Shown: piece by piece, positions 1-64,000 of the stretch
Layout: the number at the start of each line of letters is the position of its first letter
How positions within the stretch are numbered: the stretch's first letter is position 1
Origin: a candidate division WOR-3 bacterium
Lineage (GTDB): Bacteria; Hydrothermota; Tepidihabitantia; Tepidihabitantales; Tepidihabitantaceae
Direction of reading: 5' to 3'
NCBI GenBank assembly: GCA_965648905.1
Contig: CBFGIT010000004.1
Span: 32,001-96,000 of the forward strand
Length of the DNA: 64,000 nucleotides
Program-made: the position numbers and the translations under genes
Notes under the pieces: generated by a model
What the model was told of the DNA's origin: nothing
Databases searched by the model: none
The model's input: only the letters and a program-made list of their open reading frames with translations

Positions 1-2
1 AG

Positions 3-1628
3 CCAATTATCGAGGTCTGCCAGGAGCTCGGCATCACCGACCCAAACCTGGTCCTGCCCAACGGCAACTACAAGTGCAAGCTGTCGGTGCGGCTGCTGGA
101 GCAGTTGAAAGAAAGACCGGTGGGCAAGCTGATACTCGTGACTGCGATTACGCCGACCAAGTACGGCGAGGGCAAGACGACCACGGCAATCGGGCTTTCA
201 ATGGCGTTCAACCGGCTGGGCAAGCGCTCGATTGTTGTGCTGCGTCAGCCATCGCTCGGGCCGGTCTTTGGTATCAAGGGTGGTGCCGCGGGTGGCGGCT
301 ACTCACAGGTGCTTCCCATGGAGGACATCAACCTGCACTTCACCGGCGACTTCCATGCGGTCACGTCTGCTCACAACCTGCTCTCGGCGATGCTCGACAA
401 CTCGATTCACTTCGACAATTCGCTGCATATTGATCCCCGGGAAATCGTATTTCCCCGGACAATCGACATGAACGACCGGGTGCTGCGCACGATGGTAGTT
501 GGCCTGGGCGGCCGAGCTGACGGCCCGGCACGAGAAGACAGTTGCGTCATTACCGCAGCGTCCGAAATAATGGCGATACTGGCGCTGGCGCGGGACCGGG
601 CCGACTTGAAGCAGCGTCTGGCGCGGATTCTTGTGGCCCTGCGCTATGACGACAGCCCGGTCACAGCTCAGGACCTGGGCGCAACCGGAGCCATGGCCGT
701 GCTCCTGAAAGACGCCGTCAAGCCTAATCTTGTTCAGACGACCGAGAACACACCGGCCCTGGTCCACTGCGGGCCGTTTGCCAACATCGCCCACGGCACG
801 GCCAGCATCATCGCCACCAACGCGGCGCTCAAACTGTCTGAGTACGTAGTCATTGAGGCGGGGTTCGGGTCAGACCTTGGCGCTGAGAAGTTTGTCGACA
901 TCGTTGCGCCGCTTGCCGGCTGGGAAGTCTCGGCCTGCGTGCTCGTGGCCACAGTTCGTGCGCTCAAACATCAGGGCGGCGCGCGCGACGCGCGTAAAGG
1001 AACTCTGACCCACCTTTGGGGCGGCATGTCGAACCTGAAGCGGCACATCGAGAACTGCCGCACCCTGGGACTTGAACCGGTTGTCTGCCTGAACCGGTTC
1101 AGCGATGACAAAGACGATGACATCAGGCTGGTTCAGGAGTACTGCCGCGAGCAGAAAGTACCCTGTCCGGTCAGCACCGGGTTCGCCGACGGCGGTCAGG
1201 GGTGTCTGGACCTTGCCGCCGCGGTCGAACAGCAGATCGAAGAACGGCCCGGCCAGGCACAGCCGCTGTATGACCGAACCGCACCGGTGGAGGCCAAAAT
1301 CGAGACCGTGGCGCAGCACATCTACGGCGCAACTCAGGTTGTGTACACGCCTAGGGCCGAGCGGGAAATCAAGCGCATCTCCAGCCTGGGCTGCGACAAG
1401 CTGCCGATCTGCATCGCCAAGACCCCGCTCTCGTTCTCCGACGACCCGGATTGCATCGGCGTCTGCTCAGGATTCAAGATCACCATTTCTGCGGTCCACA
1501 TCCGGGCCGGAGCCGGTTATCTTGTCCCGGTTGCGGGCGAGATCGAACTGCTACCCGGCCTGGCCAAGCGACCCAACGCCGTCAAGATTGATATCGCGGA
1601 CGACGGCAGGATAAGCGGACTGTCCTAG
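3..1628 (+). CDS. fhs: Formate--tetrahydrofolate ligase (5'-truncated by window edge)
   Basis: TAITPTKYGEGKTT, GIKGGAAGGGYSQV, GPFANIAHG and EAGFGSDLGAEKF motifs; frame is open from position 3, upstream of the listed ORF start at 87. Confidence 0.97.
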   Translation, partial: PIIEVCQELGITDPNLVLPNGNYKCKLSVRLLEQLKERPVGKLILVTAITPTKYGEGKTTTAIGLSMAFNRLGKRSIVVLRQPSLGPVFGIKGGAAGGGYSQVLPMEDINLHFTGDFHAVTSAHNLLSAMLDNSIHFDNSLHIDPREIVFPRTIDMNDRVLRTMVVGLGGRADGPAREDSCVITAASEIMAILALARDRADLKQRLARILVALRYDDSPVTAQDLGATGAMAVLLKDAVKPNLVQTTENTPALVHCGPFANIAHGTASIIATNAALKLSEYVVIEAGFGSDLGAEKFVDIVAPLAGWEVSACVLVATVRALKHQGGARDARKGTLTHLWGGMSNLKRHIENCRTLGLEPVVCLNRFSDDKDDDIRLVQEYCREQKVPCPVSTGFADGGQGCLDLAAAVEQQIEERPGQAQPLYDRTAPVEAKIETVAQHIYGATQVVYTPRAEREIKRISSLGCDKLPICIAKTPLSFSDDPDCIGVCSGFKITISAVHIRAGAGYLVPVAGEIELLPGLAKRPNAVKIDIADDGRISGLS

Positions 1629-1633
1629 GCAGG

Positions 1634-2575
1634 ATGCAGAAGCCGTCGGTGAATTACCGCAACGCCGGGGTGCGGCAGGAGATTCTCATCCGGCAGCGGC
1701 GGGGCATGTGGACGCCGGAGCAGATTGGGAGTCTTGCCCGTCACTTTGGCCTGAGGCCGGGCATGAAGCTGCTCGACGCCGGGTGCGGCTACGGCTACGC
1801 GATGAGGACGTGGGGCAGGTTCTGTATGCCGCGTGGACAACTGGTCGGGCTGGACCGGGACCGAAAGCTCCTAACTCAGGCAGCCCGATTCTGCCGTAAG
1901 GAAGGCTTGAGCAGCTCGGTCGAATTCGTCCACAGCGACATCTGCGTCATGCCATTCGATGACGACCGGTTCGATGTAAGCATGGCATCAGTCGTTCTCT
2001 GTCACCTGGCCGAGCCCGAGCGTGCTCTTGATGAGATGACACGAGTCACTCGACCAGGCGGGTGCGTCGTCGTGTTTGACAACGCTGCGGCCGGAGGACG
2101 GGAGAACCAATGGTCGAACTGGAGCGAGCCCACGCGCGCCGAAAGCCTGCTTAAGTACGAACGAACCTGGTCCTGGATTACCGGACGCAGGAAGCTCAGA
2201 CAGGGCGACCTCTCGGTCGGCTGCTATATGCCGAGCTGGATGGAGGCACGGGGACTCAAGCATGTGGACGTGCGAATGAACGAGCGGGTCTGCTGGATTG
2301 CGCCACCGTATCGCTCTGAAGGTCAGCAGATTTTTCTGCAGAACGCGAGGGAGCAAGTCCGTACGTATCGACGGTTCACCTGGCCGGACCAAGGCGAGCG
2401 AGCGCGACTTCGCGCCGGTGGGATGACCGCGAGGAAAATCGAAAGAGCCCGACAGCAGATGATGGCGGCAAGTCGCCGGTTTCGCCAGGCGATGAAAGCC
2501 GGCACGGCTGCCTTCGCCTTCTCCATGCCGTTCTGGTGCATCTGGGGCTTCAAGCCGGGCCGAGACCGGGTCTAG
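1634..2575 (+). CDS. Class I SAM-dependent methyltransferase
   Basis: LLDAGCGYG motif I; LDEMTRVTRPGG. Confidence 0.88.
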   Translation: MQKPSVNYRNAGVRQEILIRQRRGMWTPEQIGSLARHFGLRPGMKLLDAGCGYGYAMRTWGRFCMPRGQLVGLDRDRKLLTQAARFCRKEGLSSSVEFVHSDICVMPFDDDRFDVSMASVVLCHLAEPERALDEMTRVTRPGGCVVVFDNAAAGGRENQWSNWSEPTRAESLLKYERTWSWITGRRKLRQGDLSVGCYMPSWMEARGLKHVDVRMNERVCWIAPPYRSEGQQIFLQNAREQVRTYRRFTWPDQGERARLRAGGMTARKIERARQQMMAASRRFRQAMKAGTAAFAFSMPFWCIWGFKPGRDRV

Positions 2576-3192
2576 AGGTCCGGCTCAGGCTCCTTGATGA
2601 CGCGCTGAATCGTGTCGGGTGAGAATCCGCGGCGGGCAAGAAGGGCATAGAGCCGTCGTCTGAGCACCGCGGGTTCAAGCCGCCGGTTGCGTTCAAGATA
2701 CTTCCCGGCAACTGCCTTGGCAGCAGCGACTTCATCCGGCGCCTGAGCCAGAGCTGCTTCCAGGTGCTCCTGGGACACGCCGCGCTTTGTCAGTTCCTGC
2801 CGCACGCGCCAGCGGCCTTTGTGTCCGATGTTCACCCGGTCCTGGACAAACTGCCGGGCATAGCCTTCGTCATCCACCATCCTGAGCTCGGCCAGCCGGT
2901 CGAGAGTTGACTGCACGATTTCGGCCGAAAAACCCTTGCGCGTGAGGCGCTGGCTCAGTTCGGCCGAGGTGCGCGCCTTGTACGAAAGGAGCAGGAAAGC
3001 GTAGTTGCGGGCTTCGAGGGTCTGTTCTTCGCGGGCAATTCGCTCGAGATCGGCTGGGCTGAGCTCCAGTCCCGGCGCAAGCCTGAGCGCGGCAACCGTG
3101 TTATGCGAAAGCCCGAGCCAGAACCGGCCGTCGATGAAGACCGAGACCCGCCGCTTATTTCTTCTTTGCGGCTGGAGCGCGGTTATCCTCAT
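2572..3192 (-). CDS. recX: Regulatory protein RecX
   Basis: RVSVFIDG N-terminus, [11 protein letters not shown] and LARRGFS motifs; directly downstream of recA. Confidence 0.93.
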
Positions 3193-4216
3193 CAGCAGCC
3201 GGAACAGGCTTGGCCGGCCTCGGTATCTTCAACTTCTCGTAGAGCTGGGCCTCAGCCTTCTTGGCAACGGTCGGATTCTGCTCCAGAAACTCAATCGACG
3301 CGTCCCGACCCTGGCCGATGCGCATCTCGCCGAACGCGTACCAGGTCCCGGACTTGGCAAAGACTCCCTGTTCGGTGCCGATGTCAAGCAGTTCTGCCAT
3401 CCGCGAAATGCCTTTGCCGTAAATCAGGTCGAACTCAGCCTCGCGGAACGGCGGCGCGACCTTGTTCTTCACCACCTTGACCCGGGTTCGGCTGCCGATG
3501 ACCTCCTCGCCCTTCTTGATTGCCAGGATGCGGCGGATGTCGAAGCGCATCGTGGCATAGAACTTGAGCGCCAGCCCGCCGGTTGTCGTTTCCGGGTTGC
3601 CGAACATCACGCCGATTTTCTGCCTTATCTGGTTAGTGAAGATGCCGCAGGTCTTGGTGCGGGCGGCAACACCCGAGAGTTTGCGCATTGCTTGGGACAT
3701 GAGCCGCGCCTGAACCCCGACAAAAGCGTCACCCATTTCGCCCTCAATCTCGGCGCGCGGCACCAGGGCCGCGACCGAGTCGATGACAAACAGGTCTAGC
3801 CCTCCAGAACGGGTCAGCACTTCGGCAATCTCCAGCGCCTGCTCGCCCGAATCAGGCTGAGAAACAAGCAGCTTCTCCAGGTCTACCCCAAGGGCCTGGG
3901 CATAGGTGGAATCGAGCGCGTTCTCGGCATCGATGAACGCCGCAGTGCCGCCCAGTTTCTGGCACTGGGCGATAATCGAGAGCACCAGCGTGGTTTTGCC
4001 CGAGCCTTCAGGCCCGTAAATCTCGACAAACCGGCCGCGCGGCACGCCGCCGATACCTAGGACTGCGTCCAGGCCGATAGAGCCGGTCGGAATCGCCTCG
4101 ACCTGAGCCACCGGGGCCTCACCGCCGAGTCGCATCACCGAACCTTTGCCATACTGCTTTTCAATCTGAGCAAGAGCACTCACGAGCGCCTTTGATTTCT
4201 CGTCTTCTTTGGGCAT
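3155..4216 (-). CDS. recA: Recombinase RecA
   Basis: [31 protein letters not shown] and KNKVAPPF motifs. Confidence 0.99.
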
Positions 4217-4244
4217 TCCGCCTCCGTTTCAAGTAGTTTGCGAC

Positions 4245-4272
4245 AGTATAGGTTTGGCCCTGCCTAAGTCAA
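4245..4272 (-). promoter_or_regulatory. Sigma70-type promoter for recA
   Basis: TTGACT-N16-TATACT on the minus strand, followed by a GGAGG RBS. Confidence 0.65.
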
Positions 4273-4724
4273 GCTATCTTACCGGCCCGCACCGGCTTGA
4301 ATCTTGAGTTTTGACTTGCGCGACCCGCACACACCGCGTTCTTCTCAATGTCATACAGCCTGAACCGCACTGCCTTCATCCGGACAGCCAGCTTCGGTTC
4401 AGCCACCTTGAGCACCTCCTCAAGTACCCGCGAGGCCTCCTCGGCCCGCTTGAAGTTCGCCAGCAGCACATCCTCAAGGTTGCTGCGGCCGGTGCGGTCG
4501 AACCGGTCCCCGCGTCCCAAATCAGACCCGCTGTCCCGGCCGGCAATTACCCTGCGCCGGAGCACGCGGGTTTCAACGCTCACCCGGGTCCTCAGGCTCC
4601 TGATGCTTGCCAGCAGTCGTGGCCGCTCAAGTCCAAGTCGGACCACGTCCTCGACCACCCGCAGTCCTTCGGTCAGCCGGTTCAGGTTGACGTCGATGAT
4701 GCGGCTGATGCGGCGCTCGTCCAT
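4269..4724 (-). CDS. ThiD2-like protein (standalone N-terminal domain of thiamine-phosphate synthase fusions)
   Basis: RIIDVNLNRLTEGLRVVED and ANFKRAEEASRVLEE...RFRLYDIEK motifs. Confidence 0.8.
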   Translation of the reverse strand: MDERRISRIIDVNLNRLTEGLRVVEDVVRLGLERPRLLASIRSLRTRVSVETRVLRRRVIAGRDSGSDLGRGDRFDRTGRSNLEDVLLANFKRAEEASRVLEEVLKVAEPKLAVRMKAVRFRLYDIEKNAVCAGRASQNSRFKPVRAGKIA

Positions 4725-4733
4725 GAACCTGCC

Positions 4734-4762
4734 AGCTTAGAACTCCGGGCGGACAAAGTCAA
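4734..4762 (-). promoter_or_regulatory. Promoter of ThiD2-like gene (near-leaderless)
   Basis: TTGACT-N17-TAAGCT, 9 nt before the ATG. Confidence 0.55.
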
Positions 4763-4770
4763 GCCCGGCC
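4749..4770 (+). repeat. 22-bp direct repeat, copy 1
   Basis: GCGGACAAAGTCAAGCCCGGCC, identical to 6357-6378. Confidence 0.9.
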
Positions 4771-4817
4771 TGCGCACGGTTCGACGCCGCCCGGGCACGA
4801 GCGGCAGACACTGGACG

Positions 4818-4845
4818 TTGACAGCGGTCTCCACGACCATAGAAT
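4818..4845 (+). promoter_or_regulatory. Sigma70-type promoter
   Basis: TTGACA-N16-TAGAAT upstream of the AGGAG RBS of the 4906 gene. Confidence 0.65.
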
Positions 4846-4905
4846 CCTGTTCGTGATGCTCGGCGCATCAGGAGCCAGACCATCGATGACACGCAGAGGA
4901 GACTG

Positions 4906-6345
4906 ATGCGGATACCATTCAGGTTGTTGACCGCCTGTTTGCTCTGCGGGTCGTTCCTACTCAGCTCTCCCGGCCGCGCGCAGGATACTGTCTGGACCCG
5001 GCGATTTGACACCGGCCAGTATGACTACGCCTCGGGCGGGGCCAGAGACGGCAGTGGCGAACTGACAGTGACCGGATGGAGTTCAGACCAACCCATCACT
5101 TGGGGAGCCATGGCCCTGACCGTGAAGTACGGCCCTGACGGCGATACCGTCTGGTCCCGAGTCTATGACAGCGATTACGATGACGTGCCTGAAGGGGTTG
5201 CCGTTGACGCTGAGGGCAACGTTGTGGTTGTTGGATGGTTCTGCGCCGACGGGTTCACAGGCTCGGAGGTGCTGAAGTACGACCCCAACGGCGGGCTTCT
5301 GTGGGCGCGGCTCGATTCATCCGACGCGAACCCCGAGCTGGCCGGAGTTGTCGTCGACGACTCGATGAACATCATCGCCTGCGGTATGGCTGAACTGCAC
5401 TTGCATGATGTCCTGTTGGTGAAGTACTCGCCGAGCGGCGAGTCGCTATGGGCCAGGACCTTTGACTTCGGCGGGCGGCCCCACCAGGAGTTCATTGTCG
5501 TGAAGCTCGACCACACCGGCAACATCGTCTGCGCCGGTGTTGCCGGGGACTACTCCAGCCACGACGTGCTGACGGCGAAATTCGGCCCTGGCGGCGAGTT
5601 CATCTGGTCGAGCCGGCTCGACTTCGGCGCGGACGAAACTGGGGGCTCTGTAGCAATCGATGCCGCCAACAACATTATTGTCGCCGGAAGCGCAGGCCAG
5701 CCTGACGGCTCACGGGCCGGTCTGGCAGTGAAGTACACCCCGGGTGGAGACACGGTTTGGTCAAGGCTCTACCGGCTGGATGACGTTGTCTGGCTGGGTG
5801 GCCTGGCGCTTGACCGTGCCGGCAACATCCTGATGACGGGAACGACGGTTGACACGGGCTCAGGGCAGCGGAGGTACAGGTGTCTGGTGATGATGTGCGA
5901 CTCAATGGGAGACACAGTCTGGACATGGCGTTACGACCCGGGGAGCAACACGTTTGGATGCAACCTAGCGCTTGATGACTCCGGGCATATCTACGTCTTC
6001 GGACGTGCCACAGATGCGGACGACGACTATCTGCTCGTAAAGCTGCGGTATGAGTCCGGCATTCAGGACCGAGCGGCAGCACACTGGCCGGGCGGGTCGT
6101 CGATATGCCTGGGGTCGAGCGTCGTACGCCGCGGTAGTCTGCTTCGGCTGCGGCTCCCCGGAGATGGTCAGCACGAAGTCGCCTTGTTTGATGCGCTTGG
6201 GCAGAAAGCCCGGCTGGCTCGCTCCACTCGGGCCGGCCCGGGAATGCTTGACTTCGGTCTTGGGCAACTCCGGGCCGGGGTGTACGTGCTGAGAGTCACG
6301 ACTGGGGGGCGGACCGAGTCGCAGCGGCTGGTTCTTGTCGAGTGA
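4906..6345 (+). CDS. Secreted SBBP/delta-60-like beta-propeller protein with T9SS-type C-terminal domain
   Basis: Signal peptide; repeated VKY.P.GDTVWSR and AVD..GNI units; C-terminal LRAGVYVLRV. Confidence 0.8.
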   Translation: MRIPFRLLTACLLCGSFLLSSPGRAQDTVWTRRFDTGQYDYASGGARDGSGELTVTGWSSDQPITWGAMALTVKYGPDGDTVWSRVYDSDYDDVPEGVAVDAEGNVVVVGWFCADGFTGSEVLKYDPNGGLLWARLDSSDANPELAGVVVDDSMNIIACGMAELHLHDVLLVKYSPSGESLWARTFDFGGRPHQEFIVVKLDHTGNIVCAGVAGDYSSHDVLTAKFGPGGEFIWSSRLDFGADETGGSVAIDAANNIIVAGSAGQPDGSRAGLAVKYTPGGDTVWSRLYRLDDVVWLGGLALDRAGNILMTGTTVDTGSGQRRYRCLVMMCDSMGDTVWTWRYDPGSNTFGCNLALDDSGHIYVFGRATDADDDYLLVKLRYESGIQDRAAAHWPGGSSICLGSSVVRRGSLLRLRLPGDGQHEVALFDALGQKARLARSTRAGPGMLDFGLGQLRAGVYVLRVTTGGRTESQRLVLVE

Positions 6346-6356
6346 CGGACGGTCAC

Positions 6357-6378
6357 GCGGACAAAGTCAAGCCCGGCC
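6357..6378 (+). repeat. 22-bp direct repeat, copy 2
   Basis: Identical to 4749-4770. Confidence 0.9.
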
Positions 6379-7163
6379 CGCATTACCGAACCCGAGACCG
6401 AACCGCCAGGAATCCCGCCGCGCAGCAGGGCGCCACTACCAGCGGACGGCGCCAAGACATCGAACCGCAGCTCATTGTAATGAGTTGATGTTGTCAACAG
6501 GTTCTCCGGCAGGCTCCCAGATGCGCGGGGCGCGAATCGGAACGTCGTCAGCGAACGGAACAGGCACCGGCTTGGCTTGACGCCTTAGTAAATAGGTAAC
6601 GTCCCTATTTGTCAAAGCAGACGCGCGAGCGCGTGAGCTGCTCGGGTGCGGGACCGGGGCGAAAAGCAGGCAGCAGCCTTGTAGTATCGGCTGGCAGAAT
6701 CACCATATCTTGTGCGGGCGCTGGTGCGCCTGAAGGCAGGGTCGAGCCTGGTCTTAGGCGGGCCGGGTGTCCTAAGTCACTTATCTGCATGGCTTAGACC
6801 TTCAGTTCGGCTTGGGCGTCTGCGTTCAGGCCTGCTTCGGGGGGCGAGTGGGGGAGTGGCTCCCCCCTCCAGTGGTGTGGGCACTTTGGGCGGTGTTGCC
6901 GAGGCCACGGCTGTGTCCAGAATCGCGAGCGGGTGCGACGGCGTTGGGCGCGGCAGGGTTGCTTGCGCGCAGCGTTACGGTTGGCCTTGCAGAGCGCCCG
7001 ACACGGAAGGTTGCAGCCGAGGGCGCGAGGCCGAAAGCAGACTGCTCTGCGTGCTGGTCAGCACGCCTGAGTGCGCTCTCGACTGCGCTGGGCGCAATGC
7101 AGCGGCTCAGGCCCGGCGCAGAGACTTGACAGTTGGCCGGTGCAGGCTACATTGATAGGTACT

Positions 7164-8531
7164 ATGCGACAAGCGCTTCTGACTCTTGCGGTCTGGGCCC
7201 TGGCCTACGGGCAGACGGTGGAGACACCGGTCAGCTTTGACGCGCAGGGCAGGGTATTCAAGCTCACGCCCGAATTGAACCGGGCAGCGAGCGTGTTCCC
7301 TGAGGTCTCCGATTTCGACCATCTGGAAATCTGGCAGACCGACACCGTGTTCCGGCTTGAGGTCTACCAGCGTGACGGCACGCGCCAGAGCCGCCTGCTC
7401 ACCCAAGCTGACCTTGACGTGGTCCGCCGGCGAATGGAATCAAGGGCAGTGGTCGTTCCGCCGGTGCTCGACCAGGAGGGCCGGGGCCGGTTCCTGTTTG
7501 AGCAACTTCCGATTGCGCTCGGCTGGTATGGCACTTCGGTGGTGATAATCCTGCAGCCGCAGGATGCACGCACCGGGGCCGGAGTATACCTGCTGAGCAG
7601 CGCGGCCGGTTACTTTCTGCCCCTGATGTGGACGTCTCATGTCCGATTGACCAATGCTCAGGCGCACCAAAGCGTGTCGTTCGGCTACCGCGGCATCCTC
7701 GGCGGCTTCCTGCTGAGCGATGTGTTTCAGGTGCACGGCGGTGACGATGGGCCAAGGTGGAATGCCATCTTCATGCTTGGCACGAGCGTCGCAGGCCAGT
7801 TCACCGGCCGGGCACTGGCTGACAAGCTGACGCTGGGCCAGTCCACGCTGGTAACGAACTACACCGACTTGGGCACGTTGGGCGGCGCACTGACCGGGCT
7901 GATAGTCACTTGGACCGCCTTCCGGGATGACTTCAACTCGACGCCGCTTTCCGCGCTCACGCTGCTCGGTATGGCGGGCGGGGTCATTGCCGGCAATCGC
8001 CGCGCCCAACACTGGAACTGCACTGAGGGTCAGGTTATCGCTGACCGTGCTGGCGGCCTGGTTGGCGCACTCGTGCTGCCGGCACTCTACTATGCCGCGA
8101 CCGGTGCACAACTGCTGCACCGTGACGGTGACGGGGCAGACCTGGAGGTGCTCTCGGCCCTGGCAATCGGCGGTGCAGTGGCCGGAACGTGGTGGACCGA
8201 GTCCCGACTCCGCGAACTGCCGCTCAGCACGAGCAGCGGCTATATTGTCGCGGGCACGGCGGTCGGCGGCGGGCTTGTCGGCGCCGGGTTGGGCTTTGTC
8301 CTGAATACCAGCGAACCTGAGCGACGCTGGGTTGCCGCGACCACGGCCGCAGGTGGTCTGGCCGGATTCTTGGGCGGGCTGAGACTGGTGCAGGGCCTGG
8401 AGCCAGCGGCCCGGACCGACCGTGCCCGGTTCAGGCTTGAGCTGAACCACGGCGCACTGCTGGGCGCAGTTGCGGAGTACGCCAGCCGGCGGTCTTTCCG
8501 AGCGCCGGGCCTTGTGACACTCAGCTTCTAA
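7164..8531 (+). CDS. Hypothetical Gly-rich membrane protein with signal peptide
   Basis: ATG 7164 begins MRQALLTLAVWALAYG; multiple hydrophobic helices; TTGACA-N16-TACATT promoter at 7126. Confidence 0.7.
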   Translation: MRQALLTLAVWALAYGQTVETPVSFDAQGRVFKLTPELNRAASVFPEVSDFDHLEIWQTDTVFRLEVYQRDGTRQSRLLTQADLDVVRRRMESRAVVVPPVLDQEGRGRFLFEQLPIALGWYGTSVVIILQPQDARTGAGVYLLSSAAGYFLPLMWTSHVRLTNAQAHQSVSFGYRGILGGFLLSDVFQVHGGDDGPRWNAIFMLGTSVAGQFTGRALADKLTLGQSTLVTNYTDLGTLGGALTGLIVTWTAFRDDFNSTPLSALTLLGMAGGVIAGNRRAQHWNCTEGQVIADRAGGLVGALVLPALYYAATGAQLLHRDGDGADLEVLSALAIGGAVAGTWWTESRLRELPLSTSSGYIVAGTAVGGGLVGAGLGFVLNTSEPERRWVAATTAAGGLAGFLGGLRLVQGLEPAARTDRARFRLELNHGALLGAVAEYASRRSFRAPGLVTLSF

Positions 8532-8561
8532 CAGCCGCAGTCCGGCACGGGCTCCGACTTT

Positions 8562-9890
8562 CTACAGTATCGGCAGGTAGCGCCTGATTTCGTACTCGGT
8601 GACCTGGGACTTGTATTCGTCCCACTCGAGTTTCTTGTTGCGGATGAAGTGCTCGAACAGCTCGTCGCCCAGGGTCTCACGCACAAACCGGCTCGACTCG
8701 GCCTGGCGCACGGCATCGTGGAGGTCCAGGGGCAACGAAGTGATACCTGCGGCTTTGCGCTCTTCCGGGGTCATACGGAAGATGTTGTCCGATGTCGGCG
8801 GCCCGAGTTTGAGCTTCTGTTCGATACCCGAAAGCCCGGCGGCGAAGAGACAGGCAAAGGCCAGGTAGGGGTTGCAGGCCGGGTCGGGTGAGCGGTACTC
8901 GGCGCGGCAGGCGTTGGGCCGTCGCTCATCAAACGCGGGCACGCGCACCAGCGCTGACCGGTTCATCTGCGCCCAGGAGACGTAGACCGGCGCTTCGAAA
9001 CCGGGCACGAGGCGCTTGTATGAGTTGACCCACTGATTTGTGACCGCGGTGATTTCGGTGGCACAGCGGAGCAGGCCGGCAATGAACTGCCGGGCAACGT
9101 CGGAAAGGTTCAACGGCTTGCGCGCGTCGAAGAAGGCGTTCCGGCCGTTCCTGAACAGCGACAGATGGACGTGCATGCCTGAGCCGTTGATGCCGAGAAC
9201 CGGCTTGGGCATGAAGCTGACGTGGACGTTGTTGGCCTGGGCCACCTGCTTGGCCACGAAGCGGGCAGTGATGACGTTGTCGGCCATGGTCAGGGCATCA
9301 CAGTAACGCAGGTCGACTTCGTGCTGGCTCTTGGAGACCTCGTGGTGGCCGTACTCGACCGGGACACCCAGGGCTTCAAGCGCATTGATAGTGTCGTGCC
9401 GGACCCGCTCGGCAATCGCGACCGGCGTGATGTCGAAGTAGCCGGAATGGTCTAGGAACTCGGGCTCGGATGAGCTCCTGAAGTAGAAGCACTCAAGCTC
9501 ACAGCCGGCATGGGGCGTGAAACCCAACTTCCGGCAGCGTTCGACCACCCGGCGCAGGACGTGGCGCGGGTCAGAGCCGACCGGTTTGCCCGCGGGCGTC
9601 ATCACGTCGCCGAACATGCGGCCGGCCCGCTCGCCCTGCACTTCCCAGGGCAGGACCGCGAAGGTTGCCGGGTCGGGTCGCACCGTCATATCCGACTCCT
9701 CGACGCGGGCAAAACCTTCAATCGACGAGCCGTCGAATGCCATGCCGTGTTCGAGTGCATGGGCAAGCTGGGTCACCGGGATGGTGACACCCTTGAGGAA
9801 TCCGAGCACGTCGGTGAACCAGAGCTGGACAAACCGGACGTTCTGCTTCTCGACCTGCTTTACGACACTGACGGCACGGTTGGCTTTCAT
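8562..9890 (-). CDS. glnA: Glutamine synthetase type I
   Basis: FDGSSIEGF, FMPKP..GINGSGMHVH, NSYKRLVPGFEAP and RSPDPACNPYL motifs; Phe at the usual adenylylation Tyr position (NIFRM). Confidence 0.97.
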   Translation of the reverse strand: MKANRAVSVVKQVEKQNVRFVQLWFTDVLGFLKGVTIPVTQLAHALEHGMAFDGSSIEGFARVEESDMTVRPDPATFAVLPWEVQGERAGRMFGDVMTPAGKPVGSDPRHVLRRVVERCRKLGFTPHAGCELECFYFRSSSEPEFLDHSGYFDITPVAIAERVRHDTINALEALGVPVEYGHHEVSKSQHEVDLRYCDALTMADNVITARFVAKQVAQANNVHVSFMPKPVLGINGSGMHVHLSLFRNGRNAFFDARKPLNLSDVARQFIAGLLRCATEITAVTNQWVNSYKRLVPGFEAPVYVSWAQMNRSALVRVPAFDERRPNACRAEYRSPDPACNPYLAFACLFAAGLSGIEQKLKLGPPTSDNIFRMTPEERKAAGITSLPLDLHDAVRQAESSRFVRETLGDELFEHFIRNKKLEWDEYKSQVTEYEIRRYLPIL

Positions 9891-9929
9891 ACTTGCTCCT
9901 GTCTTGGTTGCGCTATCGTTTGGGGCGTG

Positions 9930-9958
9930 ATTCTAGTCGCATTTGCCGCATCCGTCAA
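9930..9958 (-). promoter_or_regulatory. glnA promoter
   Basis: TTGACG-N17-TAGAAT. Confidence 0.55.
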
Positions 9959-10151
9959 ACTGCGGGACAGGAGAGTGAGCCTTGACGTCCGAACCGGACT
10001 TGACTTCTTGCCGCAACCGGCTAGTCTTATCGCCCGGCTCAGTGAAAGTCACTCTGATGTTTCCGAACAACGGAGTCCGAGTCGGCTCGACTCAGGCTCC
10101 ATAACCCCTGTTTCAGCAACACCTTAGGTCATTGGCAAAGGAGCTAGAAGA

Positions 10152-11411
10152 ATGCCAACGAAGAAGAAGACGGCCAAGAAGGTCGTCAAGAAGACTGTGA
10201 AGAAACCGGTCGGCAGGAAGGTTGCGAAGAAGCTCGCCCCGCCAGCCAAGAAGAAGGCGAGTTTCATGCCCAAGCCGGGAAAGGTCGGCAAAGCCGCCGA
10301 CCTGGCCGGGCCGGGCATCTCGACCTACGAGGCGGTTGACAAGATTCTGCCGGTCGACTACCGGCCCATCCTTGACAACAAGGAGACCCAGCGGGCGCTC
10401 TACGCGGTCAAACGCTATGTCGAGGACGGACTCGCAGAAGAACTGAACCTTCAGATGGTCCAGGTGCCGCTCATCGTTGAGAAAGAAAGCGGCATGAACG
10501 ACAATCTGGACCGAGACGGCTCGCGCACGCCGATTGACTTCCCGTGCGGACTCGGCATCAGCCCGCGGATCAATGCTCAGATCGTGCAGGCCGCGACCAA
10601 GTGGAAGCGGTGGGCGTTGAAGCAGTACGGCTGCAACGTGGGCGAGGGCATCAACACCGACATGCGTGCCGTGCGCAAGGACTACTTCCTGGACCACGAC
10701 CACTCCTCCTACGTGGACCAGTGGGACTGGGAGCGGGTCATCACCGCCCAGGACCGCAACCTTGAGTTCCTGAAGATGATCGTCCGCAAGATCTGGAAGG
10801 TCATCACCGGGGCCGAGGACTTTGTGCAGCAGATGTACCCGCAGCTTCGGGACCCGCGCTACCCGAACCTGCCCAAGGAACTGACCTTCATCCACGCCGA
10901 GGAAATCCTCGAGCGGTACCCGGACCTGCCGCGCAAGCAGCGCGAGACGAGAATCCTGAACGACTACTCGCCCGCGGTGTTCATCATCGGCATCGGCTGG
11001 GTCTTGAAAGACGGCTACCCGCACGAGATGCGGGCCGCAGACTACGACGACTGGGTCACCGACACGTCCAAGGAGACCGGCAAGGACACCCACGGGCTGA
11101 ACGGCGACATCCTGGTCTGGAACCACCTGACCAAGCGCCGCCACGAGCTGTCGTCCATGGGCATCCGGGTGACCAAGGAGACGCTCCGGAAGCAGCTTGA
11201 ACTTTCAGGTCAGCTCGACCGGCTGTCGATGCCTTATCACAAGATGATAATGAACGACGAGATACCGCTGTCGATCGGTGGCGGCATCGGTCAGGGCCGG
11301 CTCCAGATGCTCCTGTTGCGCAAGGCGCACTTCGGCGAGGTGACGGTCACGGTGTGGCCCAAGCAGCTCCACGAAGTCTGCGAGAAGCACAACATCTACG
11401 TGCTGAAATAG
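10152..11411 (+). CDS. asnA: Aspartate--ammonia ligase with Lys-rich N-terminal extension
   Basis: HSSYVDQWDWE, RAADYDDW, GLNGDILVWN, ELSSMGIRV and SIGGGIGQ motifs. Confidence 0.95.
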   Translation: MPTKKKTAKKVVKKTVKKPVGRKVAKKLAPPAKKKASFMPKPGKVGKAADLAGPGISTYEAVDKILPVDYRPILDNKETQRALYAVKRYVEDGLAEELNLQMVQVPLIVEKESGMNDNLDRDGSRTPIDFPCGLGISPRINAQIVQAATKWKRWALKQYGCNVGEGINTDMRAVRKDYFLDHDHSSYVDQWDWERVITAQDRNLEFLKMIVRKIWKVITGAEDFVQQMYPQLRDPRYPNLPKELTFIHAEEILERYPDLPRKQRETRILNDYSPAVFIIGIGWVLKDGYPHEMRAADYDDWVTDTSKETGKDTHGLNGDILVWNHLTKRRHELSSMGIRVTKETLRKQLELSGQLDRLSMPYHKMIMNDEIPLSIGGGIGQGRLQMLLLRKAHFGEVTVTVWPKQLHEVCEKHNIYVLK

Positions 11412-11438
11412 CACGGCGTGGCCCAAGTCTCAACTACG

Positions 11439-11462
11439 AGGGGCGGCGTAAGCCGCCCCTTC
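11439..11462 (+). terminator. GC-rich hairpin between convergent genes (probable terminator)
   Basis: AGGGGCGGC-GTAA-GCCGCCCCT; only a short U tract. Confidence 0.6.
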
Positions 11463-11584
11463 GGTTCTGCCGGCTCCGGGCAGTCTGCCTTGATTGTCAA
11501 CCACGGCAGCGCCGAGACAGGAGGCCATCGGTGCTGCCCGTTCCACAGAGCCGAGATTGGATCAGCCGCAGCGCCGGCCGCGTG

Positions 11585-11950
11585 TTACGGCTGCTCGTCC
11601 GGCTTGTCTTTCTCCGCTTCGCAGATCATTTCTTCTACCCGGTGCTCCTGCGGCTTGTCGATGGCGAGTCTCTGCACCCGCGCGAACTCAGCCTCGACCA
11701 TGGCGCCGAACTCTTCAATCTGCTCCAGGCAGCGCTTGCCCGACTGGTGGGCAAAGCCGCGCAGGCCGGCAAGCAGCGATTCATAGCTCCGGTCCGAGGT
11801 GTAGCGCGTCAGGACGTAGCGGGCCACGTAGCTGCCGCAGTCCGCACACTTGACGTAGACGCAGGTTGCCTGGCCGGTGCGGACGTAGACCAGGTTGACC
11901 ATCCGCGTACCGTGGCACTGGGGGCAGCATTCCGCCTTGGCGCTTTCCAT
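11585..11950 (-). CDS. Hypothetical Zn-ribbon protein
   Basis: CPQC...CADC pairs; GGAGG RBS directly behind the DASS gene. Confidence 0.7.
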   Translation of the reverse strand: MESAKAECCPQCHGTRMVNLVYVRTGQATCVYVKCADCGSYVARYVLTRYTSDRSYESLLAGLRGFAHQSGKRCLEQIEEFGAMVEAEFARVQRLAIDKPQEHRVEEMICEAEKDKPDEQP

Positions 11951-11959
11951 TCTTGCCTC

Positions 11960-13321
11960 CTAGAAATAACCGAGCAGTTTCGCTACCGAGAACACGACCG
12001 CAAGTATTGCCGCGGCCGCACCAGCACAGACCAAGGCGCCCGCGGTCGCCATGGTCCGCACCTTGACCAGACCGGACCCGTAGGCGATGGCATTGGGTGG
12101 GGTGGAGATGGGCAGGACCATCGACACCGACACCGCAATCCCGGCAGCCAGGACCAGCGGTGCTGGATGGCTGGCCAGGCCTGCGACCAGGGGCAGAAGC
12201 ATCGCTGCGGCCGAGGTGTTCGATATGAACGTCGTCACCACCATCGCTGCCAGTATCACGAAGACGGTGAGCAGAACTACGTTCGTGCTGCCAAGACGCA
12301 GGGTCGAAAGCAGCCAGTCAGCCAGGCCGCTCGATTTGATCGCCACACCGAGCGACAGGCCGCCGCCCATCAGAATAAGAATGTCCCAGCCGATCCGACC
12401 AAAGTCATCGGTGTCGAGGAAACCGAACCCGGTGAAGACCAGGGCCGGAATCGTCGCGACGACCGCAGCCGGCAACCGGTGCAGTTCGGCGGTAAGCCAG
12501 AGCAGGACCGTGACGACAAACACCGCGATGACCGCCTTCTGCCGGCGGCTCAGCGGCTCGGACCGGGTCGGCGGCAGCGCCACCGCCGTGACCCGGGGCG
12601 GAAACAGCCGGAGCAGGAGCCACCAGATGAAGAAGAAAAGCAGCGCCGTAACCGGCAGCCCGAAGAGCATCCATTTGCTGAACGATATCCGGATACCCTG
12701 CTCGGCCAGCACCCCGATGGCGATGGCATTAGGCGGGCTGCCGATGGGAGTGGCAATGCCGCCAATATTGGCGGCAAACGGGATGCCGAGAATGAGCGCG
12801 GTACGGAACGGCTCATCGTCCGGCAGACGTCTGATAACGGTCAGGGCCATGCCGATAAGCAGGGCCGTGGCCGCAGTGTTGGACATCCACATCGACAGGA
12901 ACGCGGCCACGAACATCATCCCGAGCAGAACCCGGCGCGGCCGGGTGCCGGTGCGCTCAAGGACGAATCCGGCCAGCATCGTGTCGAGCGCGAACTTGCC
13001 CAGGGTCTCGGCGAGCACAAACCCGCCGAGAAAGAGCATGATCACCCGGTCGAAAAAGGGCGCGATGAACACCCCGGCATCAAGCTTCAGCGGCCCGGAA
13101 AGCAGCAGGACCTCAAGGAAGACGACGAGAAAAGAGGTGGAATAGAGCGGAACCGCCTCAGTCACCCAGAGATAGCCGGCAACCGTAACGATGCCCAGGC
13201 AGCGCCGGGCCAGCTCAGGCATACTGGGGAAAGGCGCAAGGTACGCCAGCACCCCGAGCACAAAGGCAGCCGCAAGATGGACGAGCTGGCGTCGGGACGG
13301 GTCAGGGGCAGCGGGTGGCAT
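11960..13321 (-). CDS. DASS/SLC13 family sodium:anion symporter
   Basis: MWMSNTAAT, ATPIGSPPNAIA and STPPNAIAY motifs; start 13321 (or 13342). Confidence 0.92.
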   Translation of the reverse strand: MPPAAPDPSRRQLVHLAAAFVLGVLAYLAPFPSMPELARRCLGIVTVAGYLWVTEAVPLYSTSFLVVFLEVLLLSGPLKLDAGVFIAPFFDRVIMLFLGGFVLAETLGKFALDTMLAGFVLERTGTRPRRVLLGMMFVAAFLSMWMSNTAATALLIGMALTVIRRLPDDEPFRTALILGIPFAANIGGIATPIGSPPNAIAIGVLAEQGIRISFSKWMLFGLPVTALLFFFIWWLLLRLFPPRVTAVALPPTRSEPLSRRQKAVIAVFVVTVLLWLTAELHRLPAAVVATIPALVFTGFGFLDTDDFGRIGWDILILMGGGLSLGVAIKSSGLADWLLSTLRLGSTNVVLLTVFVILAAMVVTTFISNTSAAAMLLPLVAGLASHPAPLVLAAGIAVSVSMVLPISTPPNAIAYGSGLVKVRTMATAGALVCAGAAAAILAVVFSVAKLLGYF

Positions 13322-15020
13322 GGCGTCTTTCGAGGCCAGCATACCACGGTGCCCGCCTGATTGTCAAGCTCAGCGAATCTACTCGCTCACACCGAGTACC
13401 CTTGTCTGTCGTCTCCGACGAGCCAATGTCCGGTATGCCTCGCATCATCCTCGCATCAGGACCAGCCGGGCGCGTTGCACCGGTGCTGCCGACCCGCCAG
13501 CCGGTGTGTTTGATGTGCCCGCCGGTCAGCGTGATGACAGCGGTCGGCTGGTCCCGAGTCGGAATCAGACCCGGTGCCCAGTAGCCGAGTACGCCGGAGA
13601 ACCTGCCCGAAATCAGGTCGCTGCTCCACCGGCTGATTTCGATACTGCCGCCGGTGCCGACATAACCCTTGATCGCAGAGTACACACGGGATTCAGGGTC
13701 GTCAACAAAGAAGACGGCAGCATCGTCGCAGACCTGAAGGTCATAGCTGCCGGGCGCACCGGGGCACATGACCGTTATCTGACCCACCGGCTCAGAGTCT
13801 CCCTCGGGAACCACCGCGCCCTGCAGATTCGTCTGCCCGCCCGACGTCGCCACGACCGCGCCAGCCCGGTGGAGCCGGCCGTCACGTCGCGCGTCAAGCA
13901 CATGCCTGAGCATCGCCAGCGTGTCGCCGCTGATTCGAAAACTGGCATTCCGGCCGAATATCGGGTCAGGGTCGGTAACGGCACCAAGTTGTGCCAGCGC
14001 TTCAAGCGGCAGACAGGTGTCCGCCATTGCCCCGATGAAAGTAGTGTCAAGGTCGCAGGTGAACGCGTCGTTCACGGCCCAGTCAAAGCCGCAGTAAAGG
14101 TCAGCACCTGCGTCCCGGAAAGCCTGCTCCAGCTCGGGGTTGGTCACATAGGCACTGAAGCAGGTCGAAACGTAGACTATGGTCTTCCAGTAGGGCTCGG
14201 AGTTCTCGAACCGACCGTAGGCACGGACGAATGCCGGTAGTATGACCGGATAGAATCGGCGATTGTGCGCGACGAACGCCAGCCGCGGGCCGCTCTGCCC
14301 GGCCTGGACATCGCCCCGGAAATCGCTGGCTACTGCAGCAGCCAGCTCGCGCTGGGAGTAGCCCTTGCCGGTCAACAGCGCGGCGCAGGGCGGCGCGCCG
14401 GGGTAAGGAGAGACGAGACAGCCGTGACCGGTCCAGAACAGGAGTGAGCGCGCGTCCTGCAACAGCGCCTTCACACGCGTCACCGTCACCTCATTGTTCT
14501 GATGGACCTTTACCTTCTGCAGAACATGGCAGCTCCGGCACATGCGCAGCACGGCCTCGGCTTCACGGGCGGTACCGGGAAGCTCTTCGGCAAACGGGAC
14601 GAGAATCTCGGGGCTGGGGCCAACCACGCCGCCTTCAGGCGCGGCTGATGCCGTCCACGCGCCCCGGGAGGGCGGTTGAGGTGTGCCTGTGCCGCCCCCA
14701 AACGTCCGCTCGCATACTCCCGCCACCAACCCGTTGGCGAAGTAGGCCCAGACAGTGCTGTCTGGTGCGACGATGACCGTGTCCACTCCAGCCAAGCCCT
14801 GCAGGCTGACCTGTGCTTCCCTGGCCGCCGTGGATATGTCTCCAGTCGACAGTCGCGACAGATAGGTTTCCTCGGCAGTCTGCAACGCGGCAAGATTCTG
14901 TTCAACGATCCGTTCGTCGAGCGCCTGCCAGTCTACCGTTCGGTGACAGCAGGCCGCCAATGCAGCAACGAGAGCCAGCGACATTCCCCGACAGGTCTTA
15001 AGACATGACTGTCCCATCAC
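13302..15020 (-). CDS. Hypothetical lipoprotein
   Basis: Long ORF with lipobox-like LVAALAAC; no recognised family. Confidence 0.6.
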   Translation of the reverse strand: MMGQSCLKTCRGMSLALVAALAACCHRTVDWQALDERIVEQNLAALQTAEETYLSRLSTGDISTAAREAQVSLQGLAGVDTVIVAPDSTVWAYFANGLVAGVCERTFGGGTGTPQPPSRGAWTASAAPEGGVVGPSPEILVPFAEELPGTAREAEAVLRMCRSCHVLQKVKVHQNNEVTVTRVKALLQDARSLLFWTGHGCLVSPYPGAPPCAALLTGKGYSQRELAAAVASDFRGDVQAGQSGPRLAFVAHNRRFYPVILPAFVRAYGRFENSEPYWKTIVYVSTCFSAYVTNPELEQAFRDAGADLYCGFDWAVNDAFTCDLDTTFIGAMADTCLPLEALAQLGAVTDPDPIFGRNASFRISGDTLAMLRHVLDARRDGRLHRAGAVVATSGGQTNLQGAVVPEGDSEPVGQITVMCPGAPGSYDLQVCDDAAVFFVDDPESRVYSAIKGYVGTGGSIEISRWSSDLISGRFSGVLGYWAPGLIPTRDQPTAVITLTGGHIKHTGWRVGSTGATRPAGPDARMMRGIPDIGSSETTDKGTRCERVDSLSLTIRRAPWYAGLERRHATRCP

Positions 15021-15023
15021 AGG

Positions 15024-15266
15024 TCACCTCGCTTGACCGGTTCCTGCTGACCGGCCTTGGTGTTGGACCGCTGCGTTCAGCGCGGCCAGCACCTCTGCCG
15101 GATTTCGGCCGTGTCTCTCGCACAACTCTCCGACCGTGCCCCAAACCGGCTCGCCGCAGGCGAAGCAGGGAAGACCCAGTCGAACGAAGACGCCGGCTAG
15201 ACTCGGATAACGGTCGAGCAGATCCTCGATTGTGGTATTCCGGTCGATTACTGCAGGACTCTTCAT
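15024..15266 (-). CDS. DUF1858-like small CxxC protein
   Basis: IDRNTTIEDLLDRYP...GLPCFACGE...TVGELCERHG pattern. Confidence 0.75.
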   Translation of the reverse strand: MKSPAVIDRNTTIEDLLDRYPSLAGVFVRLGLPCFACGEPVWGTVGELCERHGRNPAEVLAALNAAVQHQGRSAGTGQAR

Positions 15267-15412
15267 GGGTTTCAGGATAGTGTCGCCGTCCGGTCTGTCA
15301 ACAGTCCGAAGGTGCGCCTTGGTAAGCAGGGGCATCGTAGCCAGCACCGGCCGACGTTCACAATGCTGCTCGAACTTCCCGCGTCCCCGAATCCTGCTAT
15401 ACTCAACGTGCA

Positions 15413-18187
15413 GTGAAGCGGACAGCTCCAGTGGCACAGGCAGTCGGCGATACCGCTATCCGTCCCTGGTCCCTCACTGCCGAGGAAATCCTGAGTACGT
15501 ACGGCGGCAGCCGCGAGGGGCTGTCCACGGCGCAGGCTGAGAAACTACTGCTCAGGTATGGCCGGAACACGCTGCGGGCCCGGGACCAGAAGACCTGGTA
15601 TGAACTCCTTGCCCACCAGTTCGCGAATCCGATGGTCTACCTGTTGATTGGCGCGGCCGTTGTTAAAGCCTGCTTCAAGGGCCTGCTCGACGCGGCAGTC
15701 ATCGGAGCCGTGCTCGTGTTCATGGCCCTCATCGGTTTGGCCCAGGAACTGAAGGCGCAGCGGGCCATGGCCGCCTTGCTCAAGCTGAGTGCGCCCAAAG
15801 CAAAGGTGCGGCGTGACGGCCGAACCATGCTGTTGGATGCGGCGGAAGTTGTGCCCGGCGATCTGCTGGTGGTCGAGGCAGGGGACCGCGTCGCGGCCGA
15901 CTGTCGGCTGCTTGAGGCTGCCAGCCTCAAAGCCAACGAGTCAACCTTCACGGGCGAATCCCTTCCGGCCGAGAAGACCCTGACTCCGGTTTCCGGCGAC
16001 GCTCCGCTCCACGACCGGACCAACATGCTGTTCATGGGTACCACCATTATTCACGGGCGCGGGCTGGCGTTGGTTACCTCCACCGGAATGCAGACCGAAA
16101 TCGGCCGGATTGCCGAGGCCGTAGCCAGCGCCAGAAAAGACCGGACGCCGCTGCAGCAGAGCATTGACCGGCTTGCGCGTTCGCTCATCTGGATAGTCAT
16201 CGGTGCGTGTCTCGTGCTGGTCGCGGTCGGTGTGCTGCGGGGCATGGCCTGGGTCGAGGTGCTGCTCTTGACCGTTGCCGCCGCCGTGTCGGCCATCCCT
16301 GAGGGACTTCCCGCTGCAGTCACGGTAATCCTTGCCGTCAGTGTCAGCCGCATGGCGGCACGTAACGTCATCATCCGCAAGCTAACCGCAGTTGAGGCGC
16401 TCGGGACTGCGACCGTCATCTGCTCGGACAAGACCGGCACACTGACGCTGAACCAGATGACCGTCCGGAGCCTGTGGCTCGGTGGTCGGCCGTTGACCGT
16501 AACCGGCAGCGGCTACGCGCCTGAGGGCGCGTTCCATCTCGACGGAAACCCGGTCAGGCCCGATTCTGACCCGGCGCTGCTGCGGCTACTGCGCGCCGCC
16601 GTGCTCTGCAATGACGCGCTGCTCAACCGCGCGGGGTCGGATTGGGAAGTGCTCGGCGACCCGACCGAAGGCGCGCTGCTTGCGGTCGGGGCCAAGGCCG
16701 GATTCCACAAGGCCGCGCTCGAGCTGGAGCAGCCCCGGCTCGACGAGATTCCGTTTCAGAGCGAGCAGCAGTTCATGGCAACCCTCCACCCGGAAGACGA
16801 ACTGCGGACCGTCTACGTCAAAGGCTCGGTTGAGAAGCTGCTCGCGCTGTGCGGGCGTATTGACACCGGCAGCCGCGAGCAGCCGCTCGATGACGAGATG
16901 CGCCGCGCGGTCCTCGATGCGAATCAGGCGATGGCCGGCGCGGCGTTGCGCGTGCTGGCGGTTGCTGCCGCGTCCTACCCGGTCAGTCTCGGCAGACTGA
17001 ACCCGGACCGCTTTGCCGGCCGACTGGTCCTGCGCGGGCTTATCGGCATGTTTGACCCGCCGCGCGAGGAGGCCTGCCGGGCGATTCAGCGTTGTCAGCA
17101 GGCCGGCATTCGCGTGGCGATGATAACCGGCGATAACCCGATCACCGCCTCGGCCGTTGCCGCACAACTTGGTATTGGCCGACCGGGTGAGCCGGCGCTG
17201 GTCGGCCGGGAGATTGAAGCGCTGTCGGACGACGAGCTGCGAACTGCCTGCCGCGACGGCAACGTCTTCGCCCGGATCGAACCCCTGCACAAGCTCAGAA
17301 TCGTCAATGCCTTCAAAGCGAACGGACACGTTGTCGCGATGACCGGGGACGGAGTGAACGATGCTCCGGCGCTCGAGGCCGCGGGCATTGGTGTCGCAAT
17401 GGGCATCACCGGCACCGACGTTGCCAAAGAAGCGGCGGACATGGTGCTGGCCGACGACAACTTTGCTTCCATCGTCGCCGCGGTTGAAGAAGGGCGGGCG
17501 ATTTTCAACCGCTTGCGCAATGTTGTCTTCTTCTTGCTGATGACCTGCACGGCCGAGTTGATGACCATCCTGTTGAGCGTCGCAGTATACGGTGCATCGC
17601 CGCTTGAGCCGATTCATGTCCTCTGGATAAACTTAGTGACCGGCAGTCTTGCCGCGATTCCGCTGGGGCTGGAGCCGGCAACCGGCCGGGAACTGGCTCA
17701 GCCACCCCGAGACCCTAAGGTGGGTCTGATTTACCCGGGCATGCTCCTGCGGATGCTCGTGTTCGGAGTTTCGATGTCAATTCTGGTCACGCTCGTGTTC
17801 CACCATGCGCCGCTCCCGCCGGCCGCTGATGCCTTGACTGCTCATACGGTCCGCCAGACGATCGCCTTCACCGCCATCGTCCTCGCGGAATGGTTCTTCG
17901 TCTTCCATGCCCGCTCGCCGGAGCAGAACATCTGGGAAGTCGGCGTGCTGCGCAACCGCTGGCTGATGCTCGCGATGCTGGTCGGGCTCGGCCTGCAGTC
18001 GATGGTTATCTACCTGCGGCCCGTGACCGGGTTCTTTCATACCCGACCGCTGACGCCGGTTGAACTGGTCTGGGCATTTCTGCCCGGTCTGGTACTGGTG
18101 ATGCTTGAGACGGCCCGAAAACTGCTGGCCCCACGCCTTTTCGCCGTTGGCCAGTGGCAGCGGCTCCGCCCGCCCAGACCTGCCTAG
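15413..18187 (+). CDS. P-type (P2A-like) cation-transporting ATPase
   Basis: TGES, PEGL, DKTGTLT and GDGVNDAPAL motifs. Confidence 0.95.
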   Translation: MKRTAPVAQAVGDTAIRPWSLTAEEILSTYGGSREGLSTAQAEKLLLRYGRNTLRARDQKTWYELLAHQFANPMVYLLIGAAVVKACFKGLLDAAVIGAVLVFMALIGLAQELKAQRAMAALLKLSAPKAKVRRDGRTMLLDAAEVVPGDLLVVEAGDRVAADCRLLEAASLKANESTFTGESLPAEKTLTPVSGDAPLHDRTNMLFMGTTIIHGRGLALVTSTGMQTEIGRIAEAVASARKDRTPLQQSIDRLARSLIWIVIGACLVLVAVGVLRGMAWVEVLLLTVAAAVSAIPEGLPAAVTVILAVSVSRMAARNVIIRKLTAVEALGTATVICSDKTGTLTLNQMTVRSLWLGGRPLTVTGSGYAPEGAFHLDGNPVRPDSDPALLRLLRAAVLCNDALLNRAGSDWEVLGDPTEGALLAVGAKAGFHKAALELEQPRLDEIPFQSEQQFMATLHPEDELRTVYVKGSVEKLLALCGRIDTGSREQPLDDEMRRAVLDANQAMAGAALRVLAVAAASYPVSLGRLNPDRFAGRLVLRGLIGMFDPPREEACRAIQRCQQAGIRVAMITGDNPITASAVAAQLGIGRPGEPALVGREIEALSDDELRTACRDGNVFARIEPLHKLRIVNAFKANGHVVAMTGDGVNDAPALEAAGIGVAMGITGTDVAKEAADMVLADDNFASIVAAVEEGRAIFNRLRNVVFFLLMTCTAELMTILLSVAVYGASPLEPIHVLWINLVTGSLAAIPLGLEPATGRELAQPPRDPKVGLIYPGMLLRMLVFGVSMSILVTLVFHHAPLPPAADALTAHTVRQTIAFTAIVLAEWFFVFHARSPEQNIWEVGVLRNRWLMLAMLVGLGLQSMVIYLRPVTGFFHTRPLTPVELVWAFLPGLVLVMLETARKLLAPRLFAVGQWQRLRPPRPA

Positions 18188-18657
18188 TTCCGATTCAACG
18201 AACCACATGGAAGTCGCTTGAATAAGCGACAAGTCGACGCCGGCCAAGCCGAACCTGAGTCGCTGACAGGCAATCTGGCGTCGGATATGACGGACGACGA
18301 GGCCTGCGCTCCCCCTGCGGTTTAGGTTGCGGCTTCGGGTGTCGCTGTTCCTGGCGCTTGGAGCGCGACGGTGGCTGCCGCTGTGCCGAGCGTCGAGGAT
18401 GACGCCGCGTCAGTCGCGAGGAGTTCGGTTATTGGGTCAATGAGGAAATACACGGGACGGAGCGCGAGCGAGGACGCAAGACGGGCGGTGGTTGACATGG
18501 CCCGGGTTTCCGCCAGCGGTTGCCGGGCCGGTCGTCACGCGCATAGCCGGTGGGAAAGCCGGTTCAGGTGTGACTCGTCAGGAAAGGCGCAAGGCTTGGC
18601 TGGCGAGCGCGTGCGGTCGGAACGTATCTCATCAGGCAATCGAGGCAACGCGCTTGG

Positions 18658-18685
18658 TTGACATCGATGGACAGAGGTATACAAT
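18658..18685 (+). promoter_or_regulatory. Sigma70-type promoter for the surface-protein array
   Basis: TTGACA-N16-TACAAT. Confidence 0.65.
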
Positions 18686-18980
18686 AACCTGCTGGAAGGG
18701 TCTGCCCAGCAGCAGGGCGGCTTGAGAGACGCTGCCTGCTGCGCGGCGGCCCGGGCACGGCCTTCCTGCAGGAGAACCTGCAGGGAGAAAAGACGCAGCA
18801 ACAGGTGGCCGTACGCGTCTGGAGGACGCTCCGGACCTACCCGATTCACCGAGCAGGAGGCTGTGATGAGACTCTCTTCCGCGGTCCTCGCGTGCCGGGC
18901 CAGAACCGGCCCGGAAACACAGATGCCACTTCCGGTCGAGGCAGTAGACTGCCAGGATTGCCAGATTACCGGGGGGTTGG

Positions 18981-20264
18981 ATGCAACGTTCTGTTGAACT
19001 CCTGACTACAATCGCAGCATTGCTCCTGCTTTCCGGCTGCGGCAAAGCTCCGGAGGCACCGACCATCACCGGCCCGGATTCGTGCTGGGCCAACGTGCCG
19101 GTGACTTTCCGCGCCCAGAGCACGAGCCAGGGCAGCAAGAGAGTGGCCTACCGTTTTGGCTGGGGCGACGGTTCACGGCAGAAGTGGACCGACCACGTGC
19201 CCGGAACACAGCAGATGTCTGCAACCCACACTTATGCTGATGCCGGTCTTTACGGTGTGACCGTGCAAGCAATGGACGAGAACGGCCGGGAGTCCGAGTG
19301 GTCAGCGCCGCACCCGTTGCTGGTGAAGTACCGCGGGGTCGGCCGCCCGAACGCGCCGGTCGGCCCGGACTCTGGATACCGGAACACAGAATATGAGTTC
19401 GCGACCGCGGCCGAGGACCCGACCGGTCGCAAGGTGAGAATCCGATTTGACTGGGGCGACGGCAGCATCTCGGGCTGGGGCGACTCGGTGGCAAGCGGCG
19501 CCACGGCAACCGCGACGCACGCTTTCTCCGACACCGGGACATACATGATTCGCGCCCAAGCCAAGACGACCGAAGGTGACACAAGCCCATGGTCCCATGC
19601 GCGCTCGATTGCCATTGCTCCGGGCTGGGAGACGATCATGTTTGAGGGGTTTGAGGGCAGTTTCCCGGGCACACGCTGGATGCTCATCGGCAGCCCGACA
19701 TGGGGCCCGGAAGACTACCGGAAGTATGAAGGGCGCAAGAGCGGCTGGTGTGCCGGCTCGAGCCGGAGCGCGCCGGGCTACTCCAAAGACATGTACGCGG
19801 CAATGGTCTATGGGCCGTTCTCACTTGAGCGGGCCGACTCGGCTGTGGTCTTGTTCCGAAGCTGGGTCGATACCGAAACGGGGTACGACTGGTTCGCCTG
19901 GCTGGCCTCAGCCGACGGTACGAACTGGGACGGGTACGAGGTGTCGGGAAACTTCCCGTACTGGGAACTTGACACATTCGACCTGTCCGCTGTTGCCGGA
20001 ATCGGCAGCCTGGTCGGCGAGCCCAGGGTCTGGATTGCATTTCTGTTCTACAGCGACAACTCGGTTCAGTACGACGGGGTCTATCTGGACAGCGTCGCCT
20101 TGATGAGTTTCAGCGGGTTCGGCGCGACCAAATCCGGTCAAGCAGGCAGGACTTCGCTGCCGACACCTGCAGTGCGGCCCCAGCGCGCACGCGTCCGACC
20201 GATTCATATCAGGCTCGCCGCAGACGATAGGAGTCAGCTCAAGCTCGAAAGGAGGGAGCCGTGA
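18981..20264 (+). CDS. PKD-domain lipoprotein
   Basis: Lipobox LLLSGC; two FDWGDG PKD-like repeats; C-terminal jelly-roll-like domain. Confidence 0.8.
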   Translation: MQRSVELLTTIAALLLLSGCGKAPEAPTITGPDSCWANVPVTFRAQSTSQGSKRVAYRFGWGDGSRQKWTDHVPGTQQMSATHTYADAGLYGVTVQAMDENGRESEWSAPHPLLVKYRGVGRPNAPVGPDSGYRNTEYEFATAAEDPTGRKVRIRFDWGDGSISGWGDSVASGATATATHAFSDTGTYMIRAQAKTTEGDTSPWSHARSIAIAPGWETIMFEGFEGSFPGTRWMLIGSPTWGPEDYRKYEGRKSGWCAGSSRSAPGYSKDMYAAMVYGPFSLERADSAVVLFRSWVDTETGYDWFAWLASADGTNWDGYEVSGNFPYWELDTFDLSAVAGIGSLVGEPRVWIAFLFYSDNSVQYDGVYLDSVALMSFSGFGATKSGQAGRTSLPTPAVRPQRARVRPIHIRLAADDRSQLKLERREP

Positions 20265-22306
20265 AACAGAGCGTCGTATTGCTCGCCGCACTCGGCCTGG
20301 TCGCGTTGCTCAGTTTCGGGTGCGGTCGCAAGAACAAGCCACCGTACCCGCCGACCCGTCCGTTCGGCTCGAGCACGCCAATCGTCGGAGTTGAGCAGAC
20401 TTATTCCACGACCGTGACTGACCCGGAAGGCGACAGCGTGTCGGTGATGTTCGACTGGGGCAACGGCGATTCCGGTGACTGGACCGCGTTTGCACCATCG
20501 AACCGGGCCATCAAGGTCAGCCACTCGTGGACCAGTACCGACACCTGCGTTATCAGGGTTGTTGCGCAGGACATCAAGGGCGAGCGGTCAGACTGGTCCA
20601 ACGGGCTTGAGGTCGCGGTGCTCTCTGACCCGCCGCCGGAAAAGCCGGCAACCCCAAGCGGACCCGAAAGCACAACGGTCAACTTCCCCAGTCGCTTCAG
20701 GTCCTCGGCCACCGACCCGGCCGGCGACAGCGTCGCGATTCGATTCGACTGGGGCAACGGCGATACGTCGGAGTGGAGTGACCTTGTTGCGTCAGGCAGC
20801 GAGGTCGTCGGCACGTACGCCTGGGTTTCGCTTGGCGCGGCTGCGGTTCGGGCCCAGGCGAAAGACGACAAGGGTGTCTTCTCCGAGTGGTCAGATGCCC
20901 ACCAGGTTACGGTTGTTGACAACAATCCGCCGGCCACGCCAGGTGCGCCAACCGGGCCTTCGGGCGGCGGGGCGAACACGCCTTTCTGGTTCACGGCCAC
21001 GACTACCGACCCGGACGGTGACAGCATTGCGGCCCGGTTCGCCTGGGGCGATGGCGACACTTCGGACTGGAGCCGGTTCTACCGCTCAGGCGGAACAGTT
21101 GCCTCAAGCCATGCCTGGAGAACCCCGGGTTCGTTCTCAGTCCGGGCCCAGGCGCGGGACGACCGTGGTGGCGTATCCGACTGGTCACAGGAACACCTGA
21201 TTGCCATCAGCACCGAAGGTACCCTGCGTTGGCGCTACCAGACCGGCAGCAGCATTATCGGTGTGCCGACCGTGGGTCGCGACGGCACAGTCTACGTCGG
21301 GTCGAACGGAGACAAGCTGACCGCAGTCAACCCGGACGGCACCAAGCAGTGGGAGTTCTCGACCGGCGGGCCAGGCGGGTTCGGCTCAACCGCGATCGGT
21401 GCGGACGGCACGGTCTACGCGTCGCACTGGGTCGAGGGTCTTGACGACTCACTCTATGCCCTCACGCCAGCCGGCACGAGAAAGTGGGCGTTTGCGGTCC
21501 CGTCCGGCTACGGGCCCGGCCATATTACAGTTGGTGCAGACGGCACGGTCTATGTGGTTGCCGGCGGCAATCAGGAGTTCTACGCCGTGAATCCGGACGG
21601 AACGCAGAAGTGGATGTTCTCAATCGGCGCTGAAGTAGCCGGCAATGCCGTACCGCCGGTTGCCGCGGACGGTACGGCCTATTGCGGCGGCTGGTGGAGC
21701 AATAGTCTGAGCGCAGTCTCGGCCGCAGGCAGCCAGTTGTGGTCATGCTATGTCGGCGGCGGGGTCGAGTCCGGTCCCGCAATCGGCAGCGACGGCACAA
21801 TCTACATCACCTCGGTCGCGGACCGCGTGGGCAGCTCAGAGCCGAGTTACATCTATGCGGTTCGGCCAGACGGTTCGTCGCGCTGGAGCTATCTGGCCAG
21901 CGGCCACATCCGGACCTCGCCCGCAATCGGCAGCGACGGTACAGTCTACTTCGGCACTCAGGACGGCCGGTTCTACGCGCTCTATGCGGACGGCGGCCTG
22001 AAATGGGTGTACACCAACGCGACCAACATCTCGCATTCTTCGCCGGTGATTGACGCCGACGGCATCGTCTATGTCGGTACAGTTGACCGCAGGCTGCTTG
22101 CTTTCAACCCGGACGGCACCCTGCGCTGGACCTATACTGCCGGCGGCCCGGTCGGCCCGCTTGCCATCGGCCCGGACGGCACCATCTACTTTGGTACAAA
22201 CGACGGCTATCTGTATGCGGTCAACGGCAGCGGTACACAGACCGGCAGTGGCTGGCCCATGTTCCAGCACGACCCTAGGCACACCGGCCGCACCAGCGGA
22301 AGATAG
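20261..22306 (+). CDS. Lipoprotein with PKD repeats and PQQ-like beta-propeller
   Basis: Lipobox LSFGC; three FDWG(N/D)GD repeats; PAIGSDGTVY repeats; WPMFQHD terminus. Confidence 0.85.
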   Translation: MKQSVVLLAALGLVALLSFGCGRKNKPPYPPTRPFGSSTPIVGVEQTYSTTVTDPEGDSVSVMFDWGNGDSGDWTAFAPSNRAIKVSHSWTSTDTCVIRVVAQDIKGERSDWSNGLEVAVLSDPPPEKPATPSGPESTTVNFPSRFRSSATDPAGDSVAIRFDWGNGDTSEWSDLVASGSEVVGTYAWVSLGAAAVRAQAKDDKGVFSEWSDAHQVTVVDNNPPATPGAPTGPSGGGANTPFWFTATTTDPDGDSIAARFAWGDGDTSDWSRFYRSGGTVASSHAWRTPGSFSVRAQARDDRGGVSDWSQEHLIAISTEGTLRWRYQTGSSIIGVPTVGRDGTVYVGSNGDKLTAVNPDGTKQWEFSTGGPGGFGSTAIGADGTVYASHWVEGLDDSLYALTPAGTRKWAFAVPSGYGPGHITVGADGTVYVVAGGNQEFYAVNPDGTQKWMFSIGAEVAGNAVPPVAADGTAYCGGWWSNSLSAVSAAGSQLWSCYVGGGVESGPAIGSDGTIYITSVADRVGSSEPSYIYAVRPDGSSRWSYLASGHIRTSPAIGSDGTVYFGTQDGRFYALYADGGLKWVYTNATNISHSSPVIDADGIVYVGTVDRRLLAFNPDGTLRWTYTAGGPVGPLAIGPDGTIYFGTNDGYLYAVNGSGTQTGSGWPMFQHDPRHTGRTSGR

Positions 22307-22361
22307 TCAGCATGCGGAATGACGGAAAGCAAAACGCGAATGGCGAGCAACGGAGGCTAAG

Positions 22362-25300
22362 ATGACTCAGAGAATCTTTTCCCTGACCATGGCGGTTACG
22401 TCCCTGCTCATGGCCCAATGGGGCCCGGACGTGCGGCTGACCAACGACCCGGCCTGGTCCGGGACATCGTACAGCAATGCCTGGTGCGTAGCGGCAACCG
22501 GCTACACGGTCCACGTTGTCTGGTCTGACTACCGGGGCGGGACCGCGGGAATCTACTACAAGCGGTCCCTTGACCGAGGGACAACCTGGAGCGCGGACAC
22601 TCGTCTGGACAGCTCAACGGCGAACGCGGTCTTTCCCTGCCTGGTAGCTGTTGGCTCCACACTGCATCTGGCTTGGACCGACTACCGCAACGGCAACTCT
22701 GAGACTTACTACAAACGCTCGACCAACGCCGGAGCATCCTGGAGCCTGGACGTCCGCCTGACGAACGACACTTTTCCCACCTATACCGCGTCAGTCGCGG
22801 TTGCCGGCGCATACGTCCACGTGGTCTTTGGCGACTGGCGCAGCGGCAATGAGGAGGTCTACTACAAGCGCTCAACCGACGCCGGCGCAACCTGGGGTCC
22901 AGACACCCGCCTGACCAATGCCACAGGCTATTCATCGTATCCGGCGGTTGCGGCAAGTGGCGACACAGTGCACGTCGTCTGGCAGGACACGCGCGACGGC
23001 AACTACGAAATCTACTACAAGAGATCGACTACCGGCGGCGCTTCCTGGCTCACCGACGTCCGGTTGACCACCAACCCCACGAACTCGGCCTCGGCGGCAA
23101 TCGCGGCCGTGGACAGCGTGGTTCACGTTGTCTGGTACGACGACCTGAGCGGTGACTACGAACTGTACTACAAGTACTCAACCGACGGCGGCGCAACCTG
23201 GAGCCCGGATTTGCGCCTGACCACGAGCCCCGGTCGCTCGATATTTCATTCGCTGGCCGCGGTCGGAAACGAAGTTCACCTCGTCTGGGAGGACGAGCGT
23301 GACGGCAACCAGGAAGTCTACTACAAGAGCTCGACCGACCGTGGTCTCTCGTGGACTGCAGACCTACGCCTGACCACGAGCCCCGACTCTTCGGCTCTGC
23401 CATCAATTGCGTACTCCGGCGGCACGGCCCATGTGGTCTGGTCAGACCGGCGCAGCGGCAACATGGAGGCTTACTACAAGCGTGGGTTTGTGTCCGATGT
23501 CGGCTGCACGCGCATCATCGCGCCTCTGGGCAACGTGGACTCGGGCCAGGTGGTGACCCCGCGCGCCTGGGTGCGCAACTTCGGGACCGTTACGGTCTCA
23601 TTCGGGGTCAGGCTCAGCATCGGTTCGTTCTACACCGACAGCGTGACCGTATCGAATCTCGCCGGCGGCGACTCGATGCTGCTGAACTTTCCCGCCTGGA
23701 CTGCCACACAGACCGGGATGCATGTCGTCCGGTGTTCGACCCGGCTGAACGGCGACGTGAACCCGGCCAATGACCGGCGGGTCGATTCGGTGCGCGTTGT
23801 CACTGCGCCAAGGCCGTTCGACGTCGGCGTGACCCGGATTGTCGCGCCGTTCGGCGACGTTGAACCGGGAAGCACGGTGTCTCCGACCGCGGCCTGGCGC
23901 AACTTCGGCGACACTGTCGCTTCGTTCCTTGCCTGGTTCAGCCTGCGCAACCCGCAGTTCACCGTGGTCTACAACCAGCTCCTGCCGGTCGCGGTCTTGC
24001 CCGGCGGTGCTGAGACCACGCTTGTGTTCCCGCCGTATGTACTTGATTCTGCTGAGGGACGCTGGACAACCCGGTGCTCGACCTACTATGTCGAGGACAT
24101 GAATCGGACGAACGATACGCTCAGTGGTTCGTTCACAATCTCGGCCCCACCGCCCTGGCCTGACACATGGGGCGAAGGCGAGCCGATGCCCGCGCCGAGC
24201 AACAAAGGGATAAAGGATGGCGGCTGGCTGGTTGTGCCGCCGGGCCTGACCGACGCGCCGCAGTACATATTTGCGGCCAAGGGCAACAAGACCGCTGATT
24301 TCTACCGCTACACGGTTGGGACCGGGGTCTGGACTCAGGCCGCCTCGATACCACTGGGCCGGGAAGGCAAGCTGCCGAGTAAGGGCTGCAAGGCCGCGGC
24401 CACCGAAGTCGGGCATGTTTACATGACGAAGGGGAACAACACCCCGGGCTTCTGGCGATACGACCCCAGTAAAGACTCATGGCGGCAACTGGCCGACGTG
24501 CCGCTCGGTACAAGCAACAAGAAGGTCAAAGACGGCAACGACCTCGCCTGCTTCACGAAAGCGGGCGAGCAGTACGTCTACCTGGTCAAGGGACAGAAGA
24601 CCAATGAGTTCTGGCGGTACCGGGTCTCAGGCGATAGCTGGTCACCGCTCCAGGCCGTGCCGGTAGACCTGCCCGCGATCAAGACCAATGCCGGCTCCTG
24701 GCTTGAGCTCGTGGAAGAGGCAACAGACGCACATCCTTACCTCTATCTGCACAAGTCCACGTACCATCACCTCCACCGCTACGACCTCATCAACGAAGCC
24801 TGGGTGCCGGGCCGGCGCACTGGAATGCCGTTTGTCGGCAAGTCGGGCAAGTCAAAGAAGAGCAAGGACGGCGGCAGCGCGACCTTCTGGAGCGGCGACA
24901 TCTACGCCCTCAAAGGCGGCAACACCTGTGAGTTCTGGAAGTACTCGCCGGCGACCGACCAGTGGACTGAACAGCCTTCGATTCCGGAGATAGGAGTGAG
25001 CGGCAAGAAGAAGAAGGTGAAAGCCGGAGCCGATGTGGTCAGCGTGGGCGGTGGCGCGTTCTTCGTTACCAAAGGCAACAAGACCAACGAATGCTGGCGG
25101 GTCGTACTCCAGAAGTCGAAGCAGGATGGCGCAACAGGCATGCGAGCCGGCAAAGGCAGCGTCCAACTGACAATTGGACCGAACCCGCTCCGGGCCGGGT
25201 TTGCGACAATCAGGCTGAGTGGTCAAGCACCGCTGGGATACGAGATTCCTGCCAAGGTCAGCATGTACGATGCTGCCGGCCGTCTGGTCCTGCATTCGTC

Positions 25301-25424
25301 ATTCGACAATCGAACTTCGTCATTGCCGCTCGACCTCAGGCATCTGCGCGCCGGCGTGTACATGCTGCGGCTCGAGCACAAAGGCGGCTGCACGGACCAT
25401 AAACTGGTCGTCGTTTCGCAGTAG
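22362..25424 (+). CDS. Secreted BNR/sialidase-like propeller + CARDB + Kelch-like protein with T9SS-type CTD
   Basis: YYKRSTD.GATW repeats; DVG.TRI.AP repeats; KGN(K/N)T Kelch-like repeats; LRAGVYML. Confidence 0.85.
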   Translation: MTQRIFSLTMAVTSLLMAQWGPDVRLTNDPAWSGTSYSNAWCVAATGYTVHVVWSDYRGGTAGIYYKRSLDRGTTWSADTRLDSSTANAVFPCLVAVGSTLHLAWTDYRNGNSETYYKRSTNAGASWSLDVRLTNDTFPTYTASVAVAGAYVHVVFGDWRSGNEEVYYKRSTDAGATWGPDTRLTNATGYSSYPAVAASGDTVHVVWQDTRDGNYEIYYKRSTTGGASWLTDVRLTTNPTNSASAAIAAVDSVVHVVWYDDLSGDYELYYKYSTDGGATWSPDLRLTTSPGRSIFHSLAAVGNEVHLVWEDERDGNQEVYYKSSTDRGLSWTADLRLTTSPDSSALPSIAYSGGTAHVVWSDRRSGNMEAYYKRGFVSDVGCTRIIAPLGNVDSGQVVTPRAWVRNFGTVTVSFGVRLSIGSFYTDSVTVSNLAGGDSMLLNFPAWTATQTGMHVVRCSTRLNGDVNPANDRRVDSVRVVTAPRPFDVGVTRIVAPFGDVEPGSTVSPTAAWRNFGDTVASFLAWFSLRNPQFTVVYNQLLPVAVLPGGAETTLVFPPYVLDSAEGRWTTRCSTYYVEDMNRTNDTLSGSFTISAPPPWPDTWGEGEPMPAPSNKGIKDGGWLVVPPGLTDAPQYIFAAKGNKTADFYRYTVGTGVWTQAASIPLGREGKLPSKGCKAAATEVGHVYMTKGNNTPGFWRYDPSKDSWRQLADVPLGTSNKKVKDGNDLACFTKAGEQYVYLVKGQKTNEFWRYRVSGDSWSPLQAVPVDLPAIKTNAGSWLELVEEATDAHPYLYLHKSTYHHLHRYDLINEAWVPGRRTGMPFVGKSGKSKKSKDGGSATFWSGDIYALKGGNTCEFWKYSPATDQWTEQPSIPEIGVSGKKKKVKAGADVVSVGGGAFFVTKGNKTNECWRVVLQKSKQDGATGMRAGKGSVQLTIGPNPLRAGFATIRLSGQAPLGYEIPAKVSMYDAAGRLVLHSSFDNRTSSLPLDLRHLRAGVYMLRLEHKGGCTDHKLVVVSQ

Positions 25425-25544
25425 CACGCCGGGAATGTGGCATTGCCACGGACGCGCTCCGGGCCGGCGATGGCGAATCGGCCGGCGACGAGCAGGCAGC
25501 ATCAAAGTCACCAAGGCCGTGATTGCAGAACAGGAGGACCATCC

Positions 25545-27167
25545 ATGAAGAGAACATTAGTTGCGGTGTTCGTTGTTCTATCGGCTGCCAGCGGTCAGAC
25601 CCTGCGTTGGGTCTATCACCACGGCGATTCGTTGTCGTTGGCAGGAATAGCCCGAGCCGTGGTTTGCGCGCCGGACAGCAGCATCTACGCGGCCGGGACA
25701 AACTTCGGCTGGCCATTCGTGCCGCAGATGACGGTTGTCGGTCTGCGGCCGGACGGCACCCGTCGCTGGACCTACGAACGCCTCGGATACATTGCCTGGC
25801 TGTCTCAGCCGGACTTTGTCAGACGCCCGCTCGCCTATGGCAATGACGGCAATCTCTATGCAGCGGGCGCGGTTATCGACACAGCCGGTGGCGTCATGGA
25901 GAGGTGGGATTTCACCGCTCTCAGCCTGACCCGGCAGGGTCAGGAACGCTGGGTGTACACTTGGGCAGGACCGACCGACAGCGGCGGTTTTGCCCAGGCA
26001 GTCACGCAAGGAGCAGACGGCAGCGTCTATGCAGCGGGCTGGTGCATGGCAGGTGGCAGCAATATGATTCTGACCGTTGTCGGCCTGGCCCAGGCCGGCC
26101 AGTTGCGATGGACTTATCTCCACTCCGGCCACGGAGGGTACTACGAAATGGCGACCGACGTAATCTGCGGGGCTGACGGCAGTATCTATGTCGTCGGCCC
26201 GGTGGGGATAGACAGTGCTCCACGCCTGACCGTCATCAGCCTGAGCCCGTCGGGCAGCGTGCGCTGGGTCTATCGGCACGACAGCCTGGGCACCTCCCGC
26301 GGCTACTCGCTTGCGGCCGCGTGCGGCCCGGACGGCAACATCTACGTTGCCGGTGGCATCGAGGGAACCGGATATGACCTAGATTTTGCGGTCCTATCAC
26401 TGACTCCGGCTGGAACCGAGCGCTGGGTCTATCGCTACAACGGGCCAGCCAACCTGGATGACTTCGCGTTCTCGCTGGTCTGTGCCGAGGACGGGACCAT
26501 CTATGCCTCGGGGTACAGTATTGGCGTCGACAGCGCTCAGGACGTCGCGGTCGTCAGTCTGACTTCGTCGGGCAGCGAGCAGTGGGTGTACCGACTTCGC
26601 ACCCACTCTCCGCAGGCGTATGAGTGCCCGCTGGCGCTGGGCGTGGACGGCAACATCTACGCCGCGGGAACAAGCTACAGTGACAGCACTAGAGAGGACG
26701 TCGCGGTCGTCAGCCTGACTCGGGCTGGTGTCGAGCGTTGGACCTATCGCTACGACGGCCCACCGAGCTATCCCGATGCACCTTTGGCGCTGGCATCGAA
26801 CCCGGACGGCAACATCTATATTGCCGGCGTGAGCGAATCCCAATTCACAATCATCAGTCTGGACCCGACGCTCGGTATTGAACAACCGAGCCGCGAAGCA
26901 GGAACCAGCAGGCGAGAGCCGCTGGCAACGGTCATCCGTGGCGTGCTGTACCTGCGGCCCTCACCCTTCCCTCTCCCAGTGGGAGAGGGGCAGGAGGTGA
27001 GGGGGCAAAGCCTGCTGCTCGACGTGGCCGGCCGGCAGGTGATGGAGTTGCGTTCCGGCGCCAACGACATCCGGCATCTTGCTCCGGGCGTGTACTTCGT
27101 ATGCTCCGGGCCGTCGGCTGCCGTCGGCCGGACGTCATCAGGCCGCAAGGTCGTGATCGCCGAATAG
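25545..27167 (+). CDS. Secreted beta-propeller protein with T9SS-type CTD
   Basis: AGGAGG RBS; signal peptide; DGNIYAAG and ERWVYRY repeats; LAPGVYF. Confidence 0.8.
   Translation: MKRTLVAVFVVLSAASGQTLRWVYHHGDSLSLAGIARAVVCAPDSSIYAAGTNFGWPFVPQMTVVGLRPDGTRRWTYERLGYIAWLSQPDFVRRPLAYGNDGNLYAAGAVIDTAGGVMERWDFTALSLTRQGQERWVYTWAGPTDSGGFAQAVTQGADGSVYAAGWCMAGGSNMILTVVGLAQAGQLRWTYLHSGHGGYYEMATDVICGADGSIYVVGPVGIDSAPRLTVISLSPSGSVRWVYRHDSLGTSRGYSLAAACGPDGNIYVAGGIEGTGYDLDFAVLSLTPAGTERWVYRYNGPANLDDFAFSLVCAEDGTIYASGYSIGVDSAQDVAVVSLTSSGSEQWVYRLRTHSPQAYECPLALGVDGNIYAAGTSYSDSTREDVAVVSLTRAGVERWTYRYDGPPSYPDAPLALASNPDGNIYIAGVSESQFTIISLDPTLGIEQPSREAGTSRREPLATVIRGVLYLRPSPFPLPVGEGQEVRGQSLLLDVAGRQVMELRSGANDIRHLAPGVYFVCSGPSAAVGRTSSGRKVVIAE
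26958..27003. repeat. In-frame REP-like palindrome
   Basis: CCCTCACC..CCCTCTCCC-AGT-GGGAGAGGG..GGTGAGGG. Confidence 0.8.
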
Positions 27168-27176
27168 GCATCGCCA

Positions 27177-27716
27177 ATGCGGCAATCGACGGTGCTGTTG
27201 TCTGTGGCCAAGGCGCAACTGATGCCCGCAGTTCTGCTGGCACTCGTTTCCTGCGTGATGACGACCAAGTACGCGGTCGAGGCGGATAGAGGTGAGACAA
27301 CAAAGCACGTGGCCAAGGTACACCTGAGGGACGGATCGGTTGCGATCTACCGCACCGGCTTCTCAGTGGTCGGACAGAAAATCGAAGGCACTTACACGCG
27401 TTACGACCTTGGCCGCTTCCTCACCGCCGCGCTGAGCGACGCACCGCTGCCGTTGGACAGCGTGCTTGGAGTAGTCAGCTACCCGCGCCGGTTGCAGGTC
27501 GGGCCGCTTGTGGCGAGCGCCCCGGCTGCGGGCTTGGTAGGCGCCTGCGTCGCCATTATCTTGCACGGTGACCTTGGTGGCACAGGTGACTGTGAGCTTC
27601 CTATCAACCACACCAGCTATGGCTATGACTGCAAAGCGCCAGCTGTCTTGCTGAATGTGACCGCACCGGAGGCGGGAGAGCGTTCCACTGAACCCGGAAC
27701 AGGAGAGAGGCGATGA
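27177..27716 (+). CDS. Hypothetical (lipo)protein
   Basis: LALVSC lipobox-like; VHLRDGS motif; co-directional packing. Confidence 0.55.
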   Translation: MRQSTVLLSVAKAQLMPAVLLALVSCVMTTKYAVEADRGETTKHVAKVHLRDGSVAIYRTGFSVVGQKIEGTYTRYDLGRFLTAALSDAPLPLDSVLGVVSYPRRLQVGPLVASAPAAGLVGACVAIILHGDLGGTGDCELPINHTSYGYDCKAPAVLLNVTAPEAGERSTEPGTGERR

Positions 27717-28243
27717 GATACCTATGCTTGGTCGTCTGTACGGTGTTGTGCTGCTTTGTTGCCTGCGTGAATCGAGTGCAGACGGACAAGCCGTGGGGCG
27801 AACAGGCCAGAGTCTGGTTGAAGGATGGAACAGTCCATGACGGAGAGCTGCTCGCAGTAACGGCTACATCGCTGCTGTTTGCCGACCAGGGCAGCCGCGC
27901 GGTCAGCGACATCCCGTTGACCAGCATCAAGCGCGTGCATGTCCGGGACTACAGCCAGATGGGCCTGAGAGTAGCCGGCATGGTGCCGACTGTTCTGGTC
28001 TACTCGGCCGCGGCCGCTGTGTTGGCGACGGTGGGGAGCTGGTGGTCGCTCATACCAATCTTGGCTGCAAGTGGGTCGGTCTGGACATTCCTGGCCGATG
28101 ACCCCAAGGTGCGCTTCGGACCGGACTTCGACAGCCAGACCATAGTGGCATTGCGGGTCTACTGCCGCTATCCGTACGGGCTGACTGATGAGCAGCAGGC
28201 GATTATCAAGGCGGCGGGCGGCGGGTCGCGCCCGCAACCCTGA
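27713..28243 (+). CDS. Hypothetical lipoprotein/membrane protein
   Basis: ATGA overlap with previous ORF; VWLKDGTVHDGELL motif; hydrophobic hairpin. Confidence 0.65.
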   Translation: MRYLCLVVCTVLCCFVACVNRVQTDKPWGEQARVWLKDGTVHDGELLAVTATSLLFADQGSRAVSDIPLTSIKRVHVRDYSQMGLRVAGMVPTVLVYSAAAAVLATVGSWWSLIPILAASGSVWTFLADDPKVRFGPDFDSQTIVALRVYCRYPYGLTDEQQAIIKAAGGGSRPQP

Positions 28244-28271
28244 GGGCAGCACGGGCGAGCTGCGCTCCGCC

Positions 28272-28988
28272 ATGACCACGATGCCAGCAGTACGCATCAG
28301 AGGGACGAACACGGCCTGCGTTCGGCTGCTTCTGTCGACGCTGCTGCTTGTCTGTCTCCTACTGGCCTGTTCTGCGCCGCTGACGTTCGAACGGGCGCGG
28401 ATTCACCAGGGCATTTGTGTCGGCGGCGGGCTGGGAGTCACCAGTAGTTGCGGGTTCGGTGAAGCAGAGCCGGACACTGTTGAAGAAGAACACTGGGGGC
28501 TGAATCTGGTTTCGCGTCGGGATGTCAGCGCAATCGGCAGTATCTCTCTGTTCTGCGGTCTGTCGCCGAGTCTGGCACTGGGTGCCCGGGCTTCGACTGC
28601 GTTCTGGAGGCACTCGGGCTCCCACCTCTTCTGGCCGCTTGGCTACTTGCAGGCAATCGACCTGCGGGCCGGCCTCAGAACACGTGTCGGCGGAGCGGGC
28701 GCGTTCGCGCTCGACGTCGGTTGGCCAACGGTCGCAGAGTGCGGGTATCTGCACGACTTCGGCAACCCGTTGACGCTGCGCGCGGGCCTTGGCGTGCGCG
28801 GTCTGGACGCTGCGGGCGTTCTGCACGTGCCGTTGGGACTGGTGGATGGGCATCTGGTGTTGAGTACGCTGTTCTTGTGGCCGAGCTGGCACGAAGTCAG
28901 AGCAGAATTCCGGATACCGTCTTTCTCGCTTGGCTTGGGTATCGGGTCCGTGGCGGCGCCGTGGAGCGAGGATGGCTGGCCGGATTAG
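28272..28988 (+). CDS. Hypothetical, possibly outer-membrane, protein
   Basis: LLLACS lipobox-like; alternating beta-strand pattern. Confidence 0.5.
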   Translation: MTTMPAVRIRGTNTACVRLLLSTLLLVCLLLACSAPLTFERARIHQGICVGGGLGVTSSCGFGEAEPDTVEEEHWGLNLVSRRDVSAIGSISLFCGLSPSLALGARASTAFWRHSGSHLFWPLGYLQAIDLRAGLRTRVGGAGAFALDVGWPTVAECGYLHDFGNPLTLRAGLGVRGLDAAGVLHVPLGLVDGHLVLSTLFLWPSWHEVRAEFRIPSFSLGLGIGSVAAPWSEDGWPD

Positions 28989-29256
28989 TGAACTGCTGCA
29001 GAGCGGCGCTCGGTCAAGTGGGGCGTCGGAGCAGGCCGTCCAGGGCCAGCAGGGCGAAGTCAAGCTTGGACGAGGTTCTCGCCATGCCGTAGCAGCGGAG
29101 CGGGCCCGAGACTTCCTTGTCCAACGTCTGTCCACTGCGCCACAGGCGGGCGCTTCGTCGCTCGGGCGGCGTGCTCACCGACGACGAACTGCGGCGCATC
29201 GTCTTCATCGCCCGGTTGGTCGTCAAAGAGATGCTCGACCCGCTGAGGAGGCGGTC

Positions 29257-29604
29257 ATGAAGCGCGTGGTGCTGCTGCTGCTTGTGTTCGCGCTCACCGG
29301 CGTGGCCTCTGAAATCGGCGAGAAGAAGGTCAAGACGGTGATGGTCCTGTCCTCGACCGTGCCCGGAGCCGGGCAGTTCTACCTCGGCAATTCCGGCGGC
29401 GGGTTCTTTGCCCTGGGCACGGAGTTGATGTGGTGGGGTGGTGCGACCGCGTTCTTCTTCGTGGGCAGGTGGGTTGCGGACTCGATACCGCTTGCGACGC
29501 CTGAGCGAGCGGCGGAACTCAGGGTGCTGAGGACTGCGTCGCACATCAGTACCGGGGTGTTCGCGGCCGCTGCCTTGGGCTGGCGCACAATCATGGTCGG
29601 GTAG
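29257..29604 (+). pseudogene. Membrane protein (PGAGQFY motif) apparently cut by an in-frame TAG
   Basis: GAGGAGG RBS; signal peptide; after TAG 29602-29604 the same frame continues VHDDAVARN...GVRLGLYRRF. Confidence 0.5.
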
Positions 29605-29748
29605 GTGCACGACGATGCAGTGGCGCGGAACTACCGGAGCCGGTTTCTCAGCGTGCGCGCCGGGCTTGCGCCGGAGCTGGACGGCGTCAGGCTTGGACTG
29701 TACCGGCGGTTCAGAGTACGATGCGAAGTTCGTGACCGGGAGGTTCTA

Positions 29749-30426
29749 GTGAGAAACACGACCTCTGTGATTGCCGTTGTGACGCTGTTTTGTTCGGCCC
29801 TGTTCCCGCCGGTGGTAGCTGGCTACTCCGAGGAGACAACAGTACTCGACCCGGTTTCCCAGTACGGCGTGGGCTGCCTTGGTGAGGGCCTTATCGGCGT
29901 TTCCGCAGCAGCGCTGGGCGGTTGTCTGGTTGCCATCACGACGACTGAGGATGTGAAGTACATCACCGTTCCCGGTGAACGCGAGAAACTGCCTGTGCCG
30001 GTGTCCCACACCAATCCTGCTGCTGCCGCGGTTGCCGCGACCTTGACCGGCATCGGATTGGTTTTTGGTCCGGCGGCAGGAGTCTACTGGCGCGGCAGCC
30101 GGCTCGAGGCACCTGGTTCGTTCTGGGCGGCATCAGTCGGCTCGCTCGCCGGGCTGGTTGCCGGCGGTCTTGTCGGAGGTCTGCCTGCCCACCTTCTCAG
30201 TGGTGGCAATGGTGTCGTTGTCGGCTTGTGCGGGTCGGTCGGCGCCCTTTTGGCCGCGCCCGCAGGCGCGGTCATTGGCTACAACCTGAGCCGGCCGGGG
30301 TCGGATGTCGGAGAGTCATACGGGAACCGGCTCGGACTGCCGCACGTGGCGATACGGCAAGAGTGCCTTCTTGGCCGGTCAGAAGTGACCGTCTATGATG
30401 CGAGGCTTGTGACCATGAGATTCTAG
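29749..30426 (+). CDS. Hypothetical Gly-rich membrane protein
   Basis: GGGAGG RBS before GTG; AVIGYNLS motif; C-terminal Phe. Confidence 0.6.
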   Translation: MRNTTSVIAVVTLFCSALFPPVVAGYSEETTVLDPVSQYGVGCLGEGLIGVSAAALGGCLVAITTTEDVKYITVPGEREKLPVPVSHTNPAAAAVAATLTGIGLVFGPAAGVYWRGSRLEAPGSFWAASVGSLAGLVAGGLVGGLPAHLLSGGNGVVVGLCGSVGALLAAPAGAVIGYNLSRPGSDVGESYGNRLGLPHVAIRQECLLGRSEVTVYDARLVTMRF

Positions 30427-30436
30427 AGGAGGATGA

Positions 30437-32437
30437 ATGAGTAACATCAGACGCTCGATGCGGTTCGCATCTCTCCTCAGCATATTGCTGTGCCCGAGCT
30501 GCAAGAAGAACCACCCGCCGGACGCGCCGGTTGCGCCTGCCGGTCCGGCGTCCGGCCGAGTTGACATCTTCTATCAGTTCATGACCGCCACCACTGACCC
30601 GGACGGCGATGATATCTGCTACCGGTTCTCCTGGGGAGACGGCGGCACAAGCGATTGGAGTCCGTTCATTGCCTCCGGCGACACGGCTGCCGCGTCGCAT
30701 CTGTGGGCGGCCCCTGGCAGGTATCAGGTGAAGACGCAGGCGATGGATAGACAGGGCGCGACTTCAGGCTGGTCGGCCGCGCACGGGCTGGTGCTGGTAG
30801 CGAACTCGCCGCCAGACAGACCACCGCAACCATCCGGCCCTGACGAGTGCTCGGCGTGTGTGGCACACGAGTTCGCCTGTTGTGCCACAGACCCCGACGG
30901 CGATCGTGTGGCAATCAGAATTGCCTGGGGCGACGGCGACACTTCGGGCTGGAGCATATGGGTCGCCAGCGGCGACACGGTCACGATGTCCCACATATGG
31001 TATTCGCGAAGTAGAAACGAGGTGAGGGCACAGGCGAAGGATTATTACCACGCGACCTCAGAGTGGTCCGCGGCGCACACGGTCTTCGTTGGCAGCAACC
31101 GGCCGCCGGGCGCGCCGTCGGTACCCTCTGGACCTTCAGCCGGCTGGATTTTGTCGCCTCACTCCTTCTCTGCTGCTGCGACCGACCCGGATGGCGACCG
31201 CGTCGCAGTCAGATTCGACTGGGGCGACGGCGACACATCAGACTGGAGCATGCTCGTTGGTTCAGGTGTTCCCGTGGAGTGTGCCCACAGATGGGGGGAC
31301 ACTGGTTCATTTTTGGTGCGCGCCCAGTCGAAGGACGAAAGAGGTGCTCTCTCCGGCTGGTCTGCTGGCTGCACCCTCGTTATCACCGAACTGCGCAGAG
31401 GAACGCTGCGCTGGCGCTACCGGACCGGTTCCCGTTACGACGGTTCATCTCCGGCCATCGGTGCGGATGGTGCGGTCTACGTCAGGTCAGGCTGCTATCT
31501 CTATGCCGTCAACCCGAATGGCACCCCCAAATGGTGCTATTGGACCAGCGAGGGCGGGTTCTCCTCGCCCGCCATTGCGGCGGACGGTACCGTCTACTTC
31601 GGATGCGACGACAGGTACCTGTACGCCATCAACCCGAATGGCAGCCTGAAATGGCGCTATCTGACCAGCGGTAGCGTGTTCTCATCCCCGGCACTCGGGC
31701 CAGACGGTACGGTGTACGTGGGTTCGGAAGAGGGTTACTACCTCTATGCCCTGAATCCGAATGGCACGCTGAAGTGGCGATACCAGACCGGCGACTATAT
31801 TTGTTCATCACCGGCAATCGACTCAGACGGTACGGTGTACTTCGGCTCCAACGGACCCTACCTCTACGCCCTGAACCCGAATGGTACCCTGAAATGGACC
31901 TATCAGACCGGTGGCATATATGGCTCCTCGCCGGCCATCGACACGGACGGCACGGTCTACGTCGGGTCTGGGGACAGCCACCTCTACGCCCTGAATCCGG
32001 ATGGCACTTTGAAGTGGAACTACAGGACTGGCTCGGACGTGGGGTCCCCGACGGTCGGCTCAGACGGCACGGTCTACGTCGGGTCAGCAGACAACTGCCT
32101 CTATGCCATTGACGCAGGTGGTACGCTCAAGTGGCGGTACGAGACCGGCGGCCAACTGGGCCACGCGCCGGCGATTGCGGCCGACGGCACGGTCTATGTC
32201 GGGTCACGTGACAACTGCCTGTACGCGGTCAGCTCCGACGGCTCCCTCAAGTGGCGCTACGAGACCGATGACGAAATCTACTGTTCGCCTGCAATCGGCG
32301 CGGACGGTACGGTCTACGTCTGGTCATCTGATGGCTACACTTACGCCATCTATGGTGACAGCCCGCTAGCCGCCTCGCCCTGGCCCAAGTTCCACCACGA
32401 TAACCGCAACACCGGGCGGGTAGGAGGTGGCAAGTGA
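30437..32437 (+). CDS. Lipoprotein with PKD repeats and PQQ-like beta-propeller (paralog of 20261-22306)
   Basis: Same architecture; SSPAI..DGTVY repeats; WPKFHHD terminus. Confidence 0.87.
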   Translation: MSNIRRSMRFASLLSILLCPSCKKNHPPDAPVAPAGPASGRVDIFYQFMTATTDPDGDDICYRFSWGDGGTSDWSPFIASGDTAAASHLWAAPGRYQVKTQAMDRQGATSGWSAAHGLVLVANSPPDRPPQPSGPDECSACVAHEFACCATDPDGDRVAIRIAWGDGDTSGWSIWVASGDTVTMSHIWYSRSRNEVRAQAKDYYHATSEWSAAHTVFVGSNRPPGAPSVPSGPSAGWILSPHSFSAAATDPDGDRVAVRFDWGDGDTSDWSMLVGSGVPVECAHRWGDTGSFLVRAQSKDERGALSGWSAGCTLVITELRRGTLRWRYRTGSRYDGSSPAIGADGAVYVRSGCYLYAVNPNGTPKWCYWTSEGGFSSPAIAADGTVYFGCDDRYLYAINPNGSLKWRYLTSGSVFSSPALGPDGTVYVGSEEGYYLYALNPNGTLKWRYQTGDYICSSPAIDSDGTVYFGSNGPYLYALNPNGTLKWTYQTGGIYGSSPAIDTDGTVYVGSGDSHLYALNPDGTLKWNYRTGSDVGSPTVGSDGTVYVGSADNCLYAIDAGGTLKWRYETGGQLGHAPAIAADGTVYVGSRDNCLYAVSSDGSLKWRYETDDEIYCSPAIGADGTVYVWSSDGYTYAIYGDSPLAASPWPKFHHDNRNTGRVGGGK

Positions 32438-32780
32438 TGCGGCATCTTGTGGCGAACCGGCACCTTGCTTGGCGCCGCGCTCACGCGATGCTGGTGCTGG
32501 CCGGTATCGCACTGACATGCGGGCTTCCGGTTTGCAGCAAAGGCCGGGACCCGATTCTGTGCCCACCGTACCTGGGGCCTGTGCTGAGCCGGTCGTTGAG
32601 CCGCAGGCCTGGGACGACCGGCTCGAACTCGGCACGCTCCCCGCGCGCGTCTGCTGCCGCACCGAGGACGGCTACTTCGTGCAGGTCGAGATGCTGGACT
32701 TGACCGGGCTGCCGGCACGACTAGACTGGAGTCGTGGTTTCAACCGGTCAAAGGTCTGCGCCTGCTGAGGCACGAAAGAG
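32434..32780 (+). pseudogene. Internally deleted, frameshifted paralog of the 38473-39333 gene
   Basis: 32491-32586 identical to 38494-38589, then jumps to sequence resembling the 3' end (PARVCCRTEDGYF, SWFQPVKGLRLLRHE). Confidence 0.85.
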
Positions 32781-34122
32781 GAGTACGGGTCGAAACCGTC
32801 GTCTGACGTCCACACCGGTTGTGCTGGCGCTGTTGACGGCCGCCTTGCCCGCCTCTGCTTGGGACGGCTGGTCGTGTTGTTTCAAGGACCTGTGCTGGTC
32901 GCCGGACAGCCGGCAGCTCTGCTTGACAGAATACGATGCTTTCTCAGCAGGCGAATTCGGCGAAGGTCAGGTGGCCACCGGCAAAGACGGCCTGCTCGTC
33001 GTGGATGTCCTTGACGGAGCATCCAGCTATCTTCTTCCATCCAGTGTTCAGATTCCCGAGCAGGCGAGAACCGACAGCAGCGCTGCATCACCTGCGCCTA
33101 CCGTCTGCGACACCATAATGGACTCAGCTCTTGCGGTCGCCTTCGCGGACGGCACGGTAGCGACGGTTGCACTGCCAGTCGAGGGCCAGGTGAGGGTAGG
33201 CGGAGGTGAGGTCTCTCCGGACCGAACTGCAGTCCTGTTCAATTGGTCGCGGGTCGATGAGCCCGGTCGGCCGTGGACATGGTCGGTCATCGGTCTGAAC
33301 GGAGAAGGCTGGCGGGAATGCGCAGCCGGCGGTGAAGGTGGCCCGGTGCCTCCGGTGTGGATAGGCCGTGGGGCAAGCGTGCTCGGCGTCGCGCAAGGCA
33401 ATGGCTGGCCCACCCGGTACCAGATTGTCGAACCAGACGGCGGTTACCGGACTCAGGTCGTCTGCGAAGAGACAGGAACCATCTCACTTGTCTTGCCTTC
33501 GCCGGACCGGATGCATGTGGTGTTCGAGATACATGAAGCCGGCGTCTCCGCGGTGGGTATTGTTGAAGCGGGTGTCACCGGGTTCCGACTCATTCGCGGC
33601 GCCCGCTCACCGCAGTGGCTTGGCGGCGGTCAGGCATTGACGTATCGCAACGGTGATGACATCGTCTTTGTAGCACCGGACGGCCGCCAACTGGCGCGCC
33701 AACCACTGGCAAACAATGGCTATGCGCCTCTCTGGCTCAGCAAGTCGGCTATCATCTTCCGTTCCGGGTTCGGCCGCAGCGAGTATCAGAATGGAGATGT
33801 CGGGGCTGACGGAGTGCTTCGCTACAATCACGGCGACCCGGTCTGGGAGATCAACCCGGTCACCCGCGAGGCTAAGCCGGCTGCGTCCGACAAGGTACGT
33901 CGGTACCTCGCCCGGGTCCGCTCAGTACCGGATGGGTTGCCGGTTCGCTCCCCTGACGGCAAGCGCTTGGCTTGGATTGAAACCCGCGGGGTGTCTCCGG
34001 CCGAGGAGTATCTCTACCGCAAGTCAAGAATCTGGGTCGCCGACGCCGACGGCAGCAACCGACGGGTGCTGCTGGAATCGCCGGCCAACTTCGAGTGGCG
34101 CGGGTACGAGAGTGACGAGTAG
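32734..34122 (+). CDS. TolB/PD40-like beta-propeller secreted protein (start uncertain)
   Basis: WSPDSRQL, SPDGKRLAWIE and IWVADADGSN motifs. Confidence 0.7.
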   Translation: MVSTGQRSAPAEARKRSTGRNRRLTSTPVVLALLTAALPASAWDGWSCCFKDLCWSPDSRQLCLTEYDAFSAGEFGEGQVATGKDGLLVVDVLDGASSYLLPSSVQIPEQARTDSSAASPAPTVCDTIMDSALAVAFADGTVATVALPVEGQVRVGGGEVSPDRTAVLFNWSRVDEPGRPWTWSVIGLNGEGWRECAAGGEGGPVPPVWIGRGASVLGVAQGNGWPTRYQIVEPDGGYRTQVVCEETGTISLVLPSPDRMHVVFEIHEAGVSAVGIVEAGVTGFRLIRGARSPQWLGGGQALTYRNGDDIVFVAPDGRQLARQPLANNGYAPLWLSKSAIIFRSGFGRSEYQNGDVGADGVLRYNHGDPVWEINPVTREAKPAASDKVRRYLARVRSVPDGLPVRSPDGKRLAWIETRGVSPAEEYLYRKSRIWVADADGSNRRVLLESPANFEWRGYESDE

Positions 34123-35611
34123 TCCGTTGGTGCGGATGGTGGTTGCTTTCGTTGCTGGCGTCCTTGTCGCTTGGGCGACCCTTGCCGGCGACAAGGACAT
34201 GTTGTCTGCGGATGAGGGTTGGTTCCTGCTCGACACCGGCAACCGGCCGGTGCCCGCGCCCGGTTTCCAGTGGCACCCGGCATCGGCCTTTGACGGCACA
34301 AGGTATCTCGTCGTGTGGCAGGACCATCGAGGCGACCATTCCGTTGACACCGAGGGCCCCACCCGAGTCTATGGTACTCGGGTCACTCCGGACGGGGTTG
34401 TTCTTGACACGAACGGCATTGCCATCTCGCCGGCATGGTGTAGTCACCCGGCTGTTGCCTTCGGTGACGGAGTGTTCTTCGTAGTGTGGGGCGGTGGTCA
34501 TGGGGTCGGATGTGCCCGGGTGACGCAGGATGGACTTGTTCTGGATACGAACGCTATCGTTATCTCGTTGGAGAGACACGGCCCGGAGAGCATGGCGGTG
34601 GTCTTCGACGGCACCGACTTCGTTGTGACATGGCAAAGGCTGGGAGATGACGACATGAACAGGGAAGTTCTGCGTCAGGCTCGGATCAGTAGAACCGGCG
34701 CCGTGCTCGATACGGTCAGCATCACAGATTCACGGTCTGTCGTCAAATCGGCGCCATCTGGTACCGTGTATGCTGAACCGAGCCGGGGCAACGGGATGGA
34801 TGTCTGGTTCAAGCCGAAGGGTGCGGCAGATGGACGAGACAGGGTTCTGGCCTCGCAGGCGGCGTACGGCCAATGGTCTCCGGCAGTTGCCTCTGACGGC
34901 GAGAGCTACCTTGTCGTCTGGGAAGACGACCGCGACTACTCCGATATCTATGGAGCCCGGGTGGCGCAGGACGGAACCGTGCTTGACCCCGGAGGCATTG
35001 TGATTTCCCGAGCAGACCACGAGCATGGTTTTCCGGCCTTGGCCTTTGACGGCGAGAACTACCTGGTGGTATGGACCGAGTGGCGGGCGGGAAGATACAC
35101 TGATGATTGCCGCGGCATTGTCGGCAGCGGGCTGCGCGCGGCACGGGTGACAAAGGCCGGCGCCGTGCTCGATACCAGCGGTTTCTCGCTTGTCCCTGAC
35201 GCATGGCCCCAAGGAACGCCGGCCATGGTCTTTGACGGTGAGCGCCACCTTGTTGTGTGGAAGCATGACCAGGGTGAACGATTCGAGATTCGCTGTGTTC
35301 GAGTAACGCCACAGGGGGGTACGCTGGACTCATCGCCGATACTGGTTTCGGGCAGCATGGATTACTGCGATGCCCCGAGCGTCGGCTTTGACGGCGCAGG
35401 TTTCTTGGTCGAGTGGAAGGACAGTAATGGCGGTGCCTACGCAGCGCGGGTCAGTCGGGAGGGCACTGTGTCAGCCGAGCGCGCAGTTGCCGAGCGCATT
35501 CCGACCAGCCGCAGTACTGGACGGGAAATCGAGGTCCGTGAGGCATGGGCCGGCACAGTCGAAGGCAAGCGTTACAACAACTACCGCATATGGGTAAGGC
35601 TGGTCCGATGA
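34112..35611 (+). CDS. Secreted repeat protein (FDG..YLVVW repeats)
   Basis: Repeated AFDG.xYLVVW.D and YGARV...G.VLD units; signal peptide after GTG 34112. Confidence 0.72.
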   Translation: MTSSPLVRMVVAFVAGVLVAWATLAGDKDMLSADEGWFLLDTGNRPVPAPGFQWHPASAFDGTRYLVVWQDHRGDHSVDTEGPTRVYGTRVTPDGVVLDTNGIAISPAWCSHPAVAFGDGVFFVVWGGGHGVGCARVTQDGLVLDTNAIVISLERHGPESMAVVFDGTDFVVTWQRLGDDDMNREVLRQARISRTGAVLDTVSITDSRSVVKSAPSGTVYAEPSRGNGMDVWFKPKGAADGRDRVLASQAAYGQWSPAVASDGESYLVVWEDDRDYSDIYGARVAQDGTVLDPGGIVISRADHEHGFPALAFDGENYLVVWTEWRAGRYTDDCRGIVGSGLRAARVTKAGAVLDTSGFSLVPDAWPQGTPAMVFDGERHLVVWKHDQGERFEIRCVRVTPQGGTLDSSPILVSGSMDYCDAPSVGFDGAGFLVEWKDSNGGAYAARVSREGTVSAERAVAERIPTSRSTGREIEVREAWAGTVEGKRYNNYRIWVRLVR

Positions 35612-35645
35612 TTGTGTGCCAGTCCAAGAGTGGAAGGAGACGAGG

Positions 35646-37238
35646 ATGAGTCTCAAGCTGCGATGCTCTCTCGGCCTGGCTGCCGCGGCTGCGGTCGCGG
35701 GGGCCTGGTTCGGCAGCGAGGTGGTGTTCAAAGACCTGCGTTGGTCACCCGACAGCCGGCGGCTCTCATTCGGCGCGGTCTACTACGATGAGGGTGGCGA
35801 CTGCGAAAGTGGGGCGGACGACGTGGTTATGTCAGTCGCAGTGGACAGCCCGGGAGCAGTCAGGTTGCTGACGACTTCGGGGGGCAGCATTGCCGTAGCC
35901 GCCGATGCCAGTAAGGCGGCGATTGTGAACGGCTATGGGCTCTTCGTCATTACTTGGCGGATGGCTCGTGTCAACAGGTCGCGATGGTCGATAACCCGGG
36001 CGACCGCCGAGACTACTTCATCAGTGCGGTGTGGTCGGCCTCCGGCGCGGCAATCGCCCTCAACTCTTGGCGCTATGCTCCAGGTGACAACCGCGTGCGA
36101 ATCATCGACCTTGCCAGCCGGGAAGTAGGTGACTTGTGGCCGTTCGATTCGCTCGAGCAAGAAGTCTCCGTGGTCGCTCGCTACTGGGAAGGCGACAGCG
36201 CGGTTGTCTGTTCCCCCTGGCGCGTTGATGATGAAGGGACGGACGCGGCGTTCTGGCGCGTCTGCCCGGCAACCGGCAATTGGCGTCCGCTCGACTCGGC
36301 CGAACTGCGCGCGGACCTGCGGCCGCAGTTCCGCGTTCGCGAGCACGGAGGGCTATTGACGGTCGAGAGTCTCGGCGTCCGGCTGCACGAGTTCCGGCCG
36401 CAGCCGGATGGGTGGCTCGAAGGCGTCAGCCTGTCTCCGGACGGATGTTGGATCGCCTACGTCCATCACAGCCTCGAGGGACAGCTTCCTCGCGCAAGGC
36501 TGGTGAAGAGGGACGGAAGTGATGACCGGCCACGGGGCGACCCGTTCGCCTGGCTCGGTGGCCATGACGTGCTTTTAATACCGGGACGGCGCGATGGTCG
36601 TTGACCCGCTCGACCGTGAGCCCATGGTGTTGTTCCCGGTGCGGGCGCAGGCGGTAAGTGCTGTCACCATTGCCGCCGACGGTCGTCGCTTCCTTCTCGA
36701 TTTGAAGCAGCCAGGCGGACCGGAAGTTGCATTTGCGCTCCTGGACAGCAGCGGTTACCGGGTGCTGGGTCCCGGTTGGTCGGGCCAGTGGTTGGACAGC
36801 AACCGGGCGTACTTCGCCAACGGACAAGGCTATACCATCGCAACACTTGATCCTCCCGCACTCAAGCACATCCACCTGGCAGGCAACGGTCACGACGCCT
36901 GCTGGCTGGACGACTCGACTGTAATCTTCCGCACGGGCCATGGTTTCTTTGATGCATTAGGAAGCAGCGTCACCTACCCGGTCGAGGGCGAACTCTGGCA
37001 GGTGAACATCACCACTGGGCGGATGGAGCCGTATACCTGGGAACCGATTCATCCAGGGCCGGCATGTCAGAAGGGCGATGCGCCTGCGCTCTCACCAGAC
37101 GGCAGACTTGTGGCCTGGATCGAGGATATCCCCTCAGGCGAAGGCGACAGCATCCGCGGGTATCGTAAGGGTGTCTTCGTGGCCGATGCCGAGCGCACGT
37201 GGCAGAGACTCCTGGCCAGCCCGTGGTCGAACTTCTGA
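35646..37238 (+). pseudogene. TolB/PD40-like gene with two frameshifts (paralog of 32734-34122)
   Basis: Three overlapping ORFs; FKDLRWSPDSRRL start and SPDGRLVAWIE...SPWSNF end match the paralog; shifts near 35950 and 36577. Confidence 0.75.
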
Positions 37239-37500
37239 AGCCGTGAATGCTGCTAGGGTGGCCTTGGCAGGTTCATTCCCGATGAGGCAACCGGTGGTAG
37301 TTGACGACGGGTACGCCAAGCCTTACCCCCGACGCGGGCTGTTGGGCTCGGCACTGACAGGGAACACCAGAGATGGACGGGCAGGCGCAGATGGAGTTGT
37401 TCCGGATGCACTCGCAGCAGATTGAGGGCGTGCAGGTGAAGGAGCTGAACGCACGCCATCGGGCCGCGTTCGCTGAGGCGTTCAATGTAGGCAAGGCGGC

Positions 37501-38379
37501 GACCCGGTCGAGGCAGCACCTCTGCTTGCCGCACTGGCAAACCAGGAGCTAGCCAACGGCAACACTGAAGAAGCCGAGCGGTCTTACCGGCGGGCGCTGG
37601 CGATTGTCGAGCGGAAGCACGAGGCCGGCCATCCGGAATCGGCGAGGGCCATGGCCGAACTCGCTACGGCGGTGGGACAATCGGGCAGGTATGAGGAAGC
37701 CGAAGGGCTGCTACGCGAGGCCTTGCGGACTCTCGAAGCAGTGCTCGGGCCCGAGCACCCTGACGTCGCCCTGAACATGGCCAGGCTGGCCACGGTGCTG
37801 CACAGCCGGGCAAAGTATGAGGATGCCGAGACGCTGCTGCGGCAAGCACTGGCAGCCCAGGAAAGAACCCTCGGCGCTGGCCATCCGAGCGTGGCAAGGA
37901 GTCTCGGTGCCCTTGCCGCTGTGCTAGACAGGCAAGGCAGATACTCGGAGGCAGAGTCGCTATTGCGTGACGCTCTGATACGGCATAGCGAGCAGTCCGG
38001 TTTCTACCACGCCGACTTCGCCGGCGGTCTCGGCAATCTGGGAAGTCTCTTTACCTCGCTGGGCATGTACGCCGACGCGGAAACGTTGCTGCGTCGGGCA
38101 CTGACCATCAAAGAGGAAGTCCTGGGGCCAGAACATCCAGGCACGGCCAAGAGCCTGGTCGACCTGGCCGAGTTGCTGTATGCTCGGGGTGACTATGCCG
38201 AGGCCGAGCCGCTGTATCGGCGGGCGCTCGCCATCAGGGAGAGGGCACTAGGCCCTGAACATCCCAGCACCATCAAGGTCGCCGAGCATCTTGCCGCCCT
38301 GCTGCGCAAGACCGGCCGCGAGGAAGACGCCCGCTGCCTGGCCGCGCGGTTCCGGAAGCCGAGCGATGCGACTCAGTGA
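37501..38379 (+). pseudogene. TPR-repeat protein, 5' end disrupted
   Basis: LGPEHP.(V/T)A and AE.L.RRALAI repeats; TPR-like coding extends upstream of ATG 37651 to an in-frame stop with no start codon. Confidence 0.65.
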
Positions 38380-38472
38380 ACGCGGTTTCATCTGTGGTTG
38401 AACCTGCTGCCGAGATGCACTGCAGAGATGTCCTCGGGTTGACGGTCGGTTGTGTCAGAAAGGAGATGCAGC

Positions 38473-39333
38473 GTGACTGCTGGAAGACTGATTCTGGTGC
38501 TGGCCGGTATCGCACTGACATGCGGGCTTCCGGTTTGCAGCAAAGGCCGGGACCCGATTCTGTGCCCACCGTACCTGGGGCCTGTGCTGGATGCTGTGAC
38601 AGACAGCACTGTCAAGATTGCCTGGACGCCGCCTGATGCTGAGGAGCCGGGCTTCGGCTGTAGCCGCCACAAGGTCAGCGCGGACAGCTTCTCGGTCCGG
38701 TTCATGGAATGCGGTGCGGTTTCATACGACCTGCTAGGGAGCACAGACAGCACTGAATGGGTGCATAACCCGGCAGGGATGACCGGCACATACAAGGTCA
38801 CAGCCTGGTTCGGGGACACGTCGTATGCATATGACATGACGCCTTCGACCGTGCCGCTTCACTCGTCCGTCATCGTCGTTGCCGAGCTGAATGCGGCAGG
38901 CGACGCCGGTTACGGCTGGGGCCGAGCCGATGGCCGAGGCGAGAACTGCTCGATGCGCGATGCTGCCAGTATCGGCCGGGCGGACTTCTACCTGACCGAC
39001 TTCGCAGCCGGGTTCCACGGGCCGGCGTATTTTTTCGCCAGCCCTCACCTTGGCCCCGGTGACCTCGGGGAAAGAATACCGGCGGCAGACTGGCGGGTGA
39101 GCACCTTTGCCGCCCTGCTGCCGAACGGCAGCGCTCCGTCACCAATAGTCGAACCGCAGGCCTACCTCGACCGGTTCGAGCTGAGAACAACGCCCGCGCG
39201 CGTCTGCTGCCGCACCGAGGACGGCTACTTCGCGCACGTTGAGGTGTTTGACTTGAATCTGTCTGATGGTACGGTTAGAGTGGAATCGTGGTTTCAGCCA
39301 ATCAAAGGCCTGCGCCTGCTAAGGCACGAGTGA
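38473..39333 (+). CDS. Hypothetical secreted/lipoprotein
   Basis: AAGGAG RBS and GTG start; signal peptide; intact copy of the 32434 remnant. Confidence 0.75.
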   Translation: MTAGRLILVLAGIALTCGLPVCSKGRDPILCPPYLGPVLDAVTDSTVKIAWTPPDAEEPGFGCSRHKVSADSFSVRFMECGAVSYDLLGSTDSTEWVHNPAGMTGTYKVTAWFGDTSYAYDMTPSTVPLHSSVIVVAELNAAGDAGYGWGRADGRGENCSMRDAASIGRADFYLTDFAAGFHGPAYFFASPHLGPGDLGERIPAADWRVSTFAALLPNGSAPSPIVEPQAYLDRFELRTTPARVCCRTEDGYFAHVEVFDLNLSDGTVRVESWFQPIKGLRLLRHE

Positions 39334-40064
39334 GAAACACTGCCGGCGGGTTGGCTCGGGAGCTTGGCCTGTTGCTCGCACTACTGCTCGCGGCTGTGCC
39401 GCTGGGTTGCGGCAGAGGTCGCCAGTCTGAGGCGCGTGCCAAGTCCGACCGAGCGGCCCCGGAAGCAGCAACGGGTGACTCAACTGCCGGTCGTGGAGCA
39501 GATAGCGCGGGCACGGCCATGGACTCGGCACTTGCCGAGTTCATCTCCGCCCAAGCCTCGGGATGGGTGCGGCGTTCGGCTGAGCGCATCCCTGGATTTG
39601 CGCCTTCTCAGCTTAGAATGACCTCACAGCGCGAGTTTCAGTTGGAATGGCGTAACCCAGGTGAACCCATCCCGCGCGCCGAGCGCGAGGCAAGACTCGC
39701 CCTGCGGCAGAAGCTGGGGTTTCTGTCGTTTTCCCCGGACAGCAGTCGATATGTTGATTTGGACGGCTACGCCGGGATTGTCGTTTCCGATGGCGACACC
39801 GAGGTCCTGCGTGAACCGGACCAGCTTGTGCAACTTGTCGAGTCCGGGACCGGAAGGACAGCCCGCATCCGTTTCCACGGCACTGCCAGCAGAACAGAGA
39901 AGGTCCTGTGGCTGAACGATTCGACGCTGGTGCTGCTCAATCAGGTAGAGGAGCACGCCGTGCAAGGCCCTCCGCCGATCGTGCCCGAGGTCGAGGTCTT
40001 CGACCTGGCCAACGGCAGGGTCATAAACTTTCGCCTGCCAATCGCCATGCTCGCGAAGCAGTAG
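39330..40064 (+). CDS. Hypothetical lipoprotein
   Basis: GTGA overlap; lipobox VPLGC; FSPDSSRYVDL. Confidence 0.7.
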   Translation: MRNTAGGLARELGLLLALLLAAVPLGCGRGRQSEARAKSDRAAPEAATGDSTAGRGADSAGTAMDSALAEFISAQASGWVRRSAERIPGFAPSQLRMTSQREFQLEWRNPGEPIPRAEREARLALRQKLGFLSFSPDSSRYVDLDGYAGIVVSDGDTEVLREPDQLVQLVESGTGRTARIRFHGTASRTEKVLWLNDSTLVLLNQVEEHAVQGPPPIVPEVEVFDLANGRVINFRLPIAMLAKQ

Positions 40065-40697
40065 TAAACTTGCTATTCCACCCCGGGCCGACGAGAGTTG
40101 AAGTCACTGACAGCAGAGAGCCTGCCTGATGCCGAGAACCAGACGCGAAGGCAACAGGTGTATTAGAATGGTATATAGTTGTAACAAGACGATGGGCAGA
40201 ACTATGGGCAGGCGTCAGTCAATGCAACTGCTATTCCAACAATGACTTGGCATTGGGAGAATCGTGGTGACCAAATCTGATTCCTTGCTTTGCTCGGCAG
40301 CTGACGGCAAGCTACGTTTCAGCAATCACTTAGCCGATACCTGGGTCAGGGAGGGGCCGTACCCTATACTGTAATCACGAGTCTGACTGACAACGCGGCC
40401 TAGCAAGCGTCGGCTCCGGTGATGCCGCATGTCATGCCGCGAGCGTTTGCTCGGGCGACTAGTGCGAGGCTGCCTGAAGCAGTTCTGCCAGTTGTGCCAG
40501 GCTCGACGGCACGAATGTCAGCTCGGGCATTGGCGCATGTCGTCTGGTGAGCAGTTGCGCTGGTCTGCTACTGTGCGTTTGAACCGGTGTTGGTCGCGGT
40601 CTTGCGCTGGGTCTTGGGCTGAGCCTTATGTTCCATGTCAGCCTCGTGGAAAGCGCAGCGCTTCATGCCCGGGCGCTGTTATTCTGCCTGCGTTCGG

Positions 40698-41492
40698 TTA
40701 CTTCGTCATCGCCCTTTTCTTCCACGCGGGCGGTAGCTTCTCGATAGCATAGCGCAGGGCCGTGCGCGGCATCCGGTCCTTGCGCTTGAGGACGAACTCC
40801 AGCACCTCACGCGGACGACGGTTGCTGATTTCCTTGAGCAGCCAGCCATAGCCTTTCTGCACCATGTCGTCTTGGTCGAGCAGCAGGATGTCTGCGGTCT
40901 CGTATGCCGTGTCGAGGTAGAGCTCGCGCCGGGCAGGCAGAATCATCGCCACGGCCGAAGCGCGGCGCAGCCAGCGGTTCTTCGACTTTGCCCAGGCCTG
41001 CACCTTGGGCAGAAACTCGGGAAAGCGAAGCAGGAACTCGCCCAGCGGGCCGCAGCAGAGCGTATCACACGCGGCCCAGTTGGAGACATGGAGCTTGAGC
41101 CAGCGTTCAAGCATCCTGAAGTCCGAAGGCTCGAACTTGGCGGCGAGTCGGCCCGCCCAACTGAAAGCGATGCCGTGTTCCTCGAACTTCACCGCGGGAG
41201 ATGACCGCGAAAGCGGGGACAGTCCCAAAGAGCGCGAGGACGCGCGGTACAGTCCCCGCTTTCGCGAGCCGCTGTGCAGCATCTCGCATAGCTCGAACAC
41301 TTCACGCTTGGGCAGGTCTTTGACCTGCCTGAAGTACTTCTGGGAAATGCGGCGCACGTCCGCGGTCTTCACGCCGTATACTTCTATCGGCTCCTTGAAG
41401 AACCGCTGGATGGACTCGCGGTACTTGGCGTCCGCTGCTGCCTCAAGCTCCCGCCTGATTGCCGCGACCAGCGCGCAGGTCTGCTGTCTCAT
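40698..41492 (-). CDS. DNA alkylation repair protein (AlkD-like)
   Basis: SNWAACD, WAKSKNRWLRRAS, DMVQKGYGWLLKE and RTALRYAIEK motifs. Confidence 0.9.
   Translation of the reverse strand: MRQQTCALVAAIRRELEAAADAKYRESIQRFFKEPIEVYGVKTADVRRISQKYFRQVKDLPKREVFELCEMLHSGSRKRGLYRASSRSLGLSPLSRSSPAVKFEEHGIAFSWAGRLAAKFEPSDFRMLERWLKLHVSNWAACDTLCCGPLGEFLLRFPEFLPKVQAWAKSKNRWLRRASAVAMILPARRELYLDTAYETADILLLDQDDMVQKGYGWLLKEISNRRPREVLEFVLKRKDRMPRTALRYAIEKLPPAWKKRAMTK
41206..41266. repeat. In-frame palindromic insertion in AlkD-like gene
   Basis: Perfect 15-bp inverted repeat CGCGAAAGCGGGGAC / GTCCCCGCTTTCGCG with an inner GCGCG-AGGA-CGCGC hairpin. Confidence 0.85.
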
Positions 41493-41507
41493 CTTCTTGT
41501 GTCTCTC

Positions 41508-43733
41508 CTAGTGTGCTGACTTGATTACCTCGACCGCCTGCTCGATGTACTCGTCGCGGCCCTCGCGCACCGCGTTCAGGGTCCGCTCCAGCGGGATGGT
41601 GGGCTGGATGCCGATGAGATGATGCTGCGAACCGTCGAACTTCGTGACCTTCATACCGGTCCAGAAGAAACGGTAGCCGCCCGGCAGAGCTATGGGATTG
41701 ACGTTGCCGTTAGTCCCTGCGGTCGGCTCGCCCACGATCTCTGCCAGCTTGAACCCCTCGATATAGCCCATGAAGCTTTCCGCATACGACACCGCAGTAG
41801 CGTTGGTAAGAAACACGACCTTGCCGTTGATGTGAGGCTGTTTGGGCTCAAGAGAGCTCCAACCCATCCCGTCCCAGCCGGCGATGCGCTCGCGGTCAGG
41901 GTAGACAATCTGAGGAGTCCACATCCATTTCTCGCCGCGCTGTTCCTTGCCGGTGAGCAGGTGAGAGATGACGTCATGGTTGGAGTTCGGGTGGCCGCGC
42001 AGGTCAAACACCACGCCCTTGGCCTTGGCCAGCTTGTCCATCACCGAGTCAATCTCCTCCATTGTGGCGCGGTTCAGGTCAACGTACCAGATGCCATCTT
42101 CGAGCAGGCGCATGCTGTCGCCCCAATCCGGCGCAAGCAGCCTCCTTGTCATCTGGACCGCTGTGCCGGACACGGCCGCAGTATCATCTCCACGGACCAC
42201 GAGGAACCGGAACGTATCGCCAACCGGACCCCTCAGCGTCCGCCGGACACTGCTGATTCTGCGGCGCTGGGGCGACCCGGAAGTGACCCGCAGCCCTTCA
42301 GCAATCGCCTCCTGGATAGGTCTCCCATTTACCTCCAGAACCTCATCACCCCTGCGCAGACCAGACTCGCTGTCGGCAGCAATGACCACGACCCTGCCTT
42401 CTACCAGTTCGAGCCAGGCGGGGACTTGCCCCCAGGTCCGCGTAGCCGGGTCATCCACAGTTGCGTGTCCATCATGGAGTGCCGCGGCCATCAAACGCAA
42501 TGTGTGGAGGAAATCGGCCTGGTCTTTGTCGGCAAGCGCACGCTCGAGCGCGGAGGTCAATTCCGAGTCCCAGTCCGTCGGGACCACATCGAAGTAGGGA
42601 TAGAAGTGCTGCAGGACACTCCAGACAATGACCACATCGGCCAGGCGCAGGTCCTGATCTCGGGGCGTGAGCGCGGCAACGTCAATCGCCTCCAGTTCGG
42701 CCTTGAGCCGGGTGAACTCCTCGGCATCGGCGCGGGGCAGGGTGTGTTCGCCATCGGAATGAACTGCAAGCGGCACGCGGCTGAACAGGCCGGGCGCGAT
42801 TTCCTTGTCCACCGACTCGCCAGGCCGCAGATGAACAGCGTCTAGGAATGCGTTGGGGTCGGTCTCAATCATCAGGCACTGCTTGCCGCGAAACGGGCCT
42901 TGGGTCGTGAGGCTCGGTCGGGCACCCGAAGTAGACGCACTCCAGTGCGGCGAATCGTCGAAAGGGGTCTCGGATTCAAAACCCGGGTCTTCGAGTCTGT
43001 CGGGAACCCACTCGCCGTTCTCGTCCCGCACCGCGAGCTCGAACTCATCAGCCCAGAGTATGCCTGCCCCGCCGCCGTAACATCCTATGCCCAGCATCTG
43101 GCAGTCCTCCGGCACTCGGGCCGTTGCGCTGTACTGCTGCCACTCGGTGGAAGTAATCGGAACCGCGACCAGATTCTTGAGCAGCGCATACGGCGGCTGC
43201 GAACTGAGCCAGAGGCCGGGCAGGTCGGTCTGGTCCGGACAATCGGTCCGTGCGTAGACTGAGACCCTCACCTCTTTGCCGGCGTAACGGTCGCTGAGGA
43301 CCTCCTGGAATACCAACCGGGCCTTGGCGCAATCCGGTGACCATCGGCCCGGACGATGGCTGCGATAGATCAGGTGCTCATGATGCAGACCGACGCCGTG
43401 ATGATTCCAGTGCACGGTCTTCAGGCCGCTCACAGGCCCGGGATGGGGAAACGGAGAAGGACTTTCGTCTGCGCCGTACAACTGAAGCGTGGGAGCTATC
43501 GGACGGAACAGGCTTTCGAGCGCGGCTCGCAGCTCAGTGGGACTCTCCGCCTGCTTCACCTTATGCGAACCCAGGATGGCGAACCGGTCCCAGTCAATCT
43601 CGCTCGCCTCGTCACTCGGGTGAAAGAAACGGACGTAGCCGTACAGCTTGGCAAACGCCCGCAGATTCGCAACCGTGCCGTTCTGGCTCGCATCACCGGC
43701 CGCGGCCTGGCCTGTTACCACCTTCTCTTTCAT
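41508..43733 (-). CDS. S41 family peptidase with PDZ-like and carbohydrate-binding-like insert
   Basis: LYGYVRFFHPS, FDLRGHP, AVSYAES and GEPTAGTNGN motifs. Confidence 0.88.
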   Translation of the reverse strand: MKEKVVTGQAAAGDASQNGTVANLRAFAKLYGYVRFFHPSDEASEIDWDRFAILGSHKVKQAESPTELRAALESLFRPIAPTLQLYGADESPSPFPHPGPVSGLKTVHWNHHGVGLHHEHLIYRSHRPGRWSPDCAKARLVFQEVLSDRYAGKEVRVSVYARTDCPDQTDLPGLWLSSQPPYALLKNLVAVPITSTEWQQYSATARVPEDCQMLGIGCYGGGAGILWADEFELAVRDENGEWVPDRLEDPGFESETPFDDSPHWSASTSGARPSLTTQGPFRGKQCLMIETDPNAFLDAVHLRPGESVDKEIAPGLFSRVPLAVHSDGEHTLPRADAEEFTRLKAELEAIDVAALTPRDQDLRLADVVIVWSVLQHFYPYFDVVPTDWDSELTSALERALADKDQADFLHTLRLMAAALHDGHATVDDPATRTWGQVPAWLELVEGRVVVIAADSESGLRRGDEVLEVNGRPIQEAIAEGLRVTSGSPQRRRISSVRRTLRGPVGDTFRFLVVRGDDTAAVSGTAVQMTRRLLAPDWGDSMRLLEDGIWYVDLNRATMEEIDSVMDKLAKAKGVVFDLRGHPNSNHDVISHLLTGKEQRGEKWMWTPQIVYPDRERIAGWDGMGWSSLEPKQPHINGKVVFLTNATAVSYAESFMGYIEGFKLAEIVGEPTAGTNGNVNPIALPGGYRFFWTGMKVTKFDGSQHHLIGIQPTIPLERTLNAVREGRDEYIEQAVEVIKSAH

Positions 43734-43745
43734 ATATCCTCCACT

Positions 43746-46700
43746 TCAGGGCCGACTCTCCTTCGGCCCGCCAGTCGTCTCCAACTCCCTCAGCCGGCTT
43801 TTGAGCATCTTGTTATCGGGATGGCGATCGAGCGCGTCCTGGCAAGCGCTCAGGGCATCAGCTCTCTTTCCGTTCGCCAGGTATGCCTCAATCAACGTAT
43901 CCCAGATGTTGGGGTCGTCCGAGAGTTCGATGGCACGCAGGGCGTACTTGAGGGCGAGCTTTGCGTTGACTTGGGACACAATCCCAATCCCTCGACGGGA
44001 TTGGGTTATGTCCCGCGTCGTGGCGAGGTTCCATGCGATGCCGTTGAGTTTGCCCGCGAGTTCGGCCCGCGCCCTTGCGTGCTTCGGGAAACGGACAAGG
44101 AACGCTTCGTAACGGGGAAGCTGGACCGAATCCGGCTCGCCCCGCACCGAGTCGGTCATCGCCGTGTAGGCGCGGAAGGCGTCGGCATTGGCCTTGATGT
44201 CGATGGAATCCTTGTGCGTGTCGAACCACTTCTGCCACCTGGCCTGCACGTAGCGCTCGGAGTCCGGCAGGTCGAACCCGGCATAGGCCGAGATGTAGTT
44301 CGGCACGTTCCGGTCGTAGTTGTAGAAGGCGTCTATCGATGGGAACGAGAGCGAGTTGATGAGCATCTGGATGCCCTCGACCTGATAGAGCTGGCAGAGC
44401 GCCCTGCCGCAGGCGCGCTGGAGGTAGACGTCATAGGTCTTTGCGGCTTCGCGCAGGTACTCGACCGCGTCCGGGTTGCCGAGGTTGCCCATCGCGTCGG
44501 CCGCGGCGCAGCGCACCGACGATGCCTTGTCCTCGGCCAGCACCCAGCGCAGCAGGGCCAGCACCTCGCCGCTTGGCCGCACCTTGCCGACGAGCGTCAC
44601 GGCCACGCGCCGAACGTCCTCGGACGTATCCTCGGTCGCAAGCTTGCGGGCGATAGGCAGTGCCTTCACCGATTCCAGCCGCAACAGCGACCGCAAGGCA
44701 AACCTGCGCACCTGCGCGTTGCTGTCTGTGCTCGCCGCCTCGACCAGCGCATCCTCTGCCCCGCGCAGCTTCCAGAGCCCAAGGTCGTCGGCAATGATGA
44801 GCCTGACTTCGGCGTCGCGTGCCTTCAGCAGTGGCAGGACATCGGGGAGTTGCCTGTCACCGATGTCGCCCTGCACGAACCAGTGGTGCAGACACTCCAT
44901 CAGGTCGCGGTTGTAGTCCCGGTCGTATGACGTACCAAGGAAACCGACCAAGTGAGGTAACGCGCTGACCCCGAGTCGCGCGATGTCTCCAATCACGCCG
45001 AATCGCGCGAGTGCGGCCGGGTTGTTTAGCCTGCGGGTTGCAGCAACCGCTTCGAGCGACGGCAGTGCATCCACGTGGCGTTGTCGCACAAGCGGCTGTC
45101 GCACGTCGCGAATTAGGTCGCCACCGTTCCACTCCATGTCGAGATGGACGCCGTGACCGAAGCTGTGGGTCTCCGAGTTGTTAGCGCGGTTGCGGACCTT
45201 GTAGTCGTCGTTGCCGCCGAGGTCGAGACAGATAGCATAGGGCCACAGGTTCGGGTCAGACTCGGGCCAGACACCGCCGAAGCTGTGCCAGTCGTTCATC
45301 AGGATTGCCCCTTTGGGCCGGTCGCAGATGTACTGGTCGTCGCCCTTGTAGTCGATGAAGAGCGAGTAGGAGAACGGCTTGCAGCCCGTGCCGTAGGACG
45401 ATGTCGCGGACTTGTAGATGTCGTTCCCCTCGTAGTCTATCAGGAAACCGGGTGAGCGGTCGCTGCCTGAGCCGCCGGCTCGGAATCCGCCCTCGTATAC
45501 GTCGTCGCCCTTCTTGTCGATGAGGATGGCGTTGGTGACGTGGATGCCCGAGCCCTGGCCGGTGCCGCACTTGTAGTGGTCGTTGCCCTCGTTGTCGATC
45601 AGCGCGCCCAAGGACATGATGTAGGAGCCGCCCTGCGAGCACCAGCCGTTGCTCAAGTAGTCGTCGTTGCCATTGTTGTCCACGAGCAGGCCGACGCCGC
45701 CGTAGGCGACGAGCTTCTTCTCCCACGGATACGCGCGGAACGAGAGCGCGCCGCCCTGACCGTAGCCCGGCAGACCACCCATTGCGTCCTTGGTCGTATC
45801 GACTGCCAGCCGATACTTGTCATTGCCCTCCAAGTCAGAGAGAATGCCCAAGCCGAGCGTCGTTGCCGAACCTTGTCCCATCGATGCACAGTCGTAGACG
45901 TCGTCGCCCGAATCGTCCAGCATCATGCCGAGGCCGAACATGCCTGCGCCCTGGCAGAACGTGTGCGCGCTGAAGGAGTCATTGCCGGCCTTGTCCCACA
46001 GTATGCCGACGCCAAGGATGCCTGCACCCTGCGAGAAATGCTTGGCCTTGTACACGTCGTTGCCGGCAAGGTCCACAAGCATGCCGACGCCGAGGAACCC
46101 AAAGCCCTGGACGTAGCTTGAGTTAGGCGCATCGTAGCGGTCGTTGCCCGCGTGGTCGATGCACACCGCGACTCCGCCGCTGCGGTTGGTAGCGCCAGCG
46201 TTGTTCAAGTAGGCGTCGTCGCCGCCGAGGTCAATGAGCAGCGCTGCGTTTGCGACATGCCGGTCGTTGCCGAACCCGGCAATCCGGACCCGGCCAAACG
46301 GCATCTCAATGACCGTGACGCTGCGAGATCTTCCGGTATCAACGTAGCAATCTGTCGCTTGCCAGCCTGCAGTAGCCTTGACGTATCGGTTCACCGCCGA
46401 AGCAACTTCCAGCGATGCGGAGAGAACCTCCTCGATTCTAACCTGCCGGGCGCGACCGATGAACTCAAGCTGGCTGTCGAAGTTGCCGGTCAGCTCTGCC
46501 ATCCGCTTGCCGTCAGGAGCCAGATACCGGCCTGGATTGACGAAGAAGTAGTCCGCACCCTTGCCCAGCGTCCGTCGGACATTGGACACCTTTCGTTCGG
46601 CTGGCAGTATCGCCATGCACATCCGCTCAACCTCGGCCCGGTACTTGTCGGTGAACACTCGTCCCATGGGTTCGAGTGACACCCGGACATCACCGGCGAC

Positions 46701-47096
46701 GCTCCAGGATGTGACCGAGCCCGTCAACATGCTCACGCCGCTTCGCACCGCCGTCAGTCCGTCCTGCCGGTGTCCGGTGCAGAGCGTCTCCGAGGTCTCC
46801 TCGGCCCACTGCTTCATGTAGAGCGGGCGGTTGGAGACGTAGTCGATGATGGGGAAGCGGCAGCAGTAGCGGTAGCCGCCTTCCCAGCCGCGCGGGAGTT
46901 CGACGTTGCGGACGTCGAGGCCGATGCGCGCGCCCGCGTAGTCTAGCGGGTTGCCGATGGACTCCGCCACGATGGACACCGGTCTCGGGTCCTGGTCGAA
47001 CCACGTCTCCGGGCCGTATTGCTGCACCGGCCCGGCCCACGCCGTCAGCAGAAGAGCGGCGAAGCAGCAGGTTCGGGCCCAATGCTTCACGGTCAT
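43746..47096 (-). CDS. Secreted protein with D..G(N/D)D.Y repeats, HEAT repeats and C-terminal TPR-like segment
   Basis: Many LID..GND.Y / SQG.G repeats; VRR.A..LG HEAT units; TATAAT 7 nt before ATG 47096. Confidence 0.8.
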   Translation of the reverse strand: MTVKHWARTCCFAALLLTAWAGPVQQYGPETWFDQDPRPVSIVAESIGNPLDYAGARIGLDVRNVELPRGWEGGYRYCCRFPIIDYVSNRPLYMKQWAEETSETLCTGHRQDGLTAVRSGVSMLTGSVTSWSVAGDVRVSLEPMGRVFTDKYRAEVERMCMAILPAERKVSNVRRTLGKGADYFFVNPGRYLAPDGKRMAELTGNFDSQLEFIGRARQVRIEEVLSASLEVASAVNRYVKATAGWQATDCYVDTGRSRSVTVIEMPFGRVRIAGFGNDRHVANAALLIDLGGDDAYLNNAGATNRSGGVAVCIDHAGNDRYDAPNSSYVQGFGFLGVGMLVDLAGNDVYKAKHFSQGAGILGVGILWDKAGNDSFSAHTFCQGAGMFGLGMMLDDSGDDVYDCASMGQGSATTLGLGILSDLEGNDKYRLAVDTTKDAMGGLPGYGQGGALSFRAYPWEKKLVAYGGVGLLVDNNGNDDYLSNGWCSQGGSYIMSLGALIDNEGNDHYKCGTGQGSGIHVTNAILIDKKGDDVYEGGFRAGGSGSDRSPGFLIDYEGNDIYKSATSSYGTGCKPFSYSLFIDYKGDDQYICDRPKGAILMNDWHSFGGVWPESDPNLWPYAICLDLGGNDDYKVRNRANNSETHSFGHGVHLDMEWNGGDLIRDVRQPLVRQRHVDALPSLEAVAATRRLNNPAALARFGVIGDIARLGVSALPHLVGFLGTSYDRDYNRDLMECLHHWFVQGDIGDRQLPDVLPLLKARDAEVRLIIADDLGLWKLRGAEDALVEAASTDSNAQVRRFALRSLLRLESVKALPIARKLATEDTSEDVRRVAVTLVGKVRPSGEVLALLRWVLAEDKASSVRCAAADAMGNLGNPDAVEYLREAAKTYDVYLQRACGRALCQLYQVEGIQMLINSLSFPSIDAFYNYDRNVPNYISAYAGFDLPDSERYVQARWQKWFDTHKDSIDIKANADAFRAYTAMTDSVRGEPDSVQLPRYEAFLVRFPKHARARAELAGKLNGIAWNLATTRDITQSRRGIGIVSQVNAKLALKYALRAIELSDDPNIWDTLIEAYLANGKRADALSACQDALDRHPDNKMLKSRLRELETTGGPKESRP
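43973..44014. repeat. In-frame 42-bp palindrome
   Basis: GGGACACAATCCCAATCCC-TCGAC-GGGATTGGGTTATGTCCC. Confidence 0.75.
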
Positions 47097-47177
47097 CGCT
47101 ATGATTATACTGCCTTTGCGGCCCGTGCAAACCCGCACATCCTTGACCAACTGCCGGTTTCGGCCATACTTGCGGCC

Positions 47178-47507
47178 GTGAGAACCGTTGCCTTGCTGCT
47201 CGTTTCCAACATCTTCATGACCTTTGCCTGGTACGGCCACCTGAAGTACAAAAGCTCTCCCCTATGGATTGCCGTGCTGGCGAGCTGGGGCATTGCCTTT
47301 GTCGAGTACTGTTTCCAGGTTCCAGCCAACCGGCTCGGGTATGGCCAGTTCACCGGAGCCCAGCTCAAGACCATCCAGGAAGTTATCACTCTTGTTGTCT
47401 TCGCGGTTTTCTCGGTAACCTACCTGAAGGAGCAGTTCCGCTGGAACTACCTGGTCGGGTTTGCCCTGATTGCGGTGGCTGTTTTCTTCGTCTTCCACAA
47501 GTGGTAG
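47178..47507 (+). CDS. DMT superfamily protein (DUF486-like)
   Basis: SNIFMTFAWYGHLK, EYCFQVPANRLG and QLKTIQEVITL motifs; TTGACC-N16-CATACT 7 nt before GTG. Confidence 0.92.
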   Translation: MRTVALLLVSNIFMTFAWYGHLKYKSSPLWIAVLASWGIAFVEYCFQVPANRLGYGQFTGAQLKTIQEVITLVVFAVFSVTYLKEQFRWNYLVGFALIAVAVFFVFHKW

Positions 47508-47551
47508 CCCAGATAGTTGACTTCCCTGCCTCACCGCTCTAGCATCACGTG

Positions 47552-47953
47552 ATGGACTACCGCCTGTTGTCGGTCTTCGCCCTTGTGCTTTGGGGGGCGT
47601 GGGGCTTTCTGGCCAAGACCATCTCGGGTCGAGTTTCGCCGCAGGGGCTTGCGTTCTGGAGCACGGTCGCCACGGTTGTGCCGGTCGCGGTCTTCGCGTT
47701 CACCGACACCACCGGCAAATGGACCCGGCCGCATCCGCTGGCGCTCGGTTCCGGTCTCGCCTATGGACTCGCCCTGGTATTCTTCTTCCTCGCGCTACGC
47801 CGCGGCCCGGCATCAGTGGTCGTGCCGCTGTCGGGCATGTACATCGTCGTGCCGGCGGTGCTGGGCTATGTCGTTCTCAAAGAACAGCTCAGCCTGTCTC
47901 ATCTTCTCGGCCTGGTCTGTGCCGGACTGGCGGTTCTTTTCCTGAGCCTGTAG
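47552..47953 (+). CDS. EamA-like small transporter
   Basis: WGAWGFLAK, ALRRGPASVVVPL and LKEQLS motifs; TTGACT-N17-TAGCAT 6 nt before ATG. Confidence 0.87.
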   Translation: MDYRLLSVFALVLWGAWGFLAKTISGRVSPQGLAFWSTVATVVPVAVFAFTDTTGKWTRPHPLALGSGLAYGLALVFFFLALRRGPASVVVPLSGMYIVVPAVLGYVVLKEQLSLSHLLGLVCAGLAVLFLSL

Positions 47954-47966
47954 GGCCTGCGTTCAT

Positions 47967-47994
47967 TTGACAACGTTGTTCGAGATGCTAACAT
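47967..47994 (+). promoter_or_regulatory. Promoter for the selenium-linked cluster
   Basis: TTGACA-N16-TAACAT with extended TG. Confidence 0.65.
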
Positions 47995-48250
47995 GAAACC
48001 GTGATTCTCGCGCTGCTGAGGTGCGTACCGTGACTCCGGCCTTGAGCCGGGGCCGTGCGCCCTGGAGACCGAAGACCCACCAGCGCCACAACCGTTTCCT
48101 CATCACAATCACCAAACCAGGCAGATGACCACCGAGCATTGTGCCGGCGGTACGCCGGTTGATCGCGTAGTATCTGTTCCAAACACAGACCGTGCGCCTT
48201 CGGGCGCTGGCAAGACAGGTAGCAAGCAAACATGACCTCAGGAGAAGACT

Positions 48251-49042
48251 ATGCAGAAGCGATACGACTACACCGGTAAGGACGTCCAGGACGTTTACGA
48301 CGGCCCGGGCGGCCTGCTGTGGGAAGCAGTGATGTCCGAGCAGATTCACTCGGGCAAGGATGAAGTGACCGACCGGATGGCAGTAGCCGTGGGCCTGAAA
48401 CCGGGCATGCACGTCCTGGACGTGTGCTCGGCTTTGGGCGCGCCGGCCCGGCACATCGCCAAGAAGTACGGCGTCAAGGTGACCGGGCTCGATTTCACCA
48501 AGACCATGCTCACCAAAGCCATCGAACGGACCAAGGCGGCCGGACTCGACCACCTGGTCAATTTCGTCGAAGGTAACGCTATGGACATGCCGTTCAAGAA
48601 GGAAACCTTTGACGTGGTCTGGGGCCAGGAAGCGTGGTGCTACGTCACCGACAAAGACCAGCTCATGTTCGAGGCGGCCCGCGTCTTGAAGCCGGGCGGG
48701 AAGATCATCTTCACCGACTGGGTCATCACCGGCAAGGTAGACGAGCCGCTGCTCGCCAAACTGTACGAGTCGATGGCGTTTCCGTATATGGAGACCCTCG
48801 AAGGCTGGGCTGACCTGATGAAGAAACACGGTCTGAAGGTTATCGAAGTGAAAGACCAGACCGACGAGTACGCGAAGTGCTTTGACGAGTACAAGAAGAT
48901 GGTCGAGGTGGACCTGAAGCCGACCATCGTCAAGAACTTCGGCGAAGAGCTCTTCGGTTTCGCGACCGGGCTCGTGAACCTGTGGCGCGATGCGGCCCAC
49001 GCGCACAAGGTCGGTCGCGGCTGGTATATGGGCCAGAAGTAG
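48251..49042 (+). CDS. Class I SAM-dependent methyltransferase
   Basis: VLDVCSALGAPA, FDVVWGQEAWCY and RVLKPGG motifs. Confidence 0.88.
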   Translation: MQKRYDYTGKDVQDVYDGPGGLLWEAVMSEQIHSGKDEVTDRMAVAVGLKPGMHVLDVCSALGAPARHIAKKYGVKVTGLDFTKTMLTKAIERTKAAGLDHLVNFVEGNAMDMPFKKETFDVVWGQEAWCYVTDKDQLMFEAARVLKPGGKIIFTDWVITGKVDEPLLAKLYESMAFPYMETLEGWADLMKKHGLKVIEVKDQTDEYAKCFDEYKKMVEVDLKPTIVKNFGEELFGFATGLVNLWRDAAHAHKVGRGWYMGQK

Positions 49043-49046
49043 AGCT

Positions 49047-49099
49047 GCGGCCAAGCAGGGCGCGGAGCGGGATGGCGACCCGCGCTCTGCCTGGGCCGT
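49047..49099. other. Intergenic stem-loop
   Basis: GCGGCCAAGCAGGGCGCGG pairs imperfectly with CCGCGCTCTGCCTGGGCCGT. Confidence 0.55.
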
Positions 49100-49117
49100 G
49101 AACGAACAGGAGCACAC

Positions 49118-50389
49118 ATGTCTGCACACAGGGCTGTCCTGCAGGAACTCGGTTTGAACCTTGAGCTGCATGATGAGGTGCTGAAGTACATCGACCGGAC
49201 TTTTCAGCAGACGGTCGGTGCGCAGCATGGCCGACCCGAAGGAATCGCCTACTTCGACCAAGTGCTGCACGAGTCCCACGGCGGCCGGGTGGCCGAGCTG
49301 GTCGAACAGAAGAAGAGAGGCAGGAAGACCGTGGGCACGTTCTGCATCTACGTGCCCGAGGAACTGGCCATGGCCGCGAACACCGTGCCGGTCGCCCTGT
49401 GCGGCGGAACCCAGTTCTCGGTGCCGCATGCGGAGAAGATGTTCCCGCGCGACATCTGCCCGCTCATCAAGTCCACGCTCGGGCTGGCCTTTTCTAAGAC
49501 CTGTCCGTACGGGCCGCTCAAGAGTTTGGCCGTGGGCGAGACGACCTGCGATGCCAAGAAGAAGACCTGGGAAATCCTTGCCGGCAAGGTGAACTTCCAC
49601 GTCATGGAGCTGCCACAGAAGAAGGACGCAATCGACTTCGAGCTCTGGCGCAACGCAGTGCGGGAGTTCCAGTCGAAGCTGGAAGACCTGTCCGGCACCA
49701 AGGTCACCAAAGAAGCGCTGGGCGAGTCGATTCGGGTCATGAACAACAAGCGCCGGGCTTTGCAGGAGCTGGCCGAGCTGCGCAAGACCAGCCCGCCGCC
49801 GATTTCCGGGCTCGATGCTTTAGTCGTGATGCAGGCAGCACTGTCGGATGAACCGGTGCGCTTCACTGCGGCCGTGAATCGGCTCAACGCCGAGCTGGTG
49901 CAGCGACGGGAAGACGGATTCTCGCCGGTCGCCAGGAATGCAAGGCGGATAATGATTGCCGGCTGCCCTTCGGTGATGGGCAACTGGAAAGTCCACTCGC
50001 TCATTGAGCAGTCCGGTGCGGTCATCGTCCATGACGAAACCTGCACCGGCTCGCGTTACTTCGAGCACCTGATCGACGAGACCGCCCGAGACCTTGAAGG
50101 TCAGGTGAATGCCGTTGCCGACCGGTACATGAAGATCGACTGCGCCTGTTTCACGCCCAACAAGGAGCGCATCGATTCGGTGGTGCAGAAGGCAAAGGAG
50201 TACAACGTCCAGGGCGTCGTGCAGTACGTGCTTCAGACCTGCCACGGTTACAATATCGAAGCGATGCGCGTCGAAGCAGCGCTAAAGGCGGCAAACGTGC
50301 CAAGTCTGAAAATCGTCACCGACTACTCGGAAGAAGACGCGGGGCAGTTGCGCACGCGGATCGAGGCGTTTGTCGAGCAACTCGGCTAG
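49118..50389 (+). CDS. Double-cubane-cluster protein (2-hydroxyacyl-CoA dehydratase superfamily)
   Basis: GTFCIYVPEE, LCGG, RDICPLIKS, GETTCDAKKK, ETCTGSRYF, IDCACFTPN, QTCH and GQLRTRIEAF motifs. Confidence 0.85.
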   Translation: MSAHRAVLQELGLNLELHDEVLKYIDRTFQQTVGAQHGRPEGIAYFDQVLHESHGGRVAELVEQKKRGRKTVGTFCIYVPEELAMAANTVPVALCGGTQFSVPHAEKMFPRDICPLIKSTLGLAFSKTCPYGPLKSLAVGETTCDAKKKTWEILAGKVNFHVMELPQKKDAIDFELWRNAVREFQSKLEDLSGTKVTKEALGESIRVMNNKRRALQELAELRKTSPPPISGLDALVVMQAALSDEPVRFTAAVNRLNAELVQRREDGFSPVARNARRIMIAGCPSVMGNWKVHSLIEQSGAVIVHDETCTGSRYFEHLIDETARDLEGQVNAVADRYMKIDCACFTPNKERIDSVVQKAKEYNVQGVVQYVLQTCHGYNIEAMRVEAALKAANVPSLKIVTDYSEEDAGQLRTRIEAFVEQLG

Positions 50390-50400
50390 GAGGTCTTGTC

Positions 50401-51159
50401 AGGTCAGTTGGCATCGACATCGGCTCGCGCACGACCAAGGTCGTGGTGCTTGAAGACGGCAGGCCGGTCCACTCGTGCGTCGCCGATACCGGCACCGACC
50501 CGCTCGGCGTTGCTCAGCGCCTGCTCGCTGAGGCCGGTACTGACCGGTTGGCACGTGTCATCGCCACCGGCTATGGCCGACACCTGGTCCGTGAGCACCT
50601 GGGCTGCACCGTCGTGACCGAGATAAGGGCCCACGCGCTCGGCGCGAGCCGGCTATTCCCTGCCTGCCACACGGTAATTGACGTCGGCGGACAGGACAGC
50701 AAGGTGATAAGAGTCTCCGCGGGGAAGCAAGCAAACTTCGAGATGAACGACCGGTGCGCTGCCGGCACCGGTCGTTTCCTCGAAGTGATGGCCACGGCCC
50801 TGGGCTACACCCTGGCCGAGTTCGGTCGGGCTGCGCTCGAAGCCCCAAGCTCAGTGACCGTGAACTCGATGTGCACGGTCTTCTCCGAGTCCGAAGTAGT
50901 TTCGCTCATTGCCCGGGGTGCGGACAAGCACGCGATCGCTTGCGGTCTGCACGAGTCGATTGTTGACCGGCTGCTCGCCCTGGTCGGCCGGGTTGGAGCA
51001 GAGCCGGAAGTGGTCCTCTCCGGCGGTGTGGCACTTAACCCATGCATCCGAACGTTGCTCGAAAGCCGGCTCGGGGTCCGGCTTCTGGTGCCGGACCGGC
51101 CGCAACTTGTCGGCGCGATTGGTGCGGCGCTGAGTGTGAATGGAGCAACGGCCGTATGA
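50401..51159 (+). CDS. BadF/BcrAD-type ATPase activator (DCCP reductase/activase); no canonical start before the first motif
   Basis: GIDIGSRTTK, ATGYGR, IDVGGQDSK, MNDRCAAGTGRFLE and SMCTVFSESE motifs. Confidence 0.88.
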   Translation, partial: RSVGIDIGSRTTKVVVLEDGRPVHSCVADTGTDPLGVAQRLLAEAGTDRLARVIATGYGRHLVREHLGCTVVTEIRAHALGASRLFPACHTVIDVGGQDSKVIRVSAGKQANFEMNDRCAAGTGRFLEVMATALGYTLAEFGRAALEAPSSVTVNSMCTVFSESEVVSLIARGADKHAIACGLHESIVDRLLALVGRVGAEPEVVLSGGVALNPCIRTLLESRLGVRLLVPDRPQLVGAIGAALSVNGATAV

Positions 51160-51202
51160 ACGGCGTGCGCTATCTCTTTACACTCGGCCGGAGGTGGAAC
51201 TC

Positions 51203-51382
51203 GTGACTCACGCTGCAAAGGGAGGCAGTCTGCCTTCCGCGACCGAAGTCCGCCGTGCAGTACCAATCGCGCTGCTGGTTGCCGGGCTAGTCTGCCTGGG
51301 AATCGCCACTCTCCTGCAACAATGGGCTCTTGTCCACCAAGTGAGTACCAGTATATGACTGCCGTGCATGGGCCTGGTTTAG
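51203..51382 (+). CDS. Small membrane selenoprotein with UxxC motif (CD1871A-like CxxC family), Sec at TGA 51356-51358
   Basis: GGAGG RBS; one hydrophobic helix, then STSI-TGA-LPCMGLV-TAG; hairpin 11 nt after the TGA. Confidence 0.75.
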
Positions 51383-51386
51383 GCCC
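51370..51386 (+). promoter_or_regulatory. Putative bacterial SECIS
   Basis: GGGCCT-GGTTT-AGGCCC, starting 11 nt after the UGA. Confidence 0.7.
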
Positions 51387-51437
51387 CAAACCCGCTGTCG
51401 GAAGTCCGGCAGCACATGTTCCTGAAAGGAGGAACAC

Positions 51438-53234
51438 ATGACACCAAAGGCCGTGATTCAGGTTTTGCTGGCATTGGCTGCCACGGCCAGCGCATCGCAC
51501 CGGGTGATGGTCATCGAAGACGTCACCGCCACCTGGTGCACCTACTGCCCTGGAGCCGCGCGCGGGGCAGACGAGCTCAAGTTCCGGGCGTTCGATTCGG
51601 TGGTGGTTATCGGATACCACTCGTCCTCAAGCGACCCGTTCTATACCGCAACCGCGGCCGCCCGTATGAGCTACTACGGAGTAACGGGATATCCGACCGT
51701 GGTGCTCGACGGCTCCAACTCGATTGTCGGTGGTCTGCACACCGGTACGATGTACCCGACCTATCGTCAGTACTTTGACTACCGGAAAACCGTTCCGACG
51801 CCGCTCGAAATCGACCTGTCGGTTGCCTACGATTCAGTGAGCCGTAACGGTACTCTTACCATCGTGGTGCGCAACATCGGTTCGTCCTCAGTCAGCGGCC
51901 AGTTGCAGGTCGCGCTCATCGAGAGCCACATCTACTATCCCTGGCAGGGGATGGACAGCCTGCAGGACGTCGAGCGAACCATGCTGCCAAATGCTTCAGG
52001 CGAGGCTATCACAGTCCCGGCCGGAGATTCAGTCGTTCGTACGCGCAGTTTCAGCATCAACCCGAGCTGGGTTGCGCGCAACTGCGACTTCGTAGTCTTT
52101 GTGCAGAACAACACGAATCGCGAGATGTTCCAGGGCGCGACAATCGCGGTCATCCCCGAGCCAGTGCTTCGGTTCGTCGGTTACCAGTCGGTGCTGCCCG
52201 CACCGGGCGGCGAGTTCGACCTGACCGTTGGTCTGCGCAACATCGGCTCAGCCAATGCTCAGGGCGCAAGCGCCGCGCTCTCAACCACCGACCCGAACGT
52301 GACCGTGCTCACCGCGAATGCGAACTTCGGGCCGATCAGGGTGGCCGAGGACGGTTACGCACAGACGCCGTTTCGCATCAGCGTGTCAAGTGGCTGTCCG
52401 GACCCGCATGTCGCCTCAATGCGCCTGGTCGTCACGGGCTCGGACTTCAGTATCGACACTGTCCTCTTCCCACTCAACATCACCGCGAGCCCGGGCTACT
52501 GCGACAACATGGAGTACGGCCAGCATGGCTGGACGCACAACGGCATATTGGACAACTGGCACCTGACTACCTATCGCAGCGTGTCGCCGACTCACAGTTG
52601 GTACTGCGGCCAGGAAGGCAGCTATCAGTATACCAACGAGAATGACGCCCGGCTGATGACGCCTTTCTACACCATCGGGGACTCAACCGCGATGCACTTC
52701 CAGCACTACTACGGCACTGAGCTGAACTATGACTTCTGCCTGGTGGAAATCGGCAACGGTTCACCCTTCTGGTGGCCGCTCGCGCAGTACAGCGGCTCCT
52801 CATCAGGCTGGCAGCAGGCCGACTTCAACCTGGCCCGGTTCCAGGGGCAGACCGTGCAGGTCCGGTTCCGCTTCATCAGCGACTACAACGTGACCGGCGA
52901 AGGATGGTACATCGACGACTTCTGGAGCGGAGCGCTGACCGGGGTGGCGGAACGGTCGCATGGTCTGGTTCTTTCCACCGGGACAGGCAGCAACCCGTGC
53001 CATAAGAATGCGCGGTTGCACTATCAACTGCCCGCGGGCAGGGACGGCAGCATTGCGGTCTTCGACATCGACGGCCGCGTGGTGCGCTGCCTCAAAAGGT
53101 CAGTCACTGGTTCGGGTCGGGCCGACTGGAACCTTGCCGATGACCTCGGACAGCCGGTAGGAAACGGGACCTACTTTGTCCGACTGAAGTCAGGCGACGC
53201 TGCTCAGACCGTGAAGCTCGCCGTAGTCAGGTAG
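51438..53234 (+). CDS. Omp28-like thioredoxin-fold secreted protein with FlgD/T9SS-type CTD
   Basis: EDVTATWCTYCP, GYPTVVLDG and VVFVQ motifs; GTYFVRL terminus. Confidence 0.82.
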   Translation: MTPKAVIQVLLALAATASASHRVMVIEDVTATWCTYCPGAARGADELKFRAFDSVVVIGYHSSSSDPFYTATAAARMSYYGVTGYPTVVLDGSNSIVGGLHTGTMYPTYRQYFDYRKTVPTPLEIDLSVAYDSVSRNGTLTIVVRNIGSSSVSGQLQVALIESHIYYPWQGMDSLQDVERTMLPNASGEAITVPAGDSVVRTRSFSINPSWVARNCDFVVFVQNNTNREMFQGATIAVIPEPVLRFVGYQSVLPAPGGEFDLTVGLRNIGSANAQGASAALSTTDPNVTVLTANANFGPIRVAEDGYAQTPFRISVSSGCPDPHVASMRLVVTGSDFSIDTVLFPLNITASPGYCDNMEYGQHGWTHNGILDNWHLTTYRSVSPTHSWYCGQEGSYQYTNENDARLMTPFYTIGDSTAMHFQHYYGTELNYDFCLVEIGNGSPFWWPLAQYSGSSSGWQQADFNLARFQGQTVQVRFRFISDYNVTGEGWYIDDFWSGALTGVAERSHGLVLSTGTGSNPCHKNARLHYQLPAGRDGSIAVFDIDGRVVRCLKRSVTGSGRADWNLADDLGQPVGNGTYFVRLKSGDAAQTVKLAVVR

Positions 53235-53241
53235 GAGAACG

Positions 53242-54036
53242 ATGTCTTTGTCAGTGGCGACCAGAGCCCTTGGTCTGGCCTCCTTTCTGGGCCTGGTCGC
53301 CCTGACCGGATGTTCTTCTGCGCCCGAGGTGTCGATTATCCCGACCAACCGCGTGGTGCTGGCTGAGCTCTTTACCTGGCAGCGCTGTTCCTACTGCCCC
53401 TATGCTGCGCGCACGCTCGACAGTCTGGCCCGTGAGTTCGCAGACAGCGTGGTCGTGGTAGCGTATCACCGCCGGGTTGCGGGTGATACGCTCTCGCCCG
53501 AGTACGTCGAGGAACGACGGGCCTACTACTACGACCAGGGCGGCGAACCGGCCACGGTCTTTGACGGCGGACCGCCGGTGCGCACACCCGGGCCTGAGCA
53601 CAACTACGCGACTTTCCGCAACTACATCTTGGCCGCAAAGAGCGTGACGCCCAAGGTCCAGCTCGACCTTGCCGCGGAGCTTGACTCGCTCGAAGGCACG
53701 GTCACGGTTGCGGCGCGCGGCGTCGACTCGACACCATCAGATACTCTGCAACTGTTTGTTGTGCTGGTTGAGGACAGCGTGCGCAAAGACCTGCCCGGCG
53801 CGACTGATTCGGTGTTCAACAGCGTCATGCGGGCGATGCTGCCTGGCCCGACCGGGCGACCGATTCGGCTCACACGACTGGATACGCTGACGGTCAAAGA
53901 GTCGTTCCCTCTTAACCAGAAGTGGAACCGCGCGCGGCTCGGGGTAGTGGCGTTTGTCCAGCACCCGACCACGCAACAGGTCCTGCAGGCGGCCGCCATC
54001 CACAGACTCGCAGATACGAAAGGAGTCCAACAATGA
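53242..54036 (+). CDS. Omp28-like CxxC lipoprotein
   Basis: Lipobox ALTGC; VLAELFTWQRCSYCP; VVAFVQ...VLQA. Confidence 0.82.
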   Translation: MSLSVATRALGLASFLGLVALTGCSSAPEVSIIPTNRVVLAELFTWQRCSYCPYAARTLDSLAREFADSVVVVAYHRRVAGDTLSPEYVEERRAYYYDQGGEPATVFDGGPPVRTPGPEHNYATFRNYILAAKSVTPKVQLDLAAELDSLEGTVTVAARGVDSTPSDTLQLFVVLVEDSVRKDLPGATDSVFNSVMRAMLPGPTGRPIRLTRLDTLTVKESFPLNQKWNRARLGVVAFVQHPTTQQVLQAAAIHRLADTKGVQQ

Positions 54037-54704
54037 ACCACTCGACACTGAGGCTCTATTTCCTGGTTCTGGCAACAGGTGTCTTCCTTACCGACGCAAC
54101 GGCGTTCTCTTCGCCGTTCAGTCTGGTCTGCCGCTCTGACACCGTGCAGCAGGTAGAACCAGGCGGCCAGTCCGAGTTTCATTTCACCTTGACCAACACC
54201 GGCACGCAGCCAGACGTCTACCGGCTTGACTACCGTGTGCTCGACAGCGTACCCGGCTGGATTGTAGTCTGCTGCGTGCGCGGCCGATGCGCTGAGCCGG
54301 GCGTGCCGTTCTTCGACACGCTGGCACCGGGCGAGGCGGACTCCTCGCCCGACCTGACCGTGTACACCAACTCGACCCACGGCGAAGAGGTCGTCAATCT
54401 CAAAGTAACGTCACTGGGCGAGCCGCAGATGGTGGACTCAATCAGTACGCGTACACGCGTGGGCGCGGGCGTTGCTGAGCCGGGCCGCTCCTCCCGGGCT
54501 TGCCGGATTCAGCCCGCAGCGCGCGTCGTGCGTGACATGCTCTTGCTGGATGCTGAATGCTCGCCAGCCGTGTTGCTCGATGCCTGCGGCCGCAGTGTTC
54601 TCAGCCTGACCAGCGGCCCAAACCGAATTGCGCGGCTCGCCCCCGGCGTGTACTTCGTGCGCCCGACCGACCACAGACCGGGCGCAAAGGTCGTAGTGAA
54701 CTAA
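54033..54704 (+). CDS. Secreted Ig-like protein with CC..C motif and T9SS-type CTD
   Basis: ATGA overlap; TLTNTG..DVY; WIVVCCVRGRC; LAPGVYFVR. Confidence 0.7.
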   Translation: MNHSTLRLYFLVLATGVFLTDATAFSSPFSLVCRSDTVQQVEPGGQSEFHFTLTNTGTQPDVYRLDYRVLDSVPGWIVVCCVRGRCAEPGVPFFDTLAPGEADSSPDLTVYTNSTHGEEVVNLKVTSLGEPQMVDSISTRTRVGAGVAEPGRSSRACRIQPAARVVRDMLLLDAECSPAVLLDACGRSVLSLTSGPNRIARLAPGVYFVRPTDHRPGAKVVVN

Positions 54705-54743
54705 GCGCCACTCGACAATGGGCCAGGGTCGGCACAAACGGCG

Positions 54744-55010
54744 GTGACTACAGGAACGCGGCCCGGCAGGGTTCCTGCCGGCTCCTGCGAACCGGACGGC
54801 GTCGAGTTGGCCTTTGCGTCGGTGCGCGAGTTGCTGCGTGCCGGCGAGCTGCTCAGGTCGGCAGGCTTTGACGTACTGGTAGTCCCGCGCCGCGTTCCGG
54901 ATTGCGGGGCGCTGCTGCTTCTCCCGCGTCGGTCGGTTGAGGCCGCACTCGCCTTGCTTGCAGCGCACTCAATTTCGCCCGTTGAGGAGGTGAATCATGA
55001 GCGACAGTAG
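54744..55010 (+). CDS. DUF3343-like small protein
   Basis: FASVRELLRAGELL...VVPRRVPDCG pattern; adjacent to yedF-like and selD. Confidence 0.6.
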   Translation: MTTGTRPGRVPAGSCEPDGVELAFASVRELLRAGELLRSAGFDVLVVPRRVPDCGALLLLPRRSVEAALALLAAHSISPVEEVNHERQ

Positions 55011-55608
55011 TTCTGGACCGCAGAAACCAGCAGTGGAGCTTGATGTCCGCGGACTTGTCTGCCCGGAGCCGGTGGTAAGAACAAGAAAGGCTTTGGAAAG
55101 CGCCACGGTGGGAACGGTCGTGACCGTTACGACCGACAGCCCGGAGTCCCGGGACAACATCATTCGGTTTGCCCGGCGCTCAGGATGTCCGGCCGTGACC
55201 GAAGAAACAAAGTCGGGCGTCTTCATTGTTCGCATCACCAAGGCCAGTGTCCCCGGGCCGGTCTGCACGCGAACCGGCACAACCGTACTCGTTACATCAG
55301 AACGACTCGGTTCCGGTGACGACAAGCTGGGCAACCTGCTCATGACCCTGTTCCTGCGTACCCTGACCGAGCTGCCTTCACGACCATCGATTCTGGCGCT
55401 GATGAACGGCGGTATCAAACTGGCCTTGTCCGACTCGGAGCATCTTCCGTCGCTGCGTAGCCTGGCTGACCAGGGTGTCAAGGTGATGGTCTGCGGCACC
55501 TGCCTTGATTTCTTCGGGGTCAAGGACCGCGTGTCGGTCGGCACTGTCTCCAACATGTACGAACTGGCCGAATCACTCGCGGCCGCCGAGAAGGTCATCG
55601 TACTCTAA
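54997..55608 (+). CDS. yedF: Sulfurtransferase-like selenium metabolism protein (TusA/SirA + DsrE-like)
   Basis: LDVRGLVCPEPVV, GSGDDKLG.LLM, CGTCLDFFG and VSNMYE motifs. Confidence 0.88.
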   Translation: MSDSSSGPQKPAVELDVRGLVCPEPVVRTRKALESATVGTVVTVTTDSPESRDNIIRFARRSGCPAVTEETKSGVFIVRITKASVPGPVCTRTGTTVLVTSERLGSGDDKLGNLLMTLFLRTLTELPSRPSILALMNGGIKLALSDSEHLPSLRSLADQGVKVMVCGTCLDFFGVKDRVSVGTVSNMYELAESLAAAEKVIVL

Positions 55609-55621
55609 TCCAGGAGGAATC

Positions 55622-56671
55622 TTGAAGCGTCGTCTGCTCGACTACGCCAAGGCCGCGGGCTGAGCGGCCAAGGTCTGCCAGGAAGACCTGGCGCAGGTAC
55701 TGCGTCAGCTTCCTGCCTTCTCGCATCCTGACCTCCTGGTCGGCGGCGAGACCTCGGACGACGCCGGCGTGTACCGGCTCGACCCGGAACGCGCGCTCGT
55801 CTTGACCGTGGACGTGCTCACGCCGATTGCCGACGACCCCTATGTCTTCGGCCAGATTGCCGCGGCCAACTCGCTATCCGACGTGTATGCCATGGGCGGC
55901 ACGCCGGTCGCGGCCCTGAGCATCATCACCTTTCCGGTCGGCGAGATTGCGCATGACGACGTGCGGGCGATGCTCGCGGGCGCTTGGGACAAGGTGCGTG
56001 AGGCCGAAGCGGTCATCGCCGGCGGCCACACGCTCAAGGATGTCGAGGTCAAGTGCGGGCTTTCGGTCACCGGCCTGGTCCACCCGGACCGGGTGGTGAA
56101 GAACGTTGGCGCCAGACCCGGCGACACGCTGGTCCTTACCAAGCCACTCGGCACCGGTATCATCACCACTGCCTTGCGGGTCGACCTCGCGCCGGCGTCC
56201 GCAGTCGCTGAGGCAAACCGAGTGATGACAACGCTGAACCGGGCTGCGGCTCGGGCCATGTGCGAGACCGGAGTTCATGCCGCGACCGATATCACCGGGT
56301 TCGGCCTGCTTGGCCATGCCTGGGAAATGGCGCAGACCGGCGACATAGACATCGTCATCGAAGCAGAACAGGTTCCGCTCATACCCGGGGCGCTGGACCT
56401 GGCTGGAGAGTCGCTCTTTCCTGCCGGCTCGCTTAAGAACTGCGACTTCATGAAATCGCGGGCCGACTTTGCTCCGTCCGTACCTGAAGACCGGCGCCTG
56501 CTCCTGTGCGATGCCCAGACATCAGGCGGGCTGCTCATGTCTGTTCCGGAAGCCCGGGCTGATTCGCTGCTGAACCGGCTTCACGATGCGGGTGTCCAAG
56601 AAGCCGCTGTTATCGGCCGGGTCCGGGAAGGTTCTGGCCGGATTCAGGTCACCTGGACTCCCCAACTGTGA
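55622..56671 (+). CDS. selD: Selenide, water dikinase (selenoprotein; Sec at TGA 55661-55663)
   Basis: AGGAGG RBS; TTG start; MKRRLLDYAKAAG-U-AAK in frame with DDAGVY, AANSLSDVYAMGG, TDITGFGLLGH and DAQTSGGLL. Confidence 0.95.
55667..55692 (+). promoter_or_regulatory. Putative SECIS of selD
   Basis: GCC-A-AGGTCT-GCCAGGA-AGACCT-GGC hairpin just after the UGA. Confidence 0.7.
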
Positions 56672-56836
56672 TCCCACCGGCCACTCATGGGTAAGGTACG
56701 ACCTGCCTGCCAAGGTCGAGGGTGCCGCCGCAGGCTGCATGCTCCGTGCCTGGCTGCTGCCGCATTGTGCTAGAACGAGACCACCATTGCTGACAAGACG
56801 ATCAAAGCCGCGATGCCATGCTTCTTCCTGGCCTCG

Positions 56837-57217
56837 TCATCTCAATGCCAGTCCGTATCCGACAACATGCGGCTGACCGGATTCCAGCACAACCCTGCCC
56901 ATCGCCTGCACGTTGCTGCCGACCCGCTGCGGGATAAAGACGTTGGTCGGGTGCATGTCTACATAGATGTCGCCGGTCCCGTCCTCCACCCATATCCAGC
57001 CGCCCGATGGGCACTCGCTCGTTATCTTCCCGGCCACAAGCACATCCCTACCCTCCCACGCCGTCGGGTTGTTCAGAATCTCCCGGGCGGACGTGATGAC
57101 CATACCAGTGGAAATCGCCTTGCCGTAGGTGGCCGCCTTTGCCGCCGCACGCCGGCTGCCGCAGCCCACGACGGCTGCGGCAGCCATCAGGACCAGCCCC
57201 AATGCGAAGTACTTCAT
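56837..57217 (-). CDS. OB-fold-like lipoprotein
   Basis: Lipobox VVGC; GKITSECPSGGWIWVEDGTG. Confidence 0.7.
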   Translation of the reverse strand: MKYFALGLVLMAAAAVVGCGSRRAAAKAATYGKAISTGMVITSAREILNNPTAWEGRDVLVAGKITSECPSGGWIWVEDGTGDIYVDMHPTNVFIPQRVGSNVQAMGRVVLESGQPHVVGYGLALR

Positions 57218-57927
57218 GTCATCTCCTTTGTTGTTTCTTCTCGGATAGCTCTGCCGTCCGAGAACTCGATAATCCTGTGTCCGACCCGGGCCAGCTCCGG
57301 GTCATGGGTCGCCACGATGATGCCCAATCCTTCGTCCGCGAGCCCGCGGAAGATACCGGTCACCGACTCGCGCGACTTCCTCTCCAGCCTGCCGGTCGGC
57401 TCGTCGGCGAGGAGAATCCTCGGTCGGTTGACCAGGGCGCGCGCGATGGCAACACGCTGCATGTCACCACCGTTGAGATGACGCGGCAGCGCCTTACGCA
57501 CCTTCTCGAGTCCGACGCGCTCGATCAGCTCGGCAACGCGGCCGCCATCGCGCCGGCGGGCGAAGACGAGCGGCAGCCTGATGTTCTCCTCGACCGTCAG
57601 GGTCGGAATCAGGTAGAACAACTGAAAAATGAACCCGATGTGCTCGCGCCGGAACCGCACGAGCTCCTGCTCCTTCAGCCCGGCGACCTCGGTATCCGCA
57701 ATCTTCAGGCTACCCCTTGTCGGCCGGTCTAGGCATCCGAGCTGGTTGAGCAGCGTGGTCTTGCCCGACCCGCTCCGCCCCATGACCGAGACAATTTCGC
57801 CCGTCCTCAGGTCAAGGTCAACACCGGCCAGGGCGTGGATGGTCTCGCCGCCACGGCGAAAGCTCCGCCACAGATTCCGTGCCTCAATCAACTTCCGATC
57901 GGCCGTCGGCAACCGGTCATTGGCCAT
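57214..57927 (-). CDS. ABC transporter ATP-binding protein (LolD/MacB type)
   Basis: GRSGSGKT; degenerate signature LNGGD; LADEPTG. Confidence 0.92.
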   Translation of the reverse strand: MANDRLPTADRKLIEARNLWRSFRRGGETIHALAGVDLDLRTGEIVSVMGRSGSGKTTLLNQLGCLDRPTRGSLKIADTEVAGLKEQELVRFRREHIGFIFQLFYLIPTLTVEENIRLPLVFARRRDGGRVAELIERVGLEKVRKALPRHLNGGDMQRVAIARALVNRPRILLADEPTGRLERKSRESVTGIFRGLADEGLGIIVATHDPELARVGHRIIEFSDGRAIREETTKEMT

Positions 57928-57928
57928 T

Positions 57929-58687
57929 CTAGATGACTCCGTCCTGAAGCCTTATGACCCGCGAGAACCGAGGTTCAAGACCTCGGTCATGGGTGGCGAT
58001 GACCACGGTGAGGTTCGAGCCCAGGTTCAGGTCCGAAAGGAGGTTCAGGATCTCGTCGCGGGTTCTCGTATCAAGATTCCCGGTCGGCTCGTCGGCCAGA
58101 AGGAGTTTCGGGTCGTTGATGAGCGAGCGGGCAACCGCTACTCGCTGCATCTCACCGCCGGACAGCTCAACCGGCCGGTGCGTCATACGGTGTCCCAGCC
58201 CGACGCGCTCCAGCAGTTCCCGGGCGCGCGCGCCGGACTTGCCTGGAGGACACGATTCGAATTCGGCGGACCGATTGCGGTCACTTCCCCGTGCCGGGTC
58301 GTTGCTGCCCCATATCGTCGGCAGCAACACATTCTCAAGTGCGCTCAGGTTCGGCATCAGGTAGAACTCCTGAAACACGAAGCCGATGTTGCGGCGCCGG
58401 AGTGCATCGAGCTTCACCCGGTGCCGAGTCACATCGTGTCCCAGTATGGTCAGTCGGCCCCCGGTGGGCCGGTCCATCAGGCCCAGCAGGTTTAGCAGTG
58501 TGGTCTTGCCCGCGCCCGAGTGGCCGACAACACCAAGGAACTCACCCGACTCGATGCTCAGGTCAATGCCCTTGAGCGCGTGTATCTTCTCCGCCCCGCG
58601 CCGATACACCCTGGTCAGCCCGCGCGCCTCGACTGCCTGGCCCGGCCCGCCATGCTGACTTCTGACTTCGACCGGGTCCACGCTCAC
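57929..58687 (-). CDS. ABC transporter ATP-binding protein (LolD/MacB type)
   Basis: GHSGAGKT, LSGGE and LADEPTGNLD; GTG start overlapping the permease stop. Confidence 0.92.
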   Translation of the reverse strand: MSVDPVEVRSQHGGPGQAVEARGLTRVYRRGAEKIHALKGIDLSIESGEFLGVVGHSGAGKTTLLNLLGLMDRPTGGRLTILGHDVTRHRVKLDALRRRNIGFVFQEFYLMPNLSALENVLLPTIWGSNDPARGSDRNRSAEFESCPPGKSGARARELLERVGLGHRMTHRPVELSGGEMQRVAVARSLINDPKLLLADEPTGNLDTRTRDEILNLLSDLNLGSNLTVVIATHDRGLEPRFSRVIRLQDGVI

Positions 58688-59844
58688 TCCGTCTTTATCG
58701 CCTCGATCGGCCTGATGCTGGCGGCACGCAGCGCCGGATAGAGCCCGGCGAGGAGGCCGAGCACAATCGAGAGCCCGATGCAAGCAAGCATCGTCAGGAC
58801 CGAGAGCCCGATGAGCGAGCCCTCAGGCGCGAAGGGTATCATCCCGCGAATCAGCTCCTCGACCAGGCGTGAGGACCCGAGCGCGATGAGCACGCCGACC
58901 GCGCCGCCGCTCGCTGTGGTGAGGATAGTCTCGGCCCACGTCAGCTTGAACACGTCGCCGCGCGAGCCGCCCATCGCCTTCATCATTCCGATCTCCCGGG
59001 TCCGCTCGAACACCGCCATCAGCACCGTATTCAGTACCCCCACGCCGCCGAGGATGATGGCGATGAAGATGACTGCCGACACGAATACCCGGGTACTCGC
59101 CATCAACTGCCCGATCGTGCCGAGCAGCTCGGTCAGCGGGAATACGTTCATGTCCACTTCGCTCGCCTTGAGCGAGGCGACGAGATTATCAGTCTGGTCC
59201 ACCTTCCGGGCCTTGATGAGGATCAACACCAGCTTGCCTTCGAGCCCGGAAATCCGCTGCAGGGTCTTGCGTGGCATGAAGACGAACCCGTCGTCCTGGG
59301 TATTGGTGCGATTGACCACGGCGCTCACCCGCAGGGTCACGTTCTTCTCCGGCAGGGTCCACCGGTCGCCGGGCTCCAGTCCTGTCTCCTCGGCCACCGA
59401 CGAACCCAGGATGATGCTTGAATCCGATGCGAACCACGCACCGCGCAGCTCCCATGCCGGCCGCAGATGCATGTAGTCCTCGTCGATGCCGAGCATGATG
59501 ACGTTTCTGCCGCCGGGCTGGAACACCGCGTCCATTATCACGCCCGCGGCTTCGGCCACGCCCGGGTCGGCCTTCACTTTGTCCAGCAACCCCTCGTCCA
59601 TGTAGCGCGGCCATTTACCGCCGTGCAGCGCGATCGTCGCCGCCTCATACGGGCAGCCTTTGGGCACGACCATGACGTGCGCGCCCAGGGCCCCGAGCTC
59701 GCCTTTGAGCCGCGACTGGTAGCCCTGCTGGAACTCAAACAGCGAGTACAGCACCGCGATCGCAATCGCCACACCCAAGACGGTCAATATGGTCCGAATC
59801 GGGCGCCGGGCTAGGTTCTTGAACGCCAGCACGAACCAGGTCAT
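58684..59844 (-). CDS. MacB/FtsX-family ABC permease
   Basis: KNLARRPIRTILT, ERTREIGMMKAMG and YPALRAA motifs. Confidence 0.92.
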   Translation of the reverse strand: MTWFVLAFKNLARRPIRTILTVLGVAIAIAVLYSLFEFQQGYQSRLKGELGALGAHVMVVPKGCPYEAATIALHGGKWPRYMDEGLLDKVKADPGVAEAAGVIMDAVFQPGGRNVIMLGIDEDYMHLRPAWELRGAWFASDSSIILGSSVAEETGLEPGDRWTLPEKNVTLRVSAVVNRTNTQDDGFVFMPRKTLQRISGLEGKLVLILIKARKVDQTDNLVASLKASEVDMNVFPLTELLGTIGQLMASTRVFVSAVIFIAIILGGVGVLNTVLMAVFERTREIGMMKAMGGSRGDVFKLTWAETILTTASGGAVGVLIALGSSRLVEELIRGMIPFAPEGSLIGLSVLTMLACIGLSIVLGLLAGLYPALRAASIRPIEAIKTE

Positions 59845-59847
59845 CGG

Positions 59848-61008
59848 CTACTCGCTCCTCAGCGCTTTGATCGGCTTGGCACGCGCGGCGCGCAGCGCCG
59901 GGTAGAAGCCAGCGACGACCGCGATGCCAAGGACAAATGCCAGCACCAGCAGGAAACTGCCGGGCTCGAGCGCCACCACGCTGCCCCTGGGCGCGAGCGG
60001 CAGGAATCTCTTCACCACATTCTCGATGAGCCGCCCGCCGACCACTGCGAGCCCGAGCCCGCCGGCCCCGCCGAGCAGCGCCAAGATCAGCGTCTCAAGC
60101 CAGACCAGTCCGAAGATGTGCATCTCACTCGCTCCGGTCGCACGCATCACGCCGATATCGCGCGTCCGCTCGAATACCGACATCAGGACGGTATTGAGCA
60201 CGCCGAGAGCCGAGATGACGATGATAATCAGCACGATCGAGAGCAGGAGCGAGCGGGCCGCACCCATCAGGGTCATCATCGTGCCGAGCAACTCGCCCAT
60301 CGTGATTACCTCGGCACCCTTGATGCCTGCGAGCCTGGCCGTGACTGTGGGCGCGTCCTCCGGGTCTTTGAGCCGGATCGAGATCGCGGTCAGCTTGCCC
60401 TCCTGCTTGAACAGCCGCTGCGCGGTCGCGAGCGGGATATGGAAGAACCCGTCGTCCTCGGTACCGGTTGGCGCCAGCCTGCCGACGACGTTGAACGTCG
60501 CATCTTCCTCGGGCAGGTAGAGCTGGTCCCCGACCGACGAAAGCTCGATGAGCGAGACGTCGTGGCCGATGACCACGTCGTCGGGGTGTTCGAGGAACCT
60601 GCCTTCGATTTTCCACCAGTTCTTCAGTCGAAGCGTAGCCGAATCGATGCCGACGTAGATGTCGGTCCGTCCCTCTTCCGGCCGGATAACTCCGCTCATG
60701 AAGCTGGGCGCGGCAAGGTCGATTTCCGGTATCTTGCGTACGTCGTCGAGCACCTCGGCCGGCAGGTAGCTCGGGATCTTGCCGCCCTTGAGGATAAGCG
60801 AAGCAGCCTCGTAGGGACAGCCGACCGGCACGACCATCATGTGGATACCCATGCCCTGAAGTTGAGTCGTGAGCGCCTTCTCATACCCGCGATTGAACGA
60901 GACCAGAGTGAAGAGCACGGCCACCGCCATGATCATGCTTGCCAGAGTCAGGACCGTCCGTGTCCGGTGCGCGAACAGGTTCTTGAAGGCGAACCGGGTG
61001 AAGTTCAC
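59848..61008 (-). CDS. MacB/FtsX-family ABC permease
   Basis: KNLFAHRTRTVLT, ERTRDIGVMRATG and YPALRAA motifs. Confidence 0.92.
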   Translation of the reverse strand: MNFTRFAFKNLFAHRTRTVLTLASMIMAVAVLFTLVSFNRGYEKALTTQLQGMGIHMMVVPVGCPYEAASLILKGGKIPSYLPAEVLDDVRKIPEIDLAAPSFMSGVIRPEEGRTDIYVGIDSATLRLKNWWKIEGRFLEHPDDVVIGHDVSLIELSSVGDQLYLPEEDATFNVVGRLAPTGTEDDGFFHIPLATAQRLFKQEGKLTAISIRLKDPEDAPTVTARLAGIKGAEVITMGELLGTMMTLMGAARSLLLSIVLIIIVISALGVLNTVLMSVFERTRDIGVMRATGASEMHIFGLVWLETLILALLGGAGGLGLAVVGGRLIENVVKRFLPLAPRGSVVALEPGSFLLVLAFVLGIAVVAGFYPALRAARAKPIKALRSE

Positions 61009-61619
61009 TGGTCCTTCCCTATCCGGTTCAACCCGAGCTCGTCGTGCACAACCAAGAGCTTACGCACGGCATTGGCCACGGCCTGCGAGGCCTTCTCCGC
61101 TCCCGGAGCCGCAGCCTTCAATCCGGTCCGGTCGTTCGTTCCTCGCCCCTCGTCATTCATCAACCGGAATTCGTCATTCACCCTCATGCCCCTGAATTGT
61201 CCAAGAAATTCCTGGCTGCGCAGCGCCGCCTTGGCCTTCTCCCGGTCGCGTTGGATGCGGACTTCTCTCACTGCGGTTCCGGACTCGGTCGGCACCACTG
61301 CCACGACGACCTCGATTGCCCCGAACTGGCCCTTGCCCGCATGGGTCATCACCGTGCCGACCTGCTTCCCACCTCGATACACCGGAAAGAACTTGAACTG
61401 GGTCTCGTCCGGGTCGAGCGCAAACCCCAGCCGCTTCTCGATGCGCGCGCGCTGTGCCGCGGAGATATCCGCGAACACCGTCCTGTAGCTGCCACCGGAG
61501 CCGAACATGCCCGCGATGTCCGAGTCCGGCTGCCGCCAGACACACAGCGCAGCGGTCACTTGGCCCGCGACGAGCCCAAGCGCCAGGCTAGAAGCGAACC
61601 ACCAGTTGCGTCGCAACAT
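61005..61619 (-). CDS. Periplasmic FMN-binding-domain-like protein
   Basis: Signal peptide; GKGQFGAIEVVVAV and FLGQFRG motifs. Confidence 0.6.
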   Translation of the reverse strand: MLRRNWWFASSLALGLVAGQVTAALCVWRQPDSDIAGMFGSGGSYRTVFADISAAQRARIEKRLGFALDPDETQFKFFPVYRGGKQVGTVMTHAGKGQFGAIEVVVAVVPTESGTAVREVRIQRDREKAKAALRSQEFLGQFRGMRVNDEFRLMNDEGRGTNDRTGLKAAAPGAEKASQAVANAVRKLLVVHDELGLNRIGKDQ

Positions 61620-62571
61620 GCCAGTGCCCTTCGCTGAAGCTCATCACGTCCGACCAGCCGCGCTGGTACAGCGTCTGGAGTTCGAACGCCGATACGTTGG
61701 GCGGGTACAGGTTCAGGCCGAGCGACAGGGTGTTGAGCCGGCCGCCGTCGGCGTGAAACCCGTCGACCTCGACCAGCGGTTCCAGCCAGTTGGCGATGGC
61801 ATAGCGCGCTTCGGCGTAGTAGCCGTACACCGCCGCGACGCCCGTCGACCCGTCGCGGCCGGCCACCGCCTCCAGTCGCAGAGTCAAGGGGCCCCAGTCG
61901 GTTGTGTTGTCTAGACCGAACCGGTATTTTCTCTTGTATGACCGGGGACCCTCAACCTGCGCGACAATGCTGTCGATGTGCCAGTAGGGCAGCGAACCCG
62001 CGAGTCCGCTTGCGCCCAACGTCAGCTCGGCGTCGCCCAACAGAAACCTGGGCGCAACTCGAGCGGTGACGAGTTTGTTGCGGTCGTTGTCCATCCGGTC
62101 CGGTCCGTTGCCGTTGGACAACCATAGTGCATACTGCCATCGCTCGAGCGCGCCCAGCACGCCGACTCCGGGGTCGAGGCGCAGACCCAGAGTCCTGGCG
62201 AATGTCGTCTGAATGACCTGGGTGTGGACGTCATAGTCTGCCAGCAGGCCGAACGGAACTACTGCCTGCCCGACGCGTGCTGTCGGCAGGGACAGGCCGA
62301 GTGGCACCAGCGCGTAGGCCTCACCGAAGTGGAATCCCCTCTGCCAGCCCGACATCACTCCGCTCGCGTAGACCTGCACCACTGCCCTGACGAGGTCCCT
62401 GGTCTCGCTCGTCACCTGCGCTTCGAGGAGTGCCTCGGCCGCCATCAGCTCAAAGCTTGAACCGGTCTGGTCGATCATGAATCGGGGATAGAGCGCTCCG
62501 CCCAGCCGGACGTACGTACCGGCCCAAGTCAGAGCCGCGAGCATGCCGACCACCAGACTAGCTCTGGTCAT
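61588..62571 (-). CDS. Putative outer-membrane beta-barrel protein
   Basis: Signal peptide; SNGNG..DNDRNK..ARV motif; C-terminal QLVVRF. Confidence 0.7.
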   Translation of the reverse strand: MTRASLVVGMLAALTWAGTYVRLGGALYPRFMIDQTGSSFELMAAEALLEAQVTSETRDLVRAVVQVYASGVMSGWQRGFHFGEAYALVPLGLSLPTARVGQAVVPFGLLADYDVHTQVIQTTFARTLGLRLDPGVGVLGALERWQYALWLSNGNGPDRMDNDRNKLVTARVAPRFLLGDAELTLGASGLAGSLPYWHIDSIVAQVEGPRSYKRKYRFGLDNTTDWGPLTLRLEAVAGRDGSTGVAAVYGYYAEARYAIANWLEPLVEVDGFHADGGRLNTLSLGLNLYPPNVSAFELQTLYQRGWSDVMSFSEGHWHVATQLVVRF

Positions 62572-62701
62572 GCTTCTCTTTCCGCTCCGGTCCGGGGCCG
62601 AGCGACCGCACCAGGAGCACGACCGACACCACTATCAGTACCCCGAACAGCGCCACGACCGTGATGCCGCTAACCCTATGCAGACCATAGAAACCACACA
62701 T
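62558..62701 (-). CDS. 47-aa single-TM membrane protein (not in ORF track)
   Basis: MCGFYGLHRVSGITVVALFGVLIVVSVVLLVRSLGPGPERKEKHDQS; overlaps the start of the next gene. Confidence 0.6.
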   Translation of the reverse strand: MCGFYGLHRVSGITVVALFGVLIVVSVVLLVRSLGPGPERKEKHDQS

Positions 62702-62715
62702 CTCAGATTAGCCTA

Positions 62716-62731
62716 TGCAAGCACCATGCCA
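62716..62731 (-). promoter_or_regulatory. Sigma-54 (-24/-12) promoter
   Basis: TGGCATGGTGCTTGCA on the minus strand, one mismatch to TGGCACG-N4-TTGCW. Confidence 0.75.
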
Positions 62732-62930
62732 CGCGTCCCCCGACCCGCAAGGCACGCAATTTGCAGCCCCTCCGCGCCAAGGCCGCGCTGGAAGTCAACC
62801 TGGCCTGTGCGCTATGCTACAGTTGTCTGTGGGAAATCAGACAGGAACGCCCGGTGTCGCTACGACAGCCCGTGCTTCTTCATGCGGTGAAGCAGCGTCG
62901 CACGGGAAATGCCCAGCATCTCGGCCAGCA

Positions 62931-63869
62931 TCAGTCCGGCTCATGGCCGGGGTTGATGGTGAGTGAATCGAGGTCGCGGACCGTGGCGTAAGGCACATAG
63001 CCCTTAGCCCGGGCCCGGGCGTAGAAATCGTCGATGTGCTCGGGACGACGCACATAGTCGGTCACGAGCACGAGTCTGCCCGCCTGCCTGAATACGTCAA
63101 GTCCGGCAATCGCGACTGCAGTCTCCCCGGCTGACTTGGGGGCGTCGCCGTCGTACCACACATCTTCCCGGCCGATGCCGGTGACGGTCTGAACATAGTC
63201 CTGATGCCTGGACAGGGCTTCTGCGTTCTGCGGGAACACGCCGAACCCGGCCATTCCCGGCCGACTGCGGGCATGCGCTGCAATCGCCTTGACGAAGTCG
63301 ACCATCTCCGTTTCCGCGGTTGTCCGGTTGAGCCCGCTTTCACCGCCCGGGCCCCAGTACTCATAGGTGTCCACAATATCAAGATACACACCGTCGAACC
63401 CTGCGCCGGTAATCTTGTCCAAGTAGGCGAAGACGACTGACTGCCAGTCCGGGTCCCAATAGCGCACCTTATAGTTACCGAGCCATTCCGGGTTCGAGGG
63501 CCCAAGCCAGGCCGGAGCGCCCGGGTCCGGCTCGCCGTCGTGGTCTTCATCCCAGCTTTCCTGCCAGTACCAGCGGTAGTCTTCTGCCTCGCCGATGCTC
63601 AGATAGGCGAGCACCAGTTTGGGCCCGCCCGGGCCGGACTTCAGAACGGCGACCTGCTCGGCTGAGAGCCTTTGCTCATCGCTGCCGTCGAGCGAGTAGT
63701 CAATCACGCACAGGTCGAAGCACGTGTTGCTCATTGCCTCAATGTCGACGTTCTGCAATTGGTAGGTGAAGTCGTTGACACTCTGCCAGTCAGGCGTACC
63801 CGTCCCTTCGCGGTTACACGCTAGAAACGCGGCCCAAACTGCCATTACACCCGCGCAGCGTATCAGCAT
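62931..63869 (-). CDS. MJ1477/TM1410-like glycoside hydrolase (GH114-like) lipoprotein
   Basis: FTYQLQN, LAYLSIGEAEDYRWYW and GFDGVYLDIVD motifs. Confidence 0.9.
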   Translation of the reverse strand: MLIRCAGVMAVWAAFLACNREGTGTPDWQSVNDFTYQLQNVDIEAMSNTCFDLCVIDYSLDGSDEQRLSAEQVAVLKSGPGGPKLVLAYLSIGEAEDYRWYWQESWDEDHDGEPDPGAPAWLGPSNPEWLGNYKVRYWDPDWQSVVFAYLDKITGAGFDGVYLDIVDTYEYWGPGGESGLNRTTAETEMVDFVKAIAAHARSRPGMAGFGVFPQNAEALSRHQDYVQTVTGIGREDVWYDGDAPKSAGETAVAIAGLDVFRQAGRLVLVTDYVRRPEHIDDFYARARAKGYVPYATVRDLDSLTINPGHEPD

Positions 63870-64000
63870 ACGTCCTGCTCCTTCGGTCCACTGGTCTGCG
63901 CAGCCACGAGCAGCAGGTTCAGCACGGCCAGCACGATGAACCCGGCAAGTCCGGACACGCCGGCAAGCAGGTCGCTTCCCCCGGTCGTCATCAACAGCGC
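63863..64000 (-). CDS. 3' end of a membrane protein, probably CPBP (Abi) family intramembrane protease
   Basis: GGSDLLAGVSGLAGFIVLAVLNLLL then stop; truncated by the window edge. Confidence 0.5.
   Translation of the reverse strand, partial: ALLMTTGGSDLLAGVSGLAGFIVLAVLNLLLVAAQTSGPKEQDVC

Follow-up and report, generated by a model that had tools for sequence, protein, structure and literature searches.

DCCP, its association with SelD, the YedF/DUF3343 genes and the mlp clusters have already been published. The available parts of two sources (PMC7317905, PMC11971306) give the natural substrate of DCCP as unknown, and Haft and Gwadz (10.1101/2022.07.06.499078), in the text available, placed 955 of 970 DCCPs in SelD genomes and left this tie unexplained. 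A clostridial Mlp2 methylates selenide (PMC10418091), sdmC, of the Methanococcus voltae SdmABC cited in PMC10418091 and PMC11097638, is needed for dimethylselenide use (PMC10418091), and a similar M. maripaludis locus rises under selenium starvation (PMC11097638). The STRING table of Lin et al. (PMC5322559) includes a 2-hydroxyglutaryl-CoA dehydratase subunit and an activase among the partners. The gene cluster described here bears on the routes by which anaerobes gain selenide from organic selenium compounds.

The window, a 64,000-nt stretch of DNA from a WOR-3 bacterium, contains ten + strand genes that span 48251-56671 and are spaced -14 to 75 nt apart, which agrees with the sequence-only reading of about ten co-directional, tightly packed genes. 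The features are as follows.

47967..47994, + strand: candidate sigma-70-like promoter, TTGACA-16-TG-TAACAT, consensus match 10/12
48005..48093, + strand: conserved leader motif, a candidate cis-regulatory RNA, with 15 copies in methyltransferase leaders
48251..49042, + strand: class I SAM methyltransferase, fold nearest SDMT/PMT/RebM, with an invariant AWC motif (Cys130)
49118..50389, + strand: DCCP, long form (NF040772, 465.8 bits, cut-off 350)
about 50398..51159, + strand: ATP-dependent activator (archerase) with a putative GUC start (TIGR00241, 231.4 bits, cut-off 125.4)
51203..51382, + strand: 59-aa membrane micro-protein, CD1871A-like, with UxxC, a SECIS-like hairpin, UGA at 51356 and a predicted start codon
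51438..53234, + strand: secreted CxxC protein with an Omp28 domain (PF11551, 65.1 bits, cut-off 34.9), a MAM-like domain and a C-terminal sorting-type domain (TIGR04183, 27.5 bits, cut-off 23)
53242..54036, + strand: Omp28-domain CxxC lipoprotein (PF11551, 44.8 bits, cut-off 34.9)
54033..54704, + strand: secreted protein with 7 Cys, no family match, and a C-terminal tail common to many proteins of the genome
54744..55010, + strand: DUF3343-like small Cys protein, a weak match (PF11823, 15.9 bits, E 0.0093, cut-off 25)
54997..55608, + strand: YedF (SirA + DsrE) selenium-metabolism protein (TIGR03527, 188.7 bits, cut-off 110)
55622..56671, + strand: Sec-containing selenophosphate synthetase SelD with an in-frame UGA at 55661 (TIGR00476, 360.2 bits, cut-off 125)

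The identities first proposed for DCCP, the activator, Omp28, YedF and SelD are backed by these family profiles, whereas the DUF3343 assignment is weak, with size, a single Cys and a place before yedF that fit, the place being kept in relatives. The protein described as Cys-rich, secreted and Ig-like is indeed secreted and carries seven Cys, but "Ig-like" found no family match. EamA/DMT exporter-type genes lie immediately upstream of the array here and in several family members.

The DCCP matched 6ENO over its full length (E 1e-119). Its Cys residues 76, 95, 114, 144, 309, 342 and 375 are in register with 6ENO and kept in 24-25 of 25 homologues, while the published Cys spacing pattern, run on the protein as a regular expression, gave no match. 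An [8Fe-9S] cluster and ATP-driven reduction are predicted. The adjacent activator has no ATG, GTG or TTG start ahead of its first conserved motif, and a noncanonical (non-AUG) start, newly found here, was seen in 15 of 34 homologues. Since a related strain's contig has the same junction and 14 other homologues have a noncanonical codon in the same place, the activator is considered intact, and a pseudogene or assembly error was ruled out. Fusion of DCCP and activator by stop read-through was also ruled out, as the frame offset varies.

By TM-score, the structures closest to the modelled methyltransferase were onium-forming N-methyltransferases (SDMT-like 2o57, 0.88; PMT, 0.85-0.89), with likeness confined to the fold, as NF041675 (sarcosine/dimethylglycine N-methyltransferase) gave 112.7 bits against a cut-off of 550. 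What the methyltransferase follows is an HgdB/HgdA-type Fe-S pair, not DCCP: it occurs together with an HgdA-like gene in 80/80 genomes (Jaccard 0.93; within 16 kb in 53 of them), whereas only 29 of these 80 have DCCP. The partners named in the sequence-only reading were therefore incomplete, the constant ones, the HgdB/HgdA-type pair and the corrinoid methyltransferase genes, being on contig C2 of this genome. There, two Mlps and a corrinoid protein form the corrinoid methyltransferase cluster, within which HgdB and HgdA (about 2.4-2.7 kb together) split off the second Mlp. Across related methyltransferase loci, the next gene encodes a corrinoid protein in 35/72 and a sel gene is present in 33/72. 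RACE, the corrinoid activator, was not found in this genome and is present in 40 of the 72 loci; for PF00809 (tetrahydrofolate methylase, which type 1 mlp clusters lack within 20 kb) the genome gave a single match, located on a different contig. The WOR-3 Mlps retain His-Cys-Cys zinc ligands (46/46 and 40/42, two truncated) and, in a quick tree with no labelled references, form two clades of their own, with no supported grouping with Bacillota mlp-cluster proteins.

HgdB-like subunits have Cys at six positions matching DCCP Cys76, 114, 144, 309, 342 and 375 (42-49 of 49 each) and in no case at the Cys95 position, and HgdA-like subunits keep four Cys in 49-50 of 50. By analogy with BzdN/BzdO, for which the available parts of PMC11971306 and PMC7317905 describe the same Cys pattern, one [8Fe-9S] cluster and one [4Fe-4S] cluster are predicted for the pair. 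Sec in HgdA-like genes was rejected; the "1 TGA" flags are the terminal stop at the match end (checked on G118).

The link to selenium was sustained. selA was matched in 41/43 DCCP genomes and 74/80 methyltransferase genomes against 120/272 overall, the genomes being kin and not independent, and the genome itself has selA, selB, tRNA-Sec and two selD genes, one in the array and the other beside selB. The six methyltransferase genomes with no selA match are 66-98% complete. Sec synthesis can proceed without the methyltransferase, since 46 selA genomes lack it. A distant planctomycete version comprises methyltransferase (only 35% identity), DCCP, HgdAB and activator, with selA and selB adjoining in 9/18 loci and selD in 8; no Omp28 gene was called. 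A search of 201 genomes, drawn as a sample from the phylum to which genome G272 (titled Desulfobacteraceae) belongs and with no positive control among them, did not find the methyltransferase. Its closest relatives outside WOR-3 (41-50% identity) lie away from sel genes. These sister proteins have a radical SAM/SPASM gene alongside in 53 of 59 loci (of at least 3 kb), with arsenosugar-type TIGR04282 in 24 and TIGR04283 in 12. Five longer proteins join the methyltransferase to TIGR04282, to a radical SAM, to an HdrA-like part, to a glutamine amidotransferase or to a fragment of HGD-D; two of the five resemble adjacent genes run together and were left out as proof.

The micro-protein ends in STSI-U-LPCMGLV. 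Among its copies, 12 have UGA and 14 Cys, the in-frame UGA aligns with Cys, and a hairpin follows the UGA in 12/12 UGA copies versus 0/14 Cys copies. It is probably a Sec-containing family newly found here, and the selenoprotein papers searched do not name its Sec form. It resembles the CD1871A family NF040920, a small membrane protein with a C-terminal CxxC-x-G-L, but the window protein had no match and a Cys homologue reached 16.3 bits (cut-off 32). Both window Omp28 proteins carry CxxC and neither carries Sec; for 51438-53234, homologues of family f14 and a paralogue on contig C18 have UxxC instead. They share the Omp28 domain and CxxC/UxxC with the Omp28-related selenoprotein NF045500, although the pair scored below the cut-offs of NF045500 (200) and NF033782 (150), at 75.1 and 48.7, and 47.5 and 76.4 bits. 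In different families the Omp28 block accompanies DCCP/selD, DCCP and the Omp28 lipoprotein gene lying at most 8 kb apart in 13/20 genomes having both. The envelope thiol/selenol relay suggested earlier is a candidate idea drawn from this neighbourhood.

The claim of one promoter for the whole array refers to the consensus site at 47967-47994, a putative promoter with both hexamers kept in the nearest relative, G182; a terminator-like stem lies inside the array at 51153-51169. The leader motif downstream is a candidate regulatory RNA ahead of a selenium operon, newly found here; one further copy was located by the model (L087), and covariation is modest. Rfam gave no gathering-level match in the window and none at E 10 in the leader, which may resemble pieces of a SAM-I or cobalamin riboswitch. 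Expression of the array as read from one RNA run was set aside, as its contigs matched only short conserved pieces, and nothing on transcription is concluded from them.

The role of the locus is likely to be selenium supply or homeostasis. We tentatively favor, at somewhat less than an even chance, the reading that the core (SAM methyltransferase, HgdB/HgdA Fe-S pair and activator) mobilizes selenium out of an organic compound taken up by the cell and passes it to SelD, with the ten genes of the window as the upstream half, here separated from the rest, of a larger WOR-3 gene cluster linked to selenium. The chemistry that we infer is methylation followed by reductive C-Se cleavage; sulfur and selenium chemistry are indistinguishable from sequence. 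The compound would enter via NMT1-type ABC or sodium-symporter genes, found beside the cluster in relatives. The methyltransferase would methylate the Se atom to give an activated selenonium, and the HgdB/HgdA pair, supplied with ATP-driven electrons, would break the C-Se bond. Methyl groups would then be stripped off, in WOR-3, by the corrinoid protein together with the two His-Cys-Cys methyltransferases, yielding selenide, which YedF/DUF3343 would hand to SelD. The planctomycete module has a corrinoid gene in 0/18 loci, and therefore the methyl-stripping step is not universal. DCCP would be an optional second reductase, and the micro-protein and Omp28/secreted block would be co-regulated envelope redox proteins, whose Sec forms would also consume the selenium. 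This exact order of steps is unlikely to hold throughout. We consider slightly more doubtful still the broader proposal that a methyltransferase with Cys at the catalytic position and a BzdNO-like double-cubane heterodimer form an undescribed ATP-driven route, which methylates an organoselenium compound, cleaves its C-Se bond and so serves the making of selenoproteins in two or more phyla; in this family, control would lie with a new leader RNA and with an activator limited by its non-AUG start.

The strongest alternative, which we nevertheless regard as rather unlikely, is a selenium island without a single pathway, in which separate units (methyltransferase-HgdAB-corrinoid, DCCP-activator, yedF-selD and the exported CxxC/UxxC proteins) stand behind one regulated promoter and share a selenium need or response. 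All eight larger genes occur together in only 2/60 related loci, and thus the ten-gene array is a mosaic; gene order is shuffled between families, the nearest relative retains no more than a remnant of the activator, and YedF occurs in only 11/132 genomes of the class. Several genomes, among them G166, G168 and G134, have DCCP with Omp28/selD yet no methyltransferase, and 14 of 43 DCCP genomes lack the methyltransferase. The conserved neighbourhood expected from the sequence-only reading thus held for pairwise links, which recur, but not for order or for DCCP in most methyltransferase genomes. Against separate units, methyltransferase and DCCP are neighbours, at most 8 kb apart, in 25/29 WOR-3 genomes having both, and in 16/18 planctomycete loci. 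The island may hold for the Omp28 block while selenium mobilization holds for the core.

Detoxification or overflow, with selenite or diselenides reduced to selenide, excess released as volatile methylselenides and the corrinoid set recovering them when scarce, is less likely. It invokes the same genes and selenium linkage, fits the exporter-type genes just upstream and accounts for a planctomycete module needing no demethylase. However, uptake-type ABC/symporter genes in 14 and outer-membrane channel genes in 7 of the 72 loci argue for import, and SAM would be spent in a futile cycle if a single operon encoded both an enzyme that scavenges and one that discards.

We judge it improbable that SelD here serves biosynthesis or maturation, feeding a Se metabolite or a Se-bridged double cubane, with the methyltransferase finishing the product or modifying the Fe-S enzyme. 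The second, dedicated selD in the operon and the biosynthetic-looking radical SAM/glycosyltransferase operons of the sister methyltransferase clade would suit this proposal, and a Se-bridged cluster is a formal possibility in the available text of Haft and Gwadz (10.1101/2022.07.06.499078), but the part of PMC7317905 available describes DCCP with a sulfido bridge and many clusters include importers. Least probable is a role in the chemistry of organoarsenic compounds or another metalloid, where selenium would come in only by way of helper selenoproteins, the arrangement proposed for the SAO system: the sister methyltransferases accompany arsenosugar-type transferases and the ABC subunits from relatives' clusters, outside the window, have SaoX, SaoP and SaoA as best NCBIfam matches, but all three score below cut-off (one representative each: 55.1/300, 147/295 and 254.4/360 bits), this genome gave no TIGR04282 match, and selA, selB and selD are themselves neighbours in two phyla.

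Under the broader proposal of ATP-driven C-Se cleavage, double-cubane enzymes would gain a physiological job in selenium metabolism. The set, which may well free selenium from organic compounds for selenoproteins, is a lead on their role. The question narrows to a few proteins (methyltransferase, HgdB/HgdA and activator), soluble and expressible, whose genes adjoin sel genes in two phyla, so that substrates can be screened directly.

Compared with known systems, the DUF3343-yedF-selD order is that of the YedE/YedF/DUF3343 genes of Lin et al. (PMC5322559), a text from which "methyltransferase" is absent. The seven Cys in register, N-terminal extension and adjacent activator resemble DCCP/DCCP-R of Carboxydothermus hydrogenoformans (6ENO, 7YYL) as described in the available part of PMC7317905, whereas the activator start here is noncanonical and relatives can do without the pair. 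The SAO system, in the available part of 10.1101/2022.07.06.499078, likewise has DCCP, in anaerobes that use selenium, beside an ABC transporter of NMT1/SsuA type; by contrast, the transport subunits here fall under the Sao cut-offs, no SaoL/SaoC-type match occurred among the recurring neighbours scanned, and "methyltransferase", "corrinoid" and "Omp28" are absent from that text. In its Cys pattern, the C2 pair matches BzdNO, the class I benzoyl-CoA reductase core with a six-Cys double-cubane and a [4Fe-4S] subunit (PMC11971306, available part), but the pair scores far under the BzdN/BzdO cut-offs, with no CoA-ligase or aromatic-pathway genes among recurring neighbours. In gene content there is a likeness to the type 1 mlp clusters (PMC10418091), with a corrinoid protein, two His-Cys-Cys MtaA-like proteins, usually RACE, and DCCP and sel genes nearby; methyl-selenide salvage was proposed for them and SdmABC, in the text available, as it is here for the WOR-3 cluster. 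The window has none of their genes (two Mlps, corrinoid protein, RACE), C2 lacks RACE and exceeds the 2 kb allowed between core genes, and "dehydratase", "SAM-dependent" and "WOR-3" are absent from the main text of PMC10418091, the first and last also from the supplements searched. Unlike type 1 mlp clusters, the WOR-3 cluster is split by the HgdB/HgdA pair and led by the SAM methyltransferase.

All ten genes proposed by the sequence-only reading were recovered at the positions it claimed, on the + strand and separated by -14 to 75 nt. In the family scans, the double-cubane cluster protein (DCCP), its activator, YedF and SelD all scored above their cut-offs. Pfam Omp28 domains were recognized in two exported proteins, the DUF3343 match was weak, the methyltransferase reached only sub-threshold scores, and the 223-aa secreted protein matched no family. 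The methyltransferase homologues with names carried the label candidate division WOR-3. A hairpin was located 3′ of each of the two in-frame UGA codons (51356 and 55661), and Sec machinery was present in the window genome (completeness 99.6%), with selA on contig C1, selB on C8, and tRNA-Sec on C35. A second Sec-containing selD beside selB (C8:87941-88963) had a C-A-G-U motif, which also occurred in WOR-3 selD genes of other families. A candidate promoter-like site (47967-47994) preceded the ten genes, and a terminator-like stem (51153-51169) lay inside the run. Immediately upstream lay a DUF486/DMT gene and an EamA gene, both small transporter genes (47178-47953), and in about ten family members the EamA gene likewise precedes the methyltransferase. 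By eye, the - strand on the upstream side (43746-47240) encoded a secreted 1164-aa protein in which motifs recur and one part is HEAT-like; downstream (56837-61008), it encoded an ABC permease/ATPase set.

Of the 79 remaining genomes with the methyltransferase, 74 contributed loci of up to 20 kb to the comparison, and the methyltransferase gene was called in 72 of them. The most frequent order was methyltransferase, corrinoid protein, MtaA-like methyltransferase (Mlp), RACE (corrinoid activator), HgdB-like, HgdA-like, second MtaA-like, and activator, with a corrinoid gene as the next large gene after the methyltransferase in 35/72 loci. Further neighbors were a sel gene (33/72), an FTR-beta-like gene (27/72), Omp28 (26/72, 18 of them in the window genome's family), an NMT1-type ABC system (14/72), and a sodium symporter (7/72). 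The window-type block was continuous with the corrinoid block in several family members (e.g., G203, G193, G207, and G219), and in the window genome the corrinoid block occupied a separate contig (C2:31697-37960; L144). RACE was not found in this C2 block and was also missing from nine related loci with an HgdA-like gene. All eight larger window genes occurred together in only two of the first 60 loci, so that a fixed gene set did not hold up, and in the same-genus genome G182 the expected DCCP place was taken by an ABC system together with an activator remnant. Since DCCP remained beside Omp28, the secreted protein, selD, or selA/selB in genomes without the methyltransferase (G164, G166, G168, G134, and G146), the proposed DCCP-Omp28-selD link is real across families. 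The genes and their selenium link are real; the locus is not a self-contained pathway but the variable half of a larger cluster. A separate set at C1:63369-67219 of the window genome comprised a corrinoid protein, a homocysteine S-methyltransferase, and a 514-aa gene, presumably trimethylamine-methyltransferase-like, and is a possible sink for methyl groups. One contig of a Planctomycetia genome (L014) carried a WOR-3-type block with the leader motif and Sec micro-protein, which may reflect mis-binning or transfer.

Of 272 genomes in the phylum, 80 contained the methyltransferase, 43 DCCP, 120 selA, and 86 the HgdA-like protein (query from C2). All 80 methyltransferase genomes had the HgdA-like gene, 74 had selA, and 29 had DCCP, while selA was present in 41 of the 43 DCCP genomes; these genomes are related and many are incomplete, and because of the relatedness no statistic is claimed. 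According to the coordinates, the methyltransferase lay within 16 kb of the HgdA-like gene in 53/80 genomes and within 8 kb of DCCP in 25/29, and the Omp28 lipoprotein lay within 8 kb of DCCP in 13/20 and within 10 kb of the methyltransferase in 24/39, the lipoprotein counts taking 55 of the 62 lipoprotein genomes and excluding seven with only a weak 32-38% match. YedF was found in 11/132 genomes of the class.

By TM-score, the predicted methyltransferase model (pLDDT 92.4) came closest to N-methyltransferases of the SDMT and PMT types; by E-value, TleD and RebM ranked first. Cys130 and Asp156 were invariant, and AWCY was present in 145/146 motif matches from three methyltransferase clades. 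The two residues aligned with RebM His140 and Asp166, which we take to be its catalytic pair, and a Cys at position 130 would fit a soft Se or As substrate. DCCP matched 6ENO over its full length with seven Cys in register. The HgdB-like subunits kept six cluster-ligand positions and lacked the seventh Cys, and the HgdA-like subunits kept four Cys, which is the layout of the ATP-driven reductase BzdNO (excerpts of PMC7317905 and PMC11971306); a BzdNO-like cluster content is predicted for the pair from sequence. The one planctomycete HgdB examined had fewer Cys. The WOR-3 Mlps contained the His-Cys-Cys set tied to S/Se methyl transfer (PMC10418091, in part).

The micro-protein had UGA in 12 of 26 copies and Cys in 14, one unrelated row being excluded. 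A GGCCU-loop-AGGCC hairpin followed 12/12 UGA and 0/14 Cys codons; this pattern was itself defined on the UGA copies, and some of the sequences are near-identical. Omp28 homologues with UxxC occurred in another family (f14) and on C18 of the window genome, where the long Omp28 protein has a paralogue at 18685-20424 with 53% identity and the UGA at 18745. Ordinary gene calling fragmented this paralogue.

Among 34 DCCP-type activators, 19 had ATG/GTG three to five codons 5′ of the first motif, while the other 15, including the window gene, had ATC (11), ATA (2), or GTC (2), preceded by a Shine-Dalgarno-like run. The window activator had no standard start, with GTC in the ATG/ATC/ATA position of its homologues (50390-50400), and the junction was kept in a strain about 96% identical. 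The corrinoid-block activators had a normal start in 28/28 cases. Activator output may be limited by weak initiation.

The 257-nt methyltransferase leader held a conserved motif (48005-48093) with 15 copies, mostly in the window genome's family. Its two-helix consensus had two-sided changes in 3/10 pairs, and its covariation score was reached by 4/500 shuffles, a level that related sequences can manage without structure. A search with the motif model added one upstream copy (L087); neither other families nor the rest of the window genome gave a clear match, and the motif had no Rfam match. Weak second matches (E 0.002-0.16), which may be chance, fell at the micro-protein gene start:
Window 51178-51267, weak second leader match
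L094:12641-12726, weak second leader match
L084:8882-8970, weak second leader match
L095:12641-12726, weak second leader match
Nearer the start codon, a second short hairpin (GCCGGC..GCCGG; 48131-48158) was common to about a dozen family members.

Beyond WOR-3, a distant second methyltransferase (35% identity) was present in the planctomycete G275, with DCCP before it and HgdB, HgdA, and activator, in that order, after it. This version occurred in 18/171 genomes of that class, with DCCP adjacent in 16/18 loci, HgdA-like in 15/18, selA and selB in 9/18, and selD in 8/18; a corrinoid-protein gene was found in 0/18 and no Omp28 match was called, five of the contigs being <7 kb. Seven planctomycete selD genes had an N-terminal Cys-rich domain, to which the WOR-3 FTR-beta-like gene was similar by eye. 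In L292-L299, SelD had this Cys-rich N-terminus, and the one scanned had a C-terminal AhpD domain. The closest non-WOR-3 methyltransferases (41-50%; taken from the top 80 of 539 matches by rank against P0122, with 59 loci of at least 3 kb examined) belonged to radical SAM/SPASM operons that also carried TIGR04282/TIGR04283 transferases. Such operons occurred in many metagenome contigs (L164-L243), their radical SAM scored below every NCBIfam cut-off, and they possibly represent an undescribed metalloid-sugar pathway.

The analysis established the identities of the genes, the Sec codons and their hairpins, and the patterns of co-occurrence and neighborhood; all chemical steps are inferred, and we favor selenium supply as the cluster function. 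A selenium compound would be imported into the cell, methylated at Se with SAM, and cleaved at C-Se by the ATP-driven HgdB/HgdA pair, with corrinoid-dependent demethylation in WOR-3 and transfer to SelD via YedF/DUF3343. DCCP would be an optional component, and the exported CxxC/UxxC proteins co-regulated users. This mechanism is drawn by analogy with MarHDK beside non-selenium mlp clusters (PMC10418091, in part). Two main objections stand against selenium supply: the planctomycete module has no corrinoid genes, and the sister clade is found in an arsenosugar-type context.

No description of the methyltransferase-HgdAB core was found in the literature covered, including portions of PMC10418091, PMC11097638, PMC7317905, PMC11971306, PMC5322559, and 10.1101/2022.07.06.499078, nor of the Sec micro-protein, including portions of PMC13188914 and PMC13326102 (Haft and Tolstoy 2025, possibly relevant, was outside the scope), nor of the non-AUG activator start and leader in literature searches aimed at other topics. 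On record are the DCCP-SelD linkage (10.1101/2022.07.06.499078), DUF3343-yedF-selD (PMC5322559), and mlp clusters with DCCP and sel genes nearby (PMC10418091), each from part of the source, as well as Omp28-related selenoproteins (NF045500). The locus, as half of the larger cluster, is a variant of these published selenium/mlp/DCCP neighborhoods.

Follow-up and report, generated by a model that had tools for sequence, protein, structure and literature searches.

The closest described relatives of the protein analysed here are the members of the uncharacterised CD1871A family of CXXC motif-containing proteins, which have a basic N-terminus, one transmembrane (TM) helix and a C-terminal tail of the form ...Q-I-C-L-S-C-[IM]-G. 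In Desulfobacterota, the gene of the small protein is directly followed by a gene for a NapH-like protein in 28 of 28 loci and directly preceded by a TlpA-like gene in 10 of these 28. Among selenoproteins, Table 1 of a review of the prokaryotic selenoproteome from May 2026 gives 119 families or subfamilies with domain identifiers, and several of its rows, such as UXX-star, KCU-star and SaoC, have selenocysteine (Sec) next to the C-terminus (PMC13188914). For the E. coli SECIS, the relevant passage of PMC8659212 describes an upper stem-loop of 17 nt at positions 15–31, placed 11 nt from the UGA and exposing G23 and U24. Here, we analysed a 64,000-nt stretch of a candidate division WOR-3 genome (referred to as the window), in which the first-pass annotation had proposed a 59-aa membrane selenoprotein hidden behind the TGA at 51356. 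Taken as a whole, the locus is best explained, very probably, as encoding a small inner-membrane selenoprotein with SECIS-directed Sec.

The small selenoprotein gene occupies 51203..51382 of the plus strand and consists of 59 codons and a TAG stop, as read from its translation and its homologues. Its GTG start at 51203 stands 6 nt behind a Shine-Dalgarno-like GGAGGTG found by sequence reading (51190..51196, plus strand), and the homologue from the same genus and a further genome (G004) have the same GGAGGTGGAAC context ahead of their starts. An in-frame TGA at 51356–51358 is followed by seven sense codons and then by TAG at 51380–51382. With the TGA read as Sec (U), the product is a 59-aa protein, VTHAAKGGSLPSATEVRRAVPIALLVAGLVCLGIATLLQQWALVHQVSTSI-U-LPC-MGLV, whose end reads ...HQVSTSI-U-LPC-MGLV and whose U-x-x-C motif (51356–51367) has Sec at position 1. 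A hydropathy scan finds a single hydrophobic, i.e., TM, segment at residues 22–38 (51266..51316, plus strand), preceded by conserved basic residues. Together with the positive-inside rule, this crude hydropathy reading would place the basic N-terminus in the cytoplasm and the tail of about 21 residues outside. Searches of the small protein against Pfam and NCBIfam gave nothing meaningful, the matches to MmpA and HybG at E 0.02–0.12 being hydrophobic-segment noise. On re-reading, the coordinates and features first proposed for this gene all proved correct. So did the expectation that annotation cuts it short: the table-11 ORF list ends the gene at 51358, and a profile search of the protein database returned entries of 37, 42, 51 and 52 aa that end directly before the TGA, e.g., one of 51 aa with 92% identity. 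Three opposite-strand ORFs at 50805–51620, 51208–51369 and 51287–51439 match no family at E ≤ 1 and were set aside as chance ORFs of a GC-rich genome.

The homologues carry the main evidence for read-through. A six-frame search with the read-through peptide gave matches with one TGA or none inside in 26 of 41 related genomes (E ≤ 1). Nineteen of the 20 loci read from this first search have the motif, with TGA in 10 and a Cys codon (TGT or TGC) at the same position in 9, and all 19 go on with L-[PS]-C-[MI]-G-[LMI]-[VG] and then a stop; the remaining locus (L027), which lacks the motif, was rejected as a false match. R17, C52, C55 and G57 are invariant in an alignment of 18 of these loci (A1). 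Matches to the A1 profile occur in 188 of 272 genomes of the phylum, and every other genome of the window's family (43 of 43) has one; by hand count, 62 among the 150 matches listed contain one TGA, with 72 further matches beyond these 150. For a pattern scan, 60 loci with 5-kb flanks were joined with the window and with a paralogue from the same genome, giving 62 sources. Sixty-three homologous WOR-3 genes were found in 61 of them (the scan found none in L101), 30 with TGA and 33 with a Cys codon at the same column. The homologues thus do not end at the TGA, an outcome that would have spoken against the original proposal, but have Cys or TGA there and keep the L-[P/S]-C-[M/I]-G-L-V tail, the family consensus being [U/C]-L-[P/S]-C-M-G-L-V. 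Across 22 distinct Sec tails, codons 2–8 after the UGA show 704 synonymous versus 155 nonsynonymous pairwise differences, arguing that the seven post-UGA codons behave as coding sequence, although counts, codon differences and shuffle controls of this kind overstate independence because the relatives are kin. In the same 22 tails, the invariant Leu, Cys and Gly are spelled by five, two and three codons, respectively. The TGA/Cys alignment, the tail and the hairpin described below recur in dozens of related genomes, which is more than chance. On this comparative evidence, the UGA at 51356..51358 (plus strand), residue 52, almost certainly encodes selenocysteine, and the small gene should be regarded as a real, mis-annotated selenoprotein gene.

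A SECIS-like hairpin, GGGCCU-GGUUU-AGGCCC, was identified by fold and covariation at 51370..51386 (plus strand), with a 6-bp stem and a 5-nt loop. As first described from the sequence, its GGU-containing loop sits on a stem that begins exactly 11 nt after the UGA. The element spans 17 nt, nucleotides 15–31 if the U of the UGA is taken as 1, and includes the TAG stop (51380–51382), in its 3' arm, and 4 nt of 3' UTR. The surrounding 101 nt (51340–51440), which form three hairpins, fold at −40.8 kcal/mol compared with −29.07 ± 3.6 for shuffled sequences (z −3.26), and 1 of 200 shuffles was as good. In a gap-free alignment of 27 of the 30 distinct Sec sequences (A3), columns 15–20 pair with columns 26–31 in 96.2% of cells across 26 distinct sequences, a level reached by 0 of 500 shuffles, whereas slid-partner controls pair in 25–65%. 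Left out of A3 were two sequences with hairpins of other loop lengths (L071 and L076) and one without such a hairpin at that place (L100). Changes on both sides occur in three of the six pairs, with 14 cells doubly changed. Pair 18–28 is C-G in 14, G-C in 8 and U-A in 4 sequences; since column 18 falls on the third base of a Gly codon and column 28 on the first untranslated base, what covaries here is a synonymous site with a non-coding one. In one sequence (L079), the stem has become GGGUUU/AAACCC and the stop has turned into TAA. Loop position 22 is an invariant G, mostly followed by U. In contrast, the same columns pair in only 51.4% in the Cys forms (23 of 33 distinct forms, leaving out 10 with tails of other lengths). 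Conservation of the stem through compensatory changes in the Sec forms alone supports the reading of the hairpin as a minimal SECIS that would direct Sec insertion.

Compared with the minimal SECIS of E. coli fdhF, the window hairpin agrees in being a 17-nt stem-loop at nucleotides 15–31, in its +11 spacing and in the G, mostly with U, of its loop. It differs, however, in having a perfect 6-bp stem without the bulged U, in the position of the conserved loop G (22 rather than 23), in holding the gene's own stop codon, and in belonging with a SelB from a distant phylum. An Rfam scan of 51150–51500 at E ≤ 10 returned no family, as expected for so short a hairpin, and this silence is not counter-evidence. 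L100, a Sec form that comes from a distant family, has no hairpin at +11; instead, another hairpin lies about 18 nt downstream. At 17 nt, the element is about the smallest possible bacterial SECIS, and its overlap with the stop codon and its clean covariation would make it a helpful reference when SECIS models are built for groups other than Proteobacteria and Firmicutes.

The assembly to which the window belongs (3.0 Mb, 60 contigs) contains a tRNA-SeC with anticodon TCA, SelA (6.7e-145) and a SelB wing domain (1.8e-17) in a 700-aa frame. SelD lies in the window itself (55622..56671, plus strand), has a TTG start and matches TIGR00476 at 9e-108 when read through its own in-frame TGA, which encodes Sec at 55661–55663 as the 14th codon (G-U-AAK). 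YedF, a sulfurtransferase-like selenium metabolism protein, is encoded at 54997..55608 (plus strand; TIGR03527, 9.3e-56). With selA, selB, selC and selD all present, the organism is equipped to insert selenocysteine. The first-pass annotation had placed the small gene in one cluster with a Sec-containing SelD; the Sec-SelD is real, but it lies 4.2 kb downstream with four genes in between. SelA, tried as a discriminator of Sec and Cys genomes, failed, being present in 38 of 41 relatives, and in G022, a genome 92% complete with two TGA forms, no SelA was found.

The resemblance of the small protein to CD1871A-like CxxC proteins, proposed in the first-pass annotation, holds at the level of profiles but falls below the cut-off of the curated model. 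The WOR-3 family profile collects 188 proteins at E ≤ 0.01, whose Cys forms are annotated as "hypothetical protein", and reaches a Desulforhopalus "CD1871A family CXXC motif-containing protein" at E 3e-5. The source names attached to near-identical proteins put the organism in candidate division WOR-3. The CD1871A model of NCBIfam, NF040920 (38 positions, cut-off 32 bits), scores Desulfobacterota members at 33.4–35.9 bits, and it does not match the window protein at E ≤ 1 or the WOR-3 Cys members at E ≤ 10. An hhalign comparison of the WOR-3 profile with a CD1871A-type profile nevertheless gives 98.9% probability (E 1.9e-17, 45 columns). The profile-level match without an NF040920 match argues that the window protein is homologous to CD1871A but beyond the reach of the curated model, and within the CD1871A CXXC family it forms a divergent branch from WOR-3. 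It shares with that family the basic N-terminus, the single TM helix and the C-terminal tail, and its paralogue and most of the WOR-3 family also share the NapH-like gene partner. Unlike CD1871A, it has Sec in place of the first Cys and a 15-residue N-terminal extension, and the window copy does not adjoin a NapH-like gene. The name of NF040920 is given without the "(seleno)protein" tag that some other NCBIfam names bear.

The WOR-3 family occurs in two genomic contexts, as mapped by tblastn of the neighbour proteins of the window's own genome against the 62 sources. In the first, found across the phylum for 42 of 63 genes, the gene for a polytopic NapH/MauN-like 4Fe-4S protein begins no more than about 180 nt downstream, frequently with an ATGA overlap that occurs in many Cys forms, and genes for a TlpA-like redoxin and a DUF6029 porin-like protein lie upstream in 31 of the 42. 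The second comprises 18 genes at 16 loci, including the window, and is confined to the bacterial family of the window and a neighbouring one. None of these 16 loci has a NapH-like gene within 5 kb, and every one of them encodes two Omp28-type thioredoxin-like proteins together with an exported protein of no family. SelD lies within 5 kb in 12 of the 16, often with YedF adjacent; a double-cubane reductase and its activase adjoin the small gene in 5, and a sixth has an activase fragment only. Three of the 63 genes have no context match, two of them at contig ends and the third being L100. On another contig of the same genome, a second Sec paralogue (...GDPETIHRFAAQI-U-LSCMGLV) with its own hairpin stands in the first context, next to the genome's only NapH-like gene of that type. 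The window copy, having no such gene within 5 kb, is linked to a NapH-like partner by paralogy only. The window copy is best explained as a paralogue whose origin lies inside a single WOR-3 family. A tree of the 63 tails (45 columns), poorly resolved, nests the paralogues of the window type among Sec forms from the same bacterial family and has the Cys forms of that type spread over at least three places, which hints at duplication and later Sec-to-Cys reversions.

In the window, the small gene lies between two sets of plus-strand genes. Upstream are a double-cubane-cluster reductase (49118–50389) and a BcrAD/BadFG-type activase (50443–51159), assigned as a pair by Pfam and by NCBIfam NF040772 and TIGR00241. 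Downstream, the gene at 51438..53234 encodes a 598-aa exported thioredoxin-like/Omp28-related protein with a WCTYC motif, a MAM-like domain and a T9SS sorting tail, and that at 53242..54036 encodes a 264-aa Omp28-family lipoprotein with the lipobox LTGC and a thioredoxin-like CSYC motif. These are followed at 54033..54704 by the exported protein of no family, which has a signal peptide and a T9SS-like tail and is conserved beside the two Omp28-type genes. The two Omp28-type proteins are relatives of the Omp28-related selenoprotein NF045500, listed in Table 1 of PMC13188914 as "hypothetical protein GOS_C", and have CxxC at the equivalent thioredoxin-like site; in contrast to NF045500, they are Cys forms, and their scores of 75 and 49 bits fall short of its cut-off of 200. 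Being T9SS-sorted to the cell surface, the 598-aa neighbour would be reachable by an inner-membrane peptide only in transit, an observation that speaks against a relay between the two.

The NapH-like partner of the first context has 16 Cys that are invariant in 32 WOR-3 sequences and present in 24–25 of 25 Desulfobacterota partners: two CxxCxxCxxxCP motifs, two CX3CP pairs after TM segments, and the pairs C162/C172 and C410/C413. The 4Fe-4S motifs and the CX3CP pairs are probably cytoplasmic, whereas a crude hydropathy and charge scan predicts C162/C172 and C410/C413 in loops opposite the ferredoxin domain. The partner resembles the NapH/MauN/NosR-type membrane ferredoxins in its matches to TIGR02163 and Fer4_5, its CX3CP motifs and its two 4Fe-4S motifs; however, it stays below the cut-offs of those families (58.9 bits versus 213) and differs from them in its two extra invariant Cys pairs, predicted outside, and in its small CxxC peptide mate.

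In thiol-disulfide oxidoreductases, the first Cys or Sec position of a CxxC or UxxC motif is the attacking nucleophile, and with Sec at exactly this position the tail of the window protein is read as a redox-active selenol/thiol pair. In the mechanism that we propose, SelB and Sec-tRNA(Sec) would decode UGA 51356 as selenocysteine, guided by the 17-nt hairpin straddling the UAG stop, and the product would be a small inner-membrane protein with its U-L-P-C-M-G-L-V tail facing outward. Electrons would enter the cytoplasmic Fe-S domain of a NapH-like protein, cross the membrane via its cysteine-bound centres and reduce the selenylsulfide of the small subunit, which in turn would reduce exported thioredoxin-fold proteins of the TlpA-like or Omp28 type. 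The window copy would serve the adjacent Omp28-type lipoprotein and surface protein, probably drawing in trans on the genome's single NapH-like protein. That the tail works as an outward-facing selenol/thiol redox relay is a tentative reading to which we give slightly less than an even chance. The fuller version is rather unlikely as a complete package: the peptide and the NapH-like protein may together form a two-subunit, Fe-S-driven transmembrane selenylsulfide/disulfide reductase, FTR-like in character, of which the window peptide would be a duplicated copy that kept Sec and was recruited to Omp28-type proteins.

The job proposed here resembles that of DsbD/CcdA, which serves TlpA/ResA/CcmG-type redoxins, and a link to exported TlpA-like redoxins in the genomes is likewise shared. 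The two systems differ in that they have no sequence relation, the small protein matching neither PF02683 (DsbD_TM) nor any other Pfam family, and in that the partner here is an Fe-S protein rather than a thiol-only transporter. A missing CcdA/DsbD was considered as a reason to expect another reductant route and dropped: the genome has a separate CcdA/DsbD-type protein (DsbD_TM, 74.6 bits) on another contig, so such a route is not needed by default. If the reductase reading were true, it would mean a second, DsbD/CcdA-independent export of reducing power, with ferredoxin:thioredoxin-reductase-like chemistry at an outward Cys-bound centre. The recruitment of a Sec peptide to Omp28-type surface thioredoxins, beside YedF and SelD, would in that case tie envelope redox to selenium supply.

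An alternative that also keeps the protein a selenoprotein is that the U-x-x-C tail carries selenium or a soft metal (Cu, Hg or Zn), e.g., feeding YedF and SelD. The proximity of SelD at 12 of 16 window-type loci, in at least two gene orders (the window and L071) and often with YedF adjacent, would fit such a role, and C-terminal CxxC tails are typical metal sites; Table 1 of PMC13188914 also has rows for UxxC/CxxU forms of both a mercuric transport protein and a cation ATPase. Only one bacterial family shows the SelD linkage, however, and common descent of the gene order may account for it, whereas the wider family (42 of 63 WOR-3 genes and all 28 Desulfobacterota loci) goes with a NapH-like Fe-S protein and with TlpA-like redoxins rather than with genes for selenium or metals. 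Moreover, the tail is predicted outside the cell, and SelD and YedF are cytoplasmic. Carriage of selenium or metal by the tail therefore appears unlikely. Still less probable is that the Cys/Sec pair of the tail serves as a structural ligand completing an Fe-S or metal centre on the NapH-like protein, with the peptide acting as an assembly subunit. Two invariant Cys pairs of the partner are predicted to share a membrane face with the tail, and the frequent ATGA overlap in Cys forms suggests stoichiometric co-production; on the other hand, Sec replaces the first Cys only, which is the pattern of redox-active UxxC motifs, and the window paralogue lies away from the NapH-like gene and beside thioredoxin-fold clients. 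Finally, that the TGA is a true stop of a 51-aa product, with the downstream conservation explained by a terminator or by an RNA element that regulates the following gene, is highly improbable: table 11 and public annotations do end the ORF there and the hairpin does precede a gene, but Cys stands at this codon in 33 of 63 homologues with the same seven residues after it, synonymous differences dominate the tail (704 to 155), and the hairpin lacks a U-run and does not persist in Cys forms, which precede a gene as well.

For the preferred reading as a small inner-membrane selenoprotein, the comparison with existing catalogues indicates that the window protein belongs with bacterial UxxC selenoproteins and CD1871A-type peptides, and it adds a family absent from the newest catalogue, Table 1 of PMC13188914. 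Among the 119 families of that table, neither NF040920 nor a small membrane CxxC protein appears, and the terms "NF040920" and "CD1871A" do not occur in the review. Nor were these two terms found in the passages of the BSepDB paper that were searched, and the text of the deep-Sep paper that was searched contains none of the terms looked for. A full-text literature search gave no paper for "CD1871A" and none for "selenoprotein" combined with "WOR-3". The window protein resembles UXX-star, KCU-star and SaoC in having Sec a few residues from the end, an arrangement that forces the SECIS to extend as far as the stop codon or beyond it. To judge from the table rows alone, those families are unrelated to it in sequence and motif, and the window Sec stands, in contrast to theirs, in a membrane-anchored peptide, eight residues from its C-terminus. 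Gene callers systematically cut the family short; the TGA is present in 62 among the 150 genome matches listed (hand count). Selenocysteine is rarely placed except at a catalytic redox residue, and the Sec forms thus point to the first Cys of the CxxC motif as the working residue. A working residue would thereby be marked for a widespread, named but unstudied two-gene module, the CD1871A-type peptide and its NapH-like partner, and its function is directly testable.

Beyond the SECIS-like element, the fold places two further hairpins on the plus strand (51394..51436), one of 8 bp at 51394–51413 and one of 7 bp at 51417–51436. Both sit in the 55-nt spacer ahead of the gene at 51438, and the second covers part of the GGAGG of that gene. 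The first also follows the homologue from the same genus and the Cys paralogues in two other genomes (G221 and G222).

The small selenoprotein gene is preceded directly by a gene pair (window 49118-51159). One member matches NF040772 (9.9e-140) and encodes a double-cubane-cluster reductase; the other encodes the ATPase that activates this enzyme. The pair adjoins the small gene in 5 of the 16 loci at which the small gene lies beside Omp28-type genes without an adjacent NapH-like gene, and a sixth carries an activase fragment only. On the downstream side, the two thioredoxin-like genes at window 51438-54036 are related, as Cys forms, to model NF045500 ("Omp28-related selenoprotein"); their scores of 75 and 49 bits lie below its cut-off of 200. 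Two additional stable hairpins (window 51394-51436) occupy the 55-nt spacer ahead of the first of these, the 598-aa gene, with the second hairpin partly covering its GGAGG. The first spacer hairpin is also present 3' of the same-genus homologue and of the Cys paralogues in two related genomes (G221 and G222), and the spacer hairpins may help to control the downstream gene at the level of translation or of the transcript. Further along the window, SelD (55622-56671), with YedF 14 nt upstream, is a selenoprotein too; because of its in-frame TGA at 55661-55663, table-11 gene calling places its start late, at GTG 55769.

On another contig of the same genome, a further hidden selenoprotein of the same family was observed, 45 aa long and ending in ...AAQI-U-LSCMGLV (L059:6732-6869; G000:C1:120731-120868). 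This second Sec paralogue carries a hairpin of its own and is flanked by a DUF6029 porin-like gene and a gene for a 536-aa NapH-like 4Fe-4S membrane protein; TlpA-like and Omp28-like genes lie upstream.

At two homologous loci, L060 (G221:C39) and L061 (G222:C223), the small gene occurs twice in tandem, once in Cys and once in Sec form, with a TlpA-like gene separating the two. In the Cys copy the hairpin persists in weakened form, containing G-U pairs, and resembles a SECIS in decay. A Sec form from a distant family of the phylum (L100, G252:C92), lacking recognisable neighbours, ends in ...NASLL-U-LSCIGIG. Its hairpin differs, lying about 18 nt after the UGA and again enclosing the stop codon, and this Sec form may represent an independent Cys-to-Sec change.
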